Shown here one piece after another: positions 1 to 64,000 of a stretch of DNA of 64,000 bases; the stretch's first letter is position 1; each line of letters begins with the position of its first letter. The notes beneath the pieces are model-generated. The model had not been told where the DNA came from. It searched no databases and was given only the letters and a program-made list of their open reading frames with translations. The position numbers were made by a program, and so were the translations under genes. This stretch comes from Escherichia phage FL38: sequence record PP400784; one strand, written 5' to 3'.

Positions 1-1604
1 AGAATGCACAGCGTTTGAAAGTAGATCCGACTCAGGGGCTTAACCTTACTGGTGATTTGTGGCAAGGTATCATGATCAGCGGTCTGGATGCAACCGAAGA
101 CACAAAAGGTGTCGCTAAAGTTGCTACTACTCAGCTTACTGACGCTGGTCAAGATGATACTACAATCATCACGCCTAAAAAGCTGCAAGGCAAAAAGGCC
201 ACCGAAGGTAAAGAAGGCATTATCCGAGTTGGTACTCAAGCCGAAACCGTGGCTGGTATTATGGACAATGTAGCAATTTCTCCGAAGAACTTCAAATATG
301 TTGTTCAGACAGAGGATACATGGAAAGCAACCGAAGCGCGTCGTGGCTTCTTGAAAGTTGCTACTCAGGAAAACTGTTTTGTTGGTGATAATCTGCAAGG
401 TTCTACTCAAGAACTAGGAAACTACCAGCATGACGGAATTGCTGTTACTCCGAAAGGATTAAACTACGCACTTGCTAATTTCTTACCTAAGATGGCAACC
501 GCTCAGAATAGTTTGAAATTGGGTAACGTAGAGGCCGCTAAATGGGCGCGTAGAGACATTGACCAGACCATAGAGAGCAATTACACGTTTAATAAAAAAG
601 TTAACGTGAAGGGCGATTTAGAGTGCTTAAAATCAGGTTCCTTTGAAACTCTGTCTGTGACTAAGAACTCGACCGATGTTCCGAGTAATGGTCATCTGGT
701 GTTGGGTGAGCGTGGAGTTGACGGTCACACCGGAATTACTCTGCATGGCACAACCGCATCGGAAGGCATGAAAAACTCTTGGTCTATTATCGTTGGTGGT
801 ACTGGAACAGCGCAAGTTGTTGATAGTGATGCTATCGCTTTCGGTAAAATCAATGATGGTGGAGTCGTTGAGCATTACGCCTTTGCTATGAAACACAATG
901 GCGACGCGACAGCATATCGAGACTTTATTGCAGGTCGTAACCTGTATGCGAAACAAGGCGGTTTATACATTGTTGACCAGTCTAATCCGGCAATGACTCG
1001 TTCCCCAGATGGTATGCTGAATATCGGTCACGGTGGAAGTGTTAACATCAAGGCAGGGCATCAAACGTTAACTACAGAGATCGCCGGACAGAAGTATCAG
1101 ATCGTACATGCAGGAAACGCTGACGAAGTTCTTAACCGTCAGTTTGTTAAGAATGCTGGCGATACAATGGTCGGTAAGCTGACTATGGATAATGCGCCTA
1201 TTGTTTCTGTTAAGCATGAAGCTAGCGCGGCAACCGCTCCGGCAATCGGTAACATCGGTTTCTGGAATATGCGAGTTACTACCCAGAACATCAAAGAAAC
1301 TTATCCAGAGAAGAAAAACGGTACTCTGATGCAATGGGGTACTGACGCGGACGGGCTTACCCAGCTTTGGTCCCCTGATGGTACTCATAAACATTATATC
1401 CGTTCCGGTACTGGTGGTCAATGGACCGCATGGGGTGAAATTTACACCAAACAGAACAAGCCTACCGCTCAGGAAATTGGGGCAGTGGTTGCCGAAGGTG
1501 GTTTGATGAACTCTATGACGGTTCGTGATTGGATCAAAGTTGGTAATGTTAAAATCATCGCCAATAATCTGACTCGTACCGTAGACTTTATCTGGGAAGA
1601 CTAA
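1..1604 (+). CDS. 34: long tail fiber proximal subunit (gp34-like), C-terminal part; 5' end lies outside the window
   Basis: Frame open from window start to TAA at 1602-1604; first codon in track is TTG, not a real start. Position immediately upstream of 35-36-37-t. Carries the tail-fibre motif YTKQNKPTAQEIG near its C-terminus. Confidence 0.55.
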   Translation, partial: NAQRLKVDPTQGLNLTGDLWQGIMISGLDATEDTKGVAKVATTQLTDAGQDDTTIITPKKLQGKKATEGKEGIIRVGTQAETVAGIMDNVAISPKNFKYVVQTEDTWKATEARRGFLKVATQENCFVGDNLQGSTQELGNYQHDGIAVTPKGLNYALANFLPKMATAQNSLKLGNVEAAKWARRDIDQTIESNYTFNKKVNVKGDLECLKSGSFETLSVTKNSTDVPSNGHLVLGERGVDGHTGITLHGTTASEGMKNSWSIIVGGTGTAQVVDSDAIAFGKINDGGVVEHYAFAMKHNGDATAYRDFIAGRNLYAKQGGLYIVDQSNPAMTRSPDGMLNIGHGGSVNIKAGHQTLTTEIAGQKYQIVHAGNADEVLNRQFVKNAGDTMVGKLTMDNAPIVSVKHEASAATAPAIGNIGFWNMRVTTQNIKETYPEKKNGTLMQWGTDADGLTQLWSPDGTHKHYIRSGTGGQWTAWGEIYTKQNKPTAQEIGAVVAEGGLMNSMTVRDWIKVGNVKIIANNLTRTVDFIWED

Positions 1605-1609
1605 TTAAA

Positions 1610-1625
1610 GGGGGCGAAAGCCCCC
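1610..1625 (+). other. GC-rich GAAA-tetraloop hairpin (GGGGGC-GAAA-GCCCCC) between genes 34 and 35, no U-run
   Basis: Perfect 6-bp stem read directly; lies between the gene 34 stop and the gene 35 start; likely an RNA structure rather than a terminator. Confidence 0.4.
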
Positions 1626-1637
1626 TATGGGGTTATT

Positions 1638-2777
1638 ATGACACAAGATATAGAATTACGCAATACTGGAATTAGGTTTGCGCATTTCGACGAAGACTCT
1701 GCGACATTTACCAGCATTTCAGAAAATAACTCTGTGATGTATAAGCTGGAAGTGCGCGGATCTAATGCGGATTCTACCAAACCAGCAAGGATTAGATTTA
1801 ATGGAGTGGAGATCGTTGGCACTGGCTATGAAAATGGCCTAAATTTTAAAGTTCTTACTCCAACTGGACAACTACACGAAGAAAAGGTATTCTATGGTCG
1901 CGGTGCTGTTTTGGCAATGCGTGATTATCTTTCTTTGCTGAAAGGTGACTATATCATTGCGATGGCAACGCATGGAGAATTGTTTGCAGATCCGATCAGT
2001 GATGGTGTATTCTCTAAGCTGGGATCTGTATCATTCCCGAATCACATTTTGCTACAGCAAATGCCTCGTGTATCCTATGCAGCAATTTATTCTACTAAAA
2101 TGGGTAAAATTGTGTGCGAAGGGATGCAAGCAACTCACGGGGAAGGACAAGATTCATCTATACAAATTGAGAAAGTCTATGATACTATAGATGATCTTGC
2201 TATAACAGGAACACCACAACGATTTTTAGATTATCCGGTTGAGTATGTTAGCGAAGATTCCGAACATTTCGAGCTAATACAATGGCCTCGTGATGAGACC
2301 AGCGCCCCACTTGAGGATTTTAACATAAAGGCAGGTGACAAACTATCAATATCCTTTGAATTGTTCCGTGATAGTGCCGCAGCCGCAGCCAACGTAACAG
2401 CGCGTTTCTATCACAACTACTTCACCGATGGACAATATCAAACTGGTGTTCGATACAATGCCAGCAAAAAAGACCAATGGGAAAAGTTTGAAGCCGTCTA
2501 TACCGTACCGGAAGGAGTTGATAGTGTAGTAACTGGTTGTATCAGATATCCAACCAACTCCAATGAAGGTATTGTTAAAATTAGAAACATACTAATAACG
2601 CCGATCAGTGGAGTCGTCAAAACTACTGGTCCTACTTCATTTGGTGTTAATGGTGTTAGAACAACTCATATTCAGGATAACGGTGATTTTACTAACCCTG
2701 TAATGAGTCTTCTTAAACTACCCAGAGATAATAAACACATCACATCCAACAACTTTAAAGAGTTCGATGTTGATTAA
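1638..2777 (+). CDS. 35: long tail fiber hinge connector (gp35-like), 379 aa
   Basis: ATG at 1638; size close to T4 gp35 (372 aa); position between 34 and 36; followed by a terminator. Confidence 0.55.
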   Translation: MTQDIELRNTGIRFAHFDEDSATFTSISENNSVMYKLEVRGSNADSTKPARIRFNGVEIVGTGYENGLNFKVLTPTGQLHEEKVFYGRGAVLAMRDYLSLLKGDYIIAMATHGELFADPISDGVFSKLGSVSFPNHILLQQMPRVSYAAIYSTKMGKIVCEGMQATHGEGQDSSIQIEKVYDTIDDLAITGTPQRFLDYPVEYVSEDSEHFELIQWPRDETSAPLEDFNIKAGDKLSISFELFRDSAAAAANVTARFYHNYFTDGQYQTGVRYNASKKDQWEKFEAVYTVPEGVDSVVTGCIRYPTNSNEGIVKIRNILITPISGVVKTTGPTSFGVNGVRTTHIQDNGDFTNPVMSLLKLPRDNKHITSNNFKEFDVD

Positions 2778-2789
2778 CATTTTTTAACA

Positions 2790-2820
2790 AGCCGATCCAT
2801 GTGGTCGGCTTTATTTTTAT
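2790..2820 (+). terminator. rho-independent terminator after gene 35
   Basis: Hairpin AGCCGA-(9 nt)-TCGGCT followed by TTATTTTTAT. Confidence 0.75.
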
Positions 2821-2940
2821 ACAGTTGGTTAAAATGTAACCAAAACGAAGAAAGATCTTTAGAATAATAGAAAATTTGTTTCGGTTAAAAATTAGTCAGT
2901 GCCTACGGCACGTCGCGAAGCGATATTTTTGTTAACATTC

Positions 2941-2948
2941 TATAAATA
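2941..2948 (+). promoter_or_regulatory. T4-type late promoter -10 box TATAAATA upstream of gene 36
   Basis: Exact TATAAATA ending 35 nt upstream of the gene 36 ATG; a GAGG Shine-Dalgarno lies in between. Confidence 0.6.
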
Positions 2949-2982
2949 CTCGGAACTATAACTAATTTTTTGAGGTTACTTT

Positions 2983-4473
2983 ATGGCAGATTTGAAATAT
3001 GGATCTACTGTAGGTGGATCTCCCATTTGGACGCAAGGAAACTTGACGATCCAGCCAGCGGGGGATCAGCTTTTCTACAAAGGTCATAAAATCTATACCG
3101 CTTTTGATAGACCTTCGGCTACCGATTTTGATGCTGTTAGTGCATCCGAAGGTGGCACATTTCAAAAGCAAGTTCATTTCGAGGAAGGTTTAAGCGTAGG
3201 TAGCGCATCGGCTGGAGAAACCAAAAAGAATGGTATCTTTAAAGGTCAGAGCGACGCTGCTAATTTTGACGGCGTAAGCTGGGGTTTGCATTCATGGAAG
3301 TCAATCGGCTTTGTTAATGCCCGTGATGGCGTTATTATGGCGTATATTGACACCACAACGGGCGAATTTAAGTCTAAAGGGACTATCGAAGGGACAACCA
3401 TTAAAGACACAGGTCAACGCGTCTATAGCCCTGTTAATAAACCAACGAATAATGATTTAGATTTGGTGTCTCGTCGCGGTGATACCCTCACAGGAACATA
3501 TAATTTAAACACTGTCACTGTTAAACTATCGGTTGATTCGAAATTAATTGCAAGGGAACGTGATTTAATTAATTTTGATGCGACTAAGATCTATTATGGT
3601 AACGTTCTTGACACGTTGGTCTTCCGAAGTAAAGATGAGCCTACCATTTTTGTTAATGACAGAGAAGGTCGTTTTTATCACACCAACAATAAACCAACTA
3701 AAGCCGATGTTGGACTAGGCAATGTCACCAATGATGCACAGGTTAAACGTGCTGGTGATATTATGGAAGGTAACTTGCAAGCGCCTAGAATGTTGGCGAC
3801 AAACGATCCTGCTGGTCCTAATGAATTGGTTCGTTTGAGCTACTTTGAGAGAAAATCAATGGTAGCAAATCCAACCATCATTGGAAACGTTGATTGGAAC
3901 ACTCTTATTAATCGCGGTATCTATCGTGTGGAAAATGCTGGATCAGGTACTAATAAACCGTCTGATAGCTATTATAACGGCGTTTTGATGGTATATCGCC
4001 CAGAAGATGCTGTTGGTACTCGTCGAATTGTTCAGGTGTATTATCCTGAATCTATTGACCATCCGATGTGCTGGCGTTCGTGTTCTAATGAATCATGGAC
4101 TGCATGGAACTATGTAGATCACCGTAAATTGGCTGATATTCTCTATGTTAACGTCACTGGCGATACCATGACAGGACCGTTAACTGTTCCGGCTGCAAAC
4201 GGTGTTAGAACAGCTAAAACTAACTATAACGGGGATAACTGTTATGCGGCGTTAAGCGGTGCTGATGGTACTGCTATGATTCACCGCATTAGTGATATTA
4301 AAGGGACCGAAAAGCTGGGGATCACCCACGACTCAAAGGTCGTGTTTTTCCGTTCTCGAAACAATACTCAAACCGTGGACCGCTATCAGCTTTATCATGA
4401 AGGTAATAAACCTACTCCGGCTGATGTTGGAGCGGTTCCACTTAATGCGGTGATTGATTTTGGTACTTTCTAA
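2983..4473 (+). CDS. 36: long tail fiber distal connector subunit (gp36-like), 496 aa
   Basis: ATG at 2983 after the late promoter; synteny; contains two copies of the tail-fibre motif (YHTNNKPTKADVG, YHEGNKPTPADVG) shared with genes 34 and 37. Confidence 0.55.
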   Translation: MADLKYGSTVGGSPIWTQGNLTIQPAGDQLFYKGHKIYTAFDRPSATDFDAVSASEGGTFQKQVHFEEGLSVGSASAGETKKNGIFKGQSDAANFDGVSWGLHSWKSIGFVNARDGVIMAYIDTTTGEFKSKGTIEGTTIKDTGQRVYSPVNKPTNNDLDLVSRRGDTLTGTYNLNTVTVKLSVDSKLIARERDLINFDATKIYYGNVLDTLVFRSKDEPTIFVNDREGRFYHTNNKPTKADVGLGNVTNDAQVKRAGDIMEGNLQAPRMLATNDPAGPNELVRLSYFERKSMVANPTIIGNVDWNTLINRGIYRVENAGSGTNKPSDSYYNGVLMVYRPEDAVGTRRIVQVYYPESIDHPMCWRSCSNESWTAWNYVDHRKLADILYVNVTGDTMTGPLTVPAANGVRTAKTNYNGDNCYAALSGADGTAMIHRISDIKGTEKLGITHDSKVVFFRSRNNTQTVDRYQLYHEGNKPTPADVGAVPLNAVIDFGTF

Positions 4474-4478
4474 TTTTA

Positions 4479-4503
4479 GCGGGGATTATCTCCCCGCTTT
4501 TCT
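4479..4503 (+). terminator. rho-independent terminator after gene 36
   Basis: Hairpin GCGGGGA-ttatc-TCCCCGC followed by TTTTCT. Confidence 0.75.
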
Positions 4504-4509
4504 AAATAA
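4502..4509 (+). promoter_or_regulatory. possible late promoter variant (CTAAATAA) upstream of gene 37
   Basis: One mismatch to TATAAATA; ends 35 nt before the gene 37 ATG, the same spacing as the gene 36 promoter. Confidence 0.35.
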
Positions 4510-4543
4510 TATTATTCTAATAACCGTTTAAGGATTTTATAAA

Positions 4544-7333
4544 ATGGCAGATTTAAGCAGAATCCAATTTAAACGCACTAGCACTAAAGGTCGTAAACCT
4601 GATGCTAGTACGATGAATCCGGGGGAATTGGCAATCAACCTTGCGGATCAATATCTTCTTACTAAAAATGATTCCGGTGCTATTATCAATTTAAGTTGTC
4701 CTCCTGTTTATGACCGCGATGTTACAATGGCGGGTAAGGTTAAAGGTAATAATTATATCTTAAGTAAAACCGCTAACTATCTGGAAGATCAGACCGCACG
4801 AGATCTTAATTACTTTGGTGCTTTCCGAACTAATGGACAAGATGGTCTTTTAGATCTAACTCTTAATGTTCCTCATTCTGCTGGCATTAATCATGGTCGA
4901 GGATTTACTTTCCGTTATGCGACTGGCGGATCTCGTGTTGAAACCTATGGGTATAATGCACAGGGACAAAAAGCATTTAGCTATAAAATGTATCACGAAG
5001 GTGATAAACCAACTCCAGGAGAATTGAACGTCTATAGCAAACAAGAAATTGACCGGATGTTTGTTAAGAACGTTAAAATGGTTGTTCCTTCTGGTGGTAC
5101 AAACCGTGGTTATTTTAAAATTGCATCCGCAATGATCCCGCAGAGTGGTCGGATGGCGTTTCTGCGAATCTATGGTGGTAATGGATATAATGTAAACTCA
5201 TATGACCAAGTTGATTTTCTTGAAATTGTTATTCGTAGTGGTAATAATAACCCTAAAGGCGTTAGTATTGCTGCATATCGTCGAAATTCTTTGAACGTCC
5301 ATGAAGTATTTGCAATTAATACTTCCGGTGATAGCTATGACATTTATGTTAACTATGGTCGTTACACTGATAACGTTATTGTAGAGTTTGGAAAAACTGT
5401 TGACGTCGCATTGACTGTTCATGATGTTCCTGAATTTTCGGCGACTAAACCAGAAACCGGAACTAAATTTGATGCTCGTGTTATTACGATGTTCAACACC
5501 GAAAACAAAGCCGGAACATTGATGTTTGATAATAACAATCAGTTAACCTATGATATTGTTAGCCTTAGCAATGGTCCTGATGATGTTAGAAATTATCTGC
5601 GTAAATTCCGAAGTAAAGCGGGTGAAATGATTTGGCATGAAACCGTTCAGGGTGCTGTATATCGTCTTGCTACTGGAACTACTGATTCTACGGAAGTTCT
5701 TAGAGTTGATTCTAACAGTGCTCTCCCGGGTAGCTATAAAGGATATGTAATTACTGGTAAAATGGAATTGCACGGTAGCGGTAGTGCGATGAATTTACAC
5801 CGCCAGACTGGTCAAGCTGCATATATGGCGTGGTGGGATCGTCGTGATGGTAAAAACCAACGTAGTGGTTATATCGGCCATGCGGATGGTACTACTGATG
5901 GTTTTGTGTGGCGTAATGATGTTGGTGCGAACTCATTTGATTTGGAAAGTAGTGGACAAGTAAATTTGACTACAGGAAAAACAAAAATTGTATATACCAA
6001 CGGACAATATTATTCCGCTAACTCTGATGCATTCCGTATGATTTACGGCAATTATGGCGCATTCTGGCGTAATGACGGCACTAAAGTTTATCTTCTTTCT
6101 ACTGCCGAAAATGATCGTTTTGGTGGATGGAACGGCAACCGACCATTCATTTACGATTTGACTTCCGGTAACGTTCAATTAGGCGGTGACGGTAACGAAG
6201 CTGCATTAACGTTAGAACGTGCAAGCAAAGCCGCTCGTTTTACGGGTGATGTTTATGTAGAAAAAGGTTTCCTTCATTTCTCTAGTGGACGATTAGGATC
6301 TCGTGATTTCTTTAAAATCAACCATTGGGGTGATAGCAATAACGGTCGTGATAACATTTTGCAGTTTGAAGACAATAGCGGTGCACACTTCACAACTGAA
6401 CGTAAAATGGCAACCGGTGAAATTACTGCGCGATTTAAAGGATTTGTGCGTGTAGAATCTGGCGAAATTACATTCCATGCTAACCGTGGTTCTTCTTCGC
6501 AATTTAGTCTCAATACATGGGGTAATGAATCACGAAAACAAGTTTTTGAATGTAAGGATGCAACAAGTTATCATTGGTATACCGAACGTACTGCGGGTGG
6601 AACTGGTCCGGTTAAGTTCTCTGTTGCAGGTTCTTTCTATAGCGGAAGCGATGCTAACGTAGGCGGTAGTCTGAATTTTGGTAATGCTATTCAACGCGGC
6701 GCTAGCGTCATTACTATAGATTCTGGTTCTGCGGGTGCTGGTTCTTTTGCATCTCAACATGATGATAACGTCAAAGCACCTATTTTCCAACGTTTAGACC
6801 GTGGTGATGCGTCTACATATGTTCCTTTGATCAAGCAACGTTATGTTCAAGGTGCAGTAACATTCTCGTTGGGTATGCTTCTTAATGAAGGTTCATGGCG
6901 AGTTCATGTTAAAGGTTCTGGTGTTGAATCTAATACTACCTTCTATAAAAACGGCGATTTCCAAGCTGGACGCAATGGTAACTTTAACGACGTTTACATT
7001 CGCTCTGATGCTCGCCTTAAAATCAACAAGGAAGAGTATAAGGAGAATGCCACTGATAAAGTTAATCGCTTGACGGTATACACCTATGACAAGGTTAAAT
7101 CTTTAACCGACCGTACTGTCATTGCTCATGAAGTTGGTATTATTGCTCAGGATCTTGAAAAAGAATTACCGGAAGCAGTAACAACTTCTAACATCGGCGA
7201 TCCCGATAAGCCAGAAGAGATCTTAACAATTTCTAACTCTGCTGTCAACGCTCTTTTAATTAAGGCGTTTCAGGAAATGAGCGAAGAATTGAATGCCGTT
7301 AAAGCTGAACTAGCGGAACTTAAAAAGAATTAA
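4544..7333 (+). CDS. 37: long tail fiber distal subunit (gp37-like) with a C-terminal intramolecular-chaperone-like domain, 929 aa
   Basis: ATG at 4544; synteny 34-35-36-37-t; motif YHEGDKPTPGEL near the N-terminus; the last ~110 aa begin with SDARLK, which matches the autoproteolytic chaperone domain of T5 pb1 and endosialidase tailspikes. Confidence 0.75.
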   Translation: MADLSRIQFKRTSTKGRKPDASTMNPGELAINLADQYLLTKNDSGAIINLSCPPVYDRDVTMAGKVKGNNYILSKTANYLEDQTARDLNYFGAFRTNGQDGLLDLTLNVPHSAGINHGRGFTFRYATGGSRVETYGYNAQGQKAFSYKMYHEGDKPTPGELNVYSKQEIDRMFVKNVKMVVPSGGTNRGYFKIASAMIPQSGRMAFLRIYGGNGYNVNSYDQVDFLEIVIRSGNNNPKGVSIAAYRRNSLNVHEVFAINTSGDSYDIYVNYGRYTDNVIVEFGKTVDVALTVHDVPEFSATKPETGTKFDARVITMFNTENKAGTLMFDNNNQLTYDIVSLSNGPDDVRNYLRKFRSKAGEMIWHETVQGAVYRLATGTTDSTEVLRVDSNSALPGSYKGYVITGKMELHGSGSAMNLHRQTGQAAYMAWWDRRDGKNQRSGYIGHADGTTDGFVWRNDVGANSFDLESSGQVNLTTGKTKIVYTNGQYYSANSDAFRMIYGNYGAFWRNDGTKVYLLSTAENDRFGGWNGNRPFIYDLTSGNVQLGGDGNEAALTLERASKAARFTGDVYVEKGFLHFSSGRLGSRDFFKINHWGDSNNGRDNILQFEDNSGAHFTTERKMATGEITARFKGFVRVESGEITFHANRGSSSQFSLNTWGNESRKQVFECKDATSYHWYTERTAGGTGPVKFSVAGSFYSGSDANVGGSLNFGNAIQRGASVITIDSGSAGAGSFASQHDDNVKAPIFQRLDRGDASTYVPLIKQRYVQGAVTFSLGMLLNEGSWRVHVKGSGVESNTTFYKNGDFQAGRNGNFNDVYIRSDARLKINKEEYKENATDKVNRLTVYTYDKVKSLTDRTVIAHEVGIIAQDLEKELPEAVTTSNIGDPDKPEEILTISNSAVNALLIKAFQEMSEELNAVKAELAELKKN
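7004..7333 (+). other. predicted intramolecular chaperone (peptidase S74-like) domain at the C-terminus of gp37
   Basis: RSDARLKINKEEYKEN...AELAELKKN; the Ser of SDARLK is codon 821 (7004-7006), in frame with the 4544 start. Confidence 0.6.
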
Positions 7334-7373
7334 GGAAACTCCCAGGGAAGGGAACTACTAAGGAGAAACGGCT

Positions 7374-7613
7374 ATGGTCTATAATATCGTCATTGGTGCT
7401 TTGTCTAATTTCGGAATGAAATTATTGTCAAAGTTAATTAGTGAAAAGATGCTCACTAAAATTTTCTTCTATTGCGCTCGTCGTCTTGCGGATTATACCA
7501 ATACGCCAATTGATGATCGTTTTGTGGAAGAACTTTATAAGGAGTTTAATAAAGATCAGTCAGAAGATAGTAACGAGCAAGATAAACCTAGTGATAGTCA
7601 ACTACCTAAATAA
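7374..7613 (+). CDS. hypothetical protein, 79 aa (hydrophobic N-terminus, acidic C-terminus)
   Basis: ATG at 7374 preceded by AAGGAG; sits where T2/T4-type phages have gene 38. Confidence 0.4.
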   Translation: MVYNIVIGALSNFGMKLLSKLISEKMLTKIFFYCARRLADYTNTPIDDRFVEELYKEFNKDQSEDSNEQDKPSDSQLPK

Positions 7614-7646
7614 GAGTACACTGTCATAGTTATCTTAGGGCATTAT

Positions 7647-8303
7647 ATGCAAGTTTCTGAAAAAGGGAAAGACTTTGCTATCTCAAATGTCCTGCGCGCT
7701 ATTTTCACAACTAAAAGCACGGAGTTGCTCGTACTTCGTGTTTTTGCTGCCGTCGTGTTGTCCATATTAGCATTTGTCGTTTATAGTAAAAACGAGTTAT
7801 TTGCGCTTTATAAAGAGACTCGTTATGAGACTTATGCTCACATTCTCCAGGTAGAGAAAGACCGCAATTTTGATAATGCAGCACAGGAGCAGTTACAGAT
7901 AGTTCATGTGTCGGCTGATGCCGATTTTTCTGCTGTTTTTAGTTTTCGTCCGAAAAACCTAAACTATTTTGTTGATTTGGTGGCATATGAAGGAAAGCTA
8001 CCGCATACAATCGATGAAAAAAATTTAGGTGGATTCCCTATCAATAAAACGAGTGAAGAATATCGTAGGCATCTTTTAGGTAAATCCTATTTTACCGATA
8101 AAGATTTCCAGTATATTCCATCAAGAGAAAAGAAATTAGAGAATATCGATATAGGTTTCATGTATTCTTGTCCTATATTCAATCTCGATAATGTCTATTC
8201 TGGTAGTATCGCCATTTCATGGAAGAATAAACCGGATATTGACATTGAGAATTTAGATACTCTTTGCAATCAATCTGCCAGAATCCTCGGAAGGATTAGA
8301 TAA
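7647..8303 (+). CDS. t: holin T, 218 aa
   Basis: Same length as T4 holin t; N-terminal transmembrane segment; long stretches match remembered T4 T (QLQIVH.S..ADFSAV.SFRPKNLNYFVD..AYEGKLP, MYSCP.FNLDN.Y.G, ARILGR). Confidence 0.9.
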   Translation: MQVSEKGKDFAISNVLRAIFTTKSTELLVLRVFAAVVLSILAFVVYSKNELFALYKETRYETYAHILQVEKDRNFDNAAQEQLQIVHVSADADFSAVFSFRPKNLNYFVDLVAYEGKLPHTIDEKNLGGFPINKTSEEYRRHLLGKSYFTDKDFQYIPSREKKLENIDIGFMYSCPIFNLDNVYSGSIAISWKNKPDIDIENLDTLCNQSARILGRIR

Positions 8304-8308
8304 CTTAA

Positions 8309-8340
8309 AGGGGAAGCCTTTCGGCCTCCCCTTCTTTTTA
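8309..8340. terminator. bidirectional terminator hairpin between t (+) and the first minus-strand gene
   Basis: AGGGGAAGCC-tttc-GGCCTCCCCT followed by TCTTTTTA on the + strand; convergent genes end on both sides. Confidence 0.7.
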
Positions 8341-8586
8341 TTGGCGCATAGACGCGCCTGAATCGCATTTTGACGCTGTATGATGAAAACAGGTAGCGTA
8401 CCAGTCATCGGCTTGTTTGTCTTCGTCAGAAAACGCGTAATTGCGTTGTATGCCGTTTTCTACTTTGACCAGTGCAATAGCTGTTTCTGGAAGATCAATC
8501 AATCGGACAAAATCGCCATCTTCCCATTCTACACGAGCAATATCATAACCCATCTCAAAATAAACAATCACTTGCTCTAATCTCAT
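8338..8586 (-). CDS. hypothetical protein, 82 aa
   Basis: ATG at 8586 overlaps the stop of the upstream gene (ATGA coupling). Confidence 0.35.
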   Translation of the reverse strand: MRLEQVIVYFEMGYDIARVEWEDGDFVRLIDLPETAIALVKVENGIQRNYAFSDEDKQADDWYATCFHHTASKCDSGASMRQ

Positions 8587-8930
8587 TCTGGAAACTTCCC
8601 GTAAACATTCTCTGCCAACTTACGTGCATCGCTAATAATATCTTTCATGTGATGGTCGTATTGCTTTGCCATAATAAGAATACAATCAATGAAGAATGAA
8701 TAACGTCTAGAATTTACTAAAAAGTTTTTACCTAGTGAATCAAACGGATCTGGATCATCAAGTTCGATAGATTCTCTAACTTTAGACAATTCTTTCATTA
8801 CAAGGTTTACATCGTTTATAATATCTTTTGATTTATATGCGCCTTTCTTTAACAATATGGCGGTCAATTCTGACGCAGTTTCTTGAAATTCTTTCTGATA
8901 AGCTGAGTTTACATCATCGATATTAAACAT
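8583..8930 (-). CDS. hypothetical protein, 115 aa; paralog of 8940..9272
   Basis: Both proteins start MFN(I/F)D and share helical pattern and a C-terminal ENxYG; tandem duplicates. Confidence 0.45.
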   Translation of the reverse strand: MFNIDDVNSAYQKEFQETASELTAILLKKGAYKSKDIINDVNLVMKELSKVRESIELDDPDPFDSLGKNFLVNSRRYSFFIDCILIMAKQYDHHMKDIISDARKLAENVYGKFPE

Positions 8931-8939
8931 AATCGCCTC

Positions 8940-9272
8940 TCAAATATTGCCGTAAATGTTTTCAGTCATGGTTCTTGCTTCTTCCAGCATTTTGGTCATG
9001 CTCATGGTGTAGTTGTTATCTCGTACAGACTTAATAACGACAAGCAAGGAATCTAGGAAAACTTTATATACTCTCCATTTTACGCTATTGTTGAATAGTT
9101 TTATATCTTCTACTTTATCGATCAGATAACCTAAAACAGATAGCGCCTCGTTCACTTCTTCCGTTACTTTACTGCCACTAAACCAGATGGGGTAAAGCTG
9201 GATTGACAGCGACCGTGCTGCCTCTTTCAGTTCGGTCGCCTTCCATGATTCATATTGATCAAAGTTAAACAT
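8940..9272 (-). CDS. hypothetical protein, 110 aa; paralog of 8583..8930
   Basis: See 8583..8930. Confidence 0.45.
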   Translation of the reverse strand: MFNFDQYESWKATELKEAARSLSIQLYPIWFSGSKVTEEVNEALSVLGYLIDKVEDIKLFNNSVKWRVYKVFLDSLLVVIKSVRDNNYTMSMTKMLEEARTMTENIYGNI

Positions 9273-9284
9273 TATAGAATACCA

Positions 9285-9617
9285 TTACAGATGAAAACCT
9301 GTTACGATCACCGCATCGATCATACCGCTAGGAATAAACGGTTCGCCCTCTTTTATTTCAACTTTGAATTGATGCCATTTCGCTAATACTTCTTCCGGTA
9401 CACCCAGCGATTTGGCGTCTGCTTTAGTTTCATCCATAATCCAACTAGGCTGCATGAGAGCATAGTTTACATAGTCCATTTCTGGGGTCATGTCATCAAT
9501 GTTAATATATTTGCAGTTGACGCGTTTCAGAATTTCAAATTCTTTATTGTCAACCTGTACCATGTATAATTCAGTAGTTTCTGGAATCAGTTCCCACACA
9601 ACCAGTACATTTTTCAT
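9285..9617 (-). CDS. hypothetical protein, 110 aa
   Basis: Track ORF in the minus-strand gene train; start not individually verified. Confidence 0.4.
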   Translation of the reverse strand: MKNVLVVWELIPETTELYMVQVDNKEFEILKRVNCKYINIDDMTPEMDYVNYALMQPSWIMDETKADAKSLGVPEEVLAKWHQFKVEIKEGEPFIPSGMIDAVIVTGFHL

Positions 9618-9625
9618 AGTTCACC

Positions 9626-9994
9626 TCACTTAACAAAGATTTTCTTTAATGCTTTCAGGATCGTTGCTTCCGGTGCTTCTTCCGGTGGAGGAAGCAATTC
9701 TACCACTTCCTCTTCCAACTCGATATAGTCTACCAGATATTCTACATAGAATGCAAGTGCTTCCATGAAATTAGATGCTACATCCGATTCACCACAAGCG
9801 CCTACATGCATTGTATAAACATCACTGCGATCAAGTTTGTGGATGCTTCCCAGATAGTTTCGGTTATACCAGACTTCCCACACTTTCAGCTTTCCGGTTT
9901 TGGTTGCTGTTTTATAATCGGTTTCGTAATGATGCAATTGACGTTGCAGATCATTGATAATAACACATTTTTCGTAATTGTTTTGAATTTCCAT
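9626..9994 (-). CDS. hypothetical protein, 122 aa
   Basis: Track ORF; AGGA upstream of start. Confidence 0.4.
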   Translation of the reverse strand: MEIQNNYEKCVIINDLQRQLHHYETDYKTATKTGKLKVWEVWYNRNYLGSIHKLDRSDVYTMHVGACGESDVASNFMEALAFYVEYLVDYIELEEEVVELLPPPEEAPEATILKALKKIFVK

Positions 9995-10004
9995 GATGTA
10001 ATCC

Positions 10005-10196
10005 TCACTTATCGTTAAGAAGTTCTAAAACTTTCTGTCGTACTTTGTCAATATTAGTTGATTCAAAAACTGTACGGTATCCCCAGCTTTGACCGTATGA
10101 GCGCGAGCAATCCCCATATCCCCATTGTTCAACCTGATAGTATTCAAGGAATGGGTGCTGCCGAACTATGATACCATCGCGATTAAAAATTACCAT
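10005..10196 (-). CDS. hypothetical protein, 63 aa
   Basis: Track ORF in the gene train. Confidence 0.3.
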   Translation of the reverse strand: MVIFNRDGIIVRQHPFLEYYQVEQWGYGDCSRSYGQSWGYRTVFESTNIDKVRQKVLELLNDK

Positions 10197-10219
10197 AATA
10201 TAATCCTCACGTCAAAAAC

Positions 10220-10507
10220 TTATTTTCGGTTGTGGTCACGATATGTTTTAAAATATCCCTCGTACCACGGTAAAATATCTGGATTTTTACCACTATACAG
10301 ACATTTAACCATCATGTCAATAAGGCCATCTGGTGTTTGATAGTTTCCAGCTTTTATAAGCTCTTTGATTAAAATCTCTCTGTATATGTCTTTCGGATCT
10401 TCGTAATCAACTTGTATTGTGGTTGTGGTCTCATTCAATTTGGTTTCTGGAGTATCTCGCATTGCATCCCACCAATCTTTTGTGACCTTCATGTTATTGA
10501 ATTGCAT
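10220..10507 (-). CDS. hypothetical protein, 95 aa
   Basis: Track ORF in the gene train. Confidence 0.35.
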   Translation of the reverse strand: MQFNNMKVTKDWWDAMRDTPETKLNETTTTIQVDYEDPKDIYREILIKELIKAGNYQTPDGLIDMMVKCLYSGKNPDILPWYEGYFKTYRDHNRK

Positions 10508-10518
10508 AATTTAACCTC

Positions 10519-11277
10519 TTACTTGCAAACGTATTGATCTACATCAATTGCGCCACCGAATGTAGGGTGACGTTTTTCAAATCGAATAGTTCCGTCGTTT
10601 GGTTCGAAAACGGAGTATTCATATAGATCTTTCTTGCCAACATTCTTATAAAACCCGCCTTTAGTCATAACGGTTTCTTGTACGTTTGCTTTGTGTACGT
10701 TGTATTCGTCAATGTATACAAAATCAACCATCTTCCCATTTTTAATGGTTACTTTAAGATCTCCTGGCTGGTTTCCATATTTTGCATACAGTGGAGCTTC
10801 TTTAATTTTGGTGGAAATTCCATCTTTAATACTCCACTCATAACGAACGGTGCATTGATAGGTAAAAGTTTCGACCTTCGGTTCTTCCACCATTTTTTCT
10901 TCCTGTTTCGGTTGTTCTTCTTCAACCTTCGCAGAAGTCTCTGAATCGCTTTCTGACGCGGTTTCTTCTTTAGGTAATACATTCATCAAGTTTTGGATTT
11001 GAGCGTTGTATACAGCCTCCAGTGGCTGAATCTGCCCGATATTGATCATTGTATCACGAACAGTTTTATTCCAGTTGAGTTGCTCTTGTTTAAGAGACGG
11101 ATCAATCTTAACAGCCTTAACATATACTTCATGAAGTTTCGAATCCAGTGCGGAGATTGACTCATTAGCACAAATAAACTTCTCTGATTTGGTAGTGGCT
11201 TTAGCGCAATCAAAGGACGCAGCATTAGCACCGAAAGCAGTAGCGGAAAGAACGATAGCAGCGATAATGTTTTTCAT
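10519..11277 (-). CDS. secreted protein with an LprI/DUF1311-like (lysozyme-inhibitor-like) N-terminal domain, 252 aa
   Basis: ATG at 11277 with GAGGA; signal peptide MKNIIAAIVLSATAFGANA; then FDCAKA..SEKFIC....SALDSKL.EVY, which resembles the DUF1311 two-cysteine signature; acidic linker; own early promoter. Confidence 0.55.
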   Translation of the reverse strand: MKNIIAAIVLSATAFGANAASFDCAKATTKSEKFICANESISALDSKLHEVYVKAVKIDPSLKQEQLNWNKTVRDTMINIGQIQPLEAVYNAQIQNLMNVLPKEETASESDSETSAKVEEEQPKQEEKMVEEPKVETFTYQCTVRYEWSIKDGISTKIKEAPLYAKYGNQPGDLKVTIKNGKMVDFVYIDEYNVHKANVQETVMTKGGFYKNVGKKDLYEYSVFEPNDGTIRFEKRHPTFGGAIDVDQYVCK

Positions 11278-11311
11278 AATATATTCCTCAATGTTTTGTC
11301 TTGATGGGAGT

Positions 11312-11340
11312 ATCTTACTACTCCCTTAATCCGGTGTCAA
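11312..11340 (-). promoter_or_regulatory. early sigma70-type promoter (TTGACA-N17-TAAGAT) with inverted repeat GGGAGTA/TACTCCC over the -10
   Basis: Read on the minus strand; drives 10519..11277. Confidence 0.6.
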
Positions 11341-11346
11341 CTATTT

Positions 11347-11502
11347 TTAAATTTCTTCTACAGTAAAGTCTTCAATGTTATTGTGCTCGGAGAACGTTGC
11401 CAGACCAGCATTCCATGCATCATCCTCAGAGAAGAATACACCGTAACGTTCATATCCTTTAGCGCCTTCAAATTTAACCATTAATTTGTGAGTATGTTTC
11501 AT
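11347..11502 (-). CDS. hypothetical protein, 51 aa
   Basis: ATG at 11502 preceded by AAGGAGAATCAAA; track ORF extends further upstream from a non-ATG codon. Confidence 0.4.
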   Translation of the reverse strand: MKHTHKLMVKFEGAKGYERYGVFFSEDDAWNAGLATFSEHNNIEDFTVEEI

Positions 11503-11533
11503 TTTGATTCTCCTTCGTTGTCTTGATGAGTTC

Positions 11534-11562
11534 ATTGTAGGGGATCGGCGATCCCCTGTCAA
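11534..11562 (-). promoter_or_regulatory. early promoter TTGACA-[GGGGATCGCCGATCCCC]-TACAAT; the 17-nt spacer is a palindrome with two GATC sites
   Basis: Palindrome at 11540-11556; drives 11347..11502. Confidence 0.6.
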
Positions 11563-11572
11563 CAACTATTTT

Positions 11573-11785
11573 TTAATTTTTACCCGCTCGTGCATTAATA
11601 CGCATTTTCTGAATAGCCATGATCTGGCTTACTGCTTCTTCTTTACGTTCTTGCGTGATAACGTGACCAGATTCCGCAAACTCTCCCGCAACTTCTTCTA
11701 CGATCTCGCGAACTTGAGAACGTCCAAAGATGCGGTTTCCTTCGTAGCTCATAAACTCGGTTACTACTTGCTCGATAGATTTCAT
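11573..11785 (-). CDS. hypothetical protein, 70 aa
   Basis: ATG at 11785 with AAGGAGAATCAC upstream. Confidence 0.4.
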   Translation of the reverse strand: MKSIEQVVTEFMSYEGNRIFGRSQVREIVEEVAGEFAESGHVITQERKEEAVSQIMAIQKMRINARAGKN

Positions 11786-11815
11786 GTGATTCTCCTTTCG
11801 TTTCGGTGTGGGAGT

Positions 11816-11844
11816 ATGTTAATACTCCCATTTCTTTACGTCAA
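11816..11844 (-). promoter_or_regulatory. early promoter TTGACG-N17-TAACAT with inverted repeat GGGAGTAT/ATACTCCC
   Basis: Drives 11573..11785. Confidence 0.55.
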
Positions 11845-11851
11845 CCAGTTT

Positions 11852-12094
11852 TTAGAAATTTTTCGCTTCTTCTTCGGTCATCATCACCGCGCATTCGTGC
11901 ATAACTTTGAAAACCGGATCAATCATATCGAATGCTTCGCGGGACAGTTTACGAGAAGCGATTTTGATTGCTTCTACGTCTTCTACTACAGGAACAAAAA
12001 CAGTTTTCAGTTCATCGAGAACGGCAGCTTCTTTTTCATTCAGGAAGATACCAGCGTCATACAGTGCAACTTCGATAACATTAACTTTAACCAT
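11852..12094 (-). CDS. hypothetical protein, 80 aa
   Basis: ATG at 12094 with GGAGGAATTAAA upstream. Confidence 0.4.
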   Translation of the reverse strand: MVKVNVIEVALYDAGIFLNEKEAAVLDELKTVFVPVVEDVEAIKIASRKLSREAFDMIDPVFKVMHECAVMMTEEEAKNF

Positions 12095-12127
12095 TTTAAT
12101 TCCTCCAGTTCGTTTAGGTATGGGAGT

Positions 12128-12156
12128 ATAATACTACCGATGACCTTTGGCGTCAA
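12128..12156 (-). promoter_or_regulatory. early promoter TTGACG-N17-TATTAT
   Basis: Drives 11852..12094. Confidence 0.5.
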
Positions 12157-12358
12157 CTGCTTTTTTATTATTTTCGTGAAAATTTTTCGTCGCCTCATGT
12201 GCTTTTCGCTGGGCTTCTTGTTGTGCTTGCTGGCGTGCTGCCTCTTGTGAAGCCATAACGGAAGCATTTGCAGCAGTTACAGCCGCTACCATCGCTGCGG
12301 TATTAGCATTTACAGTACATGCACTAGCCAGCAAAGCAATTGCAATCATTTTCTTCAT
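12134..12358 (-). CDS. small secreted protein or lipoprotein, 74 aa
   Basis: ATG at 12358; N-terminal signal peptide MKKMIAIALLASACTVNA, then a Q/A-rich helical region. Confidence 0.45.
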   Translation of the reverse strand: MKKMIAIALLASACTVNANTAAMVAAVTAANASVMASQEAARQQAQQEAQRKAHEATKNFHENNKKAVDAKGHR

Positions 12359-12525
12359 AGTTTCCCCTTTAGGTTATCTTCGACCTTCACCCATTCCGCG
12401 TATTCTTGCGCGGCTACTTTCGGATTTAGTCCGTCTTCGTACATTGCTTCAAGTAATGCTTCGTCGGTGGGCTTATACCCTAGATAAGCCTCCACCTGAT
12501 TTTTCCAAATTTTATACCAGTTCAT
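12355..12525 (-). CDS. hypothetical protein, about 56 aa
   Basis: Start moved to the in-frame ATG at 12525 (GGTGA upstream), just after the upstream gene's stop. Confidence 0.3.
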   Translation of the reverse strand: MNWYKIWKNQVEAYLGYKPTDEALLEAMYEDGLNPKVAAQEYAEWVKVEDNLKGKL

Positions 12526-12529
12526 ATTA

Positions 12530-12802
12530 TCACCAGTCAAGAGCGCGTGTCTCTGCGTCTTCCCATGCTTGATCCATAACAGCCTTGAAAACATATTCTA
12601 AAGTATCATCTTTAGAGAATCCGAAGACCTTAGACGGAATATCTTCAATTGCTACTCCCGCGACTTCTGCATTACGCGCTTGGCAATAATGCAACTCTAA
12701 GTTATCGAGATAGCGACCGCCTAATTTCTCCATATCATCCCAGCATTTCCAGTAACCTACTTTATTTGCAATCGCTAACACCTTGCTGTTTTCGTTGTTC
12801 AT
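12530..12802 (-). CDS. hypothetical protein, 90 aa
   Basis: ATG at 12802 preceded by AAGGAGAATCAAAG; own promoter. Confidence 0.4.
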   Translation of the reverse strand: MNNENSKVLAIANKVGYWKCWDDMEKLGGRYLDNLELHYCQARNAEVAGVAIEDIPSKVFGFSKDDTLEYVFKAVMDQAWEDAETRALDW

Positions 12803-12833
12803 CTTTGATTCTCCTTTTGTTTGGTATGTGTGT

Positions 12834-12862
12834 ATTATGCAATGATGGATTTGTGAAGTCAA
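12834..12862 (-). promoter_or_regulatory. early promoter TTGACT-N17-CATAAT
   Basis: Drives 12530..12802. Confidence 0.5.
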
Positions 12863-12870
12863 CAACTTTT

Positions 12871-12902
12871 TAAAATAAAAAAGCCGACCACACGGATCGG
12901 CT
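12871..12902 (-). terminator. rho-independent terminator
   Basis: AGCCGA-(9 nt)-TCGGCT followed on the minus strand by a U-run; same stem sequence as the terminators after gene 35 and after nrdD. Confidence 0.75.
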
Positions 12903-12912
12903 TAATAATCAG

Positions 12913-13308
12913 TTACTTACTAAATTTCTTTTTGGCTTCGTCTACCGCATGAGATGCCAGTACCGCAGCCGCATGTGCACTTTTATCTGTGTTGCAGAGA
13001 ACGCCCAGATAAACATCACGCCAAAGTTTAATCATCTCGTAGATCATATCAATATCATTTTCTTGTTTGTTGGCGATGCTATTCGTCGTTATCTGGTAAG
13101 ATAACGGCTTGATCTGTACTGGTTCCGCCATCGGGCTAATCGGTTTCGGATCAGTCATAATAGGTGCTGTTGTGGGTGGTGTTTTCCATACGTCATTATT
13201 CCACGGTTTAATCGTTGTATCGTAAAGTTTATAAGGATTTTTGTCTGGATTAACCATCCAGGCATGATGAGTACCCAAACCATTTGAAGTGATGCGTCGT
13301 TCAGTCAT
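12913..13308 (-). CDS. hypothetical protein, 131 aa (proline-rich centre)
   Basis: Track ORF; start not verified. Confidence 0.4.
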   Translation of the reverse strand: MTERRITSNGLGTHHAWMVNPDKNPYKLYDTTIKPWNNDVWKTPPTTAPIMTDPKPISPMAEPVQIKPLSYQITTNSIANKQENDIDMIYEMIKLWRDVYLGVLCNTDKSAHAAAVLASHAVDEAKKKFSK

Positions 13309-13510
13309 ACTTTCCCTCCAAAAATTCTTTCATCAAATAGTCTATCGTTGCTCTGTGTTCTGGTGTGTTTGTTATCTCTGCTAACTTATTCAGAGATTCA
13401 ATAGTGATCCGGTTGGATTCTTCCAGTGTTTCAACGACAATTGGAACAATCTTTTTATTGTTGTACACAAATGCAATATAACCGCCTTCTGGATATTCTT
13501 TCATAATCAA
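13301..13510 (-). CDS. hypothetical protein, 69 aa
   Basis: Track ORF directly downstream of gp52. Confidence 0.4.
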   Translation of the reverse strand: MIMKEYPEGGYIAFVYNNKKIVPIVVETLEESNRITIESLNKLAEITNTPEHRATIDYLMKEFLEGKYD

Positions 13511-14853
13511 CCCTTCTTAAGTTCTTTAAGATCTTTCTTATATTCCTTCATTGCGGTCGTCTTTGTCCAATACTCATATTCACTATGATGTTTATCGGCA
13601 TCTTTGACCAGTCGATCATACTCTTCTTGAGTAACGCTATACAATGGCATAGAAACTAGCTTATCGGCGTATGGACGCAGTTTTTCATGTCCATTGATGG
13701 ATTGCATTACCTCGGCCTTTTTCTTGCCCTGTAGCTCGATTTCGCCCTTAATTACGCGGTCGATAAATTCAGCTTTAGCCATTGCATAATTGTATGCTTC
13801 CAGTGTTTCCGCTTGCATCAATTCAATGCGTTTATCGACATACCCTAATCGGATTTCGACGAATCGACGGATCAGATCGCTCGCTTTCTCGAATACTTCT
13901 ACTAAACCACGTTCATTAACCACTACGATATTCTGGGCTACTAACTGTGTTAGTTTAAAATCCTTCATGATTTGCTCATGTCGAGCGGATTCATCTTCGC
14001 TTTTGAAATAATCGCGTTTCAGTGTTACTTCAAATCTGAATCCATCCTTAGAGCAACGGTCATTATATGAGACAATCAGATCTTTTTCTTCCAGTGCATC
14101 CAGTACCGCTACATATTCTTCACGGTCGAACTTATAAGGAACTTCTGATATTGTCAGTTTAGTCTTGCCGTTTAGTTCATATGTACCCTCAAGAATCACA
14201 CCATCGCGATCATCTCGCGGGATAACTTTACCCGTGAATTTCGGGAATTGAACATTAGGTTCTTTATCCAGTTTTCCGGCAAGTGCTAGCTCTGTGCATT
14301 CAATGAGGCTTTCCAGTGAATGCGGTAAAATGTCAGTTTTATACCCTGAAGCAATACCACTAATACCATTAGCCAATACCATTGGCACAACTGGCAAGTA
14401 GAACGCTGGCGGGATGTGTTCCAGATCTTCGTGCTTAGGTGCGCAATTCATATCTTTATAGATTTTAAAGAAGTTTTCATGCACACGAGCAAAGATATAA
14501 CGTGCCGCTCCTGCTTTCTGGACTAAACGCGATCCGAAGTTACCTTGACCGTCAAGCAGTGGAGTATTATTGCTCCATGTATTCGCCATGAGTGATCCGG
14601 CTTCTACGGCATTAGTTTCGCCGTGGTGATACCCCAACTCAGCGACACCAGATCCAATATCTGCCATCTTACGGAATTTCTTACGGTCGCCTTTACTCTT
14701 TTGCAAAGCACATTCCATAACAAAGCGTTGCACTGGTTTAAGCCCATCCACTAATTGAGGAATCCCGCGTTCCTCGGCAGAATAGATCGCATATTCCTTA
14801 GCTTCATTATGTACAATGCTTTCAAGGCTGCGGTAAGTAACTGATTTATTCAT
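13507..14853 (-). CDS. 52: DNA topoisomerase II medium subunit (gp52), GyrA-like
   Basis: Strong match to remembered T4 gp52 (GFKPVQRF, LLDGQGNFGSR, YIFARV, HIPPAFYLP, EYWKTT). Start set to ATG 14853 after GAGGTGAAG; the track start 14868 is GTG. Confidence 0.9.
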   Translation of the reverse strand: MNKSVTYRSLESIVHNEAKEYAIYSAEERGIPQLVDGLKPVQRFVMECALQKSKGDRKKFRKMADIGSGVAELGYHHGETNAVEAGSLMANTWSNNTPLLDGQGNFGSRLVQKAGAARYIFARVHENFFKIYKDMNCAPKHEDLEHIPPAFYLPVVPMVLANGISGIASGYKTDILPHSLESLIECTELALAGKLDKEPNVQFPKFTGKVIPRDDRDGVILEGTYELNGKTKLTISEVPYKFDREEYVAVLDALEEKDLIVSYNDRCSKDGFRFEVTLKRDYFKSEDESARHEQIMKDFKLTQLVAQNIVVVNERGLVEVFEKASDLIRRFVEIRLGYVDKRIELMQAETLEAYNYAMAKAEFIDRVIKGEIELQGKKKAEVMQSINGHEKLRPYADKLVSMPLYSVTQEEYDRLVKDADKHHSEYEYWTKTTAMKEYKKDLKELKKG

Positions 14854-14860
14854 CTTCACC

Positions 14861-15223
14861 TCATACACGCTTACAAATCACATTCTTTACTTTATCAGAT
14901 TTATCAGCCCAATCCAATAGCCATTTTAACGGAAGGATTGACACAATAAACGGGGCAGCAATCAAAGCAAACATGATACACCTGATAATCAGGAAAACGC
15001 AAGTGACAAAACTAGCGATAGTGATCCCGACAAAACAAAATACCATAGAAAACAGAGTAATGATATATAAAGGCCAGAATACCCACTCCCGCATCTTAAC
15101 GCCTTTGTATTCTCTGAATTGCTTAAAATCTACAAACAACTCTCGGATAGACGCGTACAGGACCGAAAAATCATCTTTCATTGCTCTGAATGAGCAATCT
15201 TCTATTTTAGAATGACCTAGCAT
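14861..15223 (-). CDS. small membrane protein, 120 aa
   Basis: Two long hydrophobic segments (WVFWPLYIITLFSMVFCFVGITIASFVTCVFLIIRCIMFALIAAPFIVSILPL). Confidence 0.45.
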   Translation of the reverse strand: MLGHSKIEDCSFRAMKDDFSVLYASIRELFVDFKQFREYKGVKMREWVFWPLYIITLFSMVFCFVGITIASFVTCVFLIIRCIMFALIAAPFIVSILPLKWLLDWADKSDKVKNVICKRV

Positions 15224-15225
15224 TA

Positions 15226-15519
15226 TTAACCGCCTTTAACCATTGATACAGGAATTGTTTTCTGATTTGTGTATAAGTGGCCTACTTCAATTTTTTCTTG
15301 AATCACCACGACGTTACAATATCCACTGTCTTTAAGTTTTCTGATAATGACTCGCTTTTGTTCGTCGGTGATAGGATTGACTGTTCTCACCAATTCACCG
15401 CAAATAATAGCACCATCTTTACAATTACCAGTAACTTTCATGCTACGACCGTGAACAACAACCACGTCACCGTAAATCACATTTTCGTCGTCGTATTTGG
15501 TAATAACCGTGACCGTCAT
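15226..15519 (-). CDS. hypothetical protein, 97 aa
   Basis: Track ORF. Confidence 0.4.
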   Translation of the reverse strand: MTVTVITKYDDENVIYGDVVVVHGRSMKVTGNCKDGAIICGELVRTVNPITDEQKRVIIRKLKDSGYCNVVVIQEKIEVGHLYTNQKTIPVSMVKGG

Positions 15520-15564
15520 AATGTATTCCCTCTAAGAAAGGCCGCGCAAAGCGGCCTATGTTGA

Positions 15565-15891
15565 TTATTGTTCTACAGTATAACCGTTGTTTTCAAGCCA
15601 TGCAATAACAATCTTTTCGCCAATTTCATCGAGCATTTCATCAGCGCCATATTCTTTAATGAAAGTCGATGGATCATTATTGCTTACTACGTGCTGGATC
15701 ACAACATGTTCAGGAATTGCGTCTAGTAGTTCGCTATGATCATACTCATTAACGATATCTTCAACACTAACATTATTAACCAAATCAACATCATCCATAG
15801 TCACAGTAACGCGACCGGACGGACGCAATGAATATTGGCTACTTTCAACTTCAACATGTGCACTTTCGCAAGTAACTTTCATATCAACCAT
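15565..15891 (-). CDS. highly acidic protein, 108 aa
   Basis: ATG at 15891; about 23 D/E against 5 K/R. Confidence 0.4.
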   Translation of the reverse strand: MVDMKVTCESAHVEVESSQYSLRPSGRVTVTMDDVDLVNNVSVEDIVNEYDHSELLDAIPEHVVIQHVVSNNDPSTFIKEYGADEMLDEIGEKIVIAWLENNGYTVEQ

Positions 15892-15905
15892 AATTAATTC
15901 CTCTG

Positions 15906-16907
15906 TTAGTAATGGCTAAAACCTTCGGTTACATCTTCAACCACATAGTAACGATGACAGCGCATTTTGGCATTCGCATAATCTTTCGGGATACTTACAA
16001 CGTGACGCGGATCAACTTTACATTTAATGATTCGGCCTCGTCCACCGCCATAGTGCGGAATATAGTGTTTAGCTGCAACGTGGAGGCCATTAGAGCAAGT
16101 GCGATCATCATCTGGGTCCACGTCTTTACGCTTCATTTTAACCGTGCGACCTGGGCTATTATCAAACGTATGCGTAAAGAAATCTTTATAATCAACATCA
16201 ACACGTTTCCATGCATAGAAACAACCATCTTCCACGATCTCAATGTCGTTGTGCTCTAAGAAGTCAAATAGACGATCTACGGCCTTACGGCTAGGGTTTT
16301 TCTTGCACTTCTCAAAGAAGTTCAGATAGTGCGTATATGGCTTATTCTCTTTAATCGACTCCACAACTCGACGAGTCAGATTATTATCAAGAACAATATT
16401 ATGATAATACACAATACCATTTTCGATACGGAAAGCGCCGTGATAATATACTTCAACCGCTTTCTTAATGTCAATCAGCGTAATAGCTTTGATGAAATCA
16501 TTATGTTTAATCGCTTCCAGTGCTTCATTAAAGTTAACATGCGATGGATCAGCAGTATAAACAATGTCACCACATGTAATAGTAATAAACTTAGTTGAGG
16601 CTATTGCTACGATTTTTGAGGAAGTAGTCACGGGCTTTTTTGCGCGTTCACCGCCTTTTCCTTTACTGGTTTTACGGCGTGCTTTACGTTTTTCTAGTGC
16701 CTTGCGACCTTCCGCTACTGCGTCTTTCTGAATCAGTAATACACGGGAGGCAGTACGACGAGATACCCCAAATGCTGACGCAAGTGCTTCGCGGGTAGTA
16801 AACTTACCTTCGCCCCACTGTTTAGCCAGTTTGATTTGTTTCGCAGAATCCAGGCATTGAACGTTACGGTCAGAGCCGGTGATTTTTGCTTTAGTCATAG
16901 TATTCAT
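15906..16907 (-). CDS. rIIB: rIIB protein
   Basis: C-terminal half closely matches remembered T4 rIIB (AVDRLFDFL, YAWK, FDNSPG, HPRHVVSIP.DY.AKMR, YVVEDVTE); HTH-like N-terminus; position next to rIIA. Confidence 0.85.
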   Translation of the reverse strand: MNTMTKAKITGSDRNVQCLDSAKQIKLAKQWGEGKFTTREALASAFGVSRRTASRVLLIQKDAVAEGRKALEKRKARRKTSKGKGGERAKKPVTTSSKIVAIASTKFITITCGDIVYTADPSHVNFNEALEAIKHNDFIKAITLIDIKKAVEVYYHGAFRIENGIVYYHNIVLDNNLTRRVVESIKENKPYTHYLNFFEKCKKNPSRKAVDRLFDFLEHNDIEIVEDGCFYAWKRVDVDYKDFFTHTFDNSPGRTVKMKRKDVDPDDDRTCSNGLHVAAKHYIPHYGGGRGRIIKCKVDPRHVVSIPKDYANAKMRCHRYYVVEDVTEGFSHY

Positions 16908-16948
16908 TCCTCTATTAGTTGGGCGACTCTCGCCGCCCGATTCACATC

Positions 16949-16977
16949 ATTATACCAGAATTATTTTGCTTCTACAA
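16949..16977 (-). promoter_or_regulatory. promoter-like element TTGTAG-N17-TATAAT upstream of rIIB
   Basis: Lies inside the 3' end of the small HTH ORF; followed by hairpin GGGCG..CGCCC and GAGGA before the rIIB ATG. Confidence 0.45.
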
Positions 16978-17092
16978 CCTTGCGGATTGTGCGGTCTGAT
17001 ACATTATAGATTCGTGCCAGTTCGCCTTTAGTCAAGCCGCGAGCGTATTGTTTACGGATTGTTTCTTTCTGGATAGCGGTCAGTTTAGTCAT
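16961..17092 (-). CDS. small helix-turn-helix protein, 43 aa (not in ORF track)
   Basis: ATG 17092 with AAGAGGTGA upstream, directly after the rIIA stop; hand translation MTKLTAIQKETIRKQYARGLTKGELARIYNVSDRTIRKVVEAK. Confidence 0.45.
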   Translation of the reverse strand: MTKLTAIQKETIRKQYARGLTKGELARIYNVSDRTIRKVVEAK

Positions 17093-17103
17093 AATATCAC
17101 CTC

Positions 17104-19212
17104 TTAAAATTTAACATTCTTAACCAGTTTCATAAAGTCTTGTGCGCGTTTGTCATTATGCAGAATACGATACCAGTTATCTACAATATCATACAGTAAC
17201 GGGCTATTCTCTTTAAACTTCGCACAAACTGCTTTAATTCGTTCGTTTGCTACCGTGAATTTTTCATCACAAATCTTTTTAGTTTCTTCGTCCATAATCC
17301 AACGAGTACGAAGGAGTAACTTGGAAACCTCTTTATTATAATGACGACCGTACAGTCTGTCAATAAATTCTGGAACACAGCGTTCTAGTTCATCGTCATG
17401 AAACAACATAGTGATCACACCCAGATATTCGCCATACCCCAGATGATTGGTCTTAACCTTCTTAGCCAGACCAGCCAGCTTACCGCGAACAAATTCTAGC
17501 GCACATTCCAATTGTTCGTCAACGAGATATTTTTGTGTCTCGTTTCGAGTAATAATATACTTTGTTACCCCGAAGTAGTCAAGCGCCGTGTGTAATGTAT
17601 TTTCACTATGGATCGATTTACGACTACGGCTTTCGAATGAATCACCTACGCGGAACATGTGCAAGCCTGATAACTCGCGAATCTCTGCCGCTTTCATGTG
17701 ATGGCTGGTTTTATTCCAACTGTCACCAATCTTTTCCATGATATACACGTTAGGCAGCTTAGGAGTCGCTTCACGTTGTGTACGCTCGGTCTTCTCCGGT
17801 TTAACTGCTTTAGCACGCAGATCATCGGCCTCAGAAACTTTAATCACGGTCATTTCAGAATCATCATAATACTGTTTGATGTACTCGAAAGTTTCCATAT
17901 GTTTTTCGTTGCGCTGACGGAACACCAATACCTTTTTATTGATTCCGTATTCCTGGACCATGCCGTTAAGAGTCAGTGCACGCAGTTTCGGTTTATCGGT
18001 ATCATCAATAAGACACGTAATATCTTCTTTATGCATCCATACAAAATGCGTAATGTTGTATTGACTGCTAACGAAAGCAGGGCGCAATTTACTGATTGTG
18101 TTACGAGTACGATATAGAGTATACACCTGACCTTCTACGTCATTTGGCGAATCTTTACCCGCATTCACAAACTTATTATAGATTGCTACCGGATCATCCC
18201 ACTGCCCGATCTTACCCATCTTGCTAATAATATTGCGTTGAGTCGATGAATACTCGCTCATAAATTGCGCAAGTTTACGCTCTGTTTTAATGTTGGCGAT
18301 CTTCTCTTTAACCTTTTCCAACATCATTTCATTGATTTCTGCAATACGTTTTTCGATGTTCGCTTTAGTCTCAATTGACAAGTGAACTTCTTCACGCGAT
18401 GGCATCAGGTCCAGATCACCCAACTCAAAATTAATGTAAATGGTCTGGTGCTGGCGGTTTACAGCTTCTAACCATGTTCCGCGAACATATTCATACGGGA
18501 TCGGATACTGGATCTTACCCATGATTGCATATACTACATAGGAATCGTTATCACGCCCATTACAAACATAATAATTATCAAAGCTAGGGAAATAATTAAT
18601 TTCGATTGCATTGATATTAGGTTTGTGTTCCCCAAAATGACGCAGTACAAATTGCGCTTCTCGATGCCATGTCTGAATGTCTTTTTCTTTCACTGGAATA
18701 GTGATTTTCAGACCATTGTCTTCATAGGTCGGTTCGTCGAAAATCTGCACCATTTTCGGCATAGAGTTTTGCACAAATGCCGTAAAGCCATAAGCGCGAC
18801 CATTGTAATAGTTTACGATTGTAAAGGTGTCAGTGTAGCTATAAGCAGATTTCGCACCTAAACCAAAAGACCCGATATAGTCATTAGTCTGGTCTTTTGT
18901 TGATTCAAAGTAAACCGTAAACAGTTGTTCTAATTCTTTCTTAGACGGAATACCAGTACCATAATCACGCACAGAAAAATACGGTTCGATTGCAGTCGGT
19001 AAATGAATATCAAACGGACGATCTAAGGTTCCGGCTTCTTTGTGAGTGTCGGTAGCATTGCACGAATACTCACGGACGCAAGCACGCTCACAATATTGAT
19101 AAGTGTTCTTAGAAAGCACCATAAAAGCCTTGCTACTTGCTTTCAGTGAAAAATCAACCGCACCGCTCAGGTCACTGCCAAATACTTCTTCATTATCAAT
19201 ATGCATTTTCAT
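17104..19212 (-). CDS. rIIA: rIIA protein (GHKL-type ATPase fold)
   Basis: 702 aa; ATP-lid motif GSFGLGAKSAYSYTDTFTI matches remembered T4 rIIA (GGFGLGSKSPFSYTDTFSI); RDYGTGI G1 box; adjacent to rIIB. Confidence 0.85.
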   Translation of the reverse strand: MKMHIDNEEVFGSDLSGAVDFSLKASSKAFMVLSKNTYQYCERACVREYSCNATDTHKEAGTLDRPFDIHLPTAIEPYFSVRDYGTGIPSKKELEQLFTVYFESTKDQTNDYIGSFGLGAKSAYSYTDTFTIVNYYNGRAYGFTAFVQNSMPKMVQIFDEPTYEDNGLKITIPVKEKDIQTWHREAQFVLRHFGEHKPNINAIEINYFPSFDNYYVCNGRDNDSYVVYAIMGKIQYPIPYEYVRGTWLEAVNRQHQTIYINFELGDLDLMPSREEVHLSIETKANIEKRIAEINEMMLEKVKEKIANIKTERKLAQFMSEYSSTQRNIISKMGKIGQWDDPVAIYNKFVNAGKDSPNDVEGQVYTLYRTRNTISKLRPAFVSSQYNITHFVWMHKEDITCLIDDTDKPKLRALTLNGMVQEYGINKKVLVFRQRNEKHMETFEYIKQYYDDSEMTVIKVSEADDLRAKAVKPEKTERTQREATPKLPNVYIMEKIGDSWNKTSHHMKAAEIRELSGLHMFRVGDSFESRSRKSIHSENTLHTALDYFGVTKYIITRNETQKYLVDEQLECALEFVRGKLAGLAKKVKTNHLGYGEYLGVITMLFHDDELERCVPEFIDRLYGRHYNKEVSKLLLRTRWIMDEETKKICDEKFTVANERIKAVCAKFKENSPLLYDIVDNWYRILHNDKRAQDFMKLVKNVKF

Positions 19213-19226
19213 AATATAATCCTCAC

Positions 19227-19484
19227 TTAATTAAAATCTTCTTTGTCCATCTCTGCGTAGATTACATCCCACGCCCATAAATCAATAAACGCATTATATG
19301 TCACGGTGCAATCGTTGTCAATCACTTCTTTCGCATATTTCTTGATGTTTTCGTAGGAAACTTGCGGGTCAATTTTGTGTTTACGAAGGTGCGCATATTC
19401 ATATCTCAGACATTTCATAAACAGGTCCATCGATTTCTTTTCTCGATGACACTTGGCGATCATAAAATCAAAACTTCGACTCAT
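19227..19484 (-). CDS. hypothetical protein, 85 aa
   Basis: ATG at 19484 with AAGGAG upstream. Confidence 0.4.
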   Translation of the reverse strand: MSRSFDFMIAKCHREKKSMDLFMKCLRYEYAHLRKHKIDPQVSYENIKKYAKEVIDNDCTVTYNAFIDLWAWDVIYAEMDKEDFN

Positions 19485-19495
19485 TTTTCTACTCC

Positions 19496-19690
19496 TTATA
19501 CATTTTCAATTACCCATTGCAGATGGGCTTCTGCGTCAACCAGTTCAGCGCGGCTTTTCTCTAAGCACTTGCTGTATTCTTTACGTTCCCACTCGGCAAT
19601 TTCGTTTTTCAGGACTTCTTCATAGTAAGCAATTACGCCTTTCAGGTCTGAAACTTTACGGCTTGCCAATTCGATGTAATGGTTACGCAT
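19496..19690 (-). CDS. hypothetical protein, 64 aa
   Basis: ATG at 19690 with GGAGAATCAAA upstream. Confidence 0.35.
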   Translation of the reverse strand: MRNHYIELASRKVSDLKGVIAYYEEVLKNEIAEWERKEYSKCLEKSRAELVDAEAHLQWVIENV

Positions 19691-19877
19691 TTTGATTCTC
19701 CTTTGTTACTAGATAACGAATTTGGTCTTGCATTGCGATCAGTTCCCAGCGTGCTACTTTCATCATGGAAACTGACTCTTTGAACATAATATTAGCTTTT
19801 TCCTTCTCCCCTGTCAAGTAGATTTCTGCAATTTTTTCACAAAATTTTTGAGTTTCTTCATTCTTAAACGGTTTCAT
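19683..19877 (-). CDS. hypothetical protein, about 64 aa
   Basis: Start moved to ATG 19877 (track start is TTG); own promoter. Confidence 0.35.
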   Translation of the reverse strand: MKPFKNEETQKFCEKIAEIYLTGEKEKANIMFKESVSMMKVARWELIAMQDQIRYLVTKENQNA

Positions 19878-19907
19878 ATAAGTCAACCTTTTGTTTTCGA
19901 TGGGGAC

Positions 19908-19936
19908 ATTATGATATATCCCCGATCCAGTGTCAA
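19908..19936 (-). promoter_or_regulatory. early promoter TTGACA-N17-CATAAT with GGGGA..TCCCC inverted repeat over the -10
   Basis: Drives 19683..19877. Confidence 0.55.
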
Positions 19937-19943
19937 CAGATTT

Positions 19944-20243
19944 TTAATCTTTTTTCAATGCATCCATTACTCGCTCTGCGATCAGTTCTCGTAAGCACTG
20001 ATAACCATGATATTTGATGGCAATGTCACGCAGATCATTAACCAGTTCCCGTACTTCATGGTCTTTCAGATCGTCTCTGTATTTCGATTTAACCGTGTCT
20101 TTAGGTGGATTGTGGATAACCTGAAAACCTTGTTCTGCAATCACTGCGGCTTCTCGCTGGCGTTCATGTTGTACTGTATTTTTGATCAGGTCTACTTCCA
20201 TGAACTTTGTCATGCTCATCATCATGTTATTCTTTTTGCTCAT
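19944..20243 (-). CDS. hypothetical protein, about 99 aa
   Basis: Start set to ATG 20243 (GAGGA upstream), downstream of the promoter; the track ORF runs further upstream through the promoter. Confidence 0.35.
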   Translation of the reverse strand: MSKKNNMMMSMTKFMEVDLIKNTVQHERQREAAVIAEQGFQVIHNPPKDTVKSKYRDDLKDHEVRELVNDLRDIAIKYHGYQCLRELIAERVMDALKKD

Positions 20244-20277
20244 TATTAAATCCTCATAAACGAAAAGGGAGACTCCC

Positions 20278-20305
20278 ATTATAGAGAATCTCCCTTGTAT
20301 GTCAA
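20278..20305 (-). promoter_or_regulatory. early promoter TTGACA-N16-TATAAT followed by palindrome GGGAGTCTCCC
   Basis: Immediately downstream of the gp39 stop; drives 19944..20243. Confidence 0.55.
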
Positions 20306-20308
20306 GTG

Positions 20309-22132
20309 TTATGATTGCATCCAAATTTTGCGGCGGTCTGAATCTTCGCTATAGAGCAAATCGAATAGCTCTTTATAGTTTTCCGGTAACGTGATGATTT
20401 CCATTACAGGATCGTTGATCACGCGATGATAATCTGATTCTGTAAGAGATGCTAACCCTTTGATATATCGAATGCTATAACCTTTGATATTATCTCGGTC
20501 GTTCTCGAAATCTTCTAGGTCATAATACCATCGAACATCATCACCTTTCTTTGGTTCCGCAATGATAATAGGTGTTTTGATAAACCGGATTCGTCCATCT
20601 TCGAACAATTCAGGCCAACGTGCAAAGAAAGAGATCAGACTAGGTTTAATAGACCCGATCCCGTCAGTATCAGCGTCTGTCATAATCGCAATATTTTTGT
20701 ATTGCATAACTTCCAATGCATCAACACCAAATTGCAAACCAGTGATCGCCATGATGTTAAAAATTTCGGCGTTCTTAACGATCTTTGCCTCCGGTTGTTC
20801 CCACGTTGTAAGAGTTTTGCCTCGCAACGGGAAACCTCCATGTAAATCTGGATCACGTACAGAGACCAGATAGTTGATCGCGGAATCACCTTCCGTCAAA
20901 AACAGGGTAGTTTCTGCGTCAGTTCCAATAAGGTTAGCTTTAACGTGTTTTGCTACCTTAGCCCGTTTCGCTGCTTTGGCTGCCTTAGTCGCTGCCGCTT
21001 TATCTGCTGCCTCTTTGCGTGCCAGGACTACAGCAATAATAGGCATGATAATGTTTTCTTTCTTCGCAATGACTTTAGCCAGCTTTTTAAAATCAAGATC
21101 AATATGACGCTTGATATCACCAGTTGGATTAGTCAATCGTTCTTTTGTCTGTGAATCAAAACGAAGGTTAGGCAATTCACGAACAATAAGAATACAGGTC
21201 AATCCAGACTTAACCGCAGCTTTAGTAACATCAACCTTATGTTCTTTCTTGATTCGTTTTACAATCTCTTCACAAAGATCATCTGTCACGTAGTCTACGT
21301 GTGTTCCCCCGTTTTTGGTAAACAGACCATTAGCAAAGGATACTGATTTAAAACCTTCTCCCTCGACCGCAGGAACTAGGGCAAGTGAAAAGTTTTTATC
21401 TTCAATGACAAACGGATCATCATTGTATAGTTTAGCATAATCCTTGAACTTACTAACAATACGTTTACCATTAAACTTAAACGTGATCTTAGGAAAGATT
21501 ACGCTCAATGATTGCAGACGATCATGAACAATATCTAAAACAGAGTTGTCCATCATATAACCTTCGAAGTGGTCGAAGTCTGGACAAAATGTAACCTTCG
21601 TTCCCTTCAATTTTGATGGTTTTGATGACCATGTGATATTTTCAGCCCCGTTTGTGCATTGAACGGTCATTTCTGTTTCACCATCACAGGTCACACCAGT
21701 AAACCAATCGCTAAAGAAATTTGACAACGACGACCCCACACCGTTCATCCCTTGCGTTAATCGATTGGTATCATCAAAGTTAGACCCTGCTTTTGTTCGT
21801 GTCCATGCGGCTACAGGTTGCGGAATCTGCGTACCCTCTGGGGTAGTAACCATATGTTGAGGAATACCGCGACCATTGTCTGTTACCGTAACAATATTGT
21901 TTTGGATATCGACGCTAATCACATTGGCAAATTCAAAGTTAGTGCGGATCGCCTCGTCTACAGAGTTGTCGATGATCTCATCAATGATTTTAACCAGTCC
22001 AGGAACATATGAAATTTTTGTCCACTTACCGAACAGGAAACGTTGATGTTCTTCGTAAGTTGTTGATCCTATATACATTCCTGCACGCTTAAGGACATGT
22101 TCACGATCAGATAAAATGCGAAACTCACTCAT
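20309..22132 (-). CDS. 39: DNA topoisomerase II large subunit, GyrB-like ATPase; genes 39 and 60 as one uninterrupted ORF (607 aa)
   Basis: Long colinear match to remembered T4 gp39 (KRAGMYIGS, VPGLVK.IDEIIDNSVDE, DNGRGIP, GGNF, GMNGVGSSL, DSQTKERLT, LFLTEGDSA); extends through the region that is gene 60 in T4. Confidence 0.95.
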   Translation of the reverse strand: MSEFRILSDREHVLKRAGMYIGSTTYEEHQRFLFGKWTKISYVPGLVKIIDEIIDNSVDEAIRTNFEFANVISVDIQNNIVTVTDNGRGIPQHMVTTPEGTQIPQPVAAWTRTKAGSNFDDTNRLTQGMNGVGSSLSNFFSDWFTGVTCDGETEMTVQCTNGAENITWSSKPSKLKGTKVTFCPDFDHFEGYMMDNSVLDIVHDRLQSLSVIFPKITFKFNGKRIVSKFKDYAKLYNDDPFVIEDKNFSLALVPAVEGEGFKSVSFANGLFTKNGGTHVDYVTDDLCEEIVKRIKKEHKVDVTKAAVKSGLTCILIVRELPNLRFDSQTKERLTNPTGDIKRHIDLDFKKLAKVIAKKENIIMPIIAVVLARKEAADKAAATKAAKAAKRAKVAKHVKANLIGTDAETTLFLTEGDSAINYLVSVRDPDLHGGFPLRGKTLTTWEQPEAKIVKNAEIFNIMAITGLQFGVDALEVMQYKNIAIMTDADTDGIGSIKPSLISFFARWPELFEDGRIRFIKTPIIIAEPKKGDDVRWYYDLEDFENDRDNIKGYSIRYIKGLASLTESDYHRVINDPVMEIITLPENYKELFDLLYSEDSDRRKIWMQS

Positions 22133-22231
22133 TATTAAACCTCTTCATAACATAACCATAACTTACTGCAACCGCCACAAAGACGGCTGCAACAATCATA
22201 TTAAAAATTGAGTGATTGTCAAGTATATGAC

Positions 22232-22405
22232 TCATGACACGCGCACATTTTTATCATAGTACCCGCCATTAATCCCGCGCGGGGCAGTTAATCCCTGTTT
22301 GCATTCTTTACCACATTCAGGGCATTCTGCCTTTTCACGTTCGGAAATTTTGCGGATTTTCTGAAATTGACCGTGTTCTTCACAAGAATAATCATATAAT
22401 GGCAT
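22232..22405 (-). CDS. FmdB-like zinc-ribbon protein, 57 aa
   Basis: Start moved to ATG 22405 (AAGGGG upstream), directly after the dexA stop; MPLYDYSCEEHG...CPECGKEC resembles the FmdB zinc-ribbon family. Confidence 0.4.
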   Translation of the reverse strand: MPLYDYSCEEHGQFQKIRKISEREKAECPECGKECKQGLTAPRGINGGYYDKNVRVS

Positions 22406-22406
22406 A

Positions 22407-23075
22407 TTATCCCCTTTGTTTCTTAACTGAATTTGGATCTGGATTTTCTGGTAGGTCTTCCAGACCCATAGCATAACGTTGTGCATAGATTAGCATAAGA
22501 ATATCGCGAGCGCAATCATGAATTGCATCATGTGCGATAAAACCATCTAGCGTACCCATTGGTAACGGACACTCACACATCCCGCGATGCATCAATGTAC
22601 GCTCAATGGCGGTGCGAACATCTCGGATATTCCAGAATCGCACAGGTTCAAGGCTGAACGTCTCTCGTGTATTGTGTGCACGTCGAATCATATCAACTAG
22701 TAATGGAATATCAAACGCATTACCGCGTGACCACATTACGGATTTAACCGGATCTACCCCTACGGATTCACAGAATGCGTTAAAACGCGCTAAACCTTCT
22801 TTAGTTGATACTTCCGTACCATTTGTGATTAATTGCTTTCTCATGCCTTCTGAGGCGGTATTCTTCCACCATTCAACCACACCATGATCAAACACCCTTA
22901 CACCTTTCTGGGAAGGAATATCAAATTTTACCAGAAAGGAATTGTCAACCAGTTCTTTAAATGTAGGTGGATTGTGCGGATCTTCTTTAAATCCGATTGC
23001 CGCCATATTGATAACCGCCCCATCAGGCGGATAACCTAAACTTTCAAAGTCAATCATTAAATCCACTGGAAGCAT
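22407..23075 (-). CDS. dexA: exonuclease A (DexA), DEDDh-type 3'-5' exonuclease
   Basis: Start set to ATG 23075 (GGAGGA upstream); N-terminal IDFESLG exonuclease motif; size about 222 aa, close to T4 DexA; position between gp39 and dda. Confidence 0.75.
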   Translation of the reverse strand: MLPVDLMIDFESLGYPPDGAVINMAAIGFKEDPHNPPTFKELVDNSFLVKFDIPSQKGVRVFDHGVVEWWKNTASEGMRKQLITNGTEVSTKEGLARFNAFCESVGVDPVKSVMWSRGNAFDIPLLVDMIRRAHNTRETFSLEPVRFWNIRDVRTAIERTLMHRGMCECPLPMGTLDGFIAHDAIHDCARDILMLIYAQRYAMGLEDLPENPDPNSVKKQRG

Positions 23076-23076
23076 G

Positions 23077-23319
23077 TTAAATATCCTCCGCGATGTGCCG
23101 GAACAACTCCAGATCGTTTTTATCCAGAATGAAACCGCTACAATCAATAATCCCGTTACCGTAATTATCGGTTAACAGTCGTTCCGTTGCCATGTATGCG
23201 CGTACTTTGTTGTTAAAATTCATTACATGTTGTGCATAGTCACAATGAATCTTTTGACGGTTCCACGCGACAATTGATTGTAGATGTATTACATTAGCCA
23301 CATTATTAATAACAACCAT
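23077..23319 (-). CDS. hypothetical protein, 80 aa
   Basis: Start moved to ATG 23319; the upstream part of the track ORF belongs to the neighbouring small gene in another frame. Confidence 0.35.
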   Translation of the reverse strand: MVVINNVANVIHLQSIVAWNRQKIHCDYAQHVMNFNNKVRAYMATERLLTDNYGNGIIDCSGFILDKNDLELFRHIAEDI

Positions 23320-23320
23320 A

Positions 23321-23497
23321 TCAAAACCCTCGCTTAGTGGAATGTTCTGGCATTTTATTGATACATTCAGCTTGGTAGTCACGAGATTTTTTTGACGAAT
23401 TAAGAGCTACAGCCAAAAAATCCTGTAACTGTTCGTTTGTCATTTTTGGCTTACACCGCGTATCTAAACCCTTCGTTCTTCTAGCTTCATTAGCCAT
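23321..23497 (-). CDS. hypothetical small protein, 58 aa (not in track); paralog of 23499..23666
   Basis: ATG 23497 with GAGG upstream; ends AECINKMPEHSTKRGF; shares a roughly 52-bp near-identical module with the next gene. Confidence 0.3.
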   Translation of the reverse strand: MANEARRTKGLDTRCKPKMTNEQLQDFLAVALNSSKKSRDYQAECINKMPEHSTKRGF

Positions 23498-23498
23498 A

Positions 23499-23666
23499 TC
23501 AAAAACCTCGCTTAGTGAAATGCTCGATCATTTTATTGATACATGCAGCTTCACTATCGCCGGACACGTTCCAGCCGTATAGACCCCATCTAAAGCACAT
23601 GGTAACAGTTCCATTGTGACGGCTTACCGTCACATCATTAAATTCTGGGATACTTCGCATAATCAT
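23499..23666 (-). CDS. hypothetical small protein, 55 aa (not in track)
   Basis: ATG 23666 preceded by GAGGAAA overlapping the dda stop; ends AACINKMIEHFTKRGF. Confidence 0.3.
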   Translation of the reverse strand: MIMRSIPEFNDVTVSRHNGTVTMCFRWGLYGWNVSGDSEAACINKMIEHFTKRGF

Positions 23667-23676
23667 AATAATTTCC

Positions 23677-25068
23677 TCAAATATAGTCTACTCGATACCT
23701 CGCACGGGTAACACCCACATATAATAACTGCATTGCCAATTCAAAGTCAACATTGTCTGTACACATGCAAGGAGTATACAGGAACACGCGGTCTACGCTG
23801 ATCCCTTGTGACTTATGAATGGTGCAAGCTGGTAATGCTTTTACATTCAAGAACATACGCTTCATCGTCCAGAAGGAATCCCAATCTGGTTTAAATTTTG
23901 GATTCTCTTTCTTCATTTCGCGATATTGTCCGGCGACCGTATTCAGATAGATAGAGAAAATGTTCTTCTGACGTTGTTCTGTCAGAATGTTGATTTCTAC
24001 TAAATCTGGTTTATCTGTAGTGATTCCGACTGCATCTAAACCGACTTTCTGATTTAGGATTTCTTTGTCTTCGTCATCATCGACGCTTTCCACTTTCAGA
24101 GTATATCCTAAAACTGGTTGCGGATCTACCCCCGTGCAACGTAATGTAAATTCACGCGGGATGACCTCTTTAACTCGGATCATCTCACCATTGTTAAAAA
24201 TAACATTGGGAATCTTCTTCCCGCGTTCATCTCGCAGATATTCGATCAATGGTTCCTGAGTAACCAGAATTTCATCTACAATCACTGGTTCATCGGTGTT
24301 ATAAACGCGCTTACGTACAATTTCATTGAGTTTTTCGACGCTCTTGTTAGTGTAGGCCAGAATACGGTTTTCTAGAAGGTCTTCCGGCGTTTTAACGGTT
24401 TCGAAATAATGCTTCATAAACTCCGGCAGAGTTGAGCTATGGAATACACCCTCGTTACCGCACTGCTTTTCGAATACCCATTTACCATTACGGACAGCGG
24501 TCGCCACATCAATTATTGGAGCATTAGATCGTTTAATCTCTGTAAGTTCTACATTCTGAAACCTTTCATCGGTGAAGAAAGGAGAGATCGACGTTGCACC
24601 GCTCGGATCAACTGGTCGTAACTGGTTCAGATCACCCACGGCAATAATAACAATTCGACCGTTGATACTCTTCATGAGAATATCAAATAGTTTCTTATCG
24701 ACCATACTCGCTTCATCAACAATGATGATCTGAACATCATCTAGCTTAGGAGTATCTTTTTGCTCAAATACTTGAGTATCTTCATAGTTGGTCGGGTTTA
24801 GTCGCAGTAGTGCATGTAAAGTAAATGCTTGACGACCTACCGCTTTACTCAAAACTTTTTTAGCCTGGTGGGTAGGCGTTGCCAAAACCACACCAGTTAC
24901 CCCACGACGGACCATTTCCTGAACAATGAATTTCATCATTGCGGTTTTACCAGTACCCGCCGCACCACGGACAGTTGTATGCTTCTTTTGTTCAATACGT
25001 TTCATTAGAACATCAAAAGCATGTTTTTGCCCGTCTGTTAACATATCGAAAGTTAATACTCTGCTCAT
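23677..25068 (-). CDS. dda: Dda DNA helicase (SF1)
   Basis: Colinear match to remembered T4 Dda (GAAGTGKT, ATPTH.AKK.LSK, IIVDE.SM, LTE.KRSNAPIIDVAT.VRNGKW, ALPA.T.HK.QG.SVDR, LLYVGVTR.RY.V). Confidence 0.9.
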   Translation of the reverse strand: MSRVLTFDMLTDGQKHAFDVLMKRIEQKKHTTVRGAAGTGKTAMMKFIVQEMVRRGVTGVVLATPTHQAKKVLSKAVGRQAFTLHALLRLNPTNYEDTQVFEQKDTPKLDDVQIIIVDEASMVDKKLFDILMKSINGRIVIIAVGDLNQLRPVDPSGATSISPFFTDERFQNVELTEIKRSNAPIIDVATAVRNGKWVFEKQCGNEGVFHSSTLPEFMKHYFETVKTPEDLLENRILAYTNKSVEKLNEIVRKRVYNTDEPVIVDEILVTQEPLIEYLRDERGKKIPNVIFNNGEMIRVKEVIPREFTLRCTGVDPQPVLGYTLKVESVDDDEDKEILNQKVGLDAVGITTDKPDLVEINILTEQRQKNIFSIYLNTVAGQYREMKKENPKFKPDWDSFWTMKRMFLNVKALPACTIHKSQGISVDRVFLYTPCMCTDNVDFELAMQLLYVGVTRARYRVDYI

Positions 25069-25382
25069 TATCCTAAAATCCTCACCTTGCGAACACAGAT
25101 AGTATTGAGTTCTCGCCGTACCCGTTCTTTTTCATATTCAGGAATTTTATATTCGATACCATCCCGAACAATTTCAGAAGACCGGATTATGCCAAATTTT
25201 CGTTTAGGTACAACCTTGTATTTCGGTTCACCCGCCAATAGACTCTCACAATAATCTATCTGATCACACATTGACGCTAACGCAGCATCATGTGTTTCGC
25301 AAGTTAGGACGCGACCCTTCGCGTCCACTGAGTATTGAAAGAATCCGTCTTTATCACGATAACATACAGCAAATACATGCAT
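25068..25382 (-). CDS. hypothetical protein, 104 aa (dda.1 position)
   Basis: ATG at 25382; stop overlaps the dda start (TAATG). Confidence 0.4.
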   Translation of the reverse strand: MHVFAVCYRDKDGFFQYSVDAKGRVLTCETHDAALASMCDQIDYCESLLAGEPKYKVVPKRKFGIIRSSEIVRDGIEYKIPEYEKERVRRELNTICVRKVRILG

Positions 25383-26137
25383 TATAAACCTACCTTCGCT
25401 TTCATCAATTCAATCCACGACGCATCAATCGGAAGCCCGTATTTCACGCGTTCTTTTTGTGCTGGCGTTAAGTTCTCATACTTAGAAAGAGATTCAATCA
25501 AAACGCTGGTATATTTTAGCACGATTTCGGTATTGTTTGCAATAGCCTTAAGTTTTTCTTCTTTCTTGTTGATTTCGCTAAGTGCTTGCTTGAGATCTGC
25601 AATTTTCTGATAACGTTCTTCCATACGGAAGAGAGTATTTTTAATCGCTCGCTCGGCTGCCTCTGCTTTCTCCGGTTCGTTGTGCTTTTTATGGCGCTCG
25701 ATTGCTAATTTCTTTTCTTCGATTGCCATTTCCTGATTTTTGATGCGATTCTCGTTAAGTTCGATCCACTCGATGTACTTCGCACGTAGGGCAATTTCAT
25801 CATCAGAAAGTTTACCGTTAGTTCCTAGTTCCTGGATCTCTTTAAGAGATTCGATAGTGTGATTGCCACGGAAAGAATTGTATTTCAGTTTAACCGGAAT
25901 TACATTGCCATCAACATATCCCAGATTGCAATCAATGCGCTCTAAGGAGAGTCCGTCATCACCTTCACCGAAAGCCTCACCTGAATAGGCACAATGAGTC
26001 TGACGGTAAATGTTACGAACAGTGACTAAGCTCATAGAGAAGTCTTTGTTGCGACGTGAAGCACCAGCCATGATAGAGTTCAGCCGGAAAACAACCAGCG
26101 CCAATTCTTCGTTAGATTTAAAAGCAAACAGTTTCAT
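25382..26137 (-). CDS. hypothetical protein with a degenerate HNH-like motif and coiled-coil C-terminus, 251 aa
   Basis: ATG 26137 after AAGGAGAATCAATT; CAYSGEAF...LERID...GNVIPV...NSFRGN resembles an HNH core that has lost its zinc and histidine ligands; syntenic with the srd region of T4. Confidence 0.35.
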   Translation of the reverse strand: MKLFAFKSNEELALVVFRLNSIMAGASRRNKDFSMSLVTVRNIYRQTHCAYSGEAFGEGDDGLSLERIDCNLGYVDGNVIPVKLKYNSFRGNHTIESLKEIQELGTNGKLSDDEIALRAKYIEWIELNENRIKNQEMAIEEKKLAIERHKKHNEPEKAEAAERAIKNTLFRMEERYQKIADLKQALSEINKKEEKLKAIANNTEIVLKYTSVLIESLSKYENLTPAQKERVKYGLPIDASWIELMKAKVGL

Positions 26138-26165
26138 AATTGATTCTCCTTAGTTGGTATGTGTG

Positions 26166-26195
26166 TATTATTGTCTATCTGGTTTGTGCTGTCAA
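26166..26195 (-). promoter_or_regulatory. early promoter TTGACA-N17/18-(A)ATAAT
   Basis: Drives 25382..26137. Confidence 0.5.
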
Positions 26196-26198
26196 CAC

Positions 26199-26702
26199 TT
26201 AAATTAAAGAAAATTTGTAAATCTCTATCCGATCGCCATTACACGCGTAAACTTCCTCGATCTCATCAAGGATCATGGTCGTCCCTGTCTTGTATATGCA
26301 CTCGCGCTCATCTGCCAACATAGCATACAAAGACAGTCGAGTAGTCGGATTGTCATACTCTTTAGACACCACTCGGTCAATAGCATGTTCGTAATAATTC
26401 ATGCAAGGCTTGGTAGGTTTTATTGCAATAATCTTTCCTGTTGCATAAACATCGGTCGCAAAGTCCTCTGCTGTTGATTGCAGTGGCGTAAAGCTCATAG
26501 GACGCTCTACAACGAAAGAATCGCCTACAATTAAGGTATCCAGCTTACGACCTTCTCTTTTGCTCACACCGCGATACAAGGCTTCATGATGCACTAACCG
26601 CTCAGTCTTTTCGATCAATCCATTAAGGATCGACATATCGATATTTTCTTTAGAGTTCATCACTTCATCAATGATGTTAAGTTCTTCTGGTGTAAATTGC
26701 AT
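26199..26702 (-). CDS. mono-ADP-ribosyltransferase, ModA/ModB-like (R-S-E class), 167 aa
   Basis: ART triad in the right order and spacing: R in ALYRGVS, S-x-T in PMSFTP, E-x-E in ADERECIY; T4 modA/modB position between dda and gene 56. Confidence 0.55.
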   Translation of the reverse strand: MQFTPEELNIIDEVMNSKENIDMSILNGLIEKTERLVHHEALYRGVSKREGRKLDTLIVGDSFVVERPMSFTPLQSTAEDFATDVYATGKIIAIKPTKPCMNYYEHAIDRVVSKEYDNPTTRLSLYAMLADERECIYKTGTTMILDEIEEVYACNGDRIEIYKFSLI

Positions 26703-26735
26703 AATAAAAAAGCCTCCAATCTTTCGACGGGAGGC
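26703..26735 (-). terminator. hairpin GCCTCC-(12 nt)-GGAGGC plus U-run immediately upstream of the ART start codon
   Basis: GGAGGC TTTTTTATT ATG: the only Shine-Dalgarno for this gene is the 3' arm of the stem. Confidence 0.55.
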
Positions 26736-26771
26736 ATAATAAAACCATTATAGAGTAGTGTCAACTAATTT

Positions 26772-27296
26772 TTAGTAGCCGCGTTCTTGACGGGCGAAGT
26801 TTTCAGCATTTTTCAGATAGTACAGAATAAAGAGTTCTTGAGCGTCAATACCCAGCGGGATCATCTTTGACAGAATGAAGTGGATCGCGTCCACAAATTC
26901 AAATTTCACTTCAAGCTGATCTTCCGGTGACAGTTCAGAGAATTTACGCGCTCGCGCTTCTCCGTGGTTCTTTTTCCACATTTTCCAGATTGCACTTGCA
27001 TCTTTACCATTGGACATTCCACCCAGCGATGTGTAAAGCTCTCGTGTTTCGTCTGCGATAGCGTCATCCATCCGTTGCATCCAATCCAGCATTTCACCGC
27101 AAGTCTCTAGCTTAGTTGGATTTGGGACCCAATCAAATTTTTCGGATAATGCAACCTGCAAACCAGTTTGCATTTCGAGCATCACCTGAAACGGATCTTT
27201 ACCTTCTGCAATAGCGTGATGATATGCGGCGATAGCCGCGTTAATATCTTTTTCGTTAACCAGACCAGCACAAGAATTAAATTCTGACATATTCAC
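26772..27296 (-). CDS. 56: dCTP pyrophosphatase (gp56, MazG-like)
   Basis: 174 aa; long C-terminal match to remembered T4 gp56 (KDP.QVML.MQ, KLET.G, SPEDQLE.KFE..D..HF.L, LYYLKN.ENFARQ.RGY); adjacent to gene 61. Confidence 0.75.
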   Translation of the reverse strand: MNMSEFNSCAGLVNEKDINAAIAAYHHAIAEGKDPFQVMLEMQTGLQVALSEKFDWVPNPTKLETCGEMLDWMQRMDDAIADETRELYTSLGGMSNGKDASAIWKMWKKNHGEARARKFSELSPEDQLEVKFEFVDAIHFILSKMIPLGIDAQELFILYYLKNAENFARQERGY

Positions 27297-27304
27297 CTCA
27301 TTAA

Positions 27305-28333
27305 TTAAAATTTACAATATTTCATAAACCGCATTTTAGCCATCAGACCTTGTACGGTGTTCTCTTTGATGTATTCCATGATCTGGTCGCGTGTAGCGCC
27401 CTCGTCCTGAATCATGGCGTTAACGTCTTTAGAATGCCACGGGCAACGATCCCACAATACAATCTTTTCCCCTGCATTGATAAACTTTTCCAGTCGGTGC
27501 ATTGTATCGGCAGACCGTGGTTCCGCATCAAGTACAAACACTCGCTGGTCTGGGAAAGGGATTTCATCTAATCCCAAAGTACCGCCAGTAATTGCACACC
27601 CGTTATCAATAAACAATGAATCGATCGGACCTTCTAAGAAATACACTGGTTTACTCGGATCGGCGCGTTCAAGACCATAGACCTTACTCGCTAACTCGTG
27701 AGTTTTAATCGTCATATATTTGGTCTTTCCGTAATCCTTTCTCAATGCTCGCCCCTGAATGGATTCTATCTTGTTCTCGCGGTTAAAGATAGGAATCACT
27801 AAACGCGGTTCAGGTTGTGGATTCTTGAAAGTATCAGCCTTAATGTGATTTGCTACCTTTTGCCATTCTCTCGTGAAATACAGAAGATCCCATTTATCGT
27901 GAGGAATACAGCGATCACTGACATACTTTATTATAGGATGATTAGCCGGAAGAGTATCTAATCTCTCGCAGAAAGGCAATGTTTGCACTTTCTTAATCTC
28001 CGGCTTTTCTACCTTTTTCAGTGGCTTGAACGTGGTGTTCTTGTGGTCGCCTTGTTCCTTCCGTCGTTCCATAAGCCATTCCCTGAATAGGTCCGGCTTA
28101 TACTGTTTGAGAAATTCACCTAACGGCTGATTGTAGTTACAGTTGAAACAGCCGCAACGCAAACTATCCTTATAGGTATAGATACGGAATCGCGCTTGAG
28201 TATGATTTTTCTTTGAGTCACCGCAGATCGGACAACTACAGACCAGCGTAAATGAGCTAGTATGCAACCGTTTAAAATTTCGTTCGCCGTATATGGCTTT
28301 TTCCGCTATTTCATAATCTGCGTAGTAAATCAT
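27305..28333 (-). CDS. 61: DNA primase (gp61)
   Basis: 342 aa, same as T4 gp61; N-terminal Cys4 zinc-binding motif (CSCPICGDS...CGCFNC); between gene 56 and gene 41. Confidence 0.85.
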   Translation of the reverse strand: MIYYADYEIAEKAIYGERNFKRLHTSSFTLVCSCPICGDSKKNHTQARFRIYTYKDSLRCGCFNCNYNQPLGEFLKQYKPDLFREWLMERRKEQGDHKNTTFKPLKKVEKPEIKKVQTLPFCERLDTLPANHPIIKYVSDRCIPHDKWDLLYFTREWQKVANHIKADTFKNPQPEPRLVIPIFNRENKIESIQGRALRKDYGKTKYMTIKTHELASKVYGLERADPSKPVYFLEGPIDSLFIDNGCAITGGTLGLDEIPFPDQRVFVLDAEPRSADTMHRLEKFINAGEKIVLWDRCPWHSKDVNAMIQDEGATRDQIMEYIKENTVQGLMAKMRFMKYCKF

Positions 28334-28342
28334 ATTAACCTC

Positions 28343-28546
28343 TTATAGCTCAAATTTCATGAAAGTTCCTACACTTTCATTTTCATTCTCTCCGTTCTCA
28401 TCTAAGCCAAATTTGTAGACACTACCATCTGGCGATGTGTAAGAGAATACACGAAAACGGCCTACCGGATCAAGTTCTGTAAATTCATATTCTTTTCCGG
28501 CTTCAAAAAGTGCATATGTGCTTTTAAGACATTTCATCGTAATCAT
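28343..28546 (-). CDS. hypothetical protein, 67 aa
   Basis: ATG 28546 overlaps the stop of the small upstream ORF (ATGA). Confidence 0.4.
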   Translation of the reverse strand: MITMKCLKSTYALFEAGKEYEFTELDPVGRFRVFSYTSPDGSVYKFGLDENGENENESVGTFMKFEL

Positions 28547-28686
28547 TTAAGCGCCACCGACAACAGAATGAGAACTACACCAACATACATTGTGATCTCG
28601 GATAACTTTTCTGTTTTTGTTTTGTGTCCAGATAATCCGAAAACAACAACACCGATAATAGCGGACAGCAAGCCAACGATAAACAT
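28543..28686 (-). CDS. small membrane protein, 47 aa (not in track)
   Basis: Hand translation MFIVGLLSAIIGVVVFGLSGHKTKTEKLSEITMYVGVVLILLSVALK: two hydrophobic segments; weak RBS. Confidence 0.3.
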   Translation of the reverse strand: MFIVGLLSAIIGVVVFGLSGHKTKTEKLSEITMYVGVVLILLSVALK

Positions 28687-28693
28687 GATGATA

Positions 28694-28870
28694 CTAAGCA
28701 CCGTCTTTCTCCTTTTTGCGTTTTTCTTTACCCGCTACACTAGGTCCACGATTGGTAATAGATCCGCTCGTTTCACCTGCTGCGATCTTCTCAGGATTGC
28801 CGCCAGCATCGCCAGCGGTCATATCTTCTTTGAGTTTATTTTCTTCAACAAACTGTTTAAAGCCAATCAT
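28694..28870 (-). CDS. hypothetical small protein, 58 aa (not in track)
   Basis: ATG 28870 overlaps the stop of 28867..29244; glycine-rich, lysine-rich C-terminus. Confidence 0.25.
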   Translation of the reverse strand: MIGFKQFVEENKLKEDMTAGDAGGNPEKIAAGETSGSITNRGPSVAGKEKRKKEKDGA

Positions 28871-29244
28871 AGAATAATCTCTTTCAGTAAGTCAACAATC
28901 TGGTCTTTTGTCAGTTTATCCTGATTCTCTACAATCTTGATAACACAAGCGTTAACATCTTTTCTAGTCACGCGGGAGATCGTTTTAATCCGGTTAAATG
29001 GTTCGTAGAAATACACTGCTTCATTATAGAGAGCGGATACTTTACGACGCATTTGATCTTTATCTGACAAGAAAACAAGTGCTGTTTTATGACCTTCTAC
29101 ACCCGCCACGTTATATAGTTCAGCAACACCCCAGCGACCTTCCGGTTCAATCATTCCGGCGTGTTTACCGTCGATAAAAATAAGAATATCTCCGTTGAAT
29201 GCGGTTTTGAATGCTACATCTTCCGGTGCAATCATATTTTTCAT
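28867..29244 (-). CDS. hypothetical protein, 125 aa
   Basis: Track ORF between gene 41 and gene 61. Confidence 0.4.
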   Translation of the reverse strand: MKNMIAPEDVAFKTAFNGDILIFIDGKHAGMIEPEGRWGVAELYNVAGVEGHKTALVFLSDKDQMRRKVSALYNEAVYFYEPFNRIKTISRVTRKDVNACVIKIVENQDKLTKDQIVDLLKEIIL

Positions 29245-29274
29245 AATATAGTCTCCTTAGAGTTTCATTATAGA

Positions 29275-29910
29275 TCAATCGAATGTAGAAAGCAACTGTT
29301 TTGTTTCTTTCAGTTGTCGTTCAAGATTTTTGCGTTTCTCTTTAAGTTGCATTTTAGCATTATTTCGCTCTCTTGTAACCTCTTTATCAATGCTCTTATT
29401 CCAGTTATCAATATCAGAATAAGTTGGCATACCCAATTCTAGACCTAATGCGGTTGGATGCAGGGTAACAGTCCATAAACCGCTAATCTTCTTAAATAGG
29501 TCGGGGTGTAGTGTACTATCTACATCTTCCGGTGTCAACTCTTTTTCTTCTTTCAGTGGTGGGATCTCGTCATATGGTTCCAGTGCATTTACTTTAATAT
29601 CAGATACCTCATCAAAGAATCCGCGTACATCCGCAGGAAATACACAAGCAATTTCCCAACCGTGATCACGCAGAGAAGTAATATTTTTCACTCCCCCACC
29701 ATGTGTGATGATTGATGTGACATTGCCATCAAGGTCCACCGAATTTACGAGAAATGGCTTATCGTCTGTCAGATCATTATAAAACTGTGCTTCGGCTGTA
29801 GTCATCTCCAGAAACAGATCTCGGATCGGACGACCATCAGGTGCGTTACCTTCCTTGAGAGTATAAAAGCGACTTACGATCCATTTTGGCGGTAAAGCAT
29901 TAGCGATCAT
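29275..29910 (-). CDS. hypothetical protein, 211 aa
   Basis: Track ORF; preceded by GC-rich hairpin GCGCCC..GGGCGC and GGAG. Confidence 0.4.
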   Translation of the reverse strand: MIANALPPKWIVSRFYTLKEGNAPDGRPIRDLFLEMTTAEAQFYNDLTDDKPFLVNSVDLDGNVTSIITHGGGVKNITSLRDHGWEIACVFPADVRGFFDEVSDIKVNALEPYDEIPPLKEEKELTPEDVDSTLHPDLFKKISGLWTVTLHPTALGLELGMPTYSDIDNWNKSIDKEVTRERNNAKMQLKEKRKNLERQLKETKQLLSTFD

Positions 29911-29960
29911 GTTATATCTCCTATCAAATCATTCATCAGCGCCCCGCAGGGCGCATTTTA

Positions 29961-31373
29961 TTAGAAAGTCATGTTATTTGCTAGCTCGTCGAGTTTTTCT
30001 CGTTTCTCGGCTTGCTGTGCGCTTTGCGGTTTAACTTGTGCATTCTCCTGATCTGCGATCTGGTTTGGTACTTCATACCAACGCTGATTGCCTTTTTTCA
30101 CACCAACGTTAAACCGTGAATAATAGTTCTTGTCACCGTAACGAGACTTGATCTGCTTCATGAGTTGGACGCCCATTTTAGCCAGGTCTTCGGTTTCGAT
30201 AACACCCAACATAAAGTCGGCAGTAGCCGGAAGACCTGCTGATTCAGCGGTATCACTCATGTTAAGGTCGGAAGCATCCCAACCCGCGCGGGTAGTCTGT
30301 GCCGCAGTCCAACCAACAACATCCCACTTAACAAAAAATCCTCGCAGTTCTTCCGCAATCGCCTTAACTAGTGTGTAACTATTTTCAGAGTATACACGCA
30401 AGCGAGACGATGCGCAAATCCCCAGATAGTCAACAATCACAACATCAGGTTTAAACTGTTTCTTGAGTCGCAATTCATTCATTAACGCCTCAAAGTGATT
30501 GGAGTTCGCGCCACCAGTCGGATACTGCTTGATCATCAATTTTCCAACCGGACGATCTCCGATCTTCTTATTCTTAACACGCTTCATGCGTGCGGAATAT
30601 TCCGCAAAAGAAACATTACCATTATCCAATTCATCTAATGTAATGTCAAGCAAGTTTGCGTCGATACGTTTTGCTACTACATGCTCCGCCATCTCCATTG
30701 AGATATACAATACATCATAACCACATTCCATATAATCCGCAGCAAGAGAACACAATCCAAGCGATTTACCAACATTTACACCAGCAAGCAACACATTTAG
30801 CGTTTTTCTTTCCGCACCTCCTTTCGTGATTTTATTCAACATCGGCAGCTTAAACGGGATCTTATTCGCCTTAGTCTGATATAGCAAGAATCGTTTTTCA
30901 AAGTCATTAAACCAGTCATGACCTACATCAGAATCAAACGTAATGGATAGTGCTTCCTGCATGATCTCAGGAATAGCACCCTCACTCGGCAATTTCTTAT
31001 TCTGTTTCTCTTTTGGTAGTTGTGCGTTCGCCTGAATCTCTAGCGCCCGTGACATTGCATTGTACATAGCACGGTCACGAATAAATTTTTCGGTTTCCTT
31101 CATTAACCAATCAAGGTCTTCCGGTGTATTCTCCAGCGAATCGAGAAGAGTTTTAGCCCCTTCATATGTTGTCTGATTGCCTCTCTCCTTGTCTAAAGCA
31201 ATCTGTAATGCAGTTGGCGTAGGAATATTGGAATATTCGTCTACGTGCTTTTTAATCAGCTTATAAATCAGTTTTTCTTCGTCTTCGGTGAAGTAGTCCG
31301 CTTTAAGGTGAGGCCATACATTCGTAAAGAATGCGCCATTGTAAATCAACTGTGAAAAGATAGTTTTAATCAT
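29961..31373 (-). CDS. 41: replicative DNA helicase (gp41), DnaB family
   Basis: 470 aa; Walker A GVNVGKS; RecA-like DnaB C-terminal domain; between gene 61 and uvsX. Confidence 0.9.
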   Translation of the reverse strand: MIKTIFSQLIYNGAFFTNVWPHLKADYFTEDEEKLIYKLIKKHVDEYSNIPTPTALQIALDKERGNQTTYEGAKTLLDSLENTPEDLDWLMKETEKFIRDRAMYNAMSRALEIQANAQLPKEKQNKKLPSEGAIPEIMQEALSITFDSDVGHDWFNDFEKRFLLYQTKANKIPFKLPMLNKITKGGAERKTLNVLLAGVNVGKSLGLCSLAADYMECGYDVLYISMEMAEHVVAKRIDANLLDITLDELDNGNVSFAEYSARMKRVKNKKIGDRPVGKLMIKQYPTGGANSNHFEALMNELRLKKQFKPDVVIVDYLGICASSRLRVYSENSYTLVKAIAEELRGFFVKWDVVGWTAAQTTRAGWDASDLNMSDTAESAGLPATADFMLGVIETEDLAKMGVQLMKQIKSRYGDKNYYSRFNVGVKKGNQRWYEVPNQIADQENAQVKPQSAQQAEKREKLDELANNMTF

Positions 31374-31687
31374 ACATAGCCCCCAACTACACGCATAACA
31401 AAGGTCTTGAGTTTATACCAGAAAGTTTCTTTTTTCAACTTTTCTTCTGCTTCTTTGATCTGCGCGGTTAACGCCTTAATGACGTGTGGATATACCACAT
31501 CACGATCTGACGGCGTGGAGTAGTCGACCACAATACCTTTAGTGTCTGGATCGTATTCAACATTATGAATATAGACAATATGATGTTCTCCCTCTTCATC
31601 AACAATTATCAGTTCCTGGATAACTGTCTTCATTGCTTCTTGAATCAAGCTGTGTGCTTCTTCTAAACTTGTTGGTTTCTTATCCAT
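31370..31687 (-). CDS. hypothetical protein, 105 aa (gene 40 position)
   Basis: ATG 31687 after GAGAGGATTATATT; assignment by position between 41 and uvsX only. Confidence 0.35.
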   Translation of the reverse strand: MDKKPTSLEEAHSLIQEAMKTVIQELIIVDEEGEHHIVYIHNVEYDPDTKGIVVDYSTPSDRDVVYPHVIKALTAQIKEAEEKLKKETFWYKLKTFVMRVVGGYV

Positions 31688-31704
31688 AATATAATCCTCT
31701 CTAG

Positions 31705-31732
31705 ATATGAAAAAGGGGCACGTAGCCCCTTT
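31705..31732 (-). terminator. rho-independent terminator after uvsX
   Basis: AAAGGGGC-(5 nt)-GCCCCTTT followed by a U-rich stretch. Confidence 0.75.
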
Positions 31733-31742
31733 ACTACCATTG

Positions 31743-32813
31743 TTATGCTAACATATCTTCGATTTCTTTGTCAACTGCTTCGTCGCTGATCACTTGCCCC
31801 AGCTTATAATGATCGTTGATTGCTTCGTTAAACTTATCGTTTGTCAGAAGTGGTTTCCAGAACTCAATGCTATTGGTTTCTTTAGCACGGAACTTGCGTT
31901 CTTCGGTTTCCATCTCTCCGGTCTCGGTATTTAGGATTGAACGGGAATACCAGCCGTTTGACGGTTTCACTACCCAGCCTAACTCTACAGCCAATTCCAG
32001 CAAGCCGGAATAAGGATCGATGCCACCGCTAAATGTTACGCTAATCGGGAACTTCGATTTTTCTTTAACGGTTCGTGATTTTTCCGCATTCAGGATAAAA
32101 TCATAACCAGTAATTTCGGTTCCTTCTTTCTGCTGACGACGACCAATAATGAAAACTTCATTGGCTGAATACATCGCGCCCGTACCGCCGGACATAACGG
32201 TCTTACTAAACATTTCTTGCGTTTCGTAAGTGTGGTTAATAGCGATGCACGGGATATCATTCATAGTCAGATACGGCGTAACCATACGGAACAAGCCTTT
32301 AAGTGCTTTCGCTCGCGTCATATCCTGTGCGGATTTCTCATTAATCGCGTCTTCAACTTCTTTTTTACTTGCTAAGTTACCGATTGAGTCAATAAAGATG
32401 ATCACTTTATCTTCACGGGTAATTTGCTCAAGCTGGTTCATGATTTCAAATTTAAGTTCTTCGATGTTCTTGATTGGAACATGCACCACGCGATCAGGAT
32501 CTACACCCATAGATTCAAGATAAGCGGGTGTAATACCGAACTCAGAATCAAAGAACAAACACGCCGCATCAGGATTCTGTTTCATGTATGCACTAACACA
32601 AGTTAATCCCATGTTTGATTTAAAGTGCTTAGACGGACCAGCAAAGAAAATCAGACCAGATTGAAAGCCTTTTTTAAGATCACCTGAAAACGCAATATTC
32701 AGCATCGGGATCTTAGTGCGAGTATTTGTTTTTTCGTTAAAGAAGCTGGATTTAGACAGTACCGCAGTAGTTTTCAGGGTAGAGTTCTTTTTCAGTTTTT
32801 CCAGTACAGACAT
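31743..32813 (-). CDS. uvsX: UvsX recombinase (RecA/Rad51 family)
   Basis: Long colinear match to remembered T4 UvsX (AGPSK.FKSN.GLT.VS.YM.Q.PDA.CLF.DSEFGITPAYL.SMGVDP.RV.H.P, KSRTVKEKSKF). Confidence 0.9.
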   Translation of the reverse strand: MSVLEKLKKNSTLKTTAVLSKSSFFNEKTNTRTKIPMLNIAFSGDLKKGFQSGLIFFAGPSKHFKSNMGLTCVSAYMKQNPDAACLFFDSEFGITPAYLESMGVDPDRVVHVPIKNIEELKFEIMNQLEQITREDKVIIFIDSIGNLASKKEVEDAINEKSAQDMTRAKALKGLFRMVTPYLTMNDIPCIAINHTYETQEMFSKTVMSGGTGAMYSANEVFIIGRRQQKEGTEITGYDFILNAEKSRTVKEKSKFPISVTFSGGIDPYSGLLELAVELGWVVKPSNGWYSRSILNTETGEMETEERKFRAKETNSIEFWKPLLTNDKFNEAINDHYKLGQVISDEAVDKEIEDMLA

Positions 32814-32824
32814 TATTAATACCT

Positions 32825-33052
32825 CTATTCAGTTAATCCGTAATACTTTAATTGCTTCATTGTTATTCGATCTTTGTAGTGCTCTTGAATTAACTTTTTC
32901 ATCGCATCAACATCGATCGTCACAAATACTTCGTTGCTGTGATTTCCGTGAACTTTCTTGAAATGCTCTATGCCTTCCTCACGTTCACGTTTAATCTTTT
33001 CAATTTCTCTCATAGTATATTTCTCACGTTGGCGGGTATCGTCACCCAACAC
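32825..33052 (-). CDS. hypothetical protein, 75 aa
   Basis: The only ORF between uvsX and gene 43, where T4 carries beta-gt, gene 42 and imm. Confidence 0.35.
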   Translation of the reverse strand: MLGDDTRQREKYTMREIEKIKREREEGIEHFKKVHGNHSNEVFVTIDVDAMKKLIQEHYKDRITMKQLKYYGLTE

Positions 33053-33074
33053 CCGCCATTATACACACTTTATC

Positions 33075-35753
33075 TTAAATGTCAAACAGGTCTGTAAGAG
33101 ATGCCACTTTTTCATATTGCAGCTTTGCAGCCGTGGTAATGTTCTCCAGTGGTTTGACGAAAGTCTTATTAAACAACAAAGGCCAGTCTAACCACTTTAA
33201 CACCTCTGATTCAATTTCTGGAGGAATACGAGTACCGGACAACCAACCAAAACAGATTTCTCCAAACGGATTTCGATCTTTCAGCGGTACAATCATAACC
33301 TTCTCGCCTTCACGAATCGGATCTAGTCCGAATTTTCGAGCATTACGATTATAACACAATACACTCTTAACCGCATACGGACAACCCTTAATCGGATACC
33401 CGTTTGAATCGCTGTATTTCTGTAGGTTGTTTGCAGATGATACCGCAGCAACATCAAGATAGTCAAGTTTTCTAAATTCTTGCTCAAAAATACCGTAGTA
33501 TTCCTGCAATGACTCTTCACCTTCCTGCAACATACGGCGAATACATTCTTTCAGTGATTTCTGACATGCTTTAGGGGTGGAGCTACGTTGCGTTTCCAAG
33601 CCCATGATTTTTAGCTTAGGTTCAGCAAAGCGCGTTCCTTCCATATCCCAAACATTAAGAGCATAACGCTTTTTACCAGTCCAGAATCCACCGATACCCG
33701 CAGATTTCAATGGAGGACCAGCAATTGCCTCACGGTCCATAAACATCAAGTGCTCATAGTTGTTCATGTACTCGCATAACTCGCGATATCCCTTGTCGAT
33801 AATAGGTTCCATTCGATGTTTACCGAAATTATCAAGGAAGTCAACAAGTTTTTCGGTATCGTCGAAACGGTCTTCCCCGCCAACCTTATCAACAACATTG
33901 TTAACCAGCACATAAACGGAGTCAGTATCACAATAACGAACATATGCAAAATCGGTTGTTCCACAAAGCTCGTTTAAGTATTCGTTAATCTTACGCTCAA
34001 TCCACTGAATTGCAAGCTGACCAAACAAGGTGATCGCACTAGCGTTACGGAGATCATAAAAACGGAATTTAGGATTCCCCAACGCACCATAAAGGGAGTT
34101 GATCAAAACTTTACGAGAAAGCTGGTTTGTATTGCACAAGATCGACTCGTCTTTACATTCTTCCAGCAATTTCTCTAAGGCATCTTTACTTAATTCAGAA
34201 AGCATCGATTTAAACGCTTCATCAAAGTCGTGACGCACTTCAACGCTATAGTTAATGGTTCCTCCATAAACATGATTTTCATCGTGTAGAATCGCTTTAC
34301 AGAGTTCAGCATTGCGATCACATGCCAACATCATGTTTTTGTACTGCTTACGCTGATCGAATACCTTTTTAATCTCAATCGGTACGATACCGTGAATATC
34401 TTTTCTATACATCCATCCGTTAGGCGAGCAAGAATACTCATCACTCGGACGTGGTGCAGTTTTATTGATATACTCGTGCATCGGTGCAGCATCAAAAGAT
34501 CCAGCGATTGTTTCAGGCGAAATATTAACCTGTCGAATAATAGATGGGTACAGACTTGTTAAGTCAAAGCTCATCATCCAACGGTAAGCATTCGGCACAG
34601 GTTCTTTTACGAATGCGCCTGGATACGTCTGCTTAGGCTGTATCTTATTTTCCGGTACTACTTTACCCTCAGCTTTCAGAGATCCGAAGATAATAGCATC
34701 CCACACTTTCATCGGGTTATAAACATGGTTAAATTTAATCTTTGCATAGAAACATAGACTATACACCAGATCGATAAATCCACGCTTTTTATCAATCGCC
34801 AGAACACGATCAACGTCGCCGATGTTATAATCGATGTAAAGTTGATGGTTGTCATCACGCAATTTCTTTAACGGACCATCATAATCAACCTTACCGATTC
34901 CTGTCTCATATTCAGCAACATAATCTAATGCATATGTTGGTTGAGTCGTAAAGCTAAATTTCTTGTACAGGTCAATATAATCAAGGCTTTCGATCCCCAT
35001 GATCGTAAATGCTTCACGCTCGTTGCCAAAATCATCCTGTGAGATTCGGGATTTAATCTTACCGCACGGGCTTAGACGGTTAGCGGTTCTACTTCCGAAC
35101 TTATTACTGATACGTTTAATGATATATGGAATATCGAATGTTTCTGTGTTCCAGCCAGTGAAACCAACGGGTCGGTTTTCCTCAAAGAATCGGATGTATT
35201 CTAACAGCAATTCATCTTCTGTGTCATAGACGTTATAAACAACGCGCTCTACAATATCAGGTCGAAGAATAGACTTGCTAGATTCCCAGATTTCACCGTT
35301 TTTTCCTTTCAAATCAAATACAAAGAAACGATCATGTACGGAATCATAATGCGTAATTGCATCGATAGGATATTTCGCTTCTTCTGGTTTAGGAAATTCT
35401 GGGGCAGTGACCTCGATATCAACCCATGCTACACGGATTTTATTTCGGTCATATCGAATCTCTCCTTTATACGTATCAGACAGATAGGAGATGATAAAAT
35501 CATCCATCCCTAGCGCCTCTTGCCCCATTTCTCCCATCTTTTTACGCCATTTGTTGGCCTCGTTCATAGAGGGGAATTTTTTAGCAATGCAAGGCTTGCC
35601 ATAGATATCTTTATAATTCGTAACCATACCAGGCGCGGCATGATGAAATAAAGTTGGCGTATATTCAACGTAACGCTCTTGTTCTTGTCCAGCATCATCA
35701 ATATAACGCTCGTAGATCTTATCACCTACTCGCTCACATGACAGAAAATACAT
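33075..35753 (-). CDS. 43: DNA polymerase (gp43), family B with 3'-5' exonuclease
   Basis: Colinear match to remembered T4/RB69 gp43 (DIE, SFDLTSLYPSIIRQVNISPET, LINSLYGALGN, YCDTDS, KKRYALNV); start set to ATG 35753 after AAGGAG. Confidence 0.95.
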   Translation of the reverse strand: MYFLSCERVGDKIYERYIDDAGQEQERYVEYTPTLFHHAAPGMVTNYKDIYGKPCIAKKFPSMNEANKWRKKMGEMGQEALGMDDFIISYLSDTYKGEIRYDRNKIRVAWVDIEVTAPEFPKPEEAKYPIDAITHYDSVHDRFFVFDLKGKNGEIWESSKSILRPDIVERVVYNVYDTEDELLLEYIRFFEENRPVGFTGWNTETFDIPYIIKRISNKFGSRTANRLSPCGKIKSRISQDDFGNEREAFTIMGIESLDYIDLYKKFSFTTQPTYALDYVAEYETGIGKVDYDGPLKKLRDDNHQLYIDYNIGDVDRVLAIDKKRGFIDLVYSLCFYAKIKFNHVYNPMKVWDAIIFGSLKAEGKVVPENKIQPKQTYPGAFVKEPVPNAYRWMMSFDLTSLYPSIIRQVNISPETIAGSFDAAPMHEYINKTAPRPSDEYSCSPNGWMYRKDIHGIVPIEIKKVFDQRKQYKNMMLACDRNAELCKAILHDENHVYGGTINYSVEVRHDFDEAFKSMLSELSKDALEKLLEECKDESILCNTNQLSRKVLINSLYGALGNPKFRFYDLRNASAITLFGQLAIQWIERKINEYLNELCGTTDFAYVRYCDTDSVYVLVNNVVDKVGGEDRFDDTEKLVDFLDNFGKHRMEPIIDKGYRELCEYMNNYEHLMFMDREAIAGPPLKSAGIGGFWTGKKRYALNVWDMEGTRFAEPKLKIMGLETQRSSTPKACQKSLKECIRRMLQEGEESLQEYYGIFEQEFRKLDYLDVAAVSSANNLQKYSDSNGYPIKGCPYAVKSVLCYNRNARKFGLDPIREGEKVMIVPLKDRNPFGEICFGWLSGTRIPPEIESEVLKWLDWPLLFNKTFVKPLENITTAAKLQYEKVASLTDLFDI

Positions 35754-35785
35754 AATATAAACTCCTTCACTTACGAAAGACACTC

Positions 35786-35814
35786 ATTATAGGGGAATCG
35801 ACTTAGTTTGTCAA
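35786..35814 (-). promoter_or_regulatory. sigma70-type promoter TTGACA-N17-TATAAT upstream of gene 43, flanked by inverted repeat ATAGGGG/CCCCTAT
   Basis: Perfect consensus hexamers read on the minus strand. Confidence 0.65.
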
Positions 35815-35835
35815 TACCCCTATCCCATCAGTATC

Positions 35836-36198
35836 TTATCGCCCGATCTGATATTTCTCGATCAGCGTCCACTCTTCTTTCTGTTTGAAAGACAATACAC
35901 GGAAATTATTAACTTCGGTAGTTTCAAAATCACTATCAATCAGGGTACACAGATTCCACTGCGCCAGAAGTTTTGCAATGTTATTACGGCGTAATTCATC
36001 TTCCCACGTCATTTTAACACTACGACCATCTAATTTCAACAACTCCTTGAAATGAACGATGTAATAGCGCCCTTTCTTCTGGAGAATATGACAAGACTGA
36101 TACAGTGTCTTGTCTCGATTGTTGGCAATGCCGCAGCGGGTTAAAGTTTCCTTAATTTTAAGGAAGTTTTCAGGACTAATCAAATTAATTTCAATCAT
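35836..36198 (-). CDS. regA: translational repressor RegA
   Basis: 120 aa; strong match to remembered T4 RegA (LTR.GIANN.DK.LYQSCHILQKKG.YYIVHFKE, NNFRV.SFKQK.EW). Confidence 0.9.
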   Translation of the reverse strand: MIEINLISPENFLKIKETLTRCGIANNRDKTLYQSCHILQKKGRYYIVHFKELLKLDGRSVKMTWEDELRRNNIAKLLAQWNLCTLIDSDFETTEVNNFRVLSFKQKEEWTLIEKYQIGR

Positions 36199-36199
36199 T

Positions 36200-36778
36200 T
36201 TACCACCTTTCTATAATCTTTTTAAGTCGTTTCCTTTCTGTCTGATTCTTAGTAACACCCGCCAAAAGTTCATCGGTCGCATACGGTTTAATGTGCTTCA
36301 ATAACTTGTCCATATATCCCTTTTCATTAGCCAAATCGAGATAAAACCGGGCGTCATCCATATTTACACAATATGCTTTCGCCACTGCCATTAAAACCAA
36401 TTTTTGGTCCAATTCTTCTGTTAGTTTAGCCCATTTACCGTATCGTTTCCCCTTAGAAATACTCTGTAAGAGATAATCAAAATGCATTTGATCTGGGAGG
36501 CCATGACCGATTAAATTCATCACATACGCGCTATATAGGCAATCTGCGTGCTGGGAAAGAGCGGTGTTAATCCATCTCTGGTTATATGCAGAATTGTTTC
36601 CCACATTAACGCGCTGTTTATCTAAGGTGATATGATCCATCAGAGCAAATAATGCATTGTCGGTTTTCTCGGTGAATGTATCCGCTAATTCAGACACCTT
36701 TTCCCAATCACGAGAGCGCCATGCAATTTCATGCTCGTTTAATTGTGTATCATCTTCACCGAAAAATTGACCTAACAT
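36200..36778 (-). CDS. 62: clamp-loader small subunit (gp62)
   Basis: 192 aa; match to remembered T4 gp62 (QLNEH..AW.S.DW, KRYGKWAKL); between regA and gene 44. Confidence 0.8.
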   Translation of the reverse strand: MLGQFFGEDDTQLNEHEIAWRSRDWEKVSELADTFTEKTDNALFALMDHITLDKQRVNVGNNSAYNQRWINTALSQHADCLYSAYVMNLIGHGLPDQMHFDYLLQSISKGKRYGKWAKLTEELDQKLVLMAVAKAYCVNMDDARFYLDLANEKGYMDKLLKHIKPYATDELLAGVTKNQTERKRLKKIIERW

Positions 36779-37752
36779 TATACGAACTCCAATTCAACCA
36801 TTAATTGCATTAACAAAAAGACAATGTGAATCTCTTTATCAGCCGCGTGCGCAAACATCTGATTATTTTCACCGATAATCTCAGTGAGACGAATAATAGA
36901 AGCTGGCTTAACTTGAGTATACAACTCATTATAAAGTTTCTTGACAAATTGAGCGTATGTATTGGTATATCGCGGCGCAAGTTTACGCACATTAGCAAAC
37001 TGTTTAGTTTTAAGTGCTTCCACCACATCGGTTACTTCGGTATTGCTACTTTCGATAACCATGCTCAATACGCCAGCATCAATTTTACCATGTTTAGCGT
37101 AGCGGTCCAAAAGTTTCATTACGCGTCGGAAGTCTGGGAAGTTCTGTTTAACCAGTTCCGCTAATACGCGCATTTCTTCTACTGGCACACCTTCTTTATC
37201 AAGAATTGCTTTACACCGGACGATCATTTCTTTCATCATGCGAAGCTGATCATCTTTAGTCGGAGATCCAAACGTTATGGGGTCAAATCGAGATCGTAAC
37301 GCTGGGATAATACCTTCTAGATCGTTTGCTGTGATAATGAATGTCACATTGTTTGAGTATGCCTCAGAGAAACTACGCAAGTGTCTTTGAGCGTCAGCCA
37401 ACCCCGCTCGGTCATACTCATCGATAATAACAACTTTGCCTTTTTCTCTTTTTTCTTCATCGAGTGATACACTCTGCGCAAAGCGTGTAATCTCATCGCG
37501 GATAAAATCAATCTTACAATCTGCGCCGTTAACAAACAGATAATCAACACCCACATCTTCGCAAAGCGCCTTAGCAACGGTTGTTTTACCAGTACCCGGC
37601 GATGGGCTATGCAGGATCATAGAAGGGATTCGGCCTTGCTTAACAATCTGCGCGAAGATCTTTTTATCTGCTTCCGGCAGAATACATTCAGAAATTGATT
37701 TCGGACGGTATTTCTGTTCCCACTGAAACTCATTTTCATTAACACTCAGCAT
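36778..37752 (-). CDS. 44: clamp-loader large subunit (gp44), AAA+ ATPase
   Basis: Strong match to remembered T4 gp44 (EQKYRP, ILHSPSPGTGKTTVAKALC, VNG.DCKIDF, Q.SR, NFPDFR); start set to ATG 37752 after GAGAGGTGA. Confidence 0.9.
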   Translation of the reverse strand: MLSVNENEFQWEQKYRPKSISECILPEADKKIFAQIVKQGRIPSMILHSPSPGTGKTTVAKALCEDVGVDYLFVNGADCKIDFIRDEITRFAQSVSLDEEKREKGKVVIIDEYDRAGLADAQRHLRSFSEAYSNNVTFIITANDLEGIIPALRSRFDPITFGSPTKDDQLRMMKEMIVRCKAILDKEGVPVEEMRVLAELVKQNFPDFRRVMKLLDRYAKHGKIDAGVLSMVIESSNTEVTDVVEALKTKQFANVRKLAPRYTNTYAQFVKKLYNELYTQVKPASIIRLTEIIGENNQMFAHAADKEIHIVFLLMQLMVELEFV

Positions 37753-37818
37753 ATAATCACCTCTCACAAATTACATCATTAAAACGGGGAGTATTTTATA
37801 CTCCCCACAAACATTATA

Positions 37819-38508
37819 TTAGTCGGTGTAGCTGGAGTCAAGGTCACACGCGATCATATAAGATACGGTTTCACTTGCCAGCCATACAGCCTTACGGCGA
37901 GTGAAGCTCAGTTTGTAATCGCCGAAGTCAGTAGCAACCAGTTTCATGTTATCTTTACGAATAAAGAAATGGAAGTCTGCGGTTCCGGTATATTCGCCCA
38001 TATCAAGACAAAACATCTCATTAGGATTATTTTTGTCAATCTCTTCCCAACCTTTGATCATCAGACGACCATCAATCGGAAGAAATTCAAGGCGATCCAC
38101 TTTAAGCTGATTGCTCATTTTCATAAGCTGTTTCAGATCGTCATTGCTCAGTTCGTAATCTACATCGCTTGCAGGTGGAGTAACTCGGCCTTTCGGTGAT
38201 ACGATAGCAGCAGCACTAGCACCAGGGTAATTAATTTTCAGACGATCATTAGACACACGAATGTTACCAGTGCGGTCATCAACCGTAATATCTGCTTCAT
38301 CGCCTACCAGATTCAGAATACCCAAGAAAGAGTTAAGATCATAGATCCCAATTTCGTGTTCCAGTTCTTGATTCAGAGTCGCTTCACCATATACAACGTT
38401 TGTCATGTTTTTGGTGATCAGGACGTTTCCTTTTTTCAGGATGATACCTGGGTTAATAGCGGAAAAGTTTTTCAGGGTAGCAATGGTTTCTTTAGTCAGT
38501 TTCATCAA
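37819..38508 (-). CDS. 45: sliding clamp (gp45)
   Basis: 229 aa (T4 gp45 is 228); N-terminus LTKETIATLKNF..INPGI resembles T4 gp45; between 44 and rpbA. Confidence 0.85.
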   Translation of the reverse strand: MMKLTKETIATLKNFSAINPGIILKKGNVLITKNMTNVVYGEATLNQELEHEIGIYDLNSFLGILNLVGDEADITVDDRTGNIRVSNDRLKINYPGASAAAIVSPKGRVTPPASDVDYELSNDDLKQLMKMSNQLKVDRLEFLPIDGRLMIKGWEEIDKNNPNEMFCLDMGEYTGTADFHFFIRKDNMKLVATDFGDYKLSFTRRKAVWLASETVSYMIACDLDSSYTD

Positions 38509-38535
38509 ATCACCTTTATCATGTTAATCAATTAA

Positions 38536-38934
38536 TTACGGGTTTACTGCGTGTTCGTTACGAATCTTGAGCATTTTGTTTTGGAAGTTTTCCGCAGCTT
38601 GCTCATCAATAGCATGAGTATACTTAAATCCAATGTATGCTGTCAAGTATTGTTGCAGAGCATAGACAGTAACAGGATTCTTTGCGGTCTTCTTGCCTTC
38701 GAGATATATCAGATCACCACGAACATCAAACGCAAGTTTACGACGAATCACATTATCAACAAACTCATCAACAACAAAATGCCAAATGTTGCTATCGGTT
38801 CCAATATCAAAATTAATCACACAGCCTTGTTTGACATAATCAAACGGTATCGGGAATAGTTTATAGTCAAGTTCGATAAACATTAATTGTTCTTTTAAGC
38901 TCATACGTTTCATTCTATCACTTCCCATCAGCAA
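38536..38934 (-). CDS. hypothetical protein, 132 aa (rpbA position)
   Basis: Position between gene 45 and gene 46 and similar size to T4 RpbA; no sequence confirmation. Confidence 0.35.
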   Translation of the reverse strand: MLMGSDRMKRMSLKEQLMFIELDYKLFPIPFDYVKQGCVINFDIGTDSNIWHFVVDEFVDNVIRRKLAFDVRGDLIYLEGKKTAKNPVTVYALQQYLTAYIGFKYTHAIDEQAAENFQNKMLKIRNEHAVNP

Positions 38935-39310
38935 TTGCGATTAGACGAGTTACTACTACGCTAGCGGCTTCAATCAGCAGTTCATCAGTATCAATCTGAT
39001 AACCCTTTTCGAGAATATCTTTACCTCGAATAGTTTTAGCGCCTTTAGCAATTGAATCATCGTAATACTTGCGCATTGCCGCGATCCATTCTTTTTGCAC
39101 CATATCATCAATATGCGCGTACAGTTCAAAGCGTGCTTGCTGCGGGATAACCTTCATTTTAGCTTTCTCGCTTTCCGGCATTTGTAGTACCCACGCTTTA
39201 CGGATCTTGTTCATTGCTCGGTCAAATTCGAGACTGGTTTTCTTGTTCTGAATGTCTGCTACAGTAATTTTAGCCAGGTTTGCGGAAGTAGTCATAATAT
39301 TAATCTCCAA
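38918..39310 (-). CDS. hypothetical protein, 130 aa
   Basis: Track ORF. Confidence 0.35.
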   Translation of the reverse strand: MEINIMTTSANLAKITVADIQNKKTSLEFDRAMNKIRKAWVLQMPESEKAKMKVIPQQARFELYAHIDDMVQKEWIAAMRKYYDDSIAKGAKTIRGKDILEKGYQIDTDELLIEAASVVVTRLIAIADGK

Positions 39311-39325
39311 AATAAAATCAGTATA

Positions 39326-39556
39326 TCACGTTCTAAAGTTTGTTGCAACCCCAGCATCAGGGTAATCAAGTTTATCAAAGTTTGGGACCAGCATAAACTC
39401 ATGATGACGACAAGACAACATTTTTGTTATGTCTTCATCGCTGTATATGCTGTTTTTCATATCCCCCATACTAACTACATATTCTTCACCGGAATATAGA
39501 TTGATTAAGGTATACAATTCTAACTCCGGCTGCGTTACTCTGTCAAATGTTAACAT
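39326..39556 (-). CDS. hypothetical protein, 76 aa
   Basis: Track ORF; overlaps the gene 46 stop. Confidence 0.3.
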   Translation of the reverse strand: MLTFDRVTQPELELYTLINLYSGEEYVVSMGDMKNSIYSDEDITKMLSCRHHEFMLVPNFDKLDYPDAGVATNFRT

Positions 39557-41225
39557 TCATTTCAGTGAATCGCCCACGTTTAACCATCTTGAGATGACGG
39601 CTAAAATCATCAGGGTTATGGTCACGATGGCTGATAATATACACGTTATCATCTAACTTGTCAATGATGGAATCAAGTGCTTTTACGCCTTGAACGTCCG
39701 TAGCCCCATCATAAATTTCGTCGAGTACCAACAAAGAAATGTTAGTACCAGATACTTTACCAGCAACATCACGCCATGTAAAGAGCATCGCAAGGTCAAT
39801 ACGTGCTTTTTCGCCTTGACTGAACGATGTATACGAAAACGATTCACGCCCCCGTGATTTGATTGTTTCGTTAAACTCTTCATCTAGCGTAAAGATATAA
39901 TCCGCTTCCATGATATCAAGATAATACGCAATCCGATCATTGAAATATGGAATATATTTCTTGACGATAGACGCCTTAACACCGGAATCCTTCAACATTT
40001 CTGTTACAAATCCACGGTGATATTTTTCAAGAACTAGCTTTGATTTTTCATTAGTAATCTCTACCAGTTCGTGTTCCAGTTTAGCAAGTTCTTCGGAATT
40101 GTCAACCCTTTCTTTTTGTAATTCCTGAATTGCTTTCTGGATCTGTTTAGCCCGACCTACAGATGCCGTTAAATTCGCTCTCTGTGACTCTATAGCGCGT
40201 TTAATTTCCAAGACCTTAGTTTGTGCTGTCTGGAAAGAATTGGCTTTCTCTGCGTATTCTACGCGTTTCTCGTCAATAAGAGACAGTTTATGTTCGGCTT
40301 GTGCTTTTTGTTCGCGTACAGCCTGATCATTACCCTGAATGATCGGTTGTGTGCACGTAGGACAGATCCCGCCTTTCTCGTGCATATGGATAACACGGTC
40401 AAAGTTCTGGATCTGCGCACCAATCTGTGCGATAGCAGTATTAATTTTAGCCAATGCTGCGCTAGGATCTTCCGGCATAACAACAGACAATAGCTCATCG
40501 GTCAAGCGCGTTTCTTCGGCTTTAAACGCTTTAGCTGATTCTACTTCTTTCTCGTACATATTCTGCAAACGCTGTAGATTCTCGGCACTCGCCTTGCTAG
40601 CGTCTTCTATGTACTTTTTATGAGTGTTGATTTGTTGCTGAACGTGATTAGCTTTCATTTCCTGCATTTGGATATTCTGGGTTATCTCGCGCACATACGC
40701 TTTATTCAGTTTATCCATTTCACCTAGCGTAGCAATATCTAACAGGTCTTCTACCAGTTTACGGCGACCCGCTGCCGGAAGACTCATAAACGGAACATAA
40801 CCAGCAGTGCCTAAAACAACGATCTGTTTGAAGCTGGCTAGGTTCATTCCTATGATACCTTCAAAATATTCCTGAAAGTCTTTGGTGCTTGCGCTCTCGT
40901 CGATCTTTTGACCGTCGCGATGCACTTCGAATACTTCCGGTTTTTGACCACGTTTGATATAAAACTCTTTCCCGTCCAGTTCAAACCAGACTTCGACTAA
41001 CAGTTTCTTTTTGTTGACGCTGTTAATCAATTGGCCTTTCTTGATACTACGAAACGGTTTACCGAACAACACAAAGCAAAGCGCCTCGATCATTGTTGAT
41101 TTACCAGCACCGTTAACACCAGTGATTAGTGTCTTTTTGAATCCGTCTAGCTGAATCTCTACAGGTTCAGCACCCACGCTCATTATATTTTGATAGCGCA
41201 AGGTTTTAAAATTTAACTTTGCCAT
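39543..41225 (-). CDS. 46: recombination endonuclease subunit gp46 (SbcC/Rad50-like ATPase)
   Basis: Colinear match to remembered T4 gp46 (YQNIMSVG, KTLITG.NG.GKSTM.EA, IKRGQKP, QIVVLGTAGY.PFM, EKYHRG, MEADY.FTLDEEFNETIKSRGRE.FSY.SFSQGEKARID); start set to ATG 41225. Confidence 0.9.
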   Translation of the reverse strand: MAKLNFKTLRYQNIMSVGAEPVEIQLDGFKKTLITGVNGAGKSTMIEALCFVLFGKPFRSIKKGQLINSVNKKKLLVEVWFELDGKEFYIKRGQKPEVFEVHRDGQKIDESASTKDFQEYFEGIIGMNLASFKQIVVLGTAGYVPFMSLPAAGRRKLVEDLLDIATLGEMDKLNKAYVREITQNIQMQEMKANHVQQQINTHKKYIEDASKASAENLQRLQNMYEKEVESAKAFKAEETRLTDELLSVVMPEDPSAALAKINTAIAQIGAQIQNFDRVIHMHEKGGICPTCTQPIIQGNDQAVREQKAQAEHKLSLIDEKRVEYAEKANSFQTAQTKVLEIKRAIESQRANLTASVGRAKQIQKAIQELQKERVDNSEELAKLEHELVEITNEKSKLVLEKYHRGFVTEMLKDSGVKASIVKKYIPYFNDRIAYYLDIMEADYIFTLDEEFNETIKSRGRESFSYTSFSQGEKARIDLAMLFTWRDVAGKVSGTNISLLVLDEIYDGATDVQGVKALDSIIDKLDDNVYIISHRDHNPDDFSRHLKMVKRGRFTEMNVNI

Positions 41226-41469
41226 TAATCCACTCCGCAATCACACATTCCATAATATTAAATGCTAACACATCTTCATCAATGTTGTAAACACTTGCCG
41301 CCTTCACTTTAACTAATGTGTCTCTGCGATCTGGCAACATGATCACATAATCCAGTGTCGCAGGATCATATGTCATAAAGGGATCAACATAAATCCCTTT
41401 ATTCAATGCCAGATATTCGCGAAGACCTTCTATAACCCTGTGTCTAAGGTAGGTCATCGATAGAATCAT
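41206..41469 (-). CDS. hypothetical protein, 87 aa
   Basis: Track ORF. Confidence 0.35.
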   Translation of the reverse strand: MILSMTYLRHRVIEGLREYLALNKGIYVDPFMTYDPATLDYVIMLPDRRDTLVKVKAASVYNIDEDVLAFNIMECVIAEWINGKVKF

Positions 41470-42062
41470 TTTAGTTTATGTTCCTCTAAAAATTCTTCAA
41501 TTTCACCTTGCAGGTCTTCCGCTTGCTGTTCCAGAATATCGCGAAATTCACCTACAGTCAAGCGGTAATCACATTTCACCAGTCGATGCGGGAGAATATA
41601 CCCTTTATACATTGTCTCTGACGCTTCCAGGAATACCCCACTATGCATGACAGAGATCCAACCTGTTAACGTCAATGGAGTATTCGGAAAATAATACTTG
41701 CTGGATTGTTTCCACTGTACGAAAGCACCATATACAATCGGATTATATTCACCAACCACACTCTTAATAATGGATTCTACTTTGTCTTTTACAAAGTCGC
41801 CAATGTCCATAGTTACCATCAAATCCTGTGGATGAATCACTTTAAGGTAACGACGATAACCGTCATCATACCACATCTTAACCACTGGCGGACCCCACAT
41901 TTTAGCAATACTCGCTTTCAGATAGCCATAGATCGGATTCTTGCAATGTGATTGTTTTAGTGTGTATGTGTGCACCAATTTAATAAAATGTTCCATTACC
42001 AACAAATCAGAATCAGCCGCGACCATAGTCGTATTCATAATATGTTCCTCGTTCAATCTCAT
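41466..42062 (-). CDS. hypothetical protein, 198 aa
   Basis: Track ORF. Confidence 0.35.
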   Translation of the reverse strand: MRLNEEHIMNTTMVAADSDLLVMEHFIKLVHTYTLKQSHCKNPIYGYLKASIAKMWGPPVVKMWYDDGYRRYLKVIHPQDLMVTMDIGDFVKDKVESIIKSVVGEYNPIVYGAFVQWKQSSKYYFPNTPLTLTGWISVMHSGVFLEASETMYKGYILPHRLVKCDYRLTVGEFRDILEQQAEDLQGEIEEFLEEHKLK

Positions 42063-42330
42063 ATTGTTTCAGGTCTTCTAAAAGTTCATCCACTGCTTGT
42101 TTCAGTACATGACGCAGCGTAAAGTAATAGCTTTCATCAAATTCTATTTCCGCGCGAGGAATAGAGCGAAACTTACACTTAACGGTAGTATCAGTGAGTC
42201 GCTTTTCGACCATCATCCGAACTTCTTCATGCTCTTTGGAATACCATACATCAACGGAGATCCCCTTACGTCGAGCAAACATAGGCAATGCCTCATTAAA
42301 TTCCATTACCTTTTGTGCAAGTGTTTTCAT
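42013..42330 (-). CDS. hypothetical protein, 105 aa
   Basis: Track ORF; overlaps 41466..42062 by about 50 nt, so the true start may be internal. Confidence 0.3.
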   Translation of the reverse strand: MKTLAQKVMEFNEALPMFARRKGISVDVWYSKEHEEVRMMVEKRLTDTTVKCKFRSIPRAEIEFDESYYFTLRHVLKQAVDELLEDLKQYEIERGTYYEYDYGRG

Positions 42331-42578
42331 CGTACAGACCCCATAGATCCACGCGCAATAACATTCTGGGTAATATCAGCAACCTTACGGGATACGATGT
42401 TTGTTAGCCCCTCTTTGGTGATATTTTCACGATCAAATGGGATTTCGTCATGAGTCCACAAACCATAGTTAGATCGAAATGATAGCATATACTGACCATC
42501 TCGCACAACCTCAAATACATGGATCTTAGTGAATTTCGATAAACCTTCGTTGATTTCTTTCAATGCATTAGTAATCAT
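42327..42578 (-). CDS. hypothetical protein, about 83 aa
   Basis: Start moved to ATG 42578 (GGAGG upstream); own promoter. Confidence 0.3.
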   Translation of the reverse strand: MITNALKEINEGLSKFTKIHVFEVVRDGQYMLSFRSNYGLWTHDEIPFDRENITKEGLTNIVSRKVADITQNVIARGSMGSVR

Positions 42579-42603
42579 AACAACCTCCAATCAATTTTTA
42601 GAG

Positions 42604-42632
42604 AGTATAACGGGGATTTCTCCCCGCGTCAA
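42604..42632 (-). promoter_or_regulatory. early promoter TTGACG-[CGGGGA-gaaa-TCCCCG]-TATACT, palindromic spacer
   Basis: Starts directly after the gp47 stop; drives 42327..42578. Confidence 0.55.
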
Positions 42633-43658
42633 CTAACTTTTTGCGCTATTTACCTCGGCTAAAAGTTCATCAGAAATACGCTTGACCGCCGCAAGTTCTT
42701 CCGGTTCTAGGTTTTGTTCTTCCAGATATTCATATACCATCTGAATAGTGCTTTTAACTTCAATAACACCTGTTTCCTGTGATGCGCTACTCTCCAGTTT
42801 ATGGACCACTTTTAGCTTGTGTACAACGGCCTCTAACGCGCTTTCTAACTTAGTTAACCCATTATCAGCAACCGTTGCAATAAGACGCACACTAAGCCCC
42901 TTAAAGCGTTCTACATCGATTTTATCATCTGACGGGTAAGTGATACGCACATGATAAGTTTTGTCATTCTGGATAAACTCTTTTTTGTGTGTATCGGTAT
43001 CGAATACCCAAAACCCACGCGGATCGTTTTCGTCACCCGCCGTTAGTGTGTATGGTGTACCGATATACGTTACATTACCGCCATCGCTGATAGTATGAAA
43101 ATGACCGGAAAACACTTCACGGTATTTCTTGAGGAAGTCCGCGCTATAACCTTCGGATTTTAGCCCTTTATAGAAATAGTAACCGGACAATTCCCAATGG
43201 CCTACACAATATTCGCTGAATGAGTTTTGAATAAACTCTAAAATCTCTGATTTATTGTCATCACAAAACCACGGGAACAGATCAAATGATACACCATCAA
43301 AGGTAACTGTTTCCGGTTTATCGATAACCTTAATGCAATCATACTGGCTTAACACTTCACGCGGTGCGTTAGGCTGGATCTTGTTTCGTTTAAACATATC
43401 ATGGTTCCCGACCGTGATATAACAAGTAATTCCAGCCTCTTCCAGTAATGGGATGACCTTAGTACGGTTAAATTTCATGGTTTCATGGGTAATTGCTTTT
43501 CGGCAATCAAACCAATCCCCTGTTTGAATCCATGTCTTAATATTATGCTCTTTGGAGTATTCAACCGCCTTCTTGATGGTATCAAGAATATACTCATGCA
43601 CCCACGGATCATCGCCACCGATACCAGTATGCAGATCACCTAAAAGCAAAATTTTCAT
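42633..43658 (-). CDS. 47: recombination endonuclease subunit gp47 (SbcD/Mre11-like phosphoesterase)
   Basis: 341 aa; MKILLLGDLH metallophosphoesterase N-terminus, GNHD motif; adjacent to gene 46. Confidence 0.85.
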   Translation of the reverse strand: MKILLLGDLHTGIGGDDPWVHEYILDTIKKAVEYSKEHNIKTWIQTGDWFDCRKAITHETMKFNRTKVIPLLEEAGITCYITVGNHDMFKRNKIQPNAPREVLSQYDCIKVIDKPETVTFDGVSFDLFPWFCDDNKSEILEFIQNSFSEYCVGHWELSGYYFYKGLKSEGYSADFLKKYREVFSGHFHTISDGGNVTYIGTPYTLTAGDENDPRGFWVFDTDTHKKEFIQNDKTYHVRITYPSDDKIDVERFKGLSVRLIATVADNGLTKLESALEAVVHKLKVVHKLESSASQETGVIEVKSTIQMVYEYLEEQNLEPEELAAVKRISDELLAEVNSAKS

Positions 43659-43748
43659 AGTCTCTTCCTCTCTTCGTTTTCGATGCTCTCACTATATCAC
43701 AGAAAAATAAAAAGGGAAACCCCTTTCAGAGTCTCCCTTATAAAGCCA

Positions 43749-44036
43749 TTACAGCATACTTAATACCGTTTGCCGTGTACTAATCCACATAGCAGAAAGC
43801 AGTTCTGGCGTGTGTGGCTGTTTGTAGATATCACGTAACTTTCCGATAGCGTAGATATACGCATCACGGTTATCATCGATGATAGCTTGTTCAGCCCACC
43901 GCTTAAGGCGTGCAATCTCTCGCGAGTTCTTACGCAAGATCTTTTCCGCTTTCTTAGCGGCTTTAGCCTCTAGTTCTGCTTGTACTTTGTCTACTTCATT
44001 CACTGCAATCTGGTCATGCTGTTCATTGCAAGTCAT
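43749..44036 (-). CDS. hypothetical protein, 95 aa
   Basis: Track ORF in the region where T4 has alpha-gt. Confidence 0.3.
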   Translation of the reverse strand: MTCNEQHDQIAVNEVDKVQAELEAKAAKKAEKILRKNSREIARLKRWAEQAIIDDNRDAYIYAIGKLRDIYKQPHTPELLSAMWISTRQTVLSML

Positions 44037-44037
44037 A

Positions 44038-44271
44038 TTATTTTACCTCTGGGATATAATCAATTATTAAAGAAAATTCATCTTCTGATACATTATAGCT
44101 ATGTGAGATTGTACCCGTAAAGACCTCAAGATCCGGTGATTTGATATTGCACGGATCGATAATCACCGGAACGCCGCAATCTCTCAAAAATAATTTGGCG
44201 AAATACGGCACAAGGTCAGTTTCAAACTCTGCTTCTTCCAGCAAACGGGAAATGTTAATTTTCAATCTCAT
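44038..44271 (-). CDS. hypothetical protein, 77 aa
   Basis: Track ORF. Confidence 0.3.
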
Positions 44272-44788
44272 AAAATTGGTCCAAGCTAGGCAATTCCTCG
44301 GTCAATACATCTTCAACCTTTGGCGCTTTCGGTTTATTGACCGATTCCTCGTAGTTGTTGATTTTATCGTAAATGTCCTGTATGAATGCCTCATCAGCAA
44401 TCTGGCACATATCAGCGTCGCGTTCGTCATATACATGATGCACAAAATATTTGTATTTTGCGGCTGTCGCTGTTCTCTCTTTTTTAATGCGCTGTACAAA
44501 AGCATTAAAGCACGCTTGCGTGATGTAAGCATGAGGATTTTTATACTTTGTCTCGTCAAAATTAATCAAACCCTTGACCGCCGCTTCGATTCCGTCGTCG
44601 ATCATTTCTTCGCGCCACGTTTGACTATAACCAGAAAAGTTAAAACGACGTGATAGATTTTTAGAGATTTGCATAATTGCTAGGCCGATTTGATCGCTCA
44701 TTGGAACTTGCCGACCTTCTGCTGCAATTTGTTGTTTCCAACGGCAAATTTCTTCGTAAAGCTCTTTATTGTTTACATAATCAGACAC
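44255..44788 (-). CDS. 55: late-transcription sigma factor gp55
   Basis: 177 aa; match to remembered T4 gp55 (YVNNKEL...I..W near the N-terminus); position after gene 47. Confidence 0.85.
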
Positions 44789-44828
44789 TTCGCACCCTCG
44801 CTATTATTTAGGAAATAACCCTTTCGGG

Positions 44829-46298
44829 CTATTCCCCATTACCATTATACTTTCTTTGCTTAGTTATCCACACTCTAACCATCTCTACAGATTCGCCGTC
44901 AGACGGATCAAGAGTTTTTCCTTTTTTCTTCATGCGGTACTTAAATCCGTTAAATCTTGCATTCTCTTGCTCGTTAAAGTCGAACATCTTTTTAAATGAT
45001 TTTCGCCCTTTACGTTCACCACATTCTAGCGGAATCATTCGATCTGTTATTACATTGGCATTAGGCAGAAACGTTTTTAGATAATCCACCAACGCCCAAT
45101 CAGGAACATATAGATTAACATTCTCCTTGCTCTCGTTGTCTCTCAGGTTACAACGCAAACATAATTGAAATGCTGGTTCCAGATAATCAGACACATGACG
45201 CGCTTTCAAAAACTCGTTTGTCGGGAGATCACAACTATTAGCAAGACCTTTTAAAATATCAATCTCCCATCGTTGAGGGTTAAAGCTGAACATCACAGCA
45301 ACATTTTTATGATGAATGTAAGAGTTAAGACCATAAGACCCGTAAGGTATCCGCTCACCAATACCATTTGTACACGCTTCACGGTCCCGATTCACGGTAT
45401 AAATGAAGTCATCGCCACATTCATTTTTAACCATATCAACAAGACGTTCAAAGGTATTGTTTGTTTCTGACTGGTGACGCGACCATCGTTCAGAGTCCGT
45501 CATAAGGATGATATTAACTCTATCTGTATTTTTATACTCTTTGAAATATAGTCTGGATTCTAGCGCACTCGGAACAAAATCGCAATTTGCATAGTATCGT
45601 AGATACTTCCCACTATATGTATCAAAGAGATTTGCACATGCTATCGTAACCTTTTTAAAGTCTCCCCACGTACCGTGTTTGTTATCGTTCAAGAAAACAA
45701 TTTTCGACCCATTCTTCCGGTGTCCTTCGTTATGTTTTACCATAACGTTGATTTTCTTCTCTAATAACGCCTCATAAAGCCCTCTAAGAGAAGAATCGAT
45801 CATATCAGTACCATCCTTCGCACTTTCTATCTTTTCTTTGATAGCGGCCTTCTCAGAGTCTTTTAGAACTAAGTTCTGTAGGCATTCCGATTCGTCGGCG
45901 ATTGGTTCGCAATGCTTCGTGATAAGTTCAAGATTAGACTTAAACGGATACTCATTAAATTCAACCAGTTGAGGAACTTCATCAATGTAAAGAGCATAAT
46001 CACCAAACATTTTTGAACGTTCCATATTAGATAACGCTGTATGTGTAATGAATATCACATCAGCACCATCTTTAACTGATTGCATTATCGACGCTTGCAC
46101 TGTCTTAAGGCTTCTTAGTCTTGTGCTATCAATCAAGACAGCACGACCGCCCATTCTTTTAAACTTATTGTAAGATTGTTCACTTAAAACACGAGATGGC
46201 GAAGCAATAACCGCTTTTTCTTTTGTCTCTAGGACGTGGGAAAGTATAGCATCAGTTTTCCCCGCCGCTGGCAATGCGATTAATGTTTCAATCTTCAT
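44829..46298 (-). CDS. P-loop NTPase of unknown function, 489 aa
   Basis: ATG 46298 with AAGGG upstream; Walker A LPAAGKTD at residues 9-16, motif-Ia-like SPSRVL, Walker B/DExx YIDEVP about 95 aa later; no canonical helicase motifs beyond that. Confidence 0.5.
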   Translation of the reverse strand: MKIETLIALPAAGKTDAILSHVLETKEKAVIASPSRVLSEQSYNKFKRMGGRAVLIDSTRLRSLKTVQASIMQSVKDGADVIFITHTALSNMERSKMFGDYALYIDEVPQLVEFNEYPFKSNLELITKHCEPIADESECLQNLVLKDSEKAAIKEKIESAKDGTDMIDSSLRGLYEALLEKKINVMVKHNEGHRKNGSKIVFLNDNKHGTWGDFKKVTIACANLFDTYSGKYLRYYANCDFVPSALESRLYFKEYKNTDRVNIILMTDSERWSRHQSETNNTFERLVDMVKNECGDDFIYTVNRDREACTNGIGERIPYGSYGLNSYIHHKNVAVMFSFNPQRWEIDILKGLANSCDLPTNEFLKARHVSDYLEPAFQLCLRCNLRDNESKENVNLYVPDWALVDYLKTFLPNANVITDRMIPLECGERKGRKSFKKMFDFNEQENARFNGFKYRMKKKGKTLDPSDGESVEMVRVWITKQRKYNGNGE

Positions 46299-46585
46299 TA
46301 GAAACCCTTACGTCGTGCTTTCTGGCATTTCTTGATCATTTTATCAGAAATTTCGCGCTTAGGTGCAATCTCTTTCACACCGAAAGCACTAATGCCAAAT
46401 TCAGAGAGAATATATTCAACCAACAATTCACGCACACGCGCTTTACCGATATTCACGCCGTTATTTTTCAGATATGTCTGGCCTTCGACTTGCATCAGAT
46501 CTAAATCTGCGTCGGTAATATTGATTTCTTCCATGCGCCCAAATCGAGAATAAACCATGTGTGCGATTGCATTGTGTACTAACAT
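46298..46585 (-). CDS. hypothetical protein, about 95 aa
   Basis: Start moved to ATG 46585 (GAGGA upstream); track start is TTG. Confidence 0.35.
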   Translation of the reverse strand: MLVHNAIAHMVYSRFGRMEEINITDADLDLMQVEGQTYLKNNGVNIGKARVRELLVEYILSEFGISAFGVKEIAPKREISDKMIKKCQKARRKGF

Positions 46586-46606
46586 AATATATTCCTCACT
46601 CAAGAA

Positions 46607-46765
46607 TTACTTAATGATACTTACTTTACCAGATCCATGACAATGAGCGCAACACCCATCACCACGCAATCCTGTTCCGTTACAGTGTTTACACTTCTTC
46701 AACGGTAAAGCCATTATAGCAAATAAAGCAATAATGAATACCGAAACTAAATTCTCAATAATCAT
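46607..46765 (-). CDS. small membrane-anchored zinc-finger protein, 52 aa (not in track)
   Basis: ATG 46765 with GAGGG upstream; hydrophobic N-terminus then CKHCNGTG...CCAHCHGSG, two CxxCxGxG repeats as in DnaJ zinc fingers. Confidence 0.3.
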   Translation of the reverse strand: MIIENLVSVFIIALFAIMALPLKKCKHCNGTGLRGDGCCAHCHGSGKVSIIK

Positions 46766-47024
46766 AAATCGCCCTCAGTTCTTTATAGCCTCCAATGTGC
46801 TCGTTGTCAATGAATATCTGGGGGTATACAAATCGGAGGCTCTTTGAGTTCATCCTCCCCGCCAGTTCTTCAATCATATCACGGTCGGGAATAATGTCAA
46901 CCCCGACCTGCTTGAATACTGGTTTAAGTGTATACGGAATACCCAGATCATCCAGTAGCTTCATTGCACTAATACAACCATAACAATGATAAGCCTCTTT
47001 CGGTATACCGTATATCTCGATCAT
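46755..47024 (-). CDS. glutaredoxin-like protein (NrdH-like), 89 aa
   Basis: CYGC redox motif near the N-terminus; upstream of the nrdG/nrdD cluster. Confidence 0.55.
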   Translation of the reverse strand: MIEIYGIPKEAYHCYGCISAMKLLDDLGIPYTLKPVFKQVGVDIIPDRDMIEELAGRMNSKSLRFVYPQIFIDNEHIGGYKELRAIYDY

Positions 47025-47497
47025 TTCTCAGCCTTTAATCTTTCTAGTTCTTCTTCCAGTTCCTTGATCCGTTGGTCACGTTCAAAGTCACGCTGCAACT
47101 TAGTGGCGAATACTCGTTTAAACTGATTGTAATCATCGATTTTAAACACTTCTTCTTCGCCATAGCGACGCACAGAAACTTCGTAGTTATTGAAGAATTG
47201 TTGCATCATTGCTTCGGATGATAGCTCTGCTGATACCACTTTAAAATATTGATCTTCTGTAGGCGAAAACCAATTACAAGCATAAAGATAAACCTTTTCA
47301 TTGTCTGGACACTGGTAAGCCTTACCATCGATTTCAATCACAGAAACATATTCAGGTATACTAGATGAATCAATAGCTAAGACTTTAAACGCACGGTCCC
47401 CGATAAACTCGGAGATCACACGATTCGCATCACTGGTTGCAAATGCTTTACGCGCTTGTTCGTTTTTCCACTGATAGGTCATGCCAACAACAAACAT
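47021..47497 (-). CDS. member of the nrdGD-flanking paralog family (N-terminal beta domain plus C-terminal coiled coil)
   Basis: Start set to ATG 47497 (GAGG upstream); motifs GMTYQWK, IEIDG and a C-terminal charged heptad region. Confidence 0.45.
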   Translation of the reverse strand: MFVVGMTYQWKNEQARKAFATSDANRVISEFIGDRAFKVLAIDSSSIPEYVSVIEIDGKAYQCPDNEKVYLYACNWFSPTEDQYFKVVSAELSSEAMMQQFFNNYEVSVRRYGEEEVFKIDDYNQFKRVFATKLQRDFERDQRIKELEEELERLKAEK

Positions 47498-47498
47498 A

Positions 47499-48323
47499 TT
47501 ACCAACCTCGCTCTTTACCAATCAAAAATTCAACTTCACGACGTTTAATGTCTTCTTGAAGGTCTTTAATCTTCTGGCGATCTTGCATGATTTCATCCAT
47601 CTTGTCAAGTGCCGCAATGAAATCATCGAAACGTTCAAAGGTTTTACCTTCATTTGCTTCGCCAAATTTAACCATTGTCAGGCCGTAACGACTACTAAAC
47701 AGACGTTTCAACTGTCCAACGATCTTAGAATCAGTGGTTATAACTTCCAATTCTTCTACTTCACGAAAGAATTTTCTATCAGAATCAATAAACCAGCTAG
47801 TTCCTTTATGGTCTCTATCTTCGGTTGCGCTCATTAGAGTATGGTCTTTACCATCAATTTCAATTACATCAATTTGCCCACATGGACGAACATTTTTAAC
47901 AGTAAAAGGTCTATAATTTATTGCTCGTGCAATAACATAATTAAGATTAGATACGTTTTCAGCATAATGACAGAAGTCGGTCATAGCATTCGCATCTTTC
48001 CAAGTATAAGTTTTACCAACTTCCCATTTCTGGGGAACTTCTTCAACTTCACGAAAGAATTTTCGATCGAATGGACTAAAGAAATATGTTGCAGTCCAAA
48101 TGTCTTTTCCTGTAGCAGTTTTCGCCGTATGATAAACACCGTCTAGCTCTATTGCATCAATCCAACCGTTACCATCGATCTCGATGATGGTAAATGGCTT
48201 GTCACCAATAGCTGCACTAATATCGCTGTTAAGTGGAGAAAGAACACCTTCTCCGTTAGTAATAAACTCAGTTTTAGCGTTTTCATCTTTCCAGGTGTAG
48301 GTTTTACCAATTTCCCATTTCAT
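47499..48323 (-). CDS. paralog family member with duplicated N-terminal domain, 274 aa
   Basis: KWE(I/V)GKTYTWKD...IEIDG...RKFFREVEE occurs twice, followed by a coiled-coil tail. Confidence 0.5.
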   Translation of the reverse strand: MKWEIGKTYTWKDENAKTEFITNGEGVLSPLNSDISAAIGDKPFTIIEIDGNGWIDAIELDGVYHTAKTATGKDIWTATYFFSPFDRKFFREVEEVPQKWEVGKTYTWKDANAMTDFCHYAENVSNLNYVIARAINYRPFTVKNVRPCGQIDVIEIDGKDHTLMSATEDRDHKGTSWFIDSDRKFFREVEELEVITTDSKIVGQLKRLFSSRYGLTMVKFGEANEGKTFERFDDFIAALDKMDEIMQDRQKIKDLQEDIKRREVEFLIGKERGW

Positions 48324-48335
48324 AATATATTCCCC

Positions 48336-48821
48336 TTAACCGATTTTATCAAGTTCGTTTAATGCTTTCTCTGCTTCCTGTATAGCTTGCACCCTTTCCG
48401 GCATTTTGTCAAGAAAATCTTTCAACTCTTCAAAACTGGAGATATGACGCAATGCGTTAGCACCGATAGCCGCATGTGATTTGCATTCAAAGCGGATTTT
48501 ATAATTATCCATCGCCAATTTGAGAAGGTCTATTAGATCATATTCATGACCAGGCAATAAAACTTCTTTGAAGCACGCTCGGTCGCCATCGGAAAACCAT
48601 ATATTATCACCAACATCGATAGAACTAATATAATCCCCTTCGTGATTATAGATTGAACGTACATTACCCCAACGGTCTACCGTAGCGACAGTAAATGGTT
48701 TATCTAGATATGTAAACACACCATCAATATTAGGTTTTTGTTCGTAACGCCAACAATCACGCAAAATGCGCTTTTCGTCCTCACCAACCAACTTATATGT
48801 CTTCCCTTCTTCCCATTTCAT
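48336..48821 (-). CDS. paralog family member, about 161 aa
   Basis: Starts MKWEEGKTYKL at ATG 48821; coiled-coil C-terminus. Confidence 0.45.
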   Translation of the reverse strand: MKWEEGKTYKLVGEDEKRILRDCWRYEQKPNIDGVFTYLDKPFTVATVDRWGNVRSIYNHEGDYISSIDVGDNIWFSDGDRACFKEVLLPGHEYDLIDLLKLAMDNYKIRFECKSHAAIGANALRHISSFEELKDFLDKMPERVQAIQEAEKALNELDKIG

Positions 48822-48825
48822 AATA

Positions 48826-49353
48826 TCATCTCTCATTTTTGATACGTGATTCTAATTGGATCATACGGTCGCGCGTTTGTTTGTATTCTCGGATAGCACC
48901 GATCCGGCTAGGCATACCATCCAGTACGCTCTTAATACCTTCTAGGGTAGTGATTTTAGCAATGCTATTATGCAACCCCATCTTATCGATCAACTGAATG
49001 TCGTAGGCTTCCATAAGCAGACCCAGACGTTCTAAAGTTAGGTCTTCTTCTTTTTCTTCAGAATCTGGAATCTTAGGTTCAATAATAACTTCGGTAAAGA
49101 AACGACGCTCACCCGACCAAAACCACACACCGGAACAGCCAATAGGGGATTCTTTTAACGTCATAGAGTCGAAATCACTACCGATAATAGTAATTTCTCT
49201 AACATCACCATCATCGTCAATGTCTTCTACCCTAAACGGGCGACCAGCCAACAAGTCAACAATACATCTGTTAATAGACGACGAAAATTTAGTCAGTTCG
49301 GCTTTCGACGCTTCGCATTCAATCTTGTAAGTTTTACCAACTTCCCATTCCAT
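48826..49353 (-). CDS. paralog family member, about 175 aa
   Basis: Starts MEWEVGKTYKI at ATG 49353 (GAGGTGA upstream); coiled-coil C-terminus. Confidence 0.45.
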   Translation of the reverse strand: MEWEVGKTYKIECEASKAELTKFSSSINRCIVDLLAGRPFRVEDIDDDGDVREITIIGSDFDSMTLKESPIGCSGVWFWSGERRFFTEVIIEPKIPDSEEKEEDLTLERLGLLMEAYDIQLIDKMGLHNSIAKITTLEGIKSVLDGMPSRIGAIREYKQTRDRMIQLESRIKNER

Positions 49354-49363
49354 AATAATCACC

Positions 49364-49873
49364 TCAAATAATTTTCACTGGAATACTATTAACAATCTTG
49401 TATTGTACTTGATTGTCAGATCCCCGCCACGGCTTCTTCGTTGGCATATCTTTAATATAACGCCCATCGATGAACATGTCAACTGATTCTACAATTTTTC
49501 TTTGCTCATCATTCAATTGGTCAAGGGTATAACCGGACCATAGCCAAATATCTTTATTTGGCATCCATGATTTTACTTCATCGATGATCCGCTGTACACC
49601 CTTTAAATTGCGTTTATACAGTGGATCGCCACCTAAGAATGTTAGCCCCTGAATAAAATCAGGTCTAAGCAGATCCAGAATCAATCCCATTGTATCATCG
49701 GTGAATGGTTCCCCGTTCTTAGGATTGAGTAGGCTAGCATTAAAGCAACCATCACATGCATGTGAACATCCGGTAACGTAAAGGGAGACTCTCACTCCCT
49801 CACCGTTAACCATATCACAATCTTTAATATCGGCATAGCGTAGTTTGCCGTATGTATCAGAACTCATATTCAA
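49364..49873 (-). CDS. nrdG: anaerobic ribonucleotide reductase activating protein NrdG (radical SAM)
   Basis: CxxxCxxC cluster (GCSHACDGC); 169 aa; close to nrdD. Confidence 0.85.
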   Translation of the reverse strand: MNMSSDTYGKLRYADIKDCDMVNGEGVRVSLYVTGCSHACDGCFNASLLNPKNGEPFTDDTMGLILDLLRPDFIQGLTFLGGDPLYKRNLKGVQRIIDEVKSWMPNKDIWLWSGYTLDQLNDEQRKIVESVDMFIDGRYIKDMPTKKPWRGSDNQVQYKIVNSIPVKII

Positions 49874-50009
49874 TTACCCCGAACTCGTTTACAATCTGCG
49901 CTTTATAGTAACCACCGCGAGATGCTAATAGATAAGCTGGGCTTAGGTATTCGTATTCACGGATTTCTACTTGTGCGTTTTCAGTTTCCCAAATCAGTAA
50001 AGTCCACAT
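49857..50009 (-). CDS. hypothetical small protein, about 50 aa
   Basis: Start moved to ATG 50009 after AGGAGAATCAAAT; overlaps the nrdG start by 17 nt. Confidence 0.3.
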   Translation of the reverse strand: MWTLLIWETENAQVEIREYEYLSPAYLLASRGGYYKAQIVNEFGVIEYEF

Positions 50010-50051
50010 ATTTGATTCTCCTGTAAAGTTGTATCTCGTCTTGATGAATAT

Positions 50052-50080
50052 AGTATAGGGGATCTCGCGATCCCCGTCAA
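50052..50080 (-). promoter_or_regulatory. early promoter TTGAC-[GGGGATC-TCGC-GATCCCC]-TATACT, palindromic spacer with two GATC sites
   Basis: Palindrome at 50058-50075; drives 49857..50009 and nrdG. Confidence 0.55.
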
Positions 50081-50084
50081 GCAT

Positions 50085-50612
50085 TTATTTTAAATTTTTT
50101 CGAATGTAGTCAGACCATTCCTTCCCTGTCAGTTCGGTCCCATTCTGGAAACTGAAATATTCATACGGCATCGAGTCAAGATAAAACAGGATCATACATC
50201 GCGCCATATAATACCAATCACGATTAAAGTAAACTACGTTATCACCAGTACCATCAACCCCTTTATCATAACCATCGCGGGTACGGGCGACCCATTGAAT
50301 AGTATCATTTTTCTCGCGGATCGTAACAGGTTCCCAATATCCAGCACATCCAGCATGACCACACGAACAAGTCAGGAAATATTGACCTTTTGCTTTGTTG
50401 TCATCCCATTCACGATGGATTGGTTCGATCTCGTGAAACAGTGCTAAGCAATCATGATTATGCAACACTGGCTTACCATCAATCAATGCATGGAATGTAT
50501 ACAAACGACCAGTAGACAAATAGCTATCCTCACGCTCAACCAGTTCAATAGCAATCTTTTTAGCTCGTTCTTTGTGTCGTTGTGCTTTACGCTTACGGTT
50601 TAATGATTTCAT
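50085..50612 (-). CDS. hypothetical protein, about 175 aa (Cys/His-rich centre)
   Basis: Start moved to ATG 50612 (GAGGTGA upstream). Confidence 0.4.
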   Translation of the reverse strand: MKSLNRKRKAQRHKERAKKIAIELVEREDSYLSTGRLYTFHALIDGKPVLHNHDCLALFHEIEPIHREWDDNKAKGQYFLTCSCGHAGCAGYWEPVTIREKNDTIQWVARTRDGYDKGVDGTGDNVVYFNRDWYYMARCMILFYLDSMPYEYFSFQNGTELTGKEWSDYIRKNLK

Positions 50613-50629
50613 ATTCACCTCACACATTA

Positions 50630-51169
50630 TCAAAGGTCGCGATATAGTACATTATGAAAATGAGAACTTGCATTACCAATATTGTAGATAATAAATTCTT
50701 CATCCGGCGCTTGCGCTACAAATTGAGTATGAGCAACCGCCACAACCTTAAAAATACGATCCGTGATCTTGTGTTTAATTTCTGCCCCTACTTCCATAGG
50801 AACATATTCATTTGTTTCTGTTTCAGTCGCAAAACAGCCATCTTCTTCATAAGCACGAACAAATCGATCGCAATCAGTACGCTTAACAAATTCAAGAGTA
50901 TACAATTCTCGTGAATTGTCGGTATAGACCAATACAGAATTATTATGATAGCGAATCACATACAGGTTATTATCATCGTCAATTACGCAAAAGCTACGGA
51001 TTCCTTCGCCTTGACTCCAGCAGATATTAACCACCGTTCCTCTAATAAAAAAACTTTCCTTTAAATTAAAACTAGTCAATGTGCTAGCGTGCATTTTAAC
51101 AACAACACCATCGCCAATTTCCAGTTTACGAAGTTTAACTTCTTTGTTCAGTACACAAAACATCATCAT
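50630..51169 (-). CDS. hypothetical protein, 179 aa
   Basis: Triple ATG at 51161-51169 preceded by GAGAGGA. Confidence 0.4.
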   Translation of the reverse strand: MMMFCVLNKEVKLRKLEIGDGVVVKMHASTLTSFNLKESFFIRGTVVNICWSQGEGIRSFCVIDDDNNLYVIRYHNNSVLVYTDNSRELYTLEFVKRTDCDRFVRAYEEDGCFATETETNEYVPMEVGAEIKHKITDRIFKVVAVAHTQFVAQAPDEEFIIYNIGNASSHFHNVLYRDL

Positions 51170-51198
51170 GTTGTCCTCTCGTTGTTTTCGATGTGAGC

Positions 51199-51226
51199 AT
51201 TATACATTAGCTAATCATGTTGTCAA
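51199..51226 (-). promoter_or_regulatory. early promoter TTGACA-N16-TATAAT
   Basis: Drives 50630..51169. Confidence 0.6.
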
Positions 51227-51232
51227 CACCCC

Positions 51233-51264
51233 AAAACGAAAAAGCCGACCCTTTCGGATCGGCT
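51233..51264 (-). terminator. rho-independent terminator after nrdD
   Basis: AGCCGA-(10 nt)-TCGGCT followed by a U-run. Confidence 0.75.
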
Positions 51265-51269
51265 GAAAA

Positions 51270-53132
51270 TTACATGTGCTTAACGCGGTTTACCATCTCG
51301 GAGTGTTTCCCGTGGTTAAATGGACGCAGATCAACAGATCCAAGATATCCACTAACGCGACGGATAACATTCATCTTTTCCAGATTGTCATTGCCGCAAT
51401 CAGGGCAAACAAAACCAGACTCGGTCGCTCTCATTTCCTTATTAGATCCGCATACATGACATACATCAGAAGGAGTATTAACACCGAAGTAGTGCAATTT
51501 ATCCATTGCATAGTCTACTACAGTTTCAAGACCTTTCAGGTTGTTTTTCATGTCTGGGAACTCAACATAAGAGATCATGCCACCGGACGCCAGCCAGTGA
51601 TAATCTTTCTCAAAGTCGATTTTCTCAAATGGTGTGACTTTCCGGTCTACGTCAAGGTGGAATGAGTTGGTGTACCAGTCTTTATCGGTAGCACCCTTAA
51701 CAATACCAAATTTCTCTCTGTCCAGTCGATTAAATCGATAGCAAAGACTCTCGGCTGGCGTACCGTAAAGACTAAACCCAAGTCCGGTTTCGTCCTTCCA
51801 TTTTTCAGTATAATGACGCAAGATCTTAAGAATATGTTTACCGTATCGCTGCGCATCTTCCGAATCAAACGGATGAACACCAAACAGGACGCTCAATACC
51901 TCATGTAAACCAATATATCCAAGAGAGATACTAGCGCGACCATCTTTCAGCACTTCCAAAATTTCATCGTTTTGATGAATACGGAAAAATGCACCTTCGG
52001 TATACAGTACAGGAGCAACATTGGCTTTAGCCCCTTTTAAAGCGTCTACGCGACTCATAAGCGCATCAAAACAAATAGGCAGACGATTCGCTAGCTCTTG
52101 TTCGAATAGCTCAATTCTGCGCATTACAGACGCTTTACCAGCACGACGCGCGGCAATAAGGGCAATACGCGGAAGATTCAGAGTCACAACACCTAAGTTA
52201 TTACGTCCGTCTAATACTTCTTCGCCTTTCTCATTATGCCACACACCCAGGAAGCTACGACAACCCATCGGGCTAACCGGAACACTAGATCCAGTGATGC
52301 TACGGTTATTCTTCGCAGAGATATAATCAGGGTAAAGACGCTTACTCGAACATTCCAATGCAAGTTGCTTAATGTCGTAGTTCGGATCTTCCGGTTTAAG
52401 GTTTAATCCTTCTTCTAAGAACATCACCAGCTTAGGAAACACCGGAGTTATACCGTCTTTACCTAAACCTTTAGTTCGAACTTTCAGGATCGCTTTCTGA
52501 ATCAGTTTTTCTTCCCAGCTAGTACCCATACCAAAGGTTAAAGTCACAAAAGGCGTTTGACCGTTGGTGGAGAACAAAGTGTTGATTTCATATTCCAACG
52601 CTTGATACCCGTCTAAAGTTTCTTTTTCTGTCTTCTCTTGTGCATAGAGAGTATCAGCTTTGATTCCGTAGGTTTCGGCATCAGCAAGGTGTTTATGATA
52701 TGTTTTCTCAACGTATGGCGCTAAAACCTGATCGATGTTTGCAATTGTGGTCCCGCCATATTGATGACTTGCCACCTGTGCGATAATTTGAGCGGTTACA
52801 GCACAAGCAACGCCGATTGATTTCGGACTTTCGATTTGTGCGCTACCCAATTTAAAACCATTCTCTAACATGTCTTTGAGATTAACAAGACAGCAGTTAG
52901 TAAACGGCATAGCTGGTGCATAATCCATATCATGATAATGAATATCACCGTCTACATGCGCTTTATAGATGTGCTCAGGTAACACGGTTTTAGCAATCTG
53001 TTTAGACACAGCGCCAGCAATCAGATCTCGACGTGTCGGGAATGTTCGCGCGTCTTTGTTCGCGTTCTCTTTGCTTACTTCGTTTTCTTTACCCGTTGCG
53101 ATCTCTGTAATGTCTTTGATTAGTTTTTCCAT
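51270..53132 (-). CDS. nrdD: anaerobic ribonucleoside-triphosphate reductase NrdD (glycyl radical enzyme)
   Basis: 620 aa; C-terminal glycyl-radical motif RVSGYLGS; four-Cys zinc motif before it; uninterrupted ORF. Confidence 0.95.
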   Translation of the reverse strand: MEKLIKDITEIATGKENEVSKENANKDARTFPTRRDLIAGAVSKQIAKTVLPEHIYKAHVDGDIHYHDMDYAPAMPFTNCCLVNLKDMLENGFKLGSAQIESPKSIGVACAVTAQIIAQVASHQYGGTTIANIDQVLAPYVEKTYHKHLADAETYGIKADTLYAQEKTEKETLDGYQALEYEINTLFSTNGQTPFVTLTFGMGTSWEEKLIQKAILKVRTKGLGKDGITPVFPKLVMFLEEGLNLKPEDPNYDIKQLALECSSKRLYPDYISAKNNRSITGSSVPVSPMGCRSFLGVWHNEKGEEVLDGRNNLGVVTLNLPRIALIAARRAGKASVMRRIELFEQELANRLPICFDALMSRVDALKGAKANVAPVLYTEGAFFRIHQNDEILEVLKDGRASISLGYIGLHEVLSVLFGVHPFDSEDAQRYGKHILKILRHYTEKWKDETGLGFSLYGTPAESLCYRFNRLDREKFGIVKGATDKDWYTNSFHLDVDRKVTPFEKIDFEKDYHWLASGGMISYVEFPDMKNNLKGLETVVDYAMDKLHYFGVNTPSDVCHVCGSNKEMRATESGFVCPDCGNDNLEKMNVIRRVSGYLGSVDLRPFNHGKHSEMVNRVKHM

Positions 53133-53142
53133 TGTATCACCT

Positions 53143-53166
53143 ATGAAAAAGCGGGATTTCTCCCGC
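53143..53166 (-). terminator. terminator-like hairpin just upstream of the nrdD ribosome-binding site
   Basis: GCGGGA-gaaa-TCCCGC then UUUUUC, then AGGTGA and the ATG. Confidence 0.6.
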
Positions 53167-53176
53167 TCGTTGATAG

Positions 53177-53671
53177 TTATTTTACCAGTTCTGCTAATTC
53201 TTTTTCTTTAGCTTCTAGTTCAGCTTTAAGCTGTTTAATCTCTTGTCGCTTCTTATTAGCGGCTTCTTGCTTACTATTTCGGATAACCTGATCTAGATAC
53301 AACTCCCAATCCTGAATATTTTTGATAATGTAACCGTCAACATTAATTGGTCGGAGATTCAGTACAGCTTCCAGTTTAGTCGCAAAAACTTTAATTGCTG
53401 GTGTGAAGTATTCATATTCGTTATCTTCAAACCAATAACCTAGACTTGCATTATCAATACGAAGACGAAGTTCAAGATCAAGGTCTTTATCTTCGGTGTA
53501 AAGATCTTTCACCTGACCCAGCGAACTAACAACAACTTTAAAACGAATTTTATCTACACCACCAAACACATCAGTAAGGATACCAGCAATTGAGCTATTA
53601 GCGCAAGATTGGTCGCTGAATGCGTCAAGGTTTTCTTTAGTTACAGTATACCAAACATCTTGTACCCACAT
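53177..53671 (-). CDS. paralog family member (coiled-coil C-terminus), 164 aa
   Basis: ATG 53671 after GAGAGGATTATATT; C-terminal QEIKQLKAELEAKEKELAEL. Confidence 0.45.
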   Translation of the reverse strand: MWVQDVWYTVTKENLDAFSDQSCANSSIAGILTDVFGGVDKIRFKVVVSSLGQVKDLYTEDKDLDLELRLRIDNASLGYWFEDNEYEYFTPAIKVFATKLEAVLNLRPINVDGYIIKNIQDWELYLDQVIRNSKQEAANKKRQEIKQLKAELEAKEKELAELVK

Positions 53672-53701
53672 AATATAATCCTCTCGTTGTTAAGTGGGAG
53701 T

Positions 53702-53729
53702 ATTATAGCATACTCCCTTCGCATGTCAA
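53702..53729 (-). promoter_or_regulatory. early promoter TTGACA-N16-TATAAT with inverted repeat GGGAGTA/TACTCCC around the -10
   Basis: The -35 overlaps the stop of the upstream gene; drives 53177..53671. Confidence 0.6.
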
Positions 53730-54904
53730 GCACTAACTTTTTTCTTTACTGCTTTCACCTTCTGGCGAATTGCTCGAATCTCTTCGATCTCTTTTTCAGT
53801 CTCTTTAACAATTTCTTTGCGATTCTGAATATCTGTATCTAGATTATCATCAAGTTTAGGCAGCATGTCAATCAAGAACTTTTTAAAGTCTTTCAGGTTT
53901 CGGATAACAGCACCTTCACCCATTACCGCCACGCCTACACCATCCGGCAGATCACCAAACAGCTTAACCAGTTCAGACAGATGATCATGATCTTCTAGTG
54001 CTTCTTCCGGTTCAGATGGCAGTTCAACAAAGTTATAACGTTCATCATTGCTGATCAGGTGATACCAGCAAAGCCCAAAAGATTTAGGAGTATATTCTAC
54101 ACCACCAACTTCAACTGCGTCAACACTTCCGAAAGAATCTACTTTAGTTACCTTAAATCCATGTTCCAGCGTTTTAATAATTTCAATAACATGACTGGAT
54201 ACGGTTTCAGTATTAAACCAATGAGGCAAATTATGTGGATTTGGCTTGTATCGTTCGCCTACTTTAAATCTCTGACCACGCTCTTGCATACGGACATATT
54301 CAACTCGCGTGATTTCCGCGAAGTATTCAAATTCGCTACCGTCAAACAAGCAATTCCATTGATCACAAAAACGGTCCGCCTTGACGGTTTCACCTTTCGC
54401 GGTGATCATGGTAGCTGATCCGTGCAATTCTTCTTCAACTAAAAAGCCATATTCGACAAAATCAACAAGTTTCATGGCTTCTTTGTGCTCTGGGTCATGC
54501 TCTCCCCAGAATCGCTTAAATTCTTGCAAACCTTCTGGGGTAAACGAATAACATTTACCTTTTTCAAAGTAAGTCGGCATTGCATCCTCTTTCTTGTTCA
54601 TCGCTTCGTATGCCTCTTTTGAGATACGTTTAAAGTATTTGCGCTCATTGTGCATAATCATAGTAGACCAATAATAAACGATATCCTCAGCGGAATAAAC
54701 TACATCTCCAGCTTCAATAGTAATAACATGACCGTGGTCATCTTTTTCTAATACTTTAAAGCCCTTTTCTACGATTTCAGCAACCCGAATATGACCACGG
54801 CGCGAAGCATCGGTCAGAATAATTGAATAGCGAGAAAAGTCTAGAAACTCATCTTTACCGCCTTCACGGAATGCATAGTAATGACCTTCAAAGAATTTAG
54901 CCAT
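53726..54904 (-). CDS. paralog family member with repeated N-terminal domains, 392 aa
   Basis: Several internal repeats of the beta-domain motif (ERKYFKRI, HGFKV..V) and a coiled-coil tail. Confidence 0.5.
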   Translation of the reverse strand: MAKFFEGHYYAFREGGKDEFLDFSRYSIILTDASRRGHIRVAEIVEKGFKVLEKDDHGHVITIEAGDVVYSAEDIVYYWSTMIMHNERKYFKRISKEAYEAMNKKEDAMPTYFEKGKCYSFTPEGLQEFKRFWGEHDPEHKEAMKLVDFVEYGFLVEEELHGSATMITAKGETVKADRFCDQWNCLFDGSEFEYFAEITRVEYVRMQERGQRFKVGERYKPNPHNLPHWFNTETVSSHVIEIIKTLEHGFKVTKVDSFGSVDAVEVGGVEYTPKSFGLCWYHLISNDERYNFVELPSEPEEALEDHDHLSELVKLFGDLPDGVGVAVMGEGAVIRNLKDFKKFLIDMLPKLDDNLDTDIQNRKEIVKETEKEIEEIRAIRQKVKAVKKKVSA

Positions 54905-54935
54905 AATATAATCCTCTCGTTGTTTAGATGGGAGT

Positions 54936-54964
54936 ATCTTACTACTCCCGTTTCATCATGTCAA
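54936..54964 (-). promoter_or_regulatory. early promoter TTGACA-N17-TAAGAT with inverted repeat GGGAGTA/TACTCCC
   Basis: Nearly identical cassette to those at 11306-11340 and 55840-55874. Confidence 0.6.
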
Positions 54965-55527
54965 GCGTTAAATGACTTTTGGATCTCTTTCAGTTCAGCT
55001 ACTTTATCTGCGCTGAATTTAGCGTAGGTATCATGTCGAATAATTTCACTTTCAAGAAAGGTTTCCAGTCGAGATCTATTTTCAATAAGGAACTCTTTCA
55101 GGTCTTCCGCGTTCTTGACAAAGATTTTATTGTCGGTAATGTCATCTTCAATCGCAAAGGAGATAGAGCGAACTTTACCAAACAAGTTAATCAGATCTTC
55201 CAGAGATTCTTCTTTCTTAACTGGTTTCATTTCTTCAAACTGCTTTTTAGTGATGCGTTTAAAGTATTTGCGCTCGCTTGCATCAATCATGATTGACGCA
55301 CCCTCATAATCATGAGTTTCTACCAAATACACTTTACCCATAACATTAACCGTAAGAACTTTAAAGCCCCTGTGAAGCACACCATACAGGAACTTGTTAT
55401 GTTGTGGGTAGCGTTTAACAAATTCCTCTGCGGACTCAGCATTACGGAAAGTGTAATAACGACCTCGTTCAAAAACAGCATCATTTGAAGACTTAGCCGG
55501 ATACAATTTATACGTTTTCTGTACCAT
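54961..55527 (-). CDS. paralog family member, about 188 aa
   Basis: Start set to ATG 55527 (GAGGATTATATT upstream); motifs RGFKVL, ERKYFKRI. Confidence 0.45.
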   Translation of the reverse strand: MVQKTYKLYPAKSSNDAVFERGRYYTFRNAESAEEFVKRYPQHNKFLYGVLHRGFKVLTVNVMGKVYLVETHDYEGASIMIDASERKYFKRITKKQFEEMKPVKKEESLEDLINLFGKVRSISFAIEDDITDNKIFVKNAEDLKEFLIENRSRLETFLESEIIRHDTYAKFSADKVAELKEIQKSFNA

Positions 55528-55541
55528 AATATAATCCTCTA

Positions 55542-55814
55542 TCATTTCACTAATTGAACAGCACGGAACAGAATGCGCTCACACGGAAGCAGCATAAATT
55601 CCCAACGCGGATCAAAGTCTTTAGCGGTGTATGTTTTCCCATCAACCGAGATTTCACTTACATAACCAACAGGTGACACTTTAAGAACAGTAAACCCATT
55701 CTTGATGACTTCGTAGGTATATTTCACCCCTTCGTATTCATCATCTAAGAAGTCTTTATGTGCTTGCTCAGATTTAAAAACATAGGCAACACCGGATTTA
55801 AACATCTTACGCAT
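55542..55814 (-). CDS. paralog family member (N-terminal domain only), 90 aa
   Basis: Start set to ATG 55814 after AAGGAGAATCAACA; NGFTVLKV...DGKTYTAKDF. Confidence 0.45.
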   Translation of the reverse strand: MRKMFKSGVAYVFKSEQAHKDFLDDEYEGVKYTYEVIKNGFTVLKVSPVGYVSEISVDGKTYTAKDFDPRWEFMLLPCERILFRAVQLVK

Positions 55815-55845
55815 TGTTGATTCTCCTTCTTGATTAGATGGGAGT

Positions 55846-55874
55846 ATTTTACTACTCCCATTTCTTATTGTCAA
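55846..55874 (-). promoter_or_regulatory. early promoter TTGACA-N17-TAAAAT with inverted repeat GGGAGTA/TACTCCC
   Basis: Immediately downstream of the gp49 stop. Confidence 0.6.
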
Positions 55875-55877
55875 CTA

Positions 55878-56351
55878 CTATCTTAATCTTTGTATGAATT
55901 GTTTCTTATACTTCTTCGTGATTTCTTCTCGTGTATCAGCGTCGCAGTAATCGAAACCTTCTGCGTCCATAATATCAACCATCTCCGCGCGTGTCAAGCG
56001 TGAAAATCGTTTTACTTTATCAACAGCATATTGAGGATGTAAATGATTGTTGGTGTAGTCTCCTTTGATGTAATTAACATAGTTTGTAGCCCAAACAACG
56101 AAATCAGCACCTAAAGCACCAACACCAAACCGTTTAAAGTCTCCGGTCAACGATCCTTCTAGGCGGTTGCAACACGAATGAAGCAATCCCCTTACGCGGC
56201 CTTGCCCTTTCCCATCTAGATCGTGGTCGTGGTCAAGATGGTTTTTGCTCATATCCTCAAAAAGTGGCAATTGACAAAGGGGGCAAATGCCCCCCTGTTT
56301 TTCGAATAGTTCTTGTTTGTACTCTTTAGCACTCTTAGCAGTCAGTAACAT
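55878..56351 (-). CDS. 49: endonuclease VII (gp49), Holliday-junction resolvase
   Basis: Match to remembered T4 endo VII (C.LCQ, NHLDHDH.L.G...G.VRGLL, Y...N..HP, TR.EM); start set to ATG 56351 after GGAGGGTGA. Confidence 0.85.
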   Translation of the reverse strand: MLLTAKSAKEYKQELFEKQGGICPLCQLPLFEDMSKNHLDHDHDLDGKGQGRVRGLLHSCCNRLEGSLTGDFKRFGVGALGADFVVWATNYVNYIKGDYTNNHLHPQYAVDKVKRFSRLTRAEMVDIMDAEGFDYCDADTREEITKKYKKQFIQRLR

Positions 56352-56375
56352 AAATTCACCCTCCAAAGAAGGTAT

Positions 56376-56657
56376 TTAACCATTAATCTTGTTTTTGACT
56401 ACAAAGGATCGGAACTCATCAAAGCCACCGATATAATCACCATCATAGAAAATCTGCGGCATGGTGGCAATAACTTCTACCCCTGCGCGATCCTGAATAT
56501 CGGCAATGATAGAATCAATCTTTACCGGACGACCGTTTTCGTCCACACCATCATTAACCGGAATGTAGATGTAAGGGATCTTACGCGATTCACAAAGGCG
56601 CTTTGCATTCTGGCAATACTTACAGTTGTAACCTTCAAAACCAAAAATTTCTACCAT
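56376..56657 (-). CDS. nrdC: thioredoxin/glutaredoxin NrdC
   Basis: CKYC redox motif near the N-terminus (T4 NrdC has CVYC); about 93 aa; start set to ATG 56657 after GAGGT. Confidence 0.65.
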   Translation of the reverse strand: MVEIFGFEGYNCKYCQNAKRLCESRKIPYIYIPVNDGVDENGRPVKIDSIIADIQDRAGVEVIATMPQIFYDGDYIGGFDEFRSFVVKNKING

Positions 56658-56665
56658 GTTATACC

Positions 56666-57478
56666 TCAATCTACGTTAGTTACATAAACTTCTTGTGTAT
56701 CAGAAGACTTGCCACCTGAACGATCTAGGCAATAGGTCTTATTCAACAGGACGCAGTTTAAATCATTCCGCTTGATAAAGTCAAGAAGATGATCATTTAC
56801 CTTTCCCTTATGATGTGTGACATTACTGATACCAAACTGAAAACCACGCGCCATAATAGATTCTACCCACTGATAGAATTTAATCTCTTCCTCGTCACTC
56901 CAGAACTTATTATATTCCGCAGAAGTGATAAGGTACGGCGGGTCCAAATAAACGAAATCACCCGGCAAGATCTCGATCTCGTCATAACGACCAGACGTAA
57001 AACTGATTCGACCGTCTTTGTTTTCTTCCTTAAAATTCAGGACACGCTCTACCGCGTTTTCGTTAAAAGTCCGGCGACCAAAATTAGCATTAAATTCGCC
57101 CTTCCGGTTATGACGGTTAATGTTGCTAAAACTATGCTGAATCAACACAAACAGCGATAGCGGATCTGGATTCTCGTTATACTTCTTGCGGAATGCCATA
57201 TAAGAATCTTTATCATCACGAGACAAACCATTTTCGGCAATAATCCTCTTGATCATAAAAACCGGATCAGGACACTCATCAATGGCCTTGTAAGCGTCAA
57301 TTAAGCGGTGATCATAGTCATTAGCCAGCACATCCCCTTCGACGTACAGAGACACGCTCAAGCCACCACAAAAGGCATCGACAAAGCGGTTATAGTGCTT
57401 AGGGAAATACTTACTAACACCAGGCAATAACTTTTCCTTATTGCCCGTATAGGGAATTAAACCTAATGCTTTCTTCAT
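56666..57478 (-). CDS. dam: DNA adenine methyltransferase (Dam, GATC-specific N6-adenine MTase)
   Basis: 270 aa; SAM motif DAFCGGLS and catalytic DPPY (YLDPPYL) in Dam order; T4 Dam is of similar size. Confidence 0.8.
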   Translation of the reverse strand: MKKALGLIPYTGNKEKLLPGVSKYFPKHYNRFVDAFCGGLSVSLYVEGDVLANDYDHRLIDAYKAIDECPDPVFMIKRIIAENGLSRDDKDSYMAFRKKYNENPDPLSLFVLIQHSFSNINRHNRKGEFNANFGRRTFNENAVERVLNFKEENKDGRISFTSGRYDEIEILPGDFVYLDPPYLITSAEYNKFWSDEEEIKFYQWVESIMARGFQFGISNVTHHKGKVNDHLLDFIKRNDLNCVLLNKTYCLDRSGGKSSDTQEVYVTNVD

Positions 57479-57912
57479 TATCCCTTCCTCAAATAAGTTC
57501 TTTCAATTTCTACCAGTTCGAAAAATTCTTCCCAATCACACGGAAAATTGCAGTTTCCAAAATGGTCTTCATTGTAAAGTTCTTTACCGGATGGCAACTT
57601 AATATCTGTTACAGTATACCAACCGCAACAATCGCAATCACCCTCAGCAACAGAAACTTTCGTAGGAATTTGCATCATTGCAAGATACAAAGGCACGTCG
57701 GACTGTTCAAAGATCATGTAACCTTCATGGTCAAACGAAACAAAATTATCATCACCCAAAAAAGGGATATAGTGGTCATAGTCAGTAACAGGTTGACCGT
57801 GTAATTCCCATTCTACAATATTAATCTTACCGCTAAAAGTGATACCCATCATATCAACCATAAAATGGGTATCATCGATGTAAATCTTACTAGGAGTTGG
57901 ATAAACCATCAT
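57478..57912 (-). CDS. cysteine-rich hypothetical protein, 144 aa
   Basis: CDCCGW...CNFPCDW cluster suggests metal binding. Confidence 0.35.
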   Translation of the reverse strand: MMVYPTPSKIYIDDTHFMVDMMGITFSGKINIVEWELHGQPVTDYDHYIPFLGDDNFVSFDHEGYMIFEQSDVPLYLAMMQIPTKVSVAEGDCDCCGWYTVTDIKLPSGKELYNEDHFGNCNFPCDWEEFFELVEIERTYLRKG

Positions 57913-57919
57913 ATAATCC

Positions 57920-58216
57920 TCATATCTCAGAGAATAGAATCTCTGTTAATCGTACTGACTGCTCTCTGAATGTTAGCGTATACTCGAAAGGAAAGTCAAC
58001 ACCTAATTTCATAAGAGAATAGCCTACCGCCTCTTTATGCTTGTCTGTTAGGGCAATCCTAACCAATTCCCGTTGAATCTCTTTAGGCGGTGAATGGATA
58101 GTAACACGGGTATCGTGCAATGTCCAGTCACCATTACGAATCAAGATTAACGGTTTATCGTCATTGAAGATCACCGACCCCTTTCCGGTCGGTGAGTGTT
58201 TTATACTAATCATCAA
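57920..58216 (-). CDS. hypothetical protein, 98 aa
   Basis: Track ORF. Confidence 0.35.
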   Translation of the reverse strand: MMISIKHSPTGKGSVIFNDDKPLILIRNGDWTLHDTRVTIHSPPKEIQRELVRIALTDKHKEAVGYSLMKLGVDFPFEYTLTFREQSVRLTEILFSEI

Positions 58217-58427
58217 ACTCTAAGAAATATTCTGGAACGATATACCCGTTAAAGTCATTGCACTTATAAAAGTGTGGTGCATTTAATGCTGGATGAGCAT
58301 TAGTAAAGAGTTTACCCTCTAGAAACAGAATGTAATTAATAGGTCTAATACCTACAGAATCAGGGTCTAAACCTTTTTCTTTCAGTTCAGCCAGCGTTAA
58401 AACTCGTCCAGATCGTAACTTAGCCAT
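58206..58427 (-). CDS. hypothetical protein, 73 aa
   Basis: Track ORF. Confidence 0.3.
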   Translation of the reverse strand: MAKLRSGRVLTLAELKEKGLDPDSVGIRPINYILFLEGKLFTNAHPALNAPHFYKCNDFNGYIVPEYFLEFDD

Positions 58428-58713
58428 GATTTACCCCTAATTCATCAAGATTATGTCTCAGCATTTCAGAGTATTTTTCTACTTCCTTGATCTTAGTGTG
58501 GATCTCCACGATCTCATCTTCACTATCAGATAGTTTAATGGCAATAGCGAGCGTGCTTTTACCAGCTTTCATAGTCTCTTTCCGTTCAACCAATAGATCC
58601 GCGTGTTTCAATAGCAATTCTTCACGTCGAACATAAGCGACGGTCAAAGCCTCATCAGCGATTTCTAAAGCATTTTCAGCGACACCAACAACCATTTTAC
58701 GAGTAGACAGCAT
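58420..58713 (-). CDS. hypothetical protein, 97 aa
   Basis: Track ORF. Confidence 0.35.
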   Translation of the reverse strand: MLSTRKMVVGVAENALEIADEALTVAYVRREELLLKHADLLVERKETMKAGKSTLAIAIKLSDSEDEIVEIHTKIKEVEKYSEMLRHNLDELGVNHG

Positions 58714-58727
58714 AAATTCACCTCACA

Positions 58728-59036
58728 TTATTTCACGTTAACGCCGTTATCAATCCAGCCGACGCTATTTGGTTTAACAGTTTTACCATAGGATGCATAC
58801 TTAATCAAGCATGGTTTAACATCATTATCAAATCTTCCTAAACGTACTCCCAAATCAGGAATATCCATGTATGCGGCTTTATATCCCCATGTACCGTATT
58901 CAGAATCAATCTCAACCGGACGGCCTTTAAAAGCATACACTACACCGTGACGGTCAACGATAACATAGCGATAGCCAGCCGGAAGATACACAGTTTCGCC
59001 GTAAACTTTAACTGGAGTAGCAGAAGAGATAAACAT
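58728..59036 (-). CDS. hypothetical protein, 102 aa
   Basis: ATG 59036 after GAGGATTATATT; own promoter. Confidence 0.4.
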   Translation of the reverse strand: MFISSATPVKVYGETVYLPAGYRYVIVDRHGVVYAFKGRPVEIDSEYGTWGYKAAYMDIPDLGVRLGRFDNDVKPCLIKYASYGKTVKPNSVGWIDNGVNVK

Positions 59037-59070
59037 AATATAATCCTCACATCGTTCATTTGATGCGGTT

Positions 59071-59099
59071 ATTATATGATAACCGCATTTTCATGTCAA
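59071..59099 (-). promoter_or_regulatory. early promoter TTGACA-N17-TATAAT with inverted repeat GCGGTTAT/ATAACCGC around the -10
   Basis: Drives 58728..59036. Confidence 0.6.
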
Positions 59100-59105
59100 C
59101 AGTTT

Positions 59106-59480
59106 TTAAAAATCTTCTTCCGGTTTATATCGACCGTCGTCTTCTTGTTTTGGAGTAAATCCTTTATGCGTGCGCGGCTTCGCTTCCGGTTTACCCGCGA
59201 TCGATAGTCCAAGCCATTTAAGAAGTTTGTATGAGTAAGCGATGATCACAACTACCCACGTTAAAGGCCATACAATAGAACAAATGGCATATGCTCCAGT
59301 ATCGACCGCTTTGGTGTCCTTGTCGAATCTGGCGTATAAGCAAATTATAAGATAGGTGATCATTGCACCAGTAGGCCAGATATAAAGCACATTAACAATA
59401 TCTTGTGTTGTCAAATTGTCCTCCTTACATGTCTTGCAGTGCATAAAAGCATTTTTCTTCGTAGTCATAGAAAATGTCAA
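59106..59480 (-). CDS. small membrane protein, up to 124 aa
   Basis: Long hydrophobic segments; true start probably internal because the 5' part overlaps the upstream gene. Confidence 0.35.
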   Translation of the reverse strand: MTFSMTTKKNAFMHCKTCKEDNLTTQDIVNVLYIWPTGAMITYLIICLYARFDKDTKAVDTGAYAICSIVWPLTWVVVIIAYSYKLLKWLGLSIAGKPEAKPRTHKGFTPKQEDDGRYKPEEDF

Positions 59481-59703
59481 AGTATGCTTTTTCTACATAC
59501 TCGCCATTGATCCAAGCGGCAGTAACAATCAGAGTGGTCCAGGTAGATCCGCTCTCAACGGTAAAGGTTTTAATACCCAGCTTCGCTGCCAAGTCGAACG
59601 CAAACCGGACGCAACCACGACAGGAAGTGATGTTGGAAGTTTTGATTTTAAAGCCACCGCGAGTTTTAGAAATTTCTACTTTAGCGAAAGACAGGTTGCT
59701 CAT
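59425..59703 (-). CDS. hypothetical protein, 92 aa
   Basis: Start set to ATG 59703 after AAGGAGAATCAAA; the track ORF begins at GTG inside the promoter. Confidence 0.4.
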   Translation of the reverse strand: MSNLSFAKVEISKTRGGFKIKTSNITSCRGCVRFAFDLAAKLGIKTFTVESGSTWTTLIVTAAWINGEYVEKAYFDIFYDYEEKCFYALQDM

Positions 59704-59745
59704 TTTGATTCTCCTTAAGAAAGTGTGTTTCGTTTTGATGTGTGT

Positions 59746-59774
59746 AGTATAGGGGATCACCGATCCCCTGTCAA
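59746..59774 (-). promoter_or_regulatory. early promoter TTGACA-[GGGGATC-ACC-GATCCCC]-TATACT, palindromic spacer with two GATC sites
   Basis: Palindrome at 59752-59768; near-identical to the cassette at 11534-11562. Confidence 0.6.
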
Positions 59775-59790
59775 CAACTTTTTTATGATT

Positions 59791-60045
59791 TTAGTGAATT
59801 AACTCTACACCAAAATGAGGCACAGAGAACGCCTTACAAAACACATATTCATCATGTTTAGGAATCGCCCCTAACCGCTCTATTTCGCTCGCTAACACTA
59901 TAAACTGTTTATCTGGTGCATATGCCTTGCGTGCTTCAACAACGCACGGAAAACGCGTTTTAGAGAGTTCTGGATAGTTTTCCGAATCCAGCAGGACAAT
60001 GAATACCCTGTTACATTGATTGTAGAATCCTGTTTTTGATTTCAT
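59791..60045 (-). CDS. hypothetical protein, about 84 aa
   Basis: Start moved to ATG 60045 (GAGAGGAAA upstream). Confidence 0.35.
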   Translation of the reverse strand: MKSKTGFYNQCNRVFIVLLDSENYPELSKTRFPCVVEARKAYAPDKQFIVLASEIERLGAIPKHDEYVFCKAFSVPHFGVELIH

Positions 60046-60349
60046 CAAGTTTTCCTCTCAGTACAATTCGTGAAATCTTCCCTTCATGATTTCGTTGGTT
60101 CTTGTCTTCACAGTTTACCCATTCAACAAGGTCTTTACCTAACTCGAAAGCCCATTCTCGGTCCTGCTTTACGTTTTGTAGGTATGGACTTTCTGACACT
60201 CTACGAAGTGATGTTGTCGTAACAAGAATGATCCCAGGAATGGTCGGATGTTCCTTGCCATATACAATAGGACGCGAGTCACTATCAATACCTTGTAAGA
60301 AGGTGTATCCTGAATCACTTAGAATCATATACTTTTTCATTTCACACAT
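60011..60349 (-). CDS. hypothetical protein, about 112 aa
   Basis: Start moved to ATG 60349 (GAGGAAA upstream), overlapping the upstream stop. Confidence 0.35.
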   Translation of the reverse strand: MCEMKKYMILSDSGYTFLQGIDSDSRPIVYGKEHPTIPGIILVTTTSLRRVSESPYLQNVKQDREWAFELGKDLVEWVNCEDKNQRNHEGKISRIVLRGKLDEIKNRILQSM

Positions 60350-60606
60350 CACAGTTTCCTCAACCAGTTATTCAAGCGAGTAAACCATGATGCTTTTCGT
60401 GCTTCTTTTACTTTATGTGCACGTAAACCACTGAAACACCATTCATAATCATCACTGAAACATGATTCAACAGGAACACCCGCATTTCGTAGTTCTCTGG
60501 TCTTTATCATGAATCCTTGACATAAGGGGCGACCTTCAACAATGATAGGAAGTTTAACTTTTTCCATGAAAGTATACCCAGCACGGTCAATAATTTCAAT
60601 TTTCAT
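60349..60606 (-). CDS. hypothetical protein, 85 aa
   Basis: Track ORF. Confidence 0.35.
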   Translation of the reverse strand: MKIEIIDRAGYTFMEKVKLPIIVEGRPLCQGFMIKTRELRNAGVPVESCFSDDYEWCFSGLRAHKVKEARKASWFTRLNNWLRKL

Positions 60607-60850
60607 TTACATTATCTCCATAGATCTTTCCAGCAATATCAATTTCACCAGCGCGAACATCTAGGATAAGATGCGGTAGGTGTATGCAGTTTTCCCACCC
60701 CACTCGCTTCATTTCTTCTACGGTAATATAAGCCCACCCGTTCGCTGTAATAAAGTCTACTTCAACCTTGAGAGGAAAGCAAGACTTTTCTATGTCTTCG
60801 AATCCGATAATGTGTTTTGTCGTTGAATATGGAATATATCCGGTGATCAT
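60596..60850 (-). CDS. hypothetical protein, 84 aa
   Basis: Track ORF. Confidence 0.35.
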   Translation of the reverse strand: MITGYIPYSTTKHIIGFEDIEKSCFPLKVEVDFITANGWAYITVEEMKRVGWENCIHLPHLILDVRAGEIDIAGKIYGDNVNEN

Positions 60851-61308
60851 TTTGTGATCTCCTTATACTCAACACACCATAAGCGGGTAGCCCATGATAA
60901 ACGCTCATAACGCTGGCAGAAATCGGACCATAGATATTGTGCACCGTTCGGCATAGTTGAAATATGCGTTTTCTCTCCAACTTTCACGAAAGAAGTATTC
61001 GATTTTGTGATCTCGACCGGAGTATATCCGAAAGCGGGTTCCAAGCCAACATCTGAACTAAATGCCAATTTAACAGAATTTGTTTTTCTGACCGCTGTCC
61101 GGTTTCCTTCTGGGTATAGCACAGCAGGTTTAGCGCCTAAGCGGATAAACTCAGTGTTTTTAATAAACAGAATATCATGATAACCGTCATATTCCGACAC
61201 TTCCATAGTAACAGGAAAATCGACATGTGCTAAACCTGGTAGATCTCGCATATCATGAAAGGTCGCCATCAACTTTTTCATTCTATATTCCTCACTCTTC
61301 TGTTTCAT
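60847..61308 (-). CDS. hypothetical protein, 153 aa
   Basis: Track ORF. Confidence 0.35.
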   Translation of the reverse strand: MKQKSEEYRMKKLMATFHDMRDLPGLAHVDFPVTMEVSEYDGYHDILFIKNTEFIRLGAKPAVLYPEGNRTAVRKTNSVKLAFSSDVGLEPAFGYTPVEITKSNTSFVKVGEKTHISTMPNGAQYLWSDFCQRYERLSWATRLWCVEYKEITK

Positions 61309-61528
61309 TTCTTTTATATGGTACTATAACCGGATTAATACAGCAAGCACCAATTACGTTATGAGCACCACAATTTAAGCATTTATAATCATGGAACTTA
61401 TTAAGGAATCGCCCGAACTCATAACCGACTAGCGCCGCATGTACTTGAGTCTCGATCTCATCCATATCAGCCAATGTTTTAACCTTCATAATATAATCCT
61501 CAAATTGTAGTTTTGCGAAGATGGTCAT
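61292..61528 (-). CDS. hypothetical Cys-containing protein, up to 78 aa
   Basis: CLNCGAHNVIGACC; start may be an internal ATG. Confidence 0.3.
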   Translation of the reverse strand: MTIFAKLQFEDYIMKVKTLADMDEIETQVHAALVGYEFGRFLNKFHDYKCLNCGAHNVIGACCINPVIVPYKRNETEE

Positions 61529-61790
61529 TACATGCTTTTAATGCATCGGTCGCGGTGTCATAGCGAGTATTATCATAGCACCAATAACCATCTGTCAACT
61601 GATAAATTAATCCATCCTTTTTAGCTTCGATGAAAGATAACTCTTTGAAAGTTTCTACTTTCTTTGCTGATAATCCACGGTCACGGCGCTTATAGAGTTT
61701 AGCCAAAATGCGTTCAGCTTGTTCCTCTTTATCACCAGACAGATCCCAGATGATGTTTCGGATATGCTTGATTAATTGTTCAGTGGTCAT
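61500..61790 (-). CDS. hypothetical protein, 96 aa
   Basis: ATG 61790 after AAGGAGAATCAAAG; own promoter. Confidence 0.4.
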   Translation of the reverse strand: MTTEQLIKHIRNIIWDLSGDKEEQAERILAKLYKRRDRGLSAKKVETFKELSFIEAKKDGLIYQLTDGYWCYDNTRYDTATDALKACNDHLRKTTI

Positions 61791-61819
61791 CTTTGATTCT
61801 CCTTAGTTGGTATGCGTGC

Positions 61820-61847
61820 ATTATAGCATTGTGATTATCTTTGTCAA
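61820..61847 (-). promoter_or_regulatory. early promoter TTGACA-N16-TATAAT
   Basis: Drives 61500..61790. Confidence 0.6.
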
Positions 61848-61852
61848 CACCC

Positions 61853-61884
61853 AAAAACAAAAAAGGCTACCCCGAAGGATAGCC
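61853..61884 (-). terminator. strong rho-independent terminator after the gp38-like gene
   Basis: 8-bp stem GGCUAUCC/GGGUAGCC with UUCG tetraloop followed by UUUUUUGUUUUU. Confidence 0.85.
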
Positions 61885-61891
61885 CATAAAA

Positions 61892-62677
61892 TTACACGCG
61901 AGCACCGTAGATCGTGCCTACTTTATCCCAGCGAGGGGCATTACCAGTAACAGCTTTACCCGCAGCACCACCCGAGTGAACAGTTCCACCAGTACCACCT
62001 TTAATATATGAAGATTTGCCAGCAGCTCCCAAATCTCCACCATCTCCTCCATAATGAACCCCAGAAACAGTGCCTTTACCTGGGGCAGAAATTGTACCAG
62101 CAGATGCTGCCGCTGCGCCGCCTCCTGCCGCACCCGCAGCACCAAATGGACGGCCTCCACCGCCGCCAAATTTCATATCCATTTGAGGGAAAGGATTGTA
62201 TCTAGCACCAGCACCGCCACCACCGCCACCACCAATAATACCATTATTGTTTATTCTTAAACGAGTTCCAATTCCGTTATTTATTGCATTTCCTCCTGCT
62301 CCACCAGCAGAGTTACTTCCGCCATTTCCTCCACGACCTAATACATGAACACCAGAGTTAATAATGAGTGTTACATATTCGTTTGTCAGTGAGTTAGGGA
62401 AATCAAGACAAGGAACGCCAGTAGATTGGGAAACAATATTACCCGTGATAGTAATTACTACCGGAGTAGATCCTTGTGCTTTCATCCAGTTAATAAGAGT
62501 GTCTTTATTGTAAGAGTTACTAGCACCAATGCTATAATGAATCTCTTTAGAGCGTCCGACCATTGCCGACATATACGCCGGACGACCTAAGCGAACAGCT
62601 TGCATTGCGGCGCTCATCCACCGTTGACCAGTCTCGGACACAGCAGATGATCCTACCCATCCAGAAGATATTGCCAT
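61892..62677 (-). CDS. gp38-type glycine-rich adhesin-like protein (T2/S16-type receptor-recognising protein architecture), 261 aa
   Basis: ATG 62677 with GAGG upstream; N-terminus MAISSGWVGSSAVSETGQRWMS closely matches the remembered gp38 adhesin N-terminal domain (GWIGSSAVNETGQRWMS); C-terminal half is a series of poly-Gly motifs (GRGGNGGSNS, GGGGGGGAGA, GGGGGRPFG, GGDGGDLGAAG) between short variable segments. Confidence 0.65.
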   Translation of the reverse strand: MAISSGWVGSSAVSETGQRWMSAAMQAVRLGRPAYMSAMVGRSKEIHYSIGASNSYNKDTLINWMKAQGSTPVVITITGNIVSQSTGVPCLDFPNSLTNEYVTLIINSGVHVLGRGGNGGSNSAGGAGGNAINNGIGTRLRINNNGIIGGGGGGGAGARYNPFPQMDMKFGGGGGRPFGAAGAAGGGAAAASAGTISAPGKGTVSGVHYGGDGGDLGAAGKSSYIKGGTGGTVHSGGAAGKAVTGNAPRWDKVGTIYGARV

Positions 62678-62690
62678 AAAATTTCCTCAC

Positions 62691-62713
62691 AAGAAAAGCC
62701 CCAATTAAGGGGC
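62691..62713 (-). terminator. terminator-like hairpin upstream of the gp38-like gene
   Basis: GCCCC-uuaauu-GGGGC followed by UUUUCUU, 14 nt before the RBS. Confidence 0.6.
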
Positions 62714-62731
62714 ATTGATTGATAATATTAC

Positions 62732-62953
62732 TTAGATGACCTCTGCTTCACCATTCAGGAAGAAAGACCATGTTTTGTTAGGATAGCGAAGCGCCCATGA
62801 TTCAGCGGTTTTAACACCAGCTTCGAACAATTGACGGCTGGTTACTTTAGCCATACCATCTTCGATGGCAACGTTTTCAATAATCATCGGGTACTTAGCG
62901 CCACGCATGAAACCGAAGCCAGCGGAAGATTTGATAATTTTAACCGTTGCCAT
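62732..62953 (-). CDS. hypothetical protein, 73 aa
   Basis: ATG 62953 after AGGAGAATCAAAA; own promoter. Confidence 0.4.
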   Translation of the reverse strand: MATVKIIKSSAGFGFMRGAKYPMIIENVAIEDGMAKVTSRQLFEAGVKTAESWALRYPNKTWSFFLNGEAEVI

Positions 62954-62994
62954 TTTTGATTCTCCTAGAAAGTGTATCTCGTTTCGATGTGTGT

Positions 62995-63023
62995 ATTATG
63001 CAATAACACAGGATCGCTGTCAA
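62995..63023 (-). promoter_or_regulatory. early promoter TTGACA-N17-CATAAT
   Basis: Drives 62732..62953 and, by read-through, the gp38-like gene. Confidence 0.55.
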
Positions 63024-63041
63024 CACTTTCTAAGAAAAATT

Positions 63042-63326
63042 TTAAATTAATCGAATATAGCCCAGAATTTCAGCACTTTTAGCCAGATCTAAAACTTCCC
63101 AGTCAAGGTCGCCGTAGTCATAATTTGCAACCATCAACTGACCATTTTTCATGCAGCAATCATGGGAGAAAATTTGCCCCGCATAAACTACGATAGTGAT
63201 AAACTTTCCTGATTCTGGCGGTGTGGAAGACAAAGCGACCATATGACCATTCAGCTTAGTCACCAGTGATGGAACAATAAAATTCGGGCTTACCTTAATA
63301 CCGTTAACTTCGTTTGTGTCTTTCAT
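63042..63326 (-). CDS. hypothetical protein, 94 aa
   Basis: Track ORF. Confidence 0.35.
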   Translation of the reverse strand: MKDTNEVNGIKVSPNFIVPSLVTKLNGHMVALSSTPPESGKFITIVVYAGQIFSHDCCMKNGQLMVANYDYGDLDWEVLDLAKSAEILGYIRLI

Positions 63327-63673
63327 GCCAGACCTCGCAAAACACTAATAGCATAATCATGCTGGTTATTCATAATATCGATTGCATTGTGATAGCGAGC
63401 TAAACCATCAAGGATAAATTCTTGTTTATCCTGTTTCAGTTTGGTATCACGCGCAGCCATAAGAGCATCAAGAACAGGTCCAAAGTGATTATCTAATTCA
63501 TCTTCGGTTGCAATGTTTCCTATCGCCTCGTCGATCCGTGATTCTAATGCTTGCTTTTCGTTGATCACTTGCTGGGTATATTCCAACACATCAAGAATAT
63601 CGCGGGTAACGTCGCCATGATAAGGTATTCCCGCATGAAGGTGATCAATTAGTCGTTGAATGTCAATGTTCAT
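63323..63673 (-). CDS. hypothetical protein, 116 aa
   Basis: Track ORF. Confidence 0.35.
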   Translation of the reverse strand: MNIDIQRLIDHLHAGIPYHGDVTRDILDVLEYTQQVINEKQALESRIDEAIGNIATEDELDNHFGPVLDALMAARDTKLKQDKQEFILDGLARYHNAIDIMNNQHDYAISVLRGLA

Positions 63674-64000
63674 TTGTAACCCTCCTCTGAAAGCACATCC
63701 CAGATCGTTGAGTCAAGGTGCATTAAATTCCACATAATAGAGTCATAACTACCGAAGCCAGAAGTAAAAATTACATCACACTGGCGATAGGTCTTATGAA
63801 AATCGGTGGCTGTCTCTGCATCAATAGGCATATCGTCACCGGAAAGCACCAGACATTTAAGAATCATAACTCTGTTAGCCGTTGGCGCTTGCTTAGTCTT
63901 TTCAGCATATTTTTCGATGATCCGTTTTGCCTTTTCTTCTTTGATACGTCCAGACCAAATCCGGTTTCGGTATTGATTCATAATAATTTCAATCACATCA
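63670..64000 (-). CDS. hypothetical protein; 5' end may lie beyond the window edge
   Basis: The track start is a GTG 4 nt from the window end and the frame is still open there; an in-frame ATG lies at about 63981. Confidence 0.3.
   Translation of the reverse strand, partial: DVIEIIMNQYRNRIWSGRIKEEKAKRIIEKYAEKTKQAPTANRVMILKCLVLSGDDMPIDAETATDFHKTYRQCDVIFTSGFGSYDSIMWNLMHLDSTIWDVLSEEGYK

Follow-up and report, generated by a model that had tools for sequence, protein, structure and literature searches.

We propose that modB of Escherichia phage FL38 is expressed from a compact cassette of the promoter-early stem-loop (PeSL) type, in which the gene's own early promoter escapes a terminator hairpin and the hairpin insulates the gene against transcription from upstream; we put the probability of this reading at about 65%. 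First, the 69-nt intergenic region between gene 56 and modB would combine an early promoter of the sigma-70 type, an intrinsic terminator and the ribosome-binding site (RBS) of modB. Second, RNA made from the upstream replication-gene unit would contain both arms of the hairpin, fold as GCCUCC-N12-GGAGGC-U6 and mostly terminate before the modB ATG, and in molecules that are nevertheless read through, the Shine-Dalgarno (SD) sequence would be locked in the stem and translation would be poor. Third, RNA polymerase starting at the modB promoter, at about 26729 or 26728, would make an mRNA that is without the hairpin and has its GGAGG free for translation. In other words, ModB synthesis would be tied to an immediate-early promoter of its own and shielded from upstream transcription, an insulation that would suit a potentially toxic host-takeover enzyme. 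The arrangement is a new instance of a cassette type and a translational logic that are both known already.

The window, by which we mean the whole stretch of DNA that was analysed (64 kb; sequence record PP400784), comes from an RB49-like T4-type phage; sequence identity of the region is 99.9% with the Krischvirus phages Delraymugoa and Aragogtheria and 98.8% with RB49, a "pseudo-T-even" T4-type coliphage. All genes of the 61-56-modB-srd-dda region, and all elements of the cassette described below, lie on the minus strand. Gene 61, which encodes primase (27305-28333 in the list of open reading frames), is followed by the dCTPase/dUTPase gene 56 (26772-27296), the final gene of the upstream unit; its product matches phrog_173 (E=5e-37) and Pfam dUTPase_2 and is gp56 in RB49, and its TAA stop codon lies at 26774-26772. 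The modB-like open reading frame (ORF) of 167 aa extends over 26199-26702, stop codon included, starts with the ATG at 26702, and is annotated as modB in the RB49 GenBank record. The next gene in the 3' direction is srd (25382-26137), followed by a Y01A/dda.1-like ORF and then dda. According to the RB49 tables (Nolan et al. 2006, PMC1524935), the last predicted promoters of the upstream unit that runs through 61 and 56 lie at about 29392 and 29552, and the previous terminator is located after uvsX. Before srd, the next early promoter is observed at 26167-26195 (TTGACA-17-AATAAT; RB49 Pe:8927), without a hairpin and with a free SD sequence (AAGGAG). With this srd promoter the modB cassette ends on its downstream side.

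Early promoter and predicted transcription start

Both the promoter and the terminator were predicted for RB49 by Nolan et al. (2006, PMC1524935), as the early promoter Pe:9496 and the TransTerm terminator "modB<--56". In FL38, the gene 56 stop codon is followed by an A/T-rich stretch that resembles an UP element (AAATTAG, 26771-26765), in line with the published PeSL description (PMC2839356). A promoter scan places the -35 box TTGACA, which falls inside Pe:9496, at 26764-26759 and the -10 box TATTAT at 26741-26736; TAAAAATTAG lies 5' of these boxes. With the 17-nt spacer ctactctataatggttt, the promoter TTGACA-17-TATTAT agrees with the sigma-70 consensus at 11 of 12 positions. In GenBank record HE978309 (GEC-3S), the two boxes are annotated at the same bases as minus_35_signal and minus_10_signal. 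The -10 box, which ends at 26736, directly adjoins the 5' arm of the hairpin, which begins at 26735.

The usual distance from a sigma-70 -10 box to +1 is 7-8 nt. With this spacing, the predicted start of modB transcription is C26729 or G26728, and three points agree with it. First, the 51-nt promoter model of Nolan and colleagues covers RB49 9446-9496, equivalent to 26728-26778 in the window, and its 3' end falls on 26728. Second, the early promoters of RB49 are C-rich at -3 to -1, a feature that fits the mapped 5' ends (Nolan et al. 2006, PMC1524935), and CCC precedes G26728. Third, many other cassettes in the window read TAnnnT-actCCC-A, with a stem that ends at -1. We infer that transcription of modB starts at 26729/26728, just past the 5' arm of the hairpin. 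The 5' arm occupies the promoter discriminator, at about -7 to -1, and because it precedes the predicted start it would be found only in RNA made from upstream. The window is rich in such cassettes: promoter-like sites with at least 10 of 12 consensus positions number 63 on the minus strand versus 11 on the plus strand, and in many of them a GGGG...CCCC stem lies between the boxes or covers them.

A start further upstream would lead to a different picture. If transcription began 5' of 26735, with the TATAAT at 26752-26747 as one possible -10 box, the hairpin would stand in modB's own mRNA. It might then attenuate translation constitutively or stabilise the 5' end, so that a toxic ADP-ribosyltransferase (ART) is kept at a low level, which is essentially the headline of the first-pass annotation. 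The TATAAT hexamer is perfect, and an RNA starting at 26735 has its SD sequence fully paired in the folds. However, the only -35 partner at 16-18 nt is CTAAAA, which matches 3/6 positions and is not usable, and the TATAAT is lost in JSE, FL20, pEJ01 and the diverged relative L004, while TTGACA-17-TAT[T/G]AT is kept in relatives instead; this alternative -10 box was rejected. Moreover, an mRNA with the hairpin and U6 would bring about its own termination ahead of the ATG, and the -10 box in both the published and the GenBank promoter predictions is the downstream one. A hairpin-bearing modB mRNA is therefore considered very unlikely. A temporal switch through a T4-style late promoter was rejected as well: the late promoter sequence TATAAATA is absent from the minus strand of the 64-kb window, where its single copy is on the plus strand at 2941, and the modB promoter is of the sigma-70 early type.

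Terminator hairpin and accessibility of the Shine-Dalgarno sequence

The hairpin lies 3' of the gene 56 stop codon. Its 5' arm GCCTCC (GCCUCC in RNA; 26735-26730) and its 3' arm GGAGGC (26717-26712) form a 6-bp stem with five G-C pairs, and the 12-nt loop between them, CGUCGAAAGAUU (cgtcgaaagatt in DNA; 26729-26718), contains an inner stem of 3 bp (GUC/GAU) and a GAAA tetraloop of the GNRA type. The 3' arm is followed by a U6 tract (T6 in DNA; 26711-26706), then by ATT and the ATG at 26702. The folding energy of the 38-nt hairpin segment was -15 kcal/mol, compared with -5.3 +/- 2.2 for shuffled sequences (z = -4.36), and none of 200 shuffles was equally stable. The TransTerm terminator "modB<--56" (RB49 9430-9453, confidence 100; Nolan et al. 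2006, PMC1524935) maps exactly onto 26712-26735 of the window, and in the records of Makalu_002 and Makalu_003 (MN709127, MN882349) the terminator is annotated with a ribosome_binding_site inside it. Termination is predicted to occur 4-9 nt 5' of the modB ATG. A simple terminator scan with a loop limit of 8 nt missed the hairpin because its 12-nt loop exceeds that limit, and folding confirmed it; an Rfam search of the region returned two sub-threshold chance matches, neither of them on the hairpin.

The GGAGG at 26717-26713, within the 3' arm, is the SD sequence of modB, exactly 10 nt 5' of the ATG. It is the sole SD sequence of the gene, and the spacer CUUUUUUAUU between GGAGG and ATG contains no second SD-like sequence. 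The first-pass annotation had described the stem and its U-run as the terminator of the gene 56 transcript and the GGAGG of the 3' arm as the only RBS; the former is in agreement with the TransTerm score and the z value, and the latter was confirmed by the sequence and by an SD scan. Processing by RegB at this site was considered and rejected, as GGAGGCUUUUU does not match the consensus GGAGRAYARAA of strong sites (PMC3014915). Dozens of other PeSL cassettes in the window keep the SD sequence separate from the stem.

The accessibility of the SD sequence was expressed as the mean unpaired probability of GGAGG in ViennaRNA partition-function folds, calculated for each RNA 5' end. This probability was 0.000 in read-through RNA (5' end at 26900 or 26830) and in RNA with the complete hairpin (5' end at 26735), 0.11 for a 5' end at 26733, 0.26-0.29 at 26731-26730 and 0.52-0.60 at 26729-26725. 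A start at least 3 nt further upstream than predicted could therefore still allow part of the stem to form and leave the SD sequence less open. Because the predicted start lies past the 5' arm, modB's own mRNA should be unable to form the hairpin; its RBS is predicted by the folds to be open, and the terminator and SD trap to exist only in RNA from upstream. It had been suggested in the first-pass annotation that translation of modB depends on hairpin formation and might differ between read-through and locally initiated transcripts. The folds reproduce such a difference (0.000 versus 0.52-0.60), but the main modB mRNA is predicted to be without the hairpin. The implication of its headline that modB is held back by the hairpin does not stand, since the gene has its own strong and conserved early promoter, which had been overlooked and whose predicted start lies past the 5' arm. 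A dynamic hairpin switch probably does not operate at modB.

It is also conceivable, though unlikely in our judgement, that the overlap of SD sequence and terminator is incidental, i.e. that the hairpin is the terminator of the gene 56 unit, that termination is nearly complete, and that the 3' arm happens to be the SD sequence of the next gene. This differs from the proposed insulation of modB only in whether sequestration is selected. An overlap of this kind is expected because the intergenic region is only 69 nt long, and the strong stem with its U6 tract and a TransTerm confidence of 100 point in the same direction, as do the PeSL stem-loops tested elsewhere, which cut expression like the rrnB T1 terminator (PMC2839356). 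With an efficient terminator, read-through RNA would be scarce, and sequestration of the SD sequence would then be a by-product of compaction. However, among 184 SD-bearing candidate starts in 64 kb, modB is the only real gene start with its SD sequence in a terminator arm, despite the dozens of PeSLs present, and one diverged relative, described below, argues against coincidence as well.

Conservation of the cassette

DNA matches to the 121-nt region were found only in 58 Krischvirus records (95-100% identity), and the intergenic region has none outside these records. Searches of viral, metagenome and protein-cluster data led to only three diverged relatives, drawn from metagenomes and IMG/VR: L003, L017 and L004, with 74%, 75% and 63% amino acid identity, respectively. 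In an alignment of 11 sequences, TTGACA is invariant, the -10 box reads TAT[T/G]AT and the U-run consists of 5-7 T. The stem of L004 is GCCCCC/GGGGGC, a compensatory change from U:A to C:G, and the adjacency to the -10 box is kept; its tetraloop, GAGA, is still of the GNRA type, and an A is located 7 nt past its -10 box. Against an incidental overlap, the two arms of L004 have changed together and GGAGG has become GGGGG, which is a weaker SD sequence, so pairing has been preserved at some cost to the SD sequence. In the covariation analysis, 99% of cells were paired, with 1 compensatory pair, and 56 of 500 shuffles were as good; these statistics are weak because they depend on a single compensatory event among three diverged loci.

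The identity profile along the locus is a stronger sign of constraint than pair covariation. In L003, identity to the window is 96% in gene 56, 98.6% in the cassette, 69.8% in modB, 100% in the next intergenic region and 95% in srd. The corresponding values in L017 are 72.6%, 94%, 70%, 97% and 90%, and some 175 nt (about 26825-26650) stand out as a conserved island between regions of 73% and 70% identity. The L004 cassette is only 78% identical overall, yet both promoter boxes, the stem pairing, the U-run and the SD sequence are kept. JSE and G37-3 carry an inserted gene for an HNH homing endonuclease, whose boundary coincides exactly with the -35 box. This pattern of identity is the one expected if promoter-bearing intergenic linkers allow modB alleles to be exchanged, as in the PeSL shuffling model, and modB can be flagged as a gene that may move between phages as a cassette, with a conserved intergenic island on either side.

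Such exchange might itself be what the cassette is chiefly selected for, as a PeSL linker at the DNA level through which homologous recombination swaps modB alleles, with the RNA features secondary. The conserved flanks of the diverged modB in L003, the island in L017 and the homing-endonuclease boundary in JSE and G37-3 are consistent with this possibility, and so is the published model of module exchange through mini-circles and shuffling (PMC2839356). A role as DNA linker nevertheless leaves unexplained why each RNA and promoter element is kept in the diverged L004 cassette, and as the main explanation we find it unlikely. It is compatible with the insulation of modB from upstream transcription.

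The Mod-type protein and comparison with known systems

The first-pass annotation had read the 167-aa ORF as a ModA/ModB-like ART with an R-S-E triad. The ORF was confirmed on the minus strand with its active-site residues in YRG (R44), SFT (S70) and ERE (E132-R-E134), and R44, G45, S70, E132 and E134 are invariant in alignments of 5 and 12 sequences comprising T4 ModB/ModA and 11 family members. The profile phrog_832, "RNA polymerase ADP-ribosylase", matches residues 2-163 (E=7e-21), PF26816 (Mod_ADP_RT) is precomputed on homologues that are 98%, 74% and 63% identical to the modB product, and a profile search leads to T4-type ModA/ModB clusters. An hmmscan with a Pfam set without PF26816 gave nothing significant (best DUF5507, E=0.12), NCBIfam has no model that matches the modB product or T4 ModA/ModB, and a PDB sequence search with the modB product returned no match at E<=10. 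An AlphaFold2 model built from a 12-sequence alignment has a pLDDT of 90.8 and a pTM of 0.84. With this model, Foldseek found 107 PDB chains at E<=1e-3, and the best 50 of the 107 are all R-S-E ART toxins; the top matches, Certhrax, CDTa, VIP2, C3 and iota Ia, have a probability of 1.00 and E values of about 4e-7 to 2e-5. The assignment to the Mod family of R-S-ExE ADP-ribosyltransferases is thus well supported by sequence comparison and structure prediction. Mutation of R73A/G74A in T4 ModB abolished both ADP-ribosylation and RNAylation (PMC10468400), and R44-G45 of the modB product is in register with R73-G74; an arginine-specific ADP-ribosyltransferase activity is predicted.

In T4, ribosomal protein S1 is the main target of ModB, in both ADP-ribosylation and RNAylation. 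S1 also helps ribosomes to open structured initiation regions. If Krischvirus ModB also modifies S1, hairpin-bearing modB RNA, made by read-through or from starts slightly further upstream, would lose its translatability as ModB builds up, which would amount to autoregulation of a toxic ART; separately, modB might be a swappable effector cassette between two conserved promoter islands. Both ideas are long shots.

At the level of sequence, a promoter discriminator, a terminator stem and an SD sequence share about 35 nt in a T4-type phage, and if the insulated arrangement proposed here holds, an immediate-early host-takeover enzyme would be made only from its own promoter. The cassette could be regarded as a compact natural insulator part. 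It is also a warning for annotation, since translation is not necessarily poor when the RBS lies within a terminator. The modB cassette opens no new biological question and is a tidy but ordinary case of known phage regulation.

The modB product and gene can be compared first with their T4 counterparts (Tiemann et al. 2004; Wolfram-Schauerte et al. 2023, PMC10468400). The protein shares R-S-ExE residue for residue with T4 ModB and ModA and belongs to the same Pfam and PHROG families. In BLASTP searches, E was 7e-11 against T4 ModB (33% over 113 aa) and 2e-6 against T4 ModA (23% over 159 aa), which suggests that the product is slightly nearer ModB than ModA, a marginal difference to be read together with the single gene per genome and the large divergence; Krischvirus genomes have one Mod-type locus and those of the Tequatrovirus type have two. 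At 167 aa, the FL38 protein is shorter than T4 ModB and ModA (207 and 200 aa); relative to the T4 enzymes it lacks some 30 residues at the N-terminus and an insertion of 12 residues that precedes the ExE region. The map position between gene 56 and srd/dda and the early promoter directly 5' are shared with T4 modB, whereas GGAGG is free in the T4 modB leader, which has no hairpin, and lies in the hairpin arm in FL38. The likeness to C3-like and binary toxins (Certhrax, CDTa, VIP2, C3bot, iota Ia) is at the level of the fold only: the catalytic fold is shared (TM about 0.5-0.6 normalised to the query), but identity to the modB product is 9-16%, and these toxins are secreted and have eukaryotic targets.

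The second comparison is with the PeSL cassettes of RB49 and phi1 (Arbiol et al. 2010, PMC2839356; Comeau et al. 2014, PMC4122927), of which 51 have been counted in RB49 and 52 in phi1 (PMC2839356). These cassettes consist, in order, of a stop codon, an A/T-rich stretch, sigma-70 boxes, a stem-loop at which transcription from upstream is terminated, and the SD sequence with the ATG; the stem-loop takes one of five positions, one class being 3' of the -10 box and just before the start site, and representatives at other RB49/phi1 loci behaved in tests as very strong promoters and efficient terminators (PMC2839356). The main text on PeSLs names g43, nrdD and hoc, and modB is not among them (PMC2839356). 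The modB cassette shares with PeSLs the phage group, the order of elements and a conserved island at a module boundary; its stem-loop, for which a terminator role is predicted, comes right after the -10 box, as in the "downstream of the -10" class, and its SD sequence and start codon are at the 3' extremity (GGAGG-N10-ATG). Three differences are observed. First, the modB stem has its C-rich arm first (GCCUCC...GGAGGC), whereas the RB49/phi1 consensus, which is frequent and not obligatory, is G(n)-loop-C(n); with this orientation the G-rich 3' arm can serve as SD sequence. Second, the SD sequence of modB is the 3' arm itself, while the published PeSL description draws the SD sequence separately and does not mention an overlap; modB would be a PeSL whose stem doubles as RBS. 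Third, modB is a gene of known function and not an ORFan.

The third comparison is with T4 genes whose RBS is sequestered. Long transcripts of T4 e, soc, 49 and I-TevI keep the RBS sequestered, and it becomes free in those that begin inside the hairpin (PMC3014915). The first-pass annotation had pointed to comparable sequestration in T4, and the logic proposed for modB matches that of these four genes. In them, the SD sequence or AUG lies in a helix whose 5' strand is upstream of or within the promoter, and the in-silico folds of modB, together with the -10 box that adjoins the 5' arm, would place it with sequestration of the T4 type. The map region of soc resembles that of modB: in the T4 record (L002), the soc hairpin with its TATAAATA late promoter can be read 3' of gene 56, from which soc is separated by a homing-endonuclease gene. 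Unlike the T4 cases, the modB helix doubles as a complete intrinsic terminator, U-tract included. Moreover, the T4 genes use late promoters (gp55, TATAAATA) that delay expression, whereas modB has an early sigma-70 promoter. At modB, an immediate-early gene would therefore be insulated from the upstream unit and not delayed in its expression, and the T4 logic of starting inside the hairpin would be extended from late to early promoters.

Probable allele exchange and an insertion at the modB locus

Two features were observed around modB, the gene for the ModA/ModB-type ADP-ribosyltransferase (ART). First, in L003 and L017, the loci of two diverged relatives, the modB coding sequence is a different allele that is roughly 70% identical to that of the window, whereas the intergenic regions on either side of the gene are 94-100% identical to the window; these conserved islands bound modB at 26825-26650 and 26205-26138 (- strand). 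In L003, the genes neighbouring modB are likewise 95-96% identical, and in L017 the conserved island lies between a 73% region (gene 56) and a 70% region (modB). The pattern looks like a cassette exchange of the ART effector between conserved promoter islands. Second, in phages JSE (L007 1-700) and G37-3 (L008 1-700), gene 56 and modB are separated by an inserted HNH homing-endonuclease gene that is encoded on the other strand. The insertion corresponds to window position 26765, and homology to the window restarts precisely with the -35 box TTGACA.

Promoter stem-loop cassettes and a predicted paired ribosome-binding site

Dozens of cassettes of the promoter-early stem-loop (PeSL) type were observed across the whole window on the - strand, for example at 59774, 55874, 54964, 53729, 51226, 50080, 20305, 19936, 11562 and 11340. 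[quoted passage not shown] Two more - strand cassettes have the stem-loop directly 3' of the -10 box, at 33085-33000 (TATAAT-GGCGGGTG...ACCCGCC) and 22222-22150 (TATGAT-tgTTGCAGCCG...CGGTTGCAg), and in both of these the Shine-Dalgarno (SD) sequence is outside the stem and no U-run follows it. Throughout the window, 63 promoter-like sites scoring at least 10/12 were found on the - strand, compared with 11 on the + strand. The T4-type late promoter motif TATAAATA occurs once in the 64 kb, at 2941 (+ strand), against a chance expectation of 5.4, and almost the entire window is early-region DNA.

At about 23100-23060, a paired SD was predicted for the ORF starting at 23075 (222 aa, - strand): its GGAGG (spacer 9) would pair with a CUUCC located shortly after the start of the coding sequence, and has a computed probability of being unpaired of 0.008. 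This predicted structure could serve local translational control or coupling.

Mod-family genes among T4-type phages

In some Krischvirus records, the stretch from srd to gene 56 is only about 91% identical to the window, yet the modB cassette is still 100% identical; among these records, ModB is 99% identical in at least KFS-EC. When the phage collection was searched with window 26199-26702, one Mod-family locus per genome was found in Krischvirus, in comparison with two (modA and modB) in many other T4-type genomes, e.g. Mosigvirus and JS10/JS98-like phages.

Follow-up and report, generated by a model that had tools for sequence, protein, structure and literature searches.

A candidate SF2 helicase of probable XPD/DinG-like architecture encoded next to gene 55.2 in an RB49-like coliphage

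Results

A 489-residue protein is encoded between genes 55.2 and 55

The 64-kb window (the whole stretch of DNA that we analyzed, 64,000 nucleotides) stems from a Krischvirus, i.e. an RB49-like T4-type coliphage. Its minus strand bears a real, ATG-started ORF for a 489-aa protein (Table 1), at the place given in a preliminary description of the locus. Across 3.1 kb around the gene, the DNA is 99.9% identical to that of phage kaaroe and 99.1% identical to that of RB49, and the encoded protein is the ortholog of RB49p044 (RB49ORF044c), sharing 99–100% identity with the Krischvirus proteins. Judged by its widespread sequence homologs, a chance ORF is ruled out.

In the direction of transcription, the local gene order is nrdH, a 52-aa ORF, a 55.2 homolog, the helicase-like gene, 55, a-gt.5, a-gt.4, 47 and 46, all on the minus strand. 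The preliminary description had rightly placed the gene in the stretch from gene 47 via 55 to nrdH and had remarked on the missing alpha-gt gene, none being present among the genes around the helicase-like gene; it had also put the gene after gene 55, while by direction of transcription it lies immediately upstream of gene 55 (44255–44788). The equivalent slot of T4 holds the 87-aa gene 55.1, which is unrelated to the helicase-like gene.

Elsewhere in the neighborhood, the HNH endonuclease gene that RB49 carries between 47 and a-gt.4 (RB49p040) is missing from FL38; at 43659–43748, the window has only ~90 bp with a terminator-like hairpin (43712–43739, minus strand), as would be expected if a mobile homing endonuclease had inserted in RB49. 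Four tandem phrog_5347 paralogs fill 47021–49362 on the minus strand (47021–47521, 47499–48323, 48336–48836 and 48826–49362); the 274-aa paralog at 47499–48323 has an internal duplication, and the N-terminal parts of the paralogs are weakly similar to goF mRNA-metabolism modulator families. The 52-aa ORF between nrdH and 55.2 (46607–46765, minus strand; phrog_3931) encodes a hydrophobic helix followed by a CxxC...CxxC pattern and is annotated as a 'putative membrane protein' in phage W115.

Table 1. Features of the helicase-like gene and its surroundings, in window coordinates
Feature	Position	Strand	Basis
CDS, 489-aa SF2 helicase-like protein (RB49p044/RB49ORF044c ortholog; PHROG 2467)	44829..46298	-	ORF list, identity, PHROG 2467, Pfam DEAD
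RecA-like domain 1, first part, aa 1–109 (β1, Walker A, Ia, 'VIFITH' strand, Walker B)	45972..46298	-	AF2 secondary structure, Pfam DEAD, conservation
Motif I/Walker A, PAAGKT, aa 10–15	46254..46271	-	Translation; K14 invariant, G13 in at least 90% of 80 distant homologs
Motif II/Walker B, YIDEVP, aa 104–109 (D106-E107)	45972..45989	-	Translation; D106, E107 invariant in wide alignment
Insertion domain of ~105 residues, aa 110–215, mixed α/β, between motifs II and III	45654..45971	-	AF2 model
RecA-like domain 1, second part, aa 216–255, with motif III equivalent KVTIACAN (aa 216–223)	45534..45653 (whole part)	-	Translation, conservation
RecA-like domain 2, aa 256–420, with W272-S273, motif IV–VI equivalents and V398-P-D400	45039..45533	-	AF2 model; conservation
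Motif VI equivalent QLCLRCNLR (Q378, R382, R386: putative arginine fingers)	45141..45167	-	Translation; invariant in 80 homologs
C-terminal basic helical tail, aa 421–489	44829..45038	-	AF2 pLDDT and secondary structure; alignment A1
55.2 homolog (Pfam DUF7570), upstream of helicase-like gene	46298..46603	-	Pfam DUF7570, E 1.4e-28; 41.7% identity to T-even 55.2
Sigma-70-like promoter candidate, TTGACA-16-TGnTATGAT, 11/12 matches, extended -10 TG	46873..46900	-	Consensus scan only
Second sigma-70-like promoter candidate, 10/12 matches, directly upstream of 55.2	46614..46643	-	Consensus scan only
13-bp perfect hairpin, GAAA tetraloop, overlapping helicase-like stop codon, before gene 55	44809..44838	-	RNA fold

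The gene adjoins 55.2 and is probably transcribed early

The ORF directly upstream is a genuine 55.2 homolog (Table 1), and its TAA stop codon overlaps the ATG of the helicase-like gene in a TAATG sequence at 46296–46300, an arrangement that suggests translational coupling of the two genes; AAGGG is found ~8 nt upstream of the helicase-like start codon. The RB49 gene likewise follows 55.2 directly with a start/stop overlap, and in RB16 55.2 and the helicase homolog overlap by 4 nt, although the next gene downstream there is gene 34 and not gene 55. In phages Aes508 and PS2, 55.2 and the homolog are set apart by two or three small ORFs. The helicase homolog has thus kept its place near 55.2 in the T4-like genomes compared. 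At least 1,092 phage records contain gene 55.2, against 243 with the helicase homolog, so that 55.2 is not dependent on the helicase.

This arrangement could reflect a partnership with co-translated 55.2, a Topo I inhibitor in T4, in the management of R-loops: Topo I inhibition would favor R-loops, and a helicase of the DinG type would then resolve or process them, for instance at origins or where replication runs into transcription. Besides the stop/start overlap in the window and the 4-nt overlap in RB16, published observations fit such a scheme: plasmids primed by R-loops reach a higher copy number with T4 gp55.2, an inhibitor of E. coli Topo I (PMC4396842), CasDinG unwinds RNA/DNA hybrids (PMC10450177), and replication through highly transcribed regions requires DinG in E. 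coli (PMC2770101). However, the far wider distribution of 55.2, its pairing in T4 with the unrelated small gene 55.1 in the same slot and the small ORFs that split the pair in PS2 and Aes508 all argue against it, and in the early clusters of T4-like phages, genes often stand side by side for historical, not functional, reasons. We therefore regard this partnership, a narrower version of the explanation favored below, as fairly unlikely.

Of two sigma-70-like promoter candidates (Table 1), the one at 46873..46900 stands upstream of the 52-aa ORF, 55.2 and the helicase-like gene. Scanning for the T4 late promoter core revealed none near the helicase-like gene, and the core TATAAATA occurs once in the 64 kb (position 2941, plus strand), compared to 5.4 occurrences expected from shuffles. 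The scarcity of this core suggests that the window may be made up mostly of early-type transcription units. As read from consensus matching only, the sigma-70-like candidates and the scarcity of the late core fit early transcription, which is probable for the helicase-like gene along with the 55.2 homolog. At its other end, the gene runs into a predicted hairpin (−20.3 kcal/mol, z = −3.2 in RNA folding) that lies ~20 nt ahead of the GAGG/GTG start of gene 55. The lack of a following U-tract sets this hairpin apart from classical terminators, and it may act in RNA stability or processing.

Homologs form a large phage family

Homologs were detected by tblastn in 243 phage records at 31–99% identity. 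All Krischvirus records have the gene at 98% identity or more, while homologs of 34–42% identity are found in the RB43/RB16 group, in many T4-like phages of Aeromonas (25, Aes508, 65, PX29 and others) and in T4-like phages of Cronobacter, Enterobacter, Citrobacter, Klebsiella, Serratia, Proteus, Morganella, Providencia and Erwinia. More distant tblastn matches include the Agrobacterium jumbo phage Atu_ph07 and Pseudoalteromonas phage PH357. T4, T2/T6 and RB69-type phages do not appear among the tblastn matches listed. Fold matches in BFVD add proteins of phiRSL1, Fnu1, Motura and H101, which are unnamed or generically named. An exhaustive profile search returned 1,319 cluster representatives (50% identity) at E ≤ 1e-3, 758 of them at E ≤ 1e-10; a word-indexed homolog search with the wide alignment yielded no further proteins or names.

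The wider family falls into a short class of ~480–550 aa and a long class of ~750–890 aa, the latter with a C-terminal extension of ~350 residues that has no Pfam match. Examples of the long class are the Atu_ph07 homolog (L005, 4908–7196) and proteins in the series P0064–P0189; one of them, P0075, weakly matches the C-terminal part of the 'DNA primase' PHROGs 2135 and 17236. A tblastn search of plasmids with a long homolog gave three unannotated Sinorhizobium megaplasmid matches only, and the neighbors of long homolog P0043 on its only contig are uninformative; scans of viral contigs with single proteins, made for the genomic context of distant homologs, gave no match. In Aeromonas phage Aes508, a gene annotated as 'DprA-like DNA recombination-mediator protein' (L003, 4429–5004) overlaps with its end the start of the helicase homolog. 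It has no Pfam match at E ≤ 0.01, and as the annotation lacks Pfam support, no recombination role was argued from it.

The protein carries a full set of SF2 motif equivalents

The preliminary description had recognized a P-loop NTPase, and its Walker A, motif Ia and DExx elements are confirmed: the motif Ia region, ASPSRVLSEQS, spans aa 32–42, and D106 of the Walker B motif lies 92 residues past K14, close to the ~95 residues first given. Only nine residues precede the Walker A motif, leaving no room for a Q-motif. The same description had seen nothing resembling helicase motifs III–VI. Equivalents of these motifs are conserved in both of our family alignments.

In an alignment of 38 homologs (A1; 31–99% identical), the conserved blocks besides I, Ia and II are T218-I-A-x-A-N223 at motif III; W272-S273; F298-I-Y-T-x-N303-x-x-R306, the motif IV equivalent in the second RecA-like domain (FIYTxN303xxR306); G323-L-N325 followed by N340-P341, the motif V equivalent; E374-P-x-F-Q378-L-C-x-R382-x-x-x-R386; and V398-P-D400. 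A second alignment, A2, comprised 80 of the 1,319 representatives, which are 18–43% identical to the query. Across these distant homologs, K14, D106, E107, G323, N325, Q378, R382 and R386 are invariant, and at least 90% of the sequences share G13, L38, A222, S273, N303, V398 and D400; at motif III, N223 is the consensus residue. The invariant set, comprising the Walker A lysine, the Walker B acidic pair, the motif V glycine and the motif VI glutamine with two arginines, is the sequence pattern expected of an active SF2 NTPase. It also bears on the idea of a degenerate, non-catalytic helicase relic that would act as a scaffold only: a marginal Pfam score (see below) would fit such a relic, but the catalytic residues (Walker A K, Walker B DE, motif VI Q/R/R) are invariant across ~1,300 clusters with identities down to 18%, and we consider it highly improbable.

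Sequence profiles assign the first RecA-like domain to SF2

The only Pfam family above threshold is DEAD (PF00270), which matches aa 11–130, from Walker A to just beyond Walker B and hence only the first RecA-like domain (RecA1), with 27.3 bits at a gathering threshold of 26. A Pfam scan up to E = 10 gave DEAD, AAA_34 and two spurious matches, with no DEAD_2, Helicase_C_2 or PF00271, and NCBIfam gave no match. The protein belongs to phrog_2467 (E 2.9e-175), annotated as 'unknown function'. The preliminary description had called it unassigned. In nearly all records the RB49p044 orthologs are indeed named 'hypothetical protein'; one GenBank record has 'putative helicase', however, and Nolan et al. 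noted in 2006 a weak DEAD/DEAH match for RB49ORF044c (Pfam E = 0.069; PMC1524935), to which the Pfam DEAD score above now adds. Some homologs bear the UniProt name 'Helicase ATP-binding domain-containing protein'.

The single protein retrieved nothing in a search of PDB sequences, and the family profile retrieved RecA1 domains of generic SF2 type only (DEAD-box, reverse gyrase, PriA, NS3), the best matches being those of DEAD-box proteins. In hhalign runs, the wide family profile aligned with the single E. coli DinG sequence at motifs I and Ia only (probability 8%) and gave a short alignment with the single E. coli RhlE sequence (probability 28%), neither of them informative. In PADLOC, the 489-aa protein had no significant match (one spurious match of 13.6 bits); long homologs gave weak CasDinG matches, confined to RecA1.

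The predicted fold is closest to XPD/DinG helicases

An AlphaFold2 model built from the 38-sequence alignment (mean pLDDT 87.8, pTM 0.76) predicts a two-RecA core whose first domain is interrupted by the insertion domain, followed by the C-terminal tail (Table 1); no further domain was found in the 489 aa of the model. Within the T4-like group, C130, D165, L178, D205, W211 and F214 of the insertion are invariant. The tail, which includes a short low-confidence linker (aa 426–431), is particular to the T4-like subgroup, where E445 and W477 are invariant, and is not conserved in the wider family.

Fold comparison returned XPD/DinG helicases as best matches (the two values of the comparison in brackets): F. 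magna DinG (18.4; 358), XPD 3crv (18.2; 334), CasDinG 8s35_M (17.7; 324), XPD 2vl7 (17.5; 317) and Rad3 5fmf_Y (17.4; 337), with TM-scores of the model to XPD that are moderate, at 0.42–0.50. The proposal that the protein is not a helicase is contradicted by these results, i.e. the full SF2 two-RecA core, the motif III–VI equivalents with putative arginine fingers and the XPD/DinG-best fold. A clear match to a known family, for example a helicase, had been named as grounds against the first description, and in essence a helicase match that explains the motifs was obtained, though by sequence profile as generic SF2 only. Neither a terminase large subunit nor a nucleotide or polynucleotide kinase was matched in the Pfam, NCBIfam, PHROGs and PDB fold searches, and both of these P-loop classes were rejected on that ground; the suggested kinase role finds no support in the predicted two-RecA helicase fold.

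Another reading is a role in conflict, in which the protein would be an anti-defence factor or a phage-borne exclusion/defence motor akin to CasDinG or Hna-type helicases, acting on competing DNA instead of in the phage's own replication. The housekeeping helicases XPD, Rad3 and DinG, however, score as well as or above defence helicases in the fold comparison, the protein lacks a significant PADLOC match, a nuclease or any other effector domain, and no conserved effector partner gene accompanies it. We consider a conflict-related function unlikely.

The gene co-occurs with DNA modification genes in several phages

The preliminary description had linked the gene to the missing modification genes, in that a modification-related NTPase or kinase might stand in for the missing glucosyl-hmC system. 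Its position in the 47–55–nrdH region, T4's a-gt location, and the absence of the homolog from the T-even phages, which have a-gt, would agree with such a replacement, but the expected co-occurrence with glucosyltransferase absence was not found. In Serratia phage PS2, a homolog (40% identity) occupies the same slot ahead of gene 55, and the genome also has gene 42 (dCMP hydroxymethylase), b-gt and a second glucosyltransferase, the beta-glucosyl-HMC-alpha-glucosyltransferase (L009, 2760–6468 and 19166–20602). Erwinia phage Cronus and Aeromonas phages AS-gz and avDM10-HWA combine the homolog with a gene 42 homolog (dCMP hydroxymethylase; 56–58% identity), and another phage with the homolog, Aeromonas phage 25, carries gene 42 according to Petrov 2010 (PMC2993671). 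Moreover, RB49 DNA is cut by HpaII and NheI and its cytosines are therefore unmodified (PMC4041780), which counts against a modification role, as does the predicted two-RecA helicase core, which would be neither a kinase nor a transferase. On the gene content of these sequences, the replacement reading appears largely refuted, and we hold it to be very improbable. Absence of the gene from the a-gt-carrying T-even phages looks like lineage history, not functional replacement. As a side observation, the DNA polymerase gene 43 of PS2 is annotated as two split CDS.

Discussion

A compact accessory helicase or translocase is the favored explanation

The 489-aa protein is almost certainly an SF2 two-RecA NTPase. 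Walker A, a Walker B DExx box and a second RecA-like domain with motifs IV–VI and putative arginine fingers are all present. The model makes an XPD/DinG-like architecture probable, and a DNA helicase or translocase acting in phage DNA metabolism is somewhat favored over other functions. Taken as a whole, a compact XPD/DinG-like accessory DNA helicase/translocase is, on balance, the likelier explanation. We prefer an accessory ATP-dependent DNA helicase/translocase on account of its fold, its complete set of invariant catalytic residues, a probably early expression and a location in the replication/recombination region. The term 'nucleic-acid-dependent NTPase', one of the roles first proposed, remains the best general description.

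We envisage a catalytically competent SF2 NTPase motor, predicted to have the XPD/Rad3/DinG architecture cut to a minimum. As judged from the conserved residues and the model, NTP would be held between the RecA domains, by K14/T15 and D106/E107 on domain 1 and by Q378/R382/R386 on domain 2. Hydrolysis-driven opening and closing would then move the protein along single-stranded nucleic acid gripped by motifs Ia, IV and V, while the insertion domain, by extrapolation, might assist in clamping the tracked strand or in splitting a duplex. The parallel with XPD, DinG and CasDinG would make DNA, possibly RNA/DNA hybrids, the substrate and 5'→3' the direction. Both polarity and substrate are extrapolations from such analogies, given that sequence profiles recognize only RecA1, as generic SF2, that the TM-scores are moderate, that motif VI is spaced unusually and that there is no Fe-S pore; it might translocate or remodel instead of unwinding. 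Most likely, it would serve as a non-core, lineage-specific accessory helicase/translocase in phage replication, recombination or repair, with tasks such as clearance of D-loops, R-loops or protein obstacles. T4 and its close relatives do without the gene, which is thus dispensable for replication of the T4 type.

A more far-reaching picture would have a large, phage-specific clade of minimal XPD/DinG-type helicases without an Fe-S cluster (~1,300 clusters; ~490-aa and ~800-aa forms), with this protein as its founding T4-like member; in T4-like phages, such a helicase would be co-translated with the Topo I inhibitor gp55.2 and would control R-loops or D-loops on phage DNA as a fourth, lineage-specific replication/recombination helicase beside gp41, Dda and UvsW. 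We regard this picture as unlikely. On present evidence, the protein is a fairly ordinary accessory DNA helicase candidate, not a new kind of enzyme or system. The 2006 hint for RB49ORF044c (PMC1524935) was already known; new here are the complete SF2 core, the predicted compact, Fe-S-less architecture resembling XPD/DinG, the large unannotated phage family and the rejection of the modification link. A widespread 'hypothetical protein' (PHROG 2467), present in 243 cultured phages, many of them of Aeromonas, Cronobacter, Enterobacter and Klebsiella, and in ~1,300 sequence clusters, has thereby become a testable candidate for a minimal XPD/DinG-type helicase, and a tempting but wrong tie to the missing hmC glucosylation has been removed. 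If confirmed, a lineage-specific helicase would join the T4-like replication/recombination toolkit, and mechanistic studies would gain one of the smallest natural scaffolds with an XPD architecture.

Comparison with known helicases

Some other helicase groups share only part of the features. DEAD-box RNA helicases have a Q-motif, D-E-A-D, S-A-T and Helicase_C, whereas the 489-aa protein has no Q-motif, reads DEVP and A-x-A-N at the respective positions and lacks PF00271; with PF00270 covering RecA1 only, it was not placed among them. T4 UvsW is likewise a phage helicase of SF2 type with two RecA domains in T4-like genomes; orthology was rejected on fold and profile grounds. The anti-phage helicase-nuclease Hna has 821 aa with a nuclease effector, whereas the 489-aa protein has neither such a domain nor a PADLOC match, and XPD/DinG score clearly above Hna; the spurious 13.6-bit match and the lack of an effector domain likewise separate the protein from the defence helicases catalogued in PADLOC.

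XPD-family helicases possess an Arch domain between motifs II and III and an Fe-S domain between motifs Ia and II. The insertion of ~105 residues predicted for the 489-aa protein falls between the same two motifs as the Arch and might take its place. Motifs Ia and II of the protein are separated by ~60 residues with no conserved Cys, so that no Fe-S cluster is expected; the 4Fe-4S domain with its four Cys is missing, the only invariant Cys residues in A1 being C130 and C380 and none being invariant in A2. Without an Fe-S domain, the XPD strand-separation pore cannot form in the same way. Lack of a functional cluster is shared with CasDinG and Firmicute DinG, accepted members of the XPD family (PMC10450177, PMC3270479). 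CasDinG combines two RecA domains with N-terminal, arch and vestigial Fe-S domains and acts as a 5'-3' helicase on dsDNA and RNA/DNA hybrids (PMC10450177). Unlike these Fe-S-less relatives, the 489-aa protein has nothing at the Fe-S or vestigial Fe-S position. It is also much smaller than XPD/DinG-type proteins (489 versus 550–740 aa), lacks an N-terminal domain, its Walker A motif starting at residue 10, shows Q-x3-R-x3-R instead of the usual QxxGRxxR spacing in motif VI, and ends in a basic, family-specific tail unlike XPD/DinG.

Sequence likeness to XPD/DinG is confined to the generic SF2 motifs, with no match to a Pfam model or other sequence model of the XPD family, so that sequence does not establish specific membership; we therefore file the protein as an SF2 helicase type whose architecture resembles XPD/DinG and make no claim of DinG orthology. 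In overall fold, the members of the XPD/Rad3/DinG family come closest, and the nearest known systems are the SF2 5'→3' DNA helicases of this family, especially the Fe-S-less CasDinG of type IV-A CRISPR and the Firmicute DinG proteins of F. magna and S. aureus.

Follow-up and report, generated by a model that had tools for sequence, protein, structure and literature searches.

What are the eight closely packed genes that flank nrdG and nrdD in Escherichia phage FL38, and what might they do for the phage? The window analysed here is a stretch of 64,000 nucleotides (PP400784). Its source is a Krischvirus, an RB49/GEC-3S-like T4-type coliphage, and the window is 96-99% identical in nucleotide sequence to 58 Krischvirus records. 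A first-pass annotation, made from the letters alone, had described the eight genes as a paralogous family of proteins with a beta-rich N-terminal domain (N-domain) and a C-terminal charged coiled coil, and had suggested that they are host-targeting or anti-defence proteins whose variable N-domains recognise different partners. The observation is confirmed, and the interpretation is partly supported. All eight genes lie on the minus strand where they had been placed, around nrdG/nrdD (Table 1). Start codons were refined by the positions of ribosome-binding sites and of promoter-early stem-loop (PeSL) cassettes and by the annotation of GEC-3S/RB49; the g1 start is the one annotated in these two phages, and g8 starts at 55814, downstream of its own promoter.

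Table 1. Family genes, N-domains and promoter cassettes in the window
Feature	Coordinates	Strand	Description
g1	47021..47497	(-)	158 aa; one N-domain and C-terminal helical part; phrog_5347
g2	47499..48323	(-)	274 aa; two tandem N-domains and C-terminal part
g2a N-domain	48033-48323	(-)	within g2
g2b N-domain	47736-48032	(-)	within g2
g3	48336..48821	(-)	161 aa; one N-domain and C-terminal part
g4	48826..49353	(-)	175 aa; one N-domain, linker, helix-hairpin-long helix
g5	53177..53671	(-)	164 aa; most divergent N-domain and C-terminal part; phrog_3710 cross-hit
PeSL-type promoter of g5	53695..53729	(-)	TTGACA-16-TATAAT (12/12); 8-bp stem-loop, -14.5 kcal/mol, z -3.2; annotated promoter in GEC-3S
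g6	53726..54904	(-)	392 aa; three N-domains and C-terminal part; phrog_8944
g6 N-domains	54611-54904, 54287-54583, 53996-54277	(-)	three HMM domains
PeSL-type promoter of g6	54927..54964	(-)	TTGACA-17-TAAGAT; GGGAGTA/TACTCCC stem-loop, -11.9 kcal/mol, z -2.8; repeat D2/D3/D8
g7	54961..55527	(-)	188 aa; one basic N-domain (pI 9.2) and C-terminal part; PHROG match
g8	55542..55814	(-)	90 aa; stand-alone N-domain without C-terminal part
PeSL-type promoter of g8	55837..55874	(-)	TTGACA-17-TAAAAT; 9-bp stem-loop, -13.8 kcal/mol, z -4.2; annotated promoter in GEC-3S
g9 (ninth member)	29275..29910	(-)	211 aa; N-domain, long linker, charged C-terminal helix; phrog_16187

The family relationship was assessed with leave-one-gene-out HMMs, each built without the domains of one gene and searched against the 1024 six-frame ORFs of the window. 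Every gene was recovered, those of the left array with E values of 5e-12 (g1), 6e-31 (g2), 3e-12 (g3) and 1e-13 (g4) and those of the right array with 1.3e-3 (g5, the weakest), 2e-22 (g6), 2e-10 (g7) and 1e-15 (g8); no unrelated ORF of the window scored better than E ~0.1-0.5. With an HMM of the broad family, the g5 match rises to 1.5e-11, and PHROG cross-hits connect all eight genes. The motifs quoted in the first-pass annotation were found in particular domains: MKWE[IVE]GKTY in g2a, g2b, g3 and g4, IEIDG/IELDG in g1 and g2, and ERKYFKRI in g6a (the first domain of g6) and g7. That annotation would have been overturned had the members shared nothing beyond the composition of a coiled coil; the similarity is far above chance and is located in the N-domain. 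As had also been claimed, this domain is repeated within single proteins, which brings the eight genes to 11 N-domains; g2a and g2b are 51% identical, and DNA repeats of 288-291 nt (D4/D9) are found in g2. The family has expanded by local tandem and intragenic duplication, with g1-g4 forming one subgroup and g6-g8 another. The three genes that separate nrdG from nrdD proved unrelated to the family in HMM scans. The proposed membership holds for all eight genes and missed a ninth, g9, located directly downstream of the gene 41 helicase gene, away from the array. HMMs trained without g9 match it at E 4e-9 to 3e-5 and the broad-family HMM at 1.4e-14, and its inclusion makes 12 N-domains in nine genes.

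To which family do these genes belong? They are almost certainly paralogous members of the GoF/Frd.2/MotB.1 family, an already known, recently described group of small early proteins (PMC12152347), and the array is a lineage-specific Krischvirus expansion of this T4 family. Indeed, the 12-domain profile matched T4 GoF with an hhalign probability of 97.3% (E 1.7e-11, 91 columns) and T4 Frd.2 with one of 89.7% (E 1.8e-6, 85 columns); MotB.1 is matched weakly by this profile and at 1.3e-5 by a broader HMM. When the profile was run exhaustively against 1.84e9 representative proteins, only 76 matches came back. About 65 were small phage-sized proteins, among them, at 4.4e-7, the cluster of GoF (P0066, 65% identical to GoF), and there were also several proteins of two or three domains. 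The orthologs of g6 and g7 already carry goF/frd.2 labels in RefSeq and GenBank: the g6 ortholog of RB49 is named frd.2 or "goF mRNA metabolism modulator", the latter label is also borne by RefSeq relatives of g7, and the RB49/JSE/ECD7 annotations call g6 (and g7) frd.2-like.

Within the "phage LSm-like fold" family described by Kim et al. (2025, PMC12152347), GoF (comC-alpha) is the founding member. In common with the Krischvirus proteins it has an N-terminal domain followed, after a linker, by a C-terminal domain that varies, the predicted barrel with its PDB neighbours (see below) and a core motif, [FW]xxGxxY ... PFxV ... G.V ... [WF].....E..[FY]F.EV. Its gene is early, as the Krischvirus genes presumably are, and Frd.2 and MotB.1 are likewise small early proteins. 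The differences lie in number, place and architecture. T4 has one goF, between 39.2 and cef, whereas Krischvirus has none there and nine paralogues elsewhere; the position syntenic with goF/motB.1 of T4, between 39.2 and dexA, is empty in Krischvirus, and no family member occupies the frd.2 slot. Frd.2 and MotB.1, of 119-128 aa, have a single domain each and are not positional orthologs of the Krischvirus genes. GoF has a single N-domain, in contrast to g2 and g6, whose multi-N-domain architecture is absent from the published description (PMC12152347), and for a C-terminal domain it has a highly acidic tail (pI 4.2) rather than a helix-hairpin-long-helix module. GoF missense mutants suppress the restriction imposed by rho mutants, with post-transcriptional stabilisation of gene 41 mRNA, and GoF(D25Y) raises RNA half-life, stabilising this mRNA, while wild-type GoF has no RNA effect (PMC12152347). 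At the two suppressor positions several Krischvirus paralogues differ from GoF: opposite G84, 5 of the 12 domains have K/R (within the motif ER[KR][YF]F), and opposite D25, 4 of the 12 have Y or F.

The claim of a beta-rich N-domain was borne out by structure prediction. In the AlphaFold2 model of g8 (me6b11feb90d7, pLDDT 91.2, pTM 0.81) the domain, of about 90 aa, is a bent five-stranded antiparallel SH3/LSm-like barrel in which two helices separate beta1 from beta2, and beta3 to beta5 follow. The nearest solved folds are FeoA and the SH3-like domain of IdeR/DtxR, the same PDB neighbours as those published for GoF in 2025 (PMC12152347). A search of BFVD with the g8 model gave 42 matches at E<=1e-3 (TM 0.7-0.85); every named one is a phage protein, in most cases of a T4-like phage, and an annotated GoF is among them. 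The BFVD model of the g9 ortholog of ECD7 also superposes on g8 (TM 0.81). With FeoA and the C-terminal SH3-like domains of DtxR/IdeR (CATH 2.30.30.90), the Krischvirus domains share 5-16% identity and no sequence similarity, and they lack the metal-ligand histidines; no Pfam FeoA match was obtained, and the proteins do not belong to the FeoA family by sequence.

The family name raises the question of whether these proteins are genuine Hfq/Sm-like RNA chaperones, the N-domains of which would form rings that bind RNA directly. The small bent five-stranded barrel is common to both groups, the GoF(D25Y) phenotype provides a genetic tie to mRNA stability, the N-domains of g7, g8 (pI 7.8) and g6a are neutral to basic, and several paralogues carry basic or aromatic residues at the GoF suppressor positions. 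However, in Hfq/Sm the helix precedes the barrel, which is not the arrangement found here, and we detected neither Sm1/Sm2 motifs nor a Pfam LSM or Hfq match in the Krischvirus proteins; canonical Sm/LSm/Hfq membership was rejected on these grounds. Structurally, it is FeoA and DtxR-SH3 that come closest, not Hfq. A pI of 4.2-5.7 was obtained for nine of the 12 N-domains, which does not favour direct RNA binding. As for ring assembly, AlphaFold3 runs on GoF and MotB.1 yielded neither a dimer nor a hexamer with confidence (PMC12152347), and the two or three covalently linked barrels of g2 and g6 have no simple fit to a hexameric ring. Together with the lack of an RNA effect of wild-type GoF, these observations make an RNA-chaperone function improbable.

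The C-terminal halves tell a different story from the N-domains. Leave-one-out HMMs of these parts were mostly non-significant, although that of g3 is significantly similar to those of other members (E 2e-4), and at the level of sequence the halves appear to share a common architecture without family-wide homology. Eight of the nine proteins continue through a low-confidence linker into a helical module predicted to end in a charged amphipathic helix; g8, which consists of the N-domain only, departs from the two-part plan that had been ascribed to every member. In the AlphaFold2 model of g4 (m1ad1089b82a4, pLDDT 73.8), residues 95-103 fall below a pLDDT of 50 and are followed by a helix (103-118), a short hairpin and a 38-residue terminal helix (138-175). 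When the best 21-residue window of each charged tail was compared with 500 shuffles, heptad periodicity was clearly above the shuffles in g3 (1/500) and g5 (9/500) only, and was borderline in g2 and g6 (24-25/500); g1, g4 and g9 gave 38-52/500 and g7 459/500. For the charged C-terminal part of the first-pass annotation, "charged amphipathic terminal helix" is therefore a safer term than "coiled coil".

The locus is served by sigma-70-type early promoters, in agreement with its description as an early region. Consensus promoters with 11-12 matches out of 12 precede g5, g6 and g8, each within a cassette alignable to the two others (73-96% similarity over 26-78 nt); no such cassette was found upstream of g1-g4, and the left array is therefore presumably read through from upstream. 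The idea that several genes have their own promoter cassette consequently stands for the right array only, and the elements were not new. They are the published PeSL elements of RB49/phi1 (Arbiol et al. 2010, PMC2839356; Comeau et al. 2014, PMC4122927), among whose associated genes nrdD, the neighbour of the present cassettes, has been named (PMC2839356). All the PeSL features are present, i.e. the AT-rich upstream region, consensus -35 and -10 boxes, Shine-Dalgarno sequence and start codon. The stem-loops overlap the -10 box, as in one common published subclass (in g5 the box lies in the loop and the 3' arm), and we noticed no difference of substance from the published cassettes. The promoter of a neighbouring gene, x179, has a separate upstream terminator in place of the stem-loop. 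Judging from the promoter consensus and from published assays of other PeSL cassettes, the array genes are probably transcribed early.

How stable is this family among related phages? In GEC-3S, the 141.9 kb scanned out of 163.4 kb (all but the structural-gene block at 91.7-113.5 kb, 21.8 kb) contain the same nine genes only, at two loci, the array and the gene 41 neighbour. The genes are intact in the Krischvirus genomes examined, the eight of the array in 9/9 relatives and g9 in GEC-3S and ECD7. The content of the genes is less stable. The N-domain had been designated the variable part, and between relatives with 98-100% identical NrdD/NrdG, N-domains can be only 41-61% identical while their own C-terminal parts are 82-100% identical. 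In RB49/JSE/AV108, for instance, the g3 N-domain allele is replaced (41-42% identity), and g2 toggles between one and two N-domains, with a single one in phages E26 and AV108 and in P0001/P0006-10. Short conserved DNA "handles" are found at both ends of the N-domains, a 32-nt 5' repeat (D1) and repeats of 30-57 nt (D4/D9/D5). The swapped N-domains have a dS of 1.0-1.8, against 0.05-0.2 in their flanks, and a dN/dS of ~0.2-0.45, which indicates old alleles moved by recombination. The family is expanded, as had been claimed, but diversification in the sense of positive selection was not seen.

This reshuffling could be the footprint of an arms race, and the array an anti-defence or host-takeover toolkit outside RNA metabolism, each barrel neutralising a different host protein such as a defence sensor or effector. 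Within the family proteins, whole-domain replacement is confined to the N-domains, among phages otherwise 98-100% identical, and the region is hyperplastic, PeSL-rich and equipped with strong early promoters. Most domains have acidic surfaces, the nearest folds (FeoA, the DtxR SH3-like domain and the RNA polymerase-binding Tudor domain of UvrD/PcrA) are protein-protein interaction modules, and the non-swapped members evolve faster than nrdD (dN/dS ~0.3 vs 0.01-0.03). However, no family member is tied to any defence system, and a pull-down of GoF from uninfected cells recovered GoF alone, without a host partner (PMC12152347). Moreover, the swapped alleles, with dN/dS below 1 and saturated dS, carry no signature of recent positive selection, and the unrelated neighbours x182 and x179 show allele swapping too, so that mosaicism may reflect the locus, through PeSL-mediated shuffling, rather than function. 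We consider such a toolkit rather unlikely.

The same mobility could mean that the genes are mere neutral ORFan passengers of PeSL cassettes or mini-circles, with no common cellular activity. PeSLs do mediate ORFan insertion, deletion and replacement in RB49 and phi1 (PMC2839356), Krischvirus relatives differ freely in their alleles and in how many domains they have, and the T4 relatives are dispensable in the laboratory (PMC12152347). Neutral passengers are nevertheless hard to reconcile with nine genes kept intact across Krischvirus genomes, with a dN/dS well below 1 even in swapped alleles and with the conservation of the fold among T4-like phages whose hosts span many genera. Furthermore, T4 GoF reaches ~20,000 copies per cell (PMC12152347), and a CRISPRi-ART screen classed T4 frd.2 as "Fit", the only gene so classed whose function is not known (PMC11879866). 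We consider this explanation very unlikely.

In conclusion, the explanation towards which we lean, on balance, is an expansion of the GoF/Frd.2 family into early binding adaptors that work in the RNA arena. The details new here are the two-locus census with the empty T4-syntenic slots, the presence of one to three N-domains per protein, the swapping of whole N-domain alleles and the one- or two-domain forms of g2. The Krischvirus members are probably modular binding adaptors, which would be abundant, early and non-enzymatic, the right array being driven by the PeSL cassettes with their strong sigma-70 promoter and stem-loop over the -10 box. The barrel would serve as the target-recognition module, its core hydrophobic residues alone conserved and its surface free to vary. 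The terminal helix may mediate self-association, as suggested by a single-chain model and weak heptad statistics, and GoF and MotB.1 of T4 run as dimers (PMC12152347). An action on RNA metabolism is possible by analogy with T4, where the functional data on relatives are limited to mRNA stability and the link rests on a gain-of-function GoF allele. Following the GoF genetics, the most likely arena would be phage and host RNA metabolism, and the partner would more likely be a protein of the termination or decay machinery than an RNA, with separate paralogues and alleles having separate specificities.

The eight genes of the two arrays flanking nrdG and nrdD (g1 to g4 on the left, g5 to g8 on the right) were all found where the first-pass annotation had placed them, and they form one family, as it had proposed. 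Because BLASTP identities between members are only 23-34%, significance was assessed with profiles. From 11 N-domains (the ~90-aa N-terminal barrels, of which g2 carries two and g6 three, in keeping with the duplication and triplication described earlier), HMMs were built with one gene left out at a time and searched against 1024 six-frame ORFs from the whole window. The omitted gene was always recovered, with E-values running from 6e-31 (g2) to about 1e-10 (g7) and the weakest at 1.3e-3 (g5); the best unrelated ORF reached about 0.1-0.5. Furthermore, PHROG profiles independently cross-linked all eight genes. Together, these results establish that the similarity is real and lies in the N-domain, not in a low-complexity coil.

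The family is also larger than described: HMMs never trained on it detected a ninth member, g9 (E 4e-9 to 3e-5), directly downstream of the gene 41 helicase. Its size and neighbourhood are like those of T4 gp61.2, but there is no similarity between the two and orthology was ruled out. Two further hits (E 0.1-0.6) belong to unrelated PHROGs and were taken as noise.

Coordinates of the array genes, their promoter-early stem-loops (PeSLs) and neighbouring features in the window
Feature	Position	Strand	Remarks
g1-g4	47021-49353	(-)	left array
g5-g8	53177-55814	(-)	right array
g9	29275-29910	(-)	211 aa, phrog_16187; N-domain, long linker, charged C-terminal helix
Gene 41 helicase	29961-31373		
HMM hits taken as noise	25071-25409; 28343-28546		
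PeSL cassette of g5	53695-53729	(-)	mutually similar, 7-9-bp hairpin
PeSL cassette of g6	54927-54964	(-)	mutually similar, 7-9-bp hairpin
PeSL cassette of g8	55837-55874	(-)	mutually similar, 7-9-bp hairpin
Rejected promoter before g2	48352-48324		
ORF	44829-46298	(-)	489 aa, phrog_2467; Walker-A-like PAAGKT near N-terminus
ORF	46607-46765	(-)	52 aa; hydrophobic N-terminal helix, then CKHCNGTG ... CAHCHGSG
Small ORF	49857-50084	(-)	overlaps nrdG end
Promoter-like site	50080-50052		inside longer reading frame of the 49857-50084 ORF
ORF	50085-50612	(-)	phrog_8242
ORF	50630-51169	(-)	phrog_14838
Homing-endonuclease polymorphism	56376-57478	(-)	

[quoted passage not shown] This identity is already in the literature, where the GoF family was first recognised in 2025 (Kim et al., PMC12152347), and partly in RefSeq, where orthologs of g6 and g7 bear the name 'goF mRNA metabolism modulator'; in RB49 and JSE, g6 is named 'frd.2'. 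A 12-domain profile matched the entire N-terminal domain of T4 GoF (hhalign, 97.3%, E 1.7e-11) and Frd.2 (89.7%, E 1.8e-6), and MotB.1 weakly, the latter reaching 1.3e-5 with a broader HMM. A plain homolog search with the domain alignment returned close Krischvirus relatives only, and an exhaustive profile search was needed to reach GoF. This hmmsearch of 1.84 billion representative proteins gave just 76 hits, about 65 of them small and phage-sized; ten have two or three domains, and the GoF cluster (P0066, 65% identical to GoF) is included at 4.4e-7. The long hits of 800-2000 aa (P0057, P0074, P0080, P0095-97, P0101 and P0111) are partial repeated matches and were judged unrelated repeat proteins. 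The g8 model matched 42 phage proteins in BFVD at TM 0.7-0.85, one an annotated GoF and most from T4-like phages of Escherichia, Proteus, Aeromonas, Edwardsiella, Citrobacter, Morganella, Pectobacterium and Klebsiella. Among curated families, Pfam, NCBIfam and PDB sequences gave no match.

The proteins are modular, a linker joining one to three small barrels to a C-terminal module made of helices. The charged C-terminal coiled coil of the first-pass annotation has to be qualified: the tails contain 33-56% charged residues, but a three-heptad amphipathic stretch stands convincingly above shuffles in g3 and g5 alone. Moreover, g8 lacks a C-terminal part altogether, and family-wide homology of these halves was rejected, since their leave-one-out HMMs were non-significant except for g3. 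Similarity there is confined to the subgroups g1-g4 and g6-g7 (g3/g4 by BLASTP, g6/g7 by PHROG). In an AlphaFold2 model of g4 (pLDDT 73.8), a disordered linker leads into a helix, which is followed by a short hairpin and a terminal helix of 38 residues.

The 8.85-kb stretch with the arrays is 96-99% identical in nucleotide sequence to 58 phage records, every one a Krischvirus (RB49, phi1, JSE, GEC-3S, ECD7 and others), 55 of which cover at least 80% of it. The order nrdH, g1-g4, nrdG, three small ORFs, nrdD, g5-g8, endonuclease VII is identical in all annotated relatives examined. The three small ORFs gave no BLASTP or HMM signal, fall in separate PHROGs and were rejected as family members; the first has an annotated length of 153 nt in most relatives and of 228 nt in E26 and AV108. 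Elsewhere in the neighbourhood, the motif pair of the 52-aa ORF is of the CxxCxGxG type and reminiscent of a DnaJ-type zinc-finger unit, and relatives conserve the 489-aa ORF, annotated there as a 'hypothetical protein'.

The three family genes of T4 are dispersed and single-domain, whereas Krischvirus has nine genes and twelve domains concentrated at two loci. A scan of GEC-3S with a 75-domain broad HMM, covering 1-91.7 kb and 113.5-163.4 kb, found the same nine genes and none other; in this phage, neither of the slots syntenic with T4, for goF/motB.1 (39.2 to dexA) or for frd.2 (beside frd), holds a member. The T4 block goF-cef-motB-motB.1-motB.2 is missing from the 39.2/dexA position in Krischvirus, and in GEC-3S the FmdB-like 39.2 is followed directly by dexA (L004 5129-5972, about 22.2-23.1 kb in the window). 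An origin by local duplication fits the nearest-neighbour relations, in which g1-g4 cluster together, g6a, g6c, g7 and g8 form another cluster, and the two N-domains of g2 are 51% identical to each other. The number of domains also varies, g2 having a single N-domain in E26, AV108 and several metagenomic relatives. In the published literature searched, we found no mention of the Krischvirus-specific expansion, the multi-barrel proteins or the domain-level allele exchange described below, and these appear to be new, incremental additions to a known kind.

The N-domains are indeed variable. Across nine relatives with 98-100% identity in NrdD and NrdG, N-domain identities are bimodal, either >90% or 41-61%. 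The low values concern g1.N in UPWr_E1, Makalu_001, E26 and ECD7, g2b and g4.N in UPWr_E1, g3.N in RB49, JSE and AV108, and g5.N in Makalu_001 and Whisky. A gene whose N-domain is replaced keeps 82-100% identity in its C-terminal part; conversely, in g7 (Whisky, ECD7) and g4 (ECD7) it is the C-terminal part that has been exchanged. The earlier suggestion that the family is diversifying does not survive in the sense of recent positive selection, as dS is saturated in the swapped segments (1.0-1.8, with dN 0.32-0.57 and thus dN/dS <1) against 0.05-0.2 in their flanks. By these rates, the swapped segments are old alleles brought in by recombination. The DNA blocks at domain boundaries would be obvious substrates for unequal or homeologous exchange: a 32-nt 5' block common to g2a, g2b, g3 and g4, blocks of 30-57 nt spaced 288-291 nt in g2, and a 50-nt block common to g6a and g7.

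Part of this mosaicism is a property of this hyperplastic locus, since x182 and x179, neighbours unrelated to the family, swap alleles too. The two larger ORFs between nrdG and nrdD have sharply differing alleles (50% and 72-73% aa identity in JSE, Makalu_001 and UPWr_E1), which argues that the whole nrdG-nrdD neighbourhood is a recombination hot spot. Homing-endonuclease polymorphisms surround the locus in the window and in relatives (L001 12649-13404, L006 5479-6000). An HNH homing endonuclease separates nrdC from dam in GEC-3S, and the two genes adjoin directly in the window; nrdD is split in two by a homing endonuclease in JSE and is intact here.

Some genes of the array have strong early-type promoters. 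A consensus sigma-70 promoter lies ahead of each of g5 (12/12), g6 and g8, and also of x179, and the three family-gene cassettes align with one another over ~80 nt. Each contains a GGGAGTA...TACTCCC stem-loop overlapping the -10 box (-11.9 to -14.5 kcal/mol, z -2.8 to -4.2), followed by an AGAGGA-type Shine-Dalgarno, and the stop codons of g6 and g7 run into the -35 box of the cassette that follows. These cassettes are PeSLs, already published from RB49 and phi1, in which a strong early promoter is coupled to a terminator; PeSLs mediate modular shuffling, and nrdD is among the few known genes tied to them (PMC2839356). The promoter cassettes of the first-pass annotation are present for g5, g6 and g8, but g1-g4 have none and are presumably read through from upstream; a putative promoter just before g2 was discarded, its -10 box abutting the start codon.

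What do these proteins do? Conservation across the domains is limited to buried hydrophobic positions (Y, F, V, G, F), as is typical of a binding scaffold rather than an enzyme. The barrel may serve target recognition, and the terminal helix may promote self-association; GoF and MotB.1 migrate as dimers (PMC12152347). GoF is the sole relative that offers a functional handle. With either of its missense alleles D25Y and G84R, T4 can grow on restrictive rho mutants, and D25Y acts post-transcriptionally to give gene 41 mRNA a longer half-life; wild-type GoF has little effect in that assay, and knock-outs plate normally (PMC12152347). By contrast, a CRISPRi-ART screen singled out frd.2 as the sole T4 fitness gene of unknown function (PMC11879866). 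GoF G84 aligns with the K/R of the ER[KR][YF]F motif in g2a, g2b, g4, g6a and g7, and D25 with Y in g2b and with F in g4, g6a and g6b. Some Krischvirus paralogues may thus naturally resemble the gain-of-function alleles, which we regard as a lead and not as evidence.

Nine of the 12 N-domains are acidic (pI 4.2-5.7), the exceptions being g7.N (9.2), g8 (7.8) and g6a (6.5). This acidity, counted against direct RNA binding, leads us to favour, tentatively, binding adaptors that would act on the RNA-metabolism or termination machinery more often through protein than through RNA contacts; classical Hfq-like ring chaperones seem improbable. The anti-defence or host-protein targeting put forward by the first-pass annotation, with variable N-domains that would recognise different partners, is possible if doubtful. 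A bolder and rather unlikely proposal is that the arrays are a cassette-exchange system for target-recognition modules, equipping each phage with its own set of about a dozen binders directed at host factors that vary, such as RNA-targeting defence nucleases or the Rho/degradosome machinery. Conserved DNA handles (5' RBS-MKWEVGKTY, 3' ER[KR][YF]F.EV) flanking the ~90-aa barrel would permit whole N-domains to be exchanged, duplicated or lost while the C-terminal scaffold stays the same.

The genetic puzzle posed by GoF dates from the 1970s, when goF mutants proved to rescue T4 in hosts with a mutant rho. Nine paralogues and twelve barrels in one lineage offer a far richer natural experiment than the three single-domain genes of T4, with natural domain swaps on a constant scaffold and K/R or aromatic variants at the gain-of-function positions. 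Their alleles form a series ready for use in tests of binding and host range, the first choices for RNA or partner binding being the basic g7 and g8 and the D25-position aromatics g2b, g4 and g6a/b. If the family consists of ordinary dispensable early genes, the practical gain is that about ten 'hypothetical proteins' in each Krischvirus genome can be better annotated, and the significance is greater only if the cassette-exchange repertoire determines host range or counter-defence. Were that so, cassette exchange would be a domain-level analogue of anti-defence islands, and the GoF/Frd.2 family would gain a part in host-range determination.
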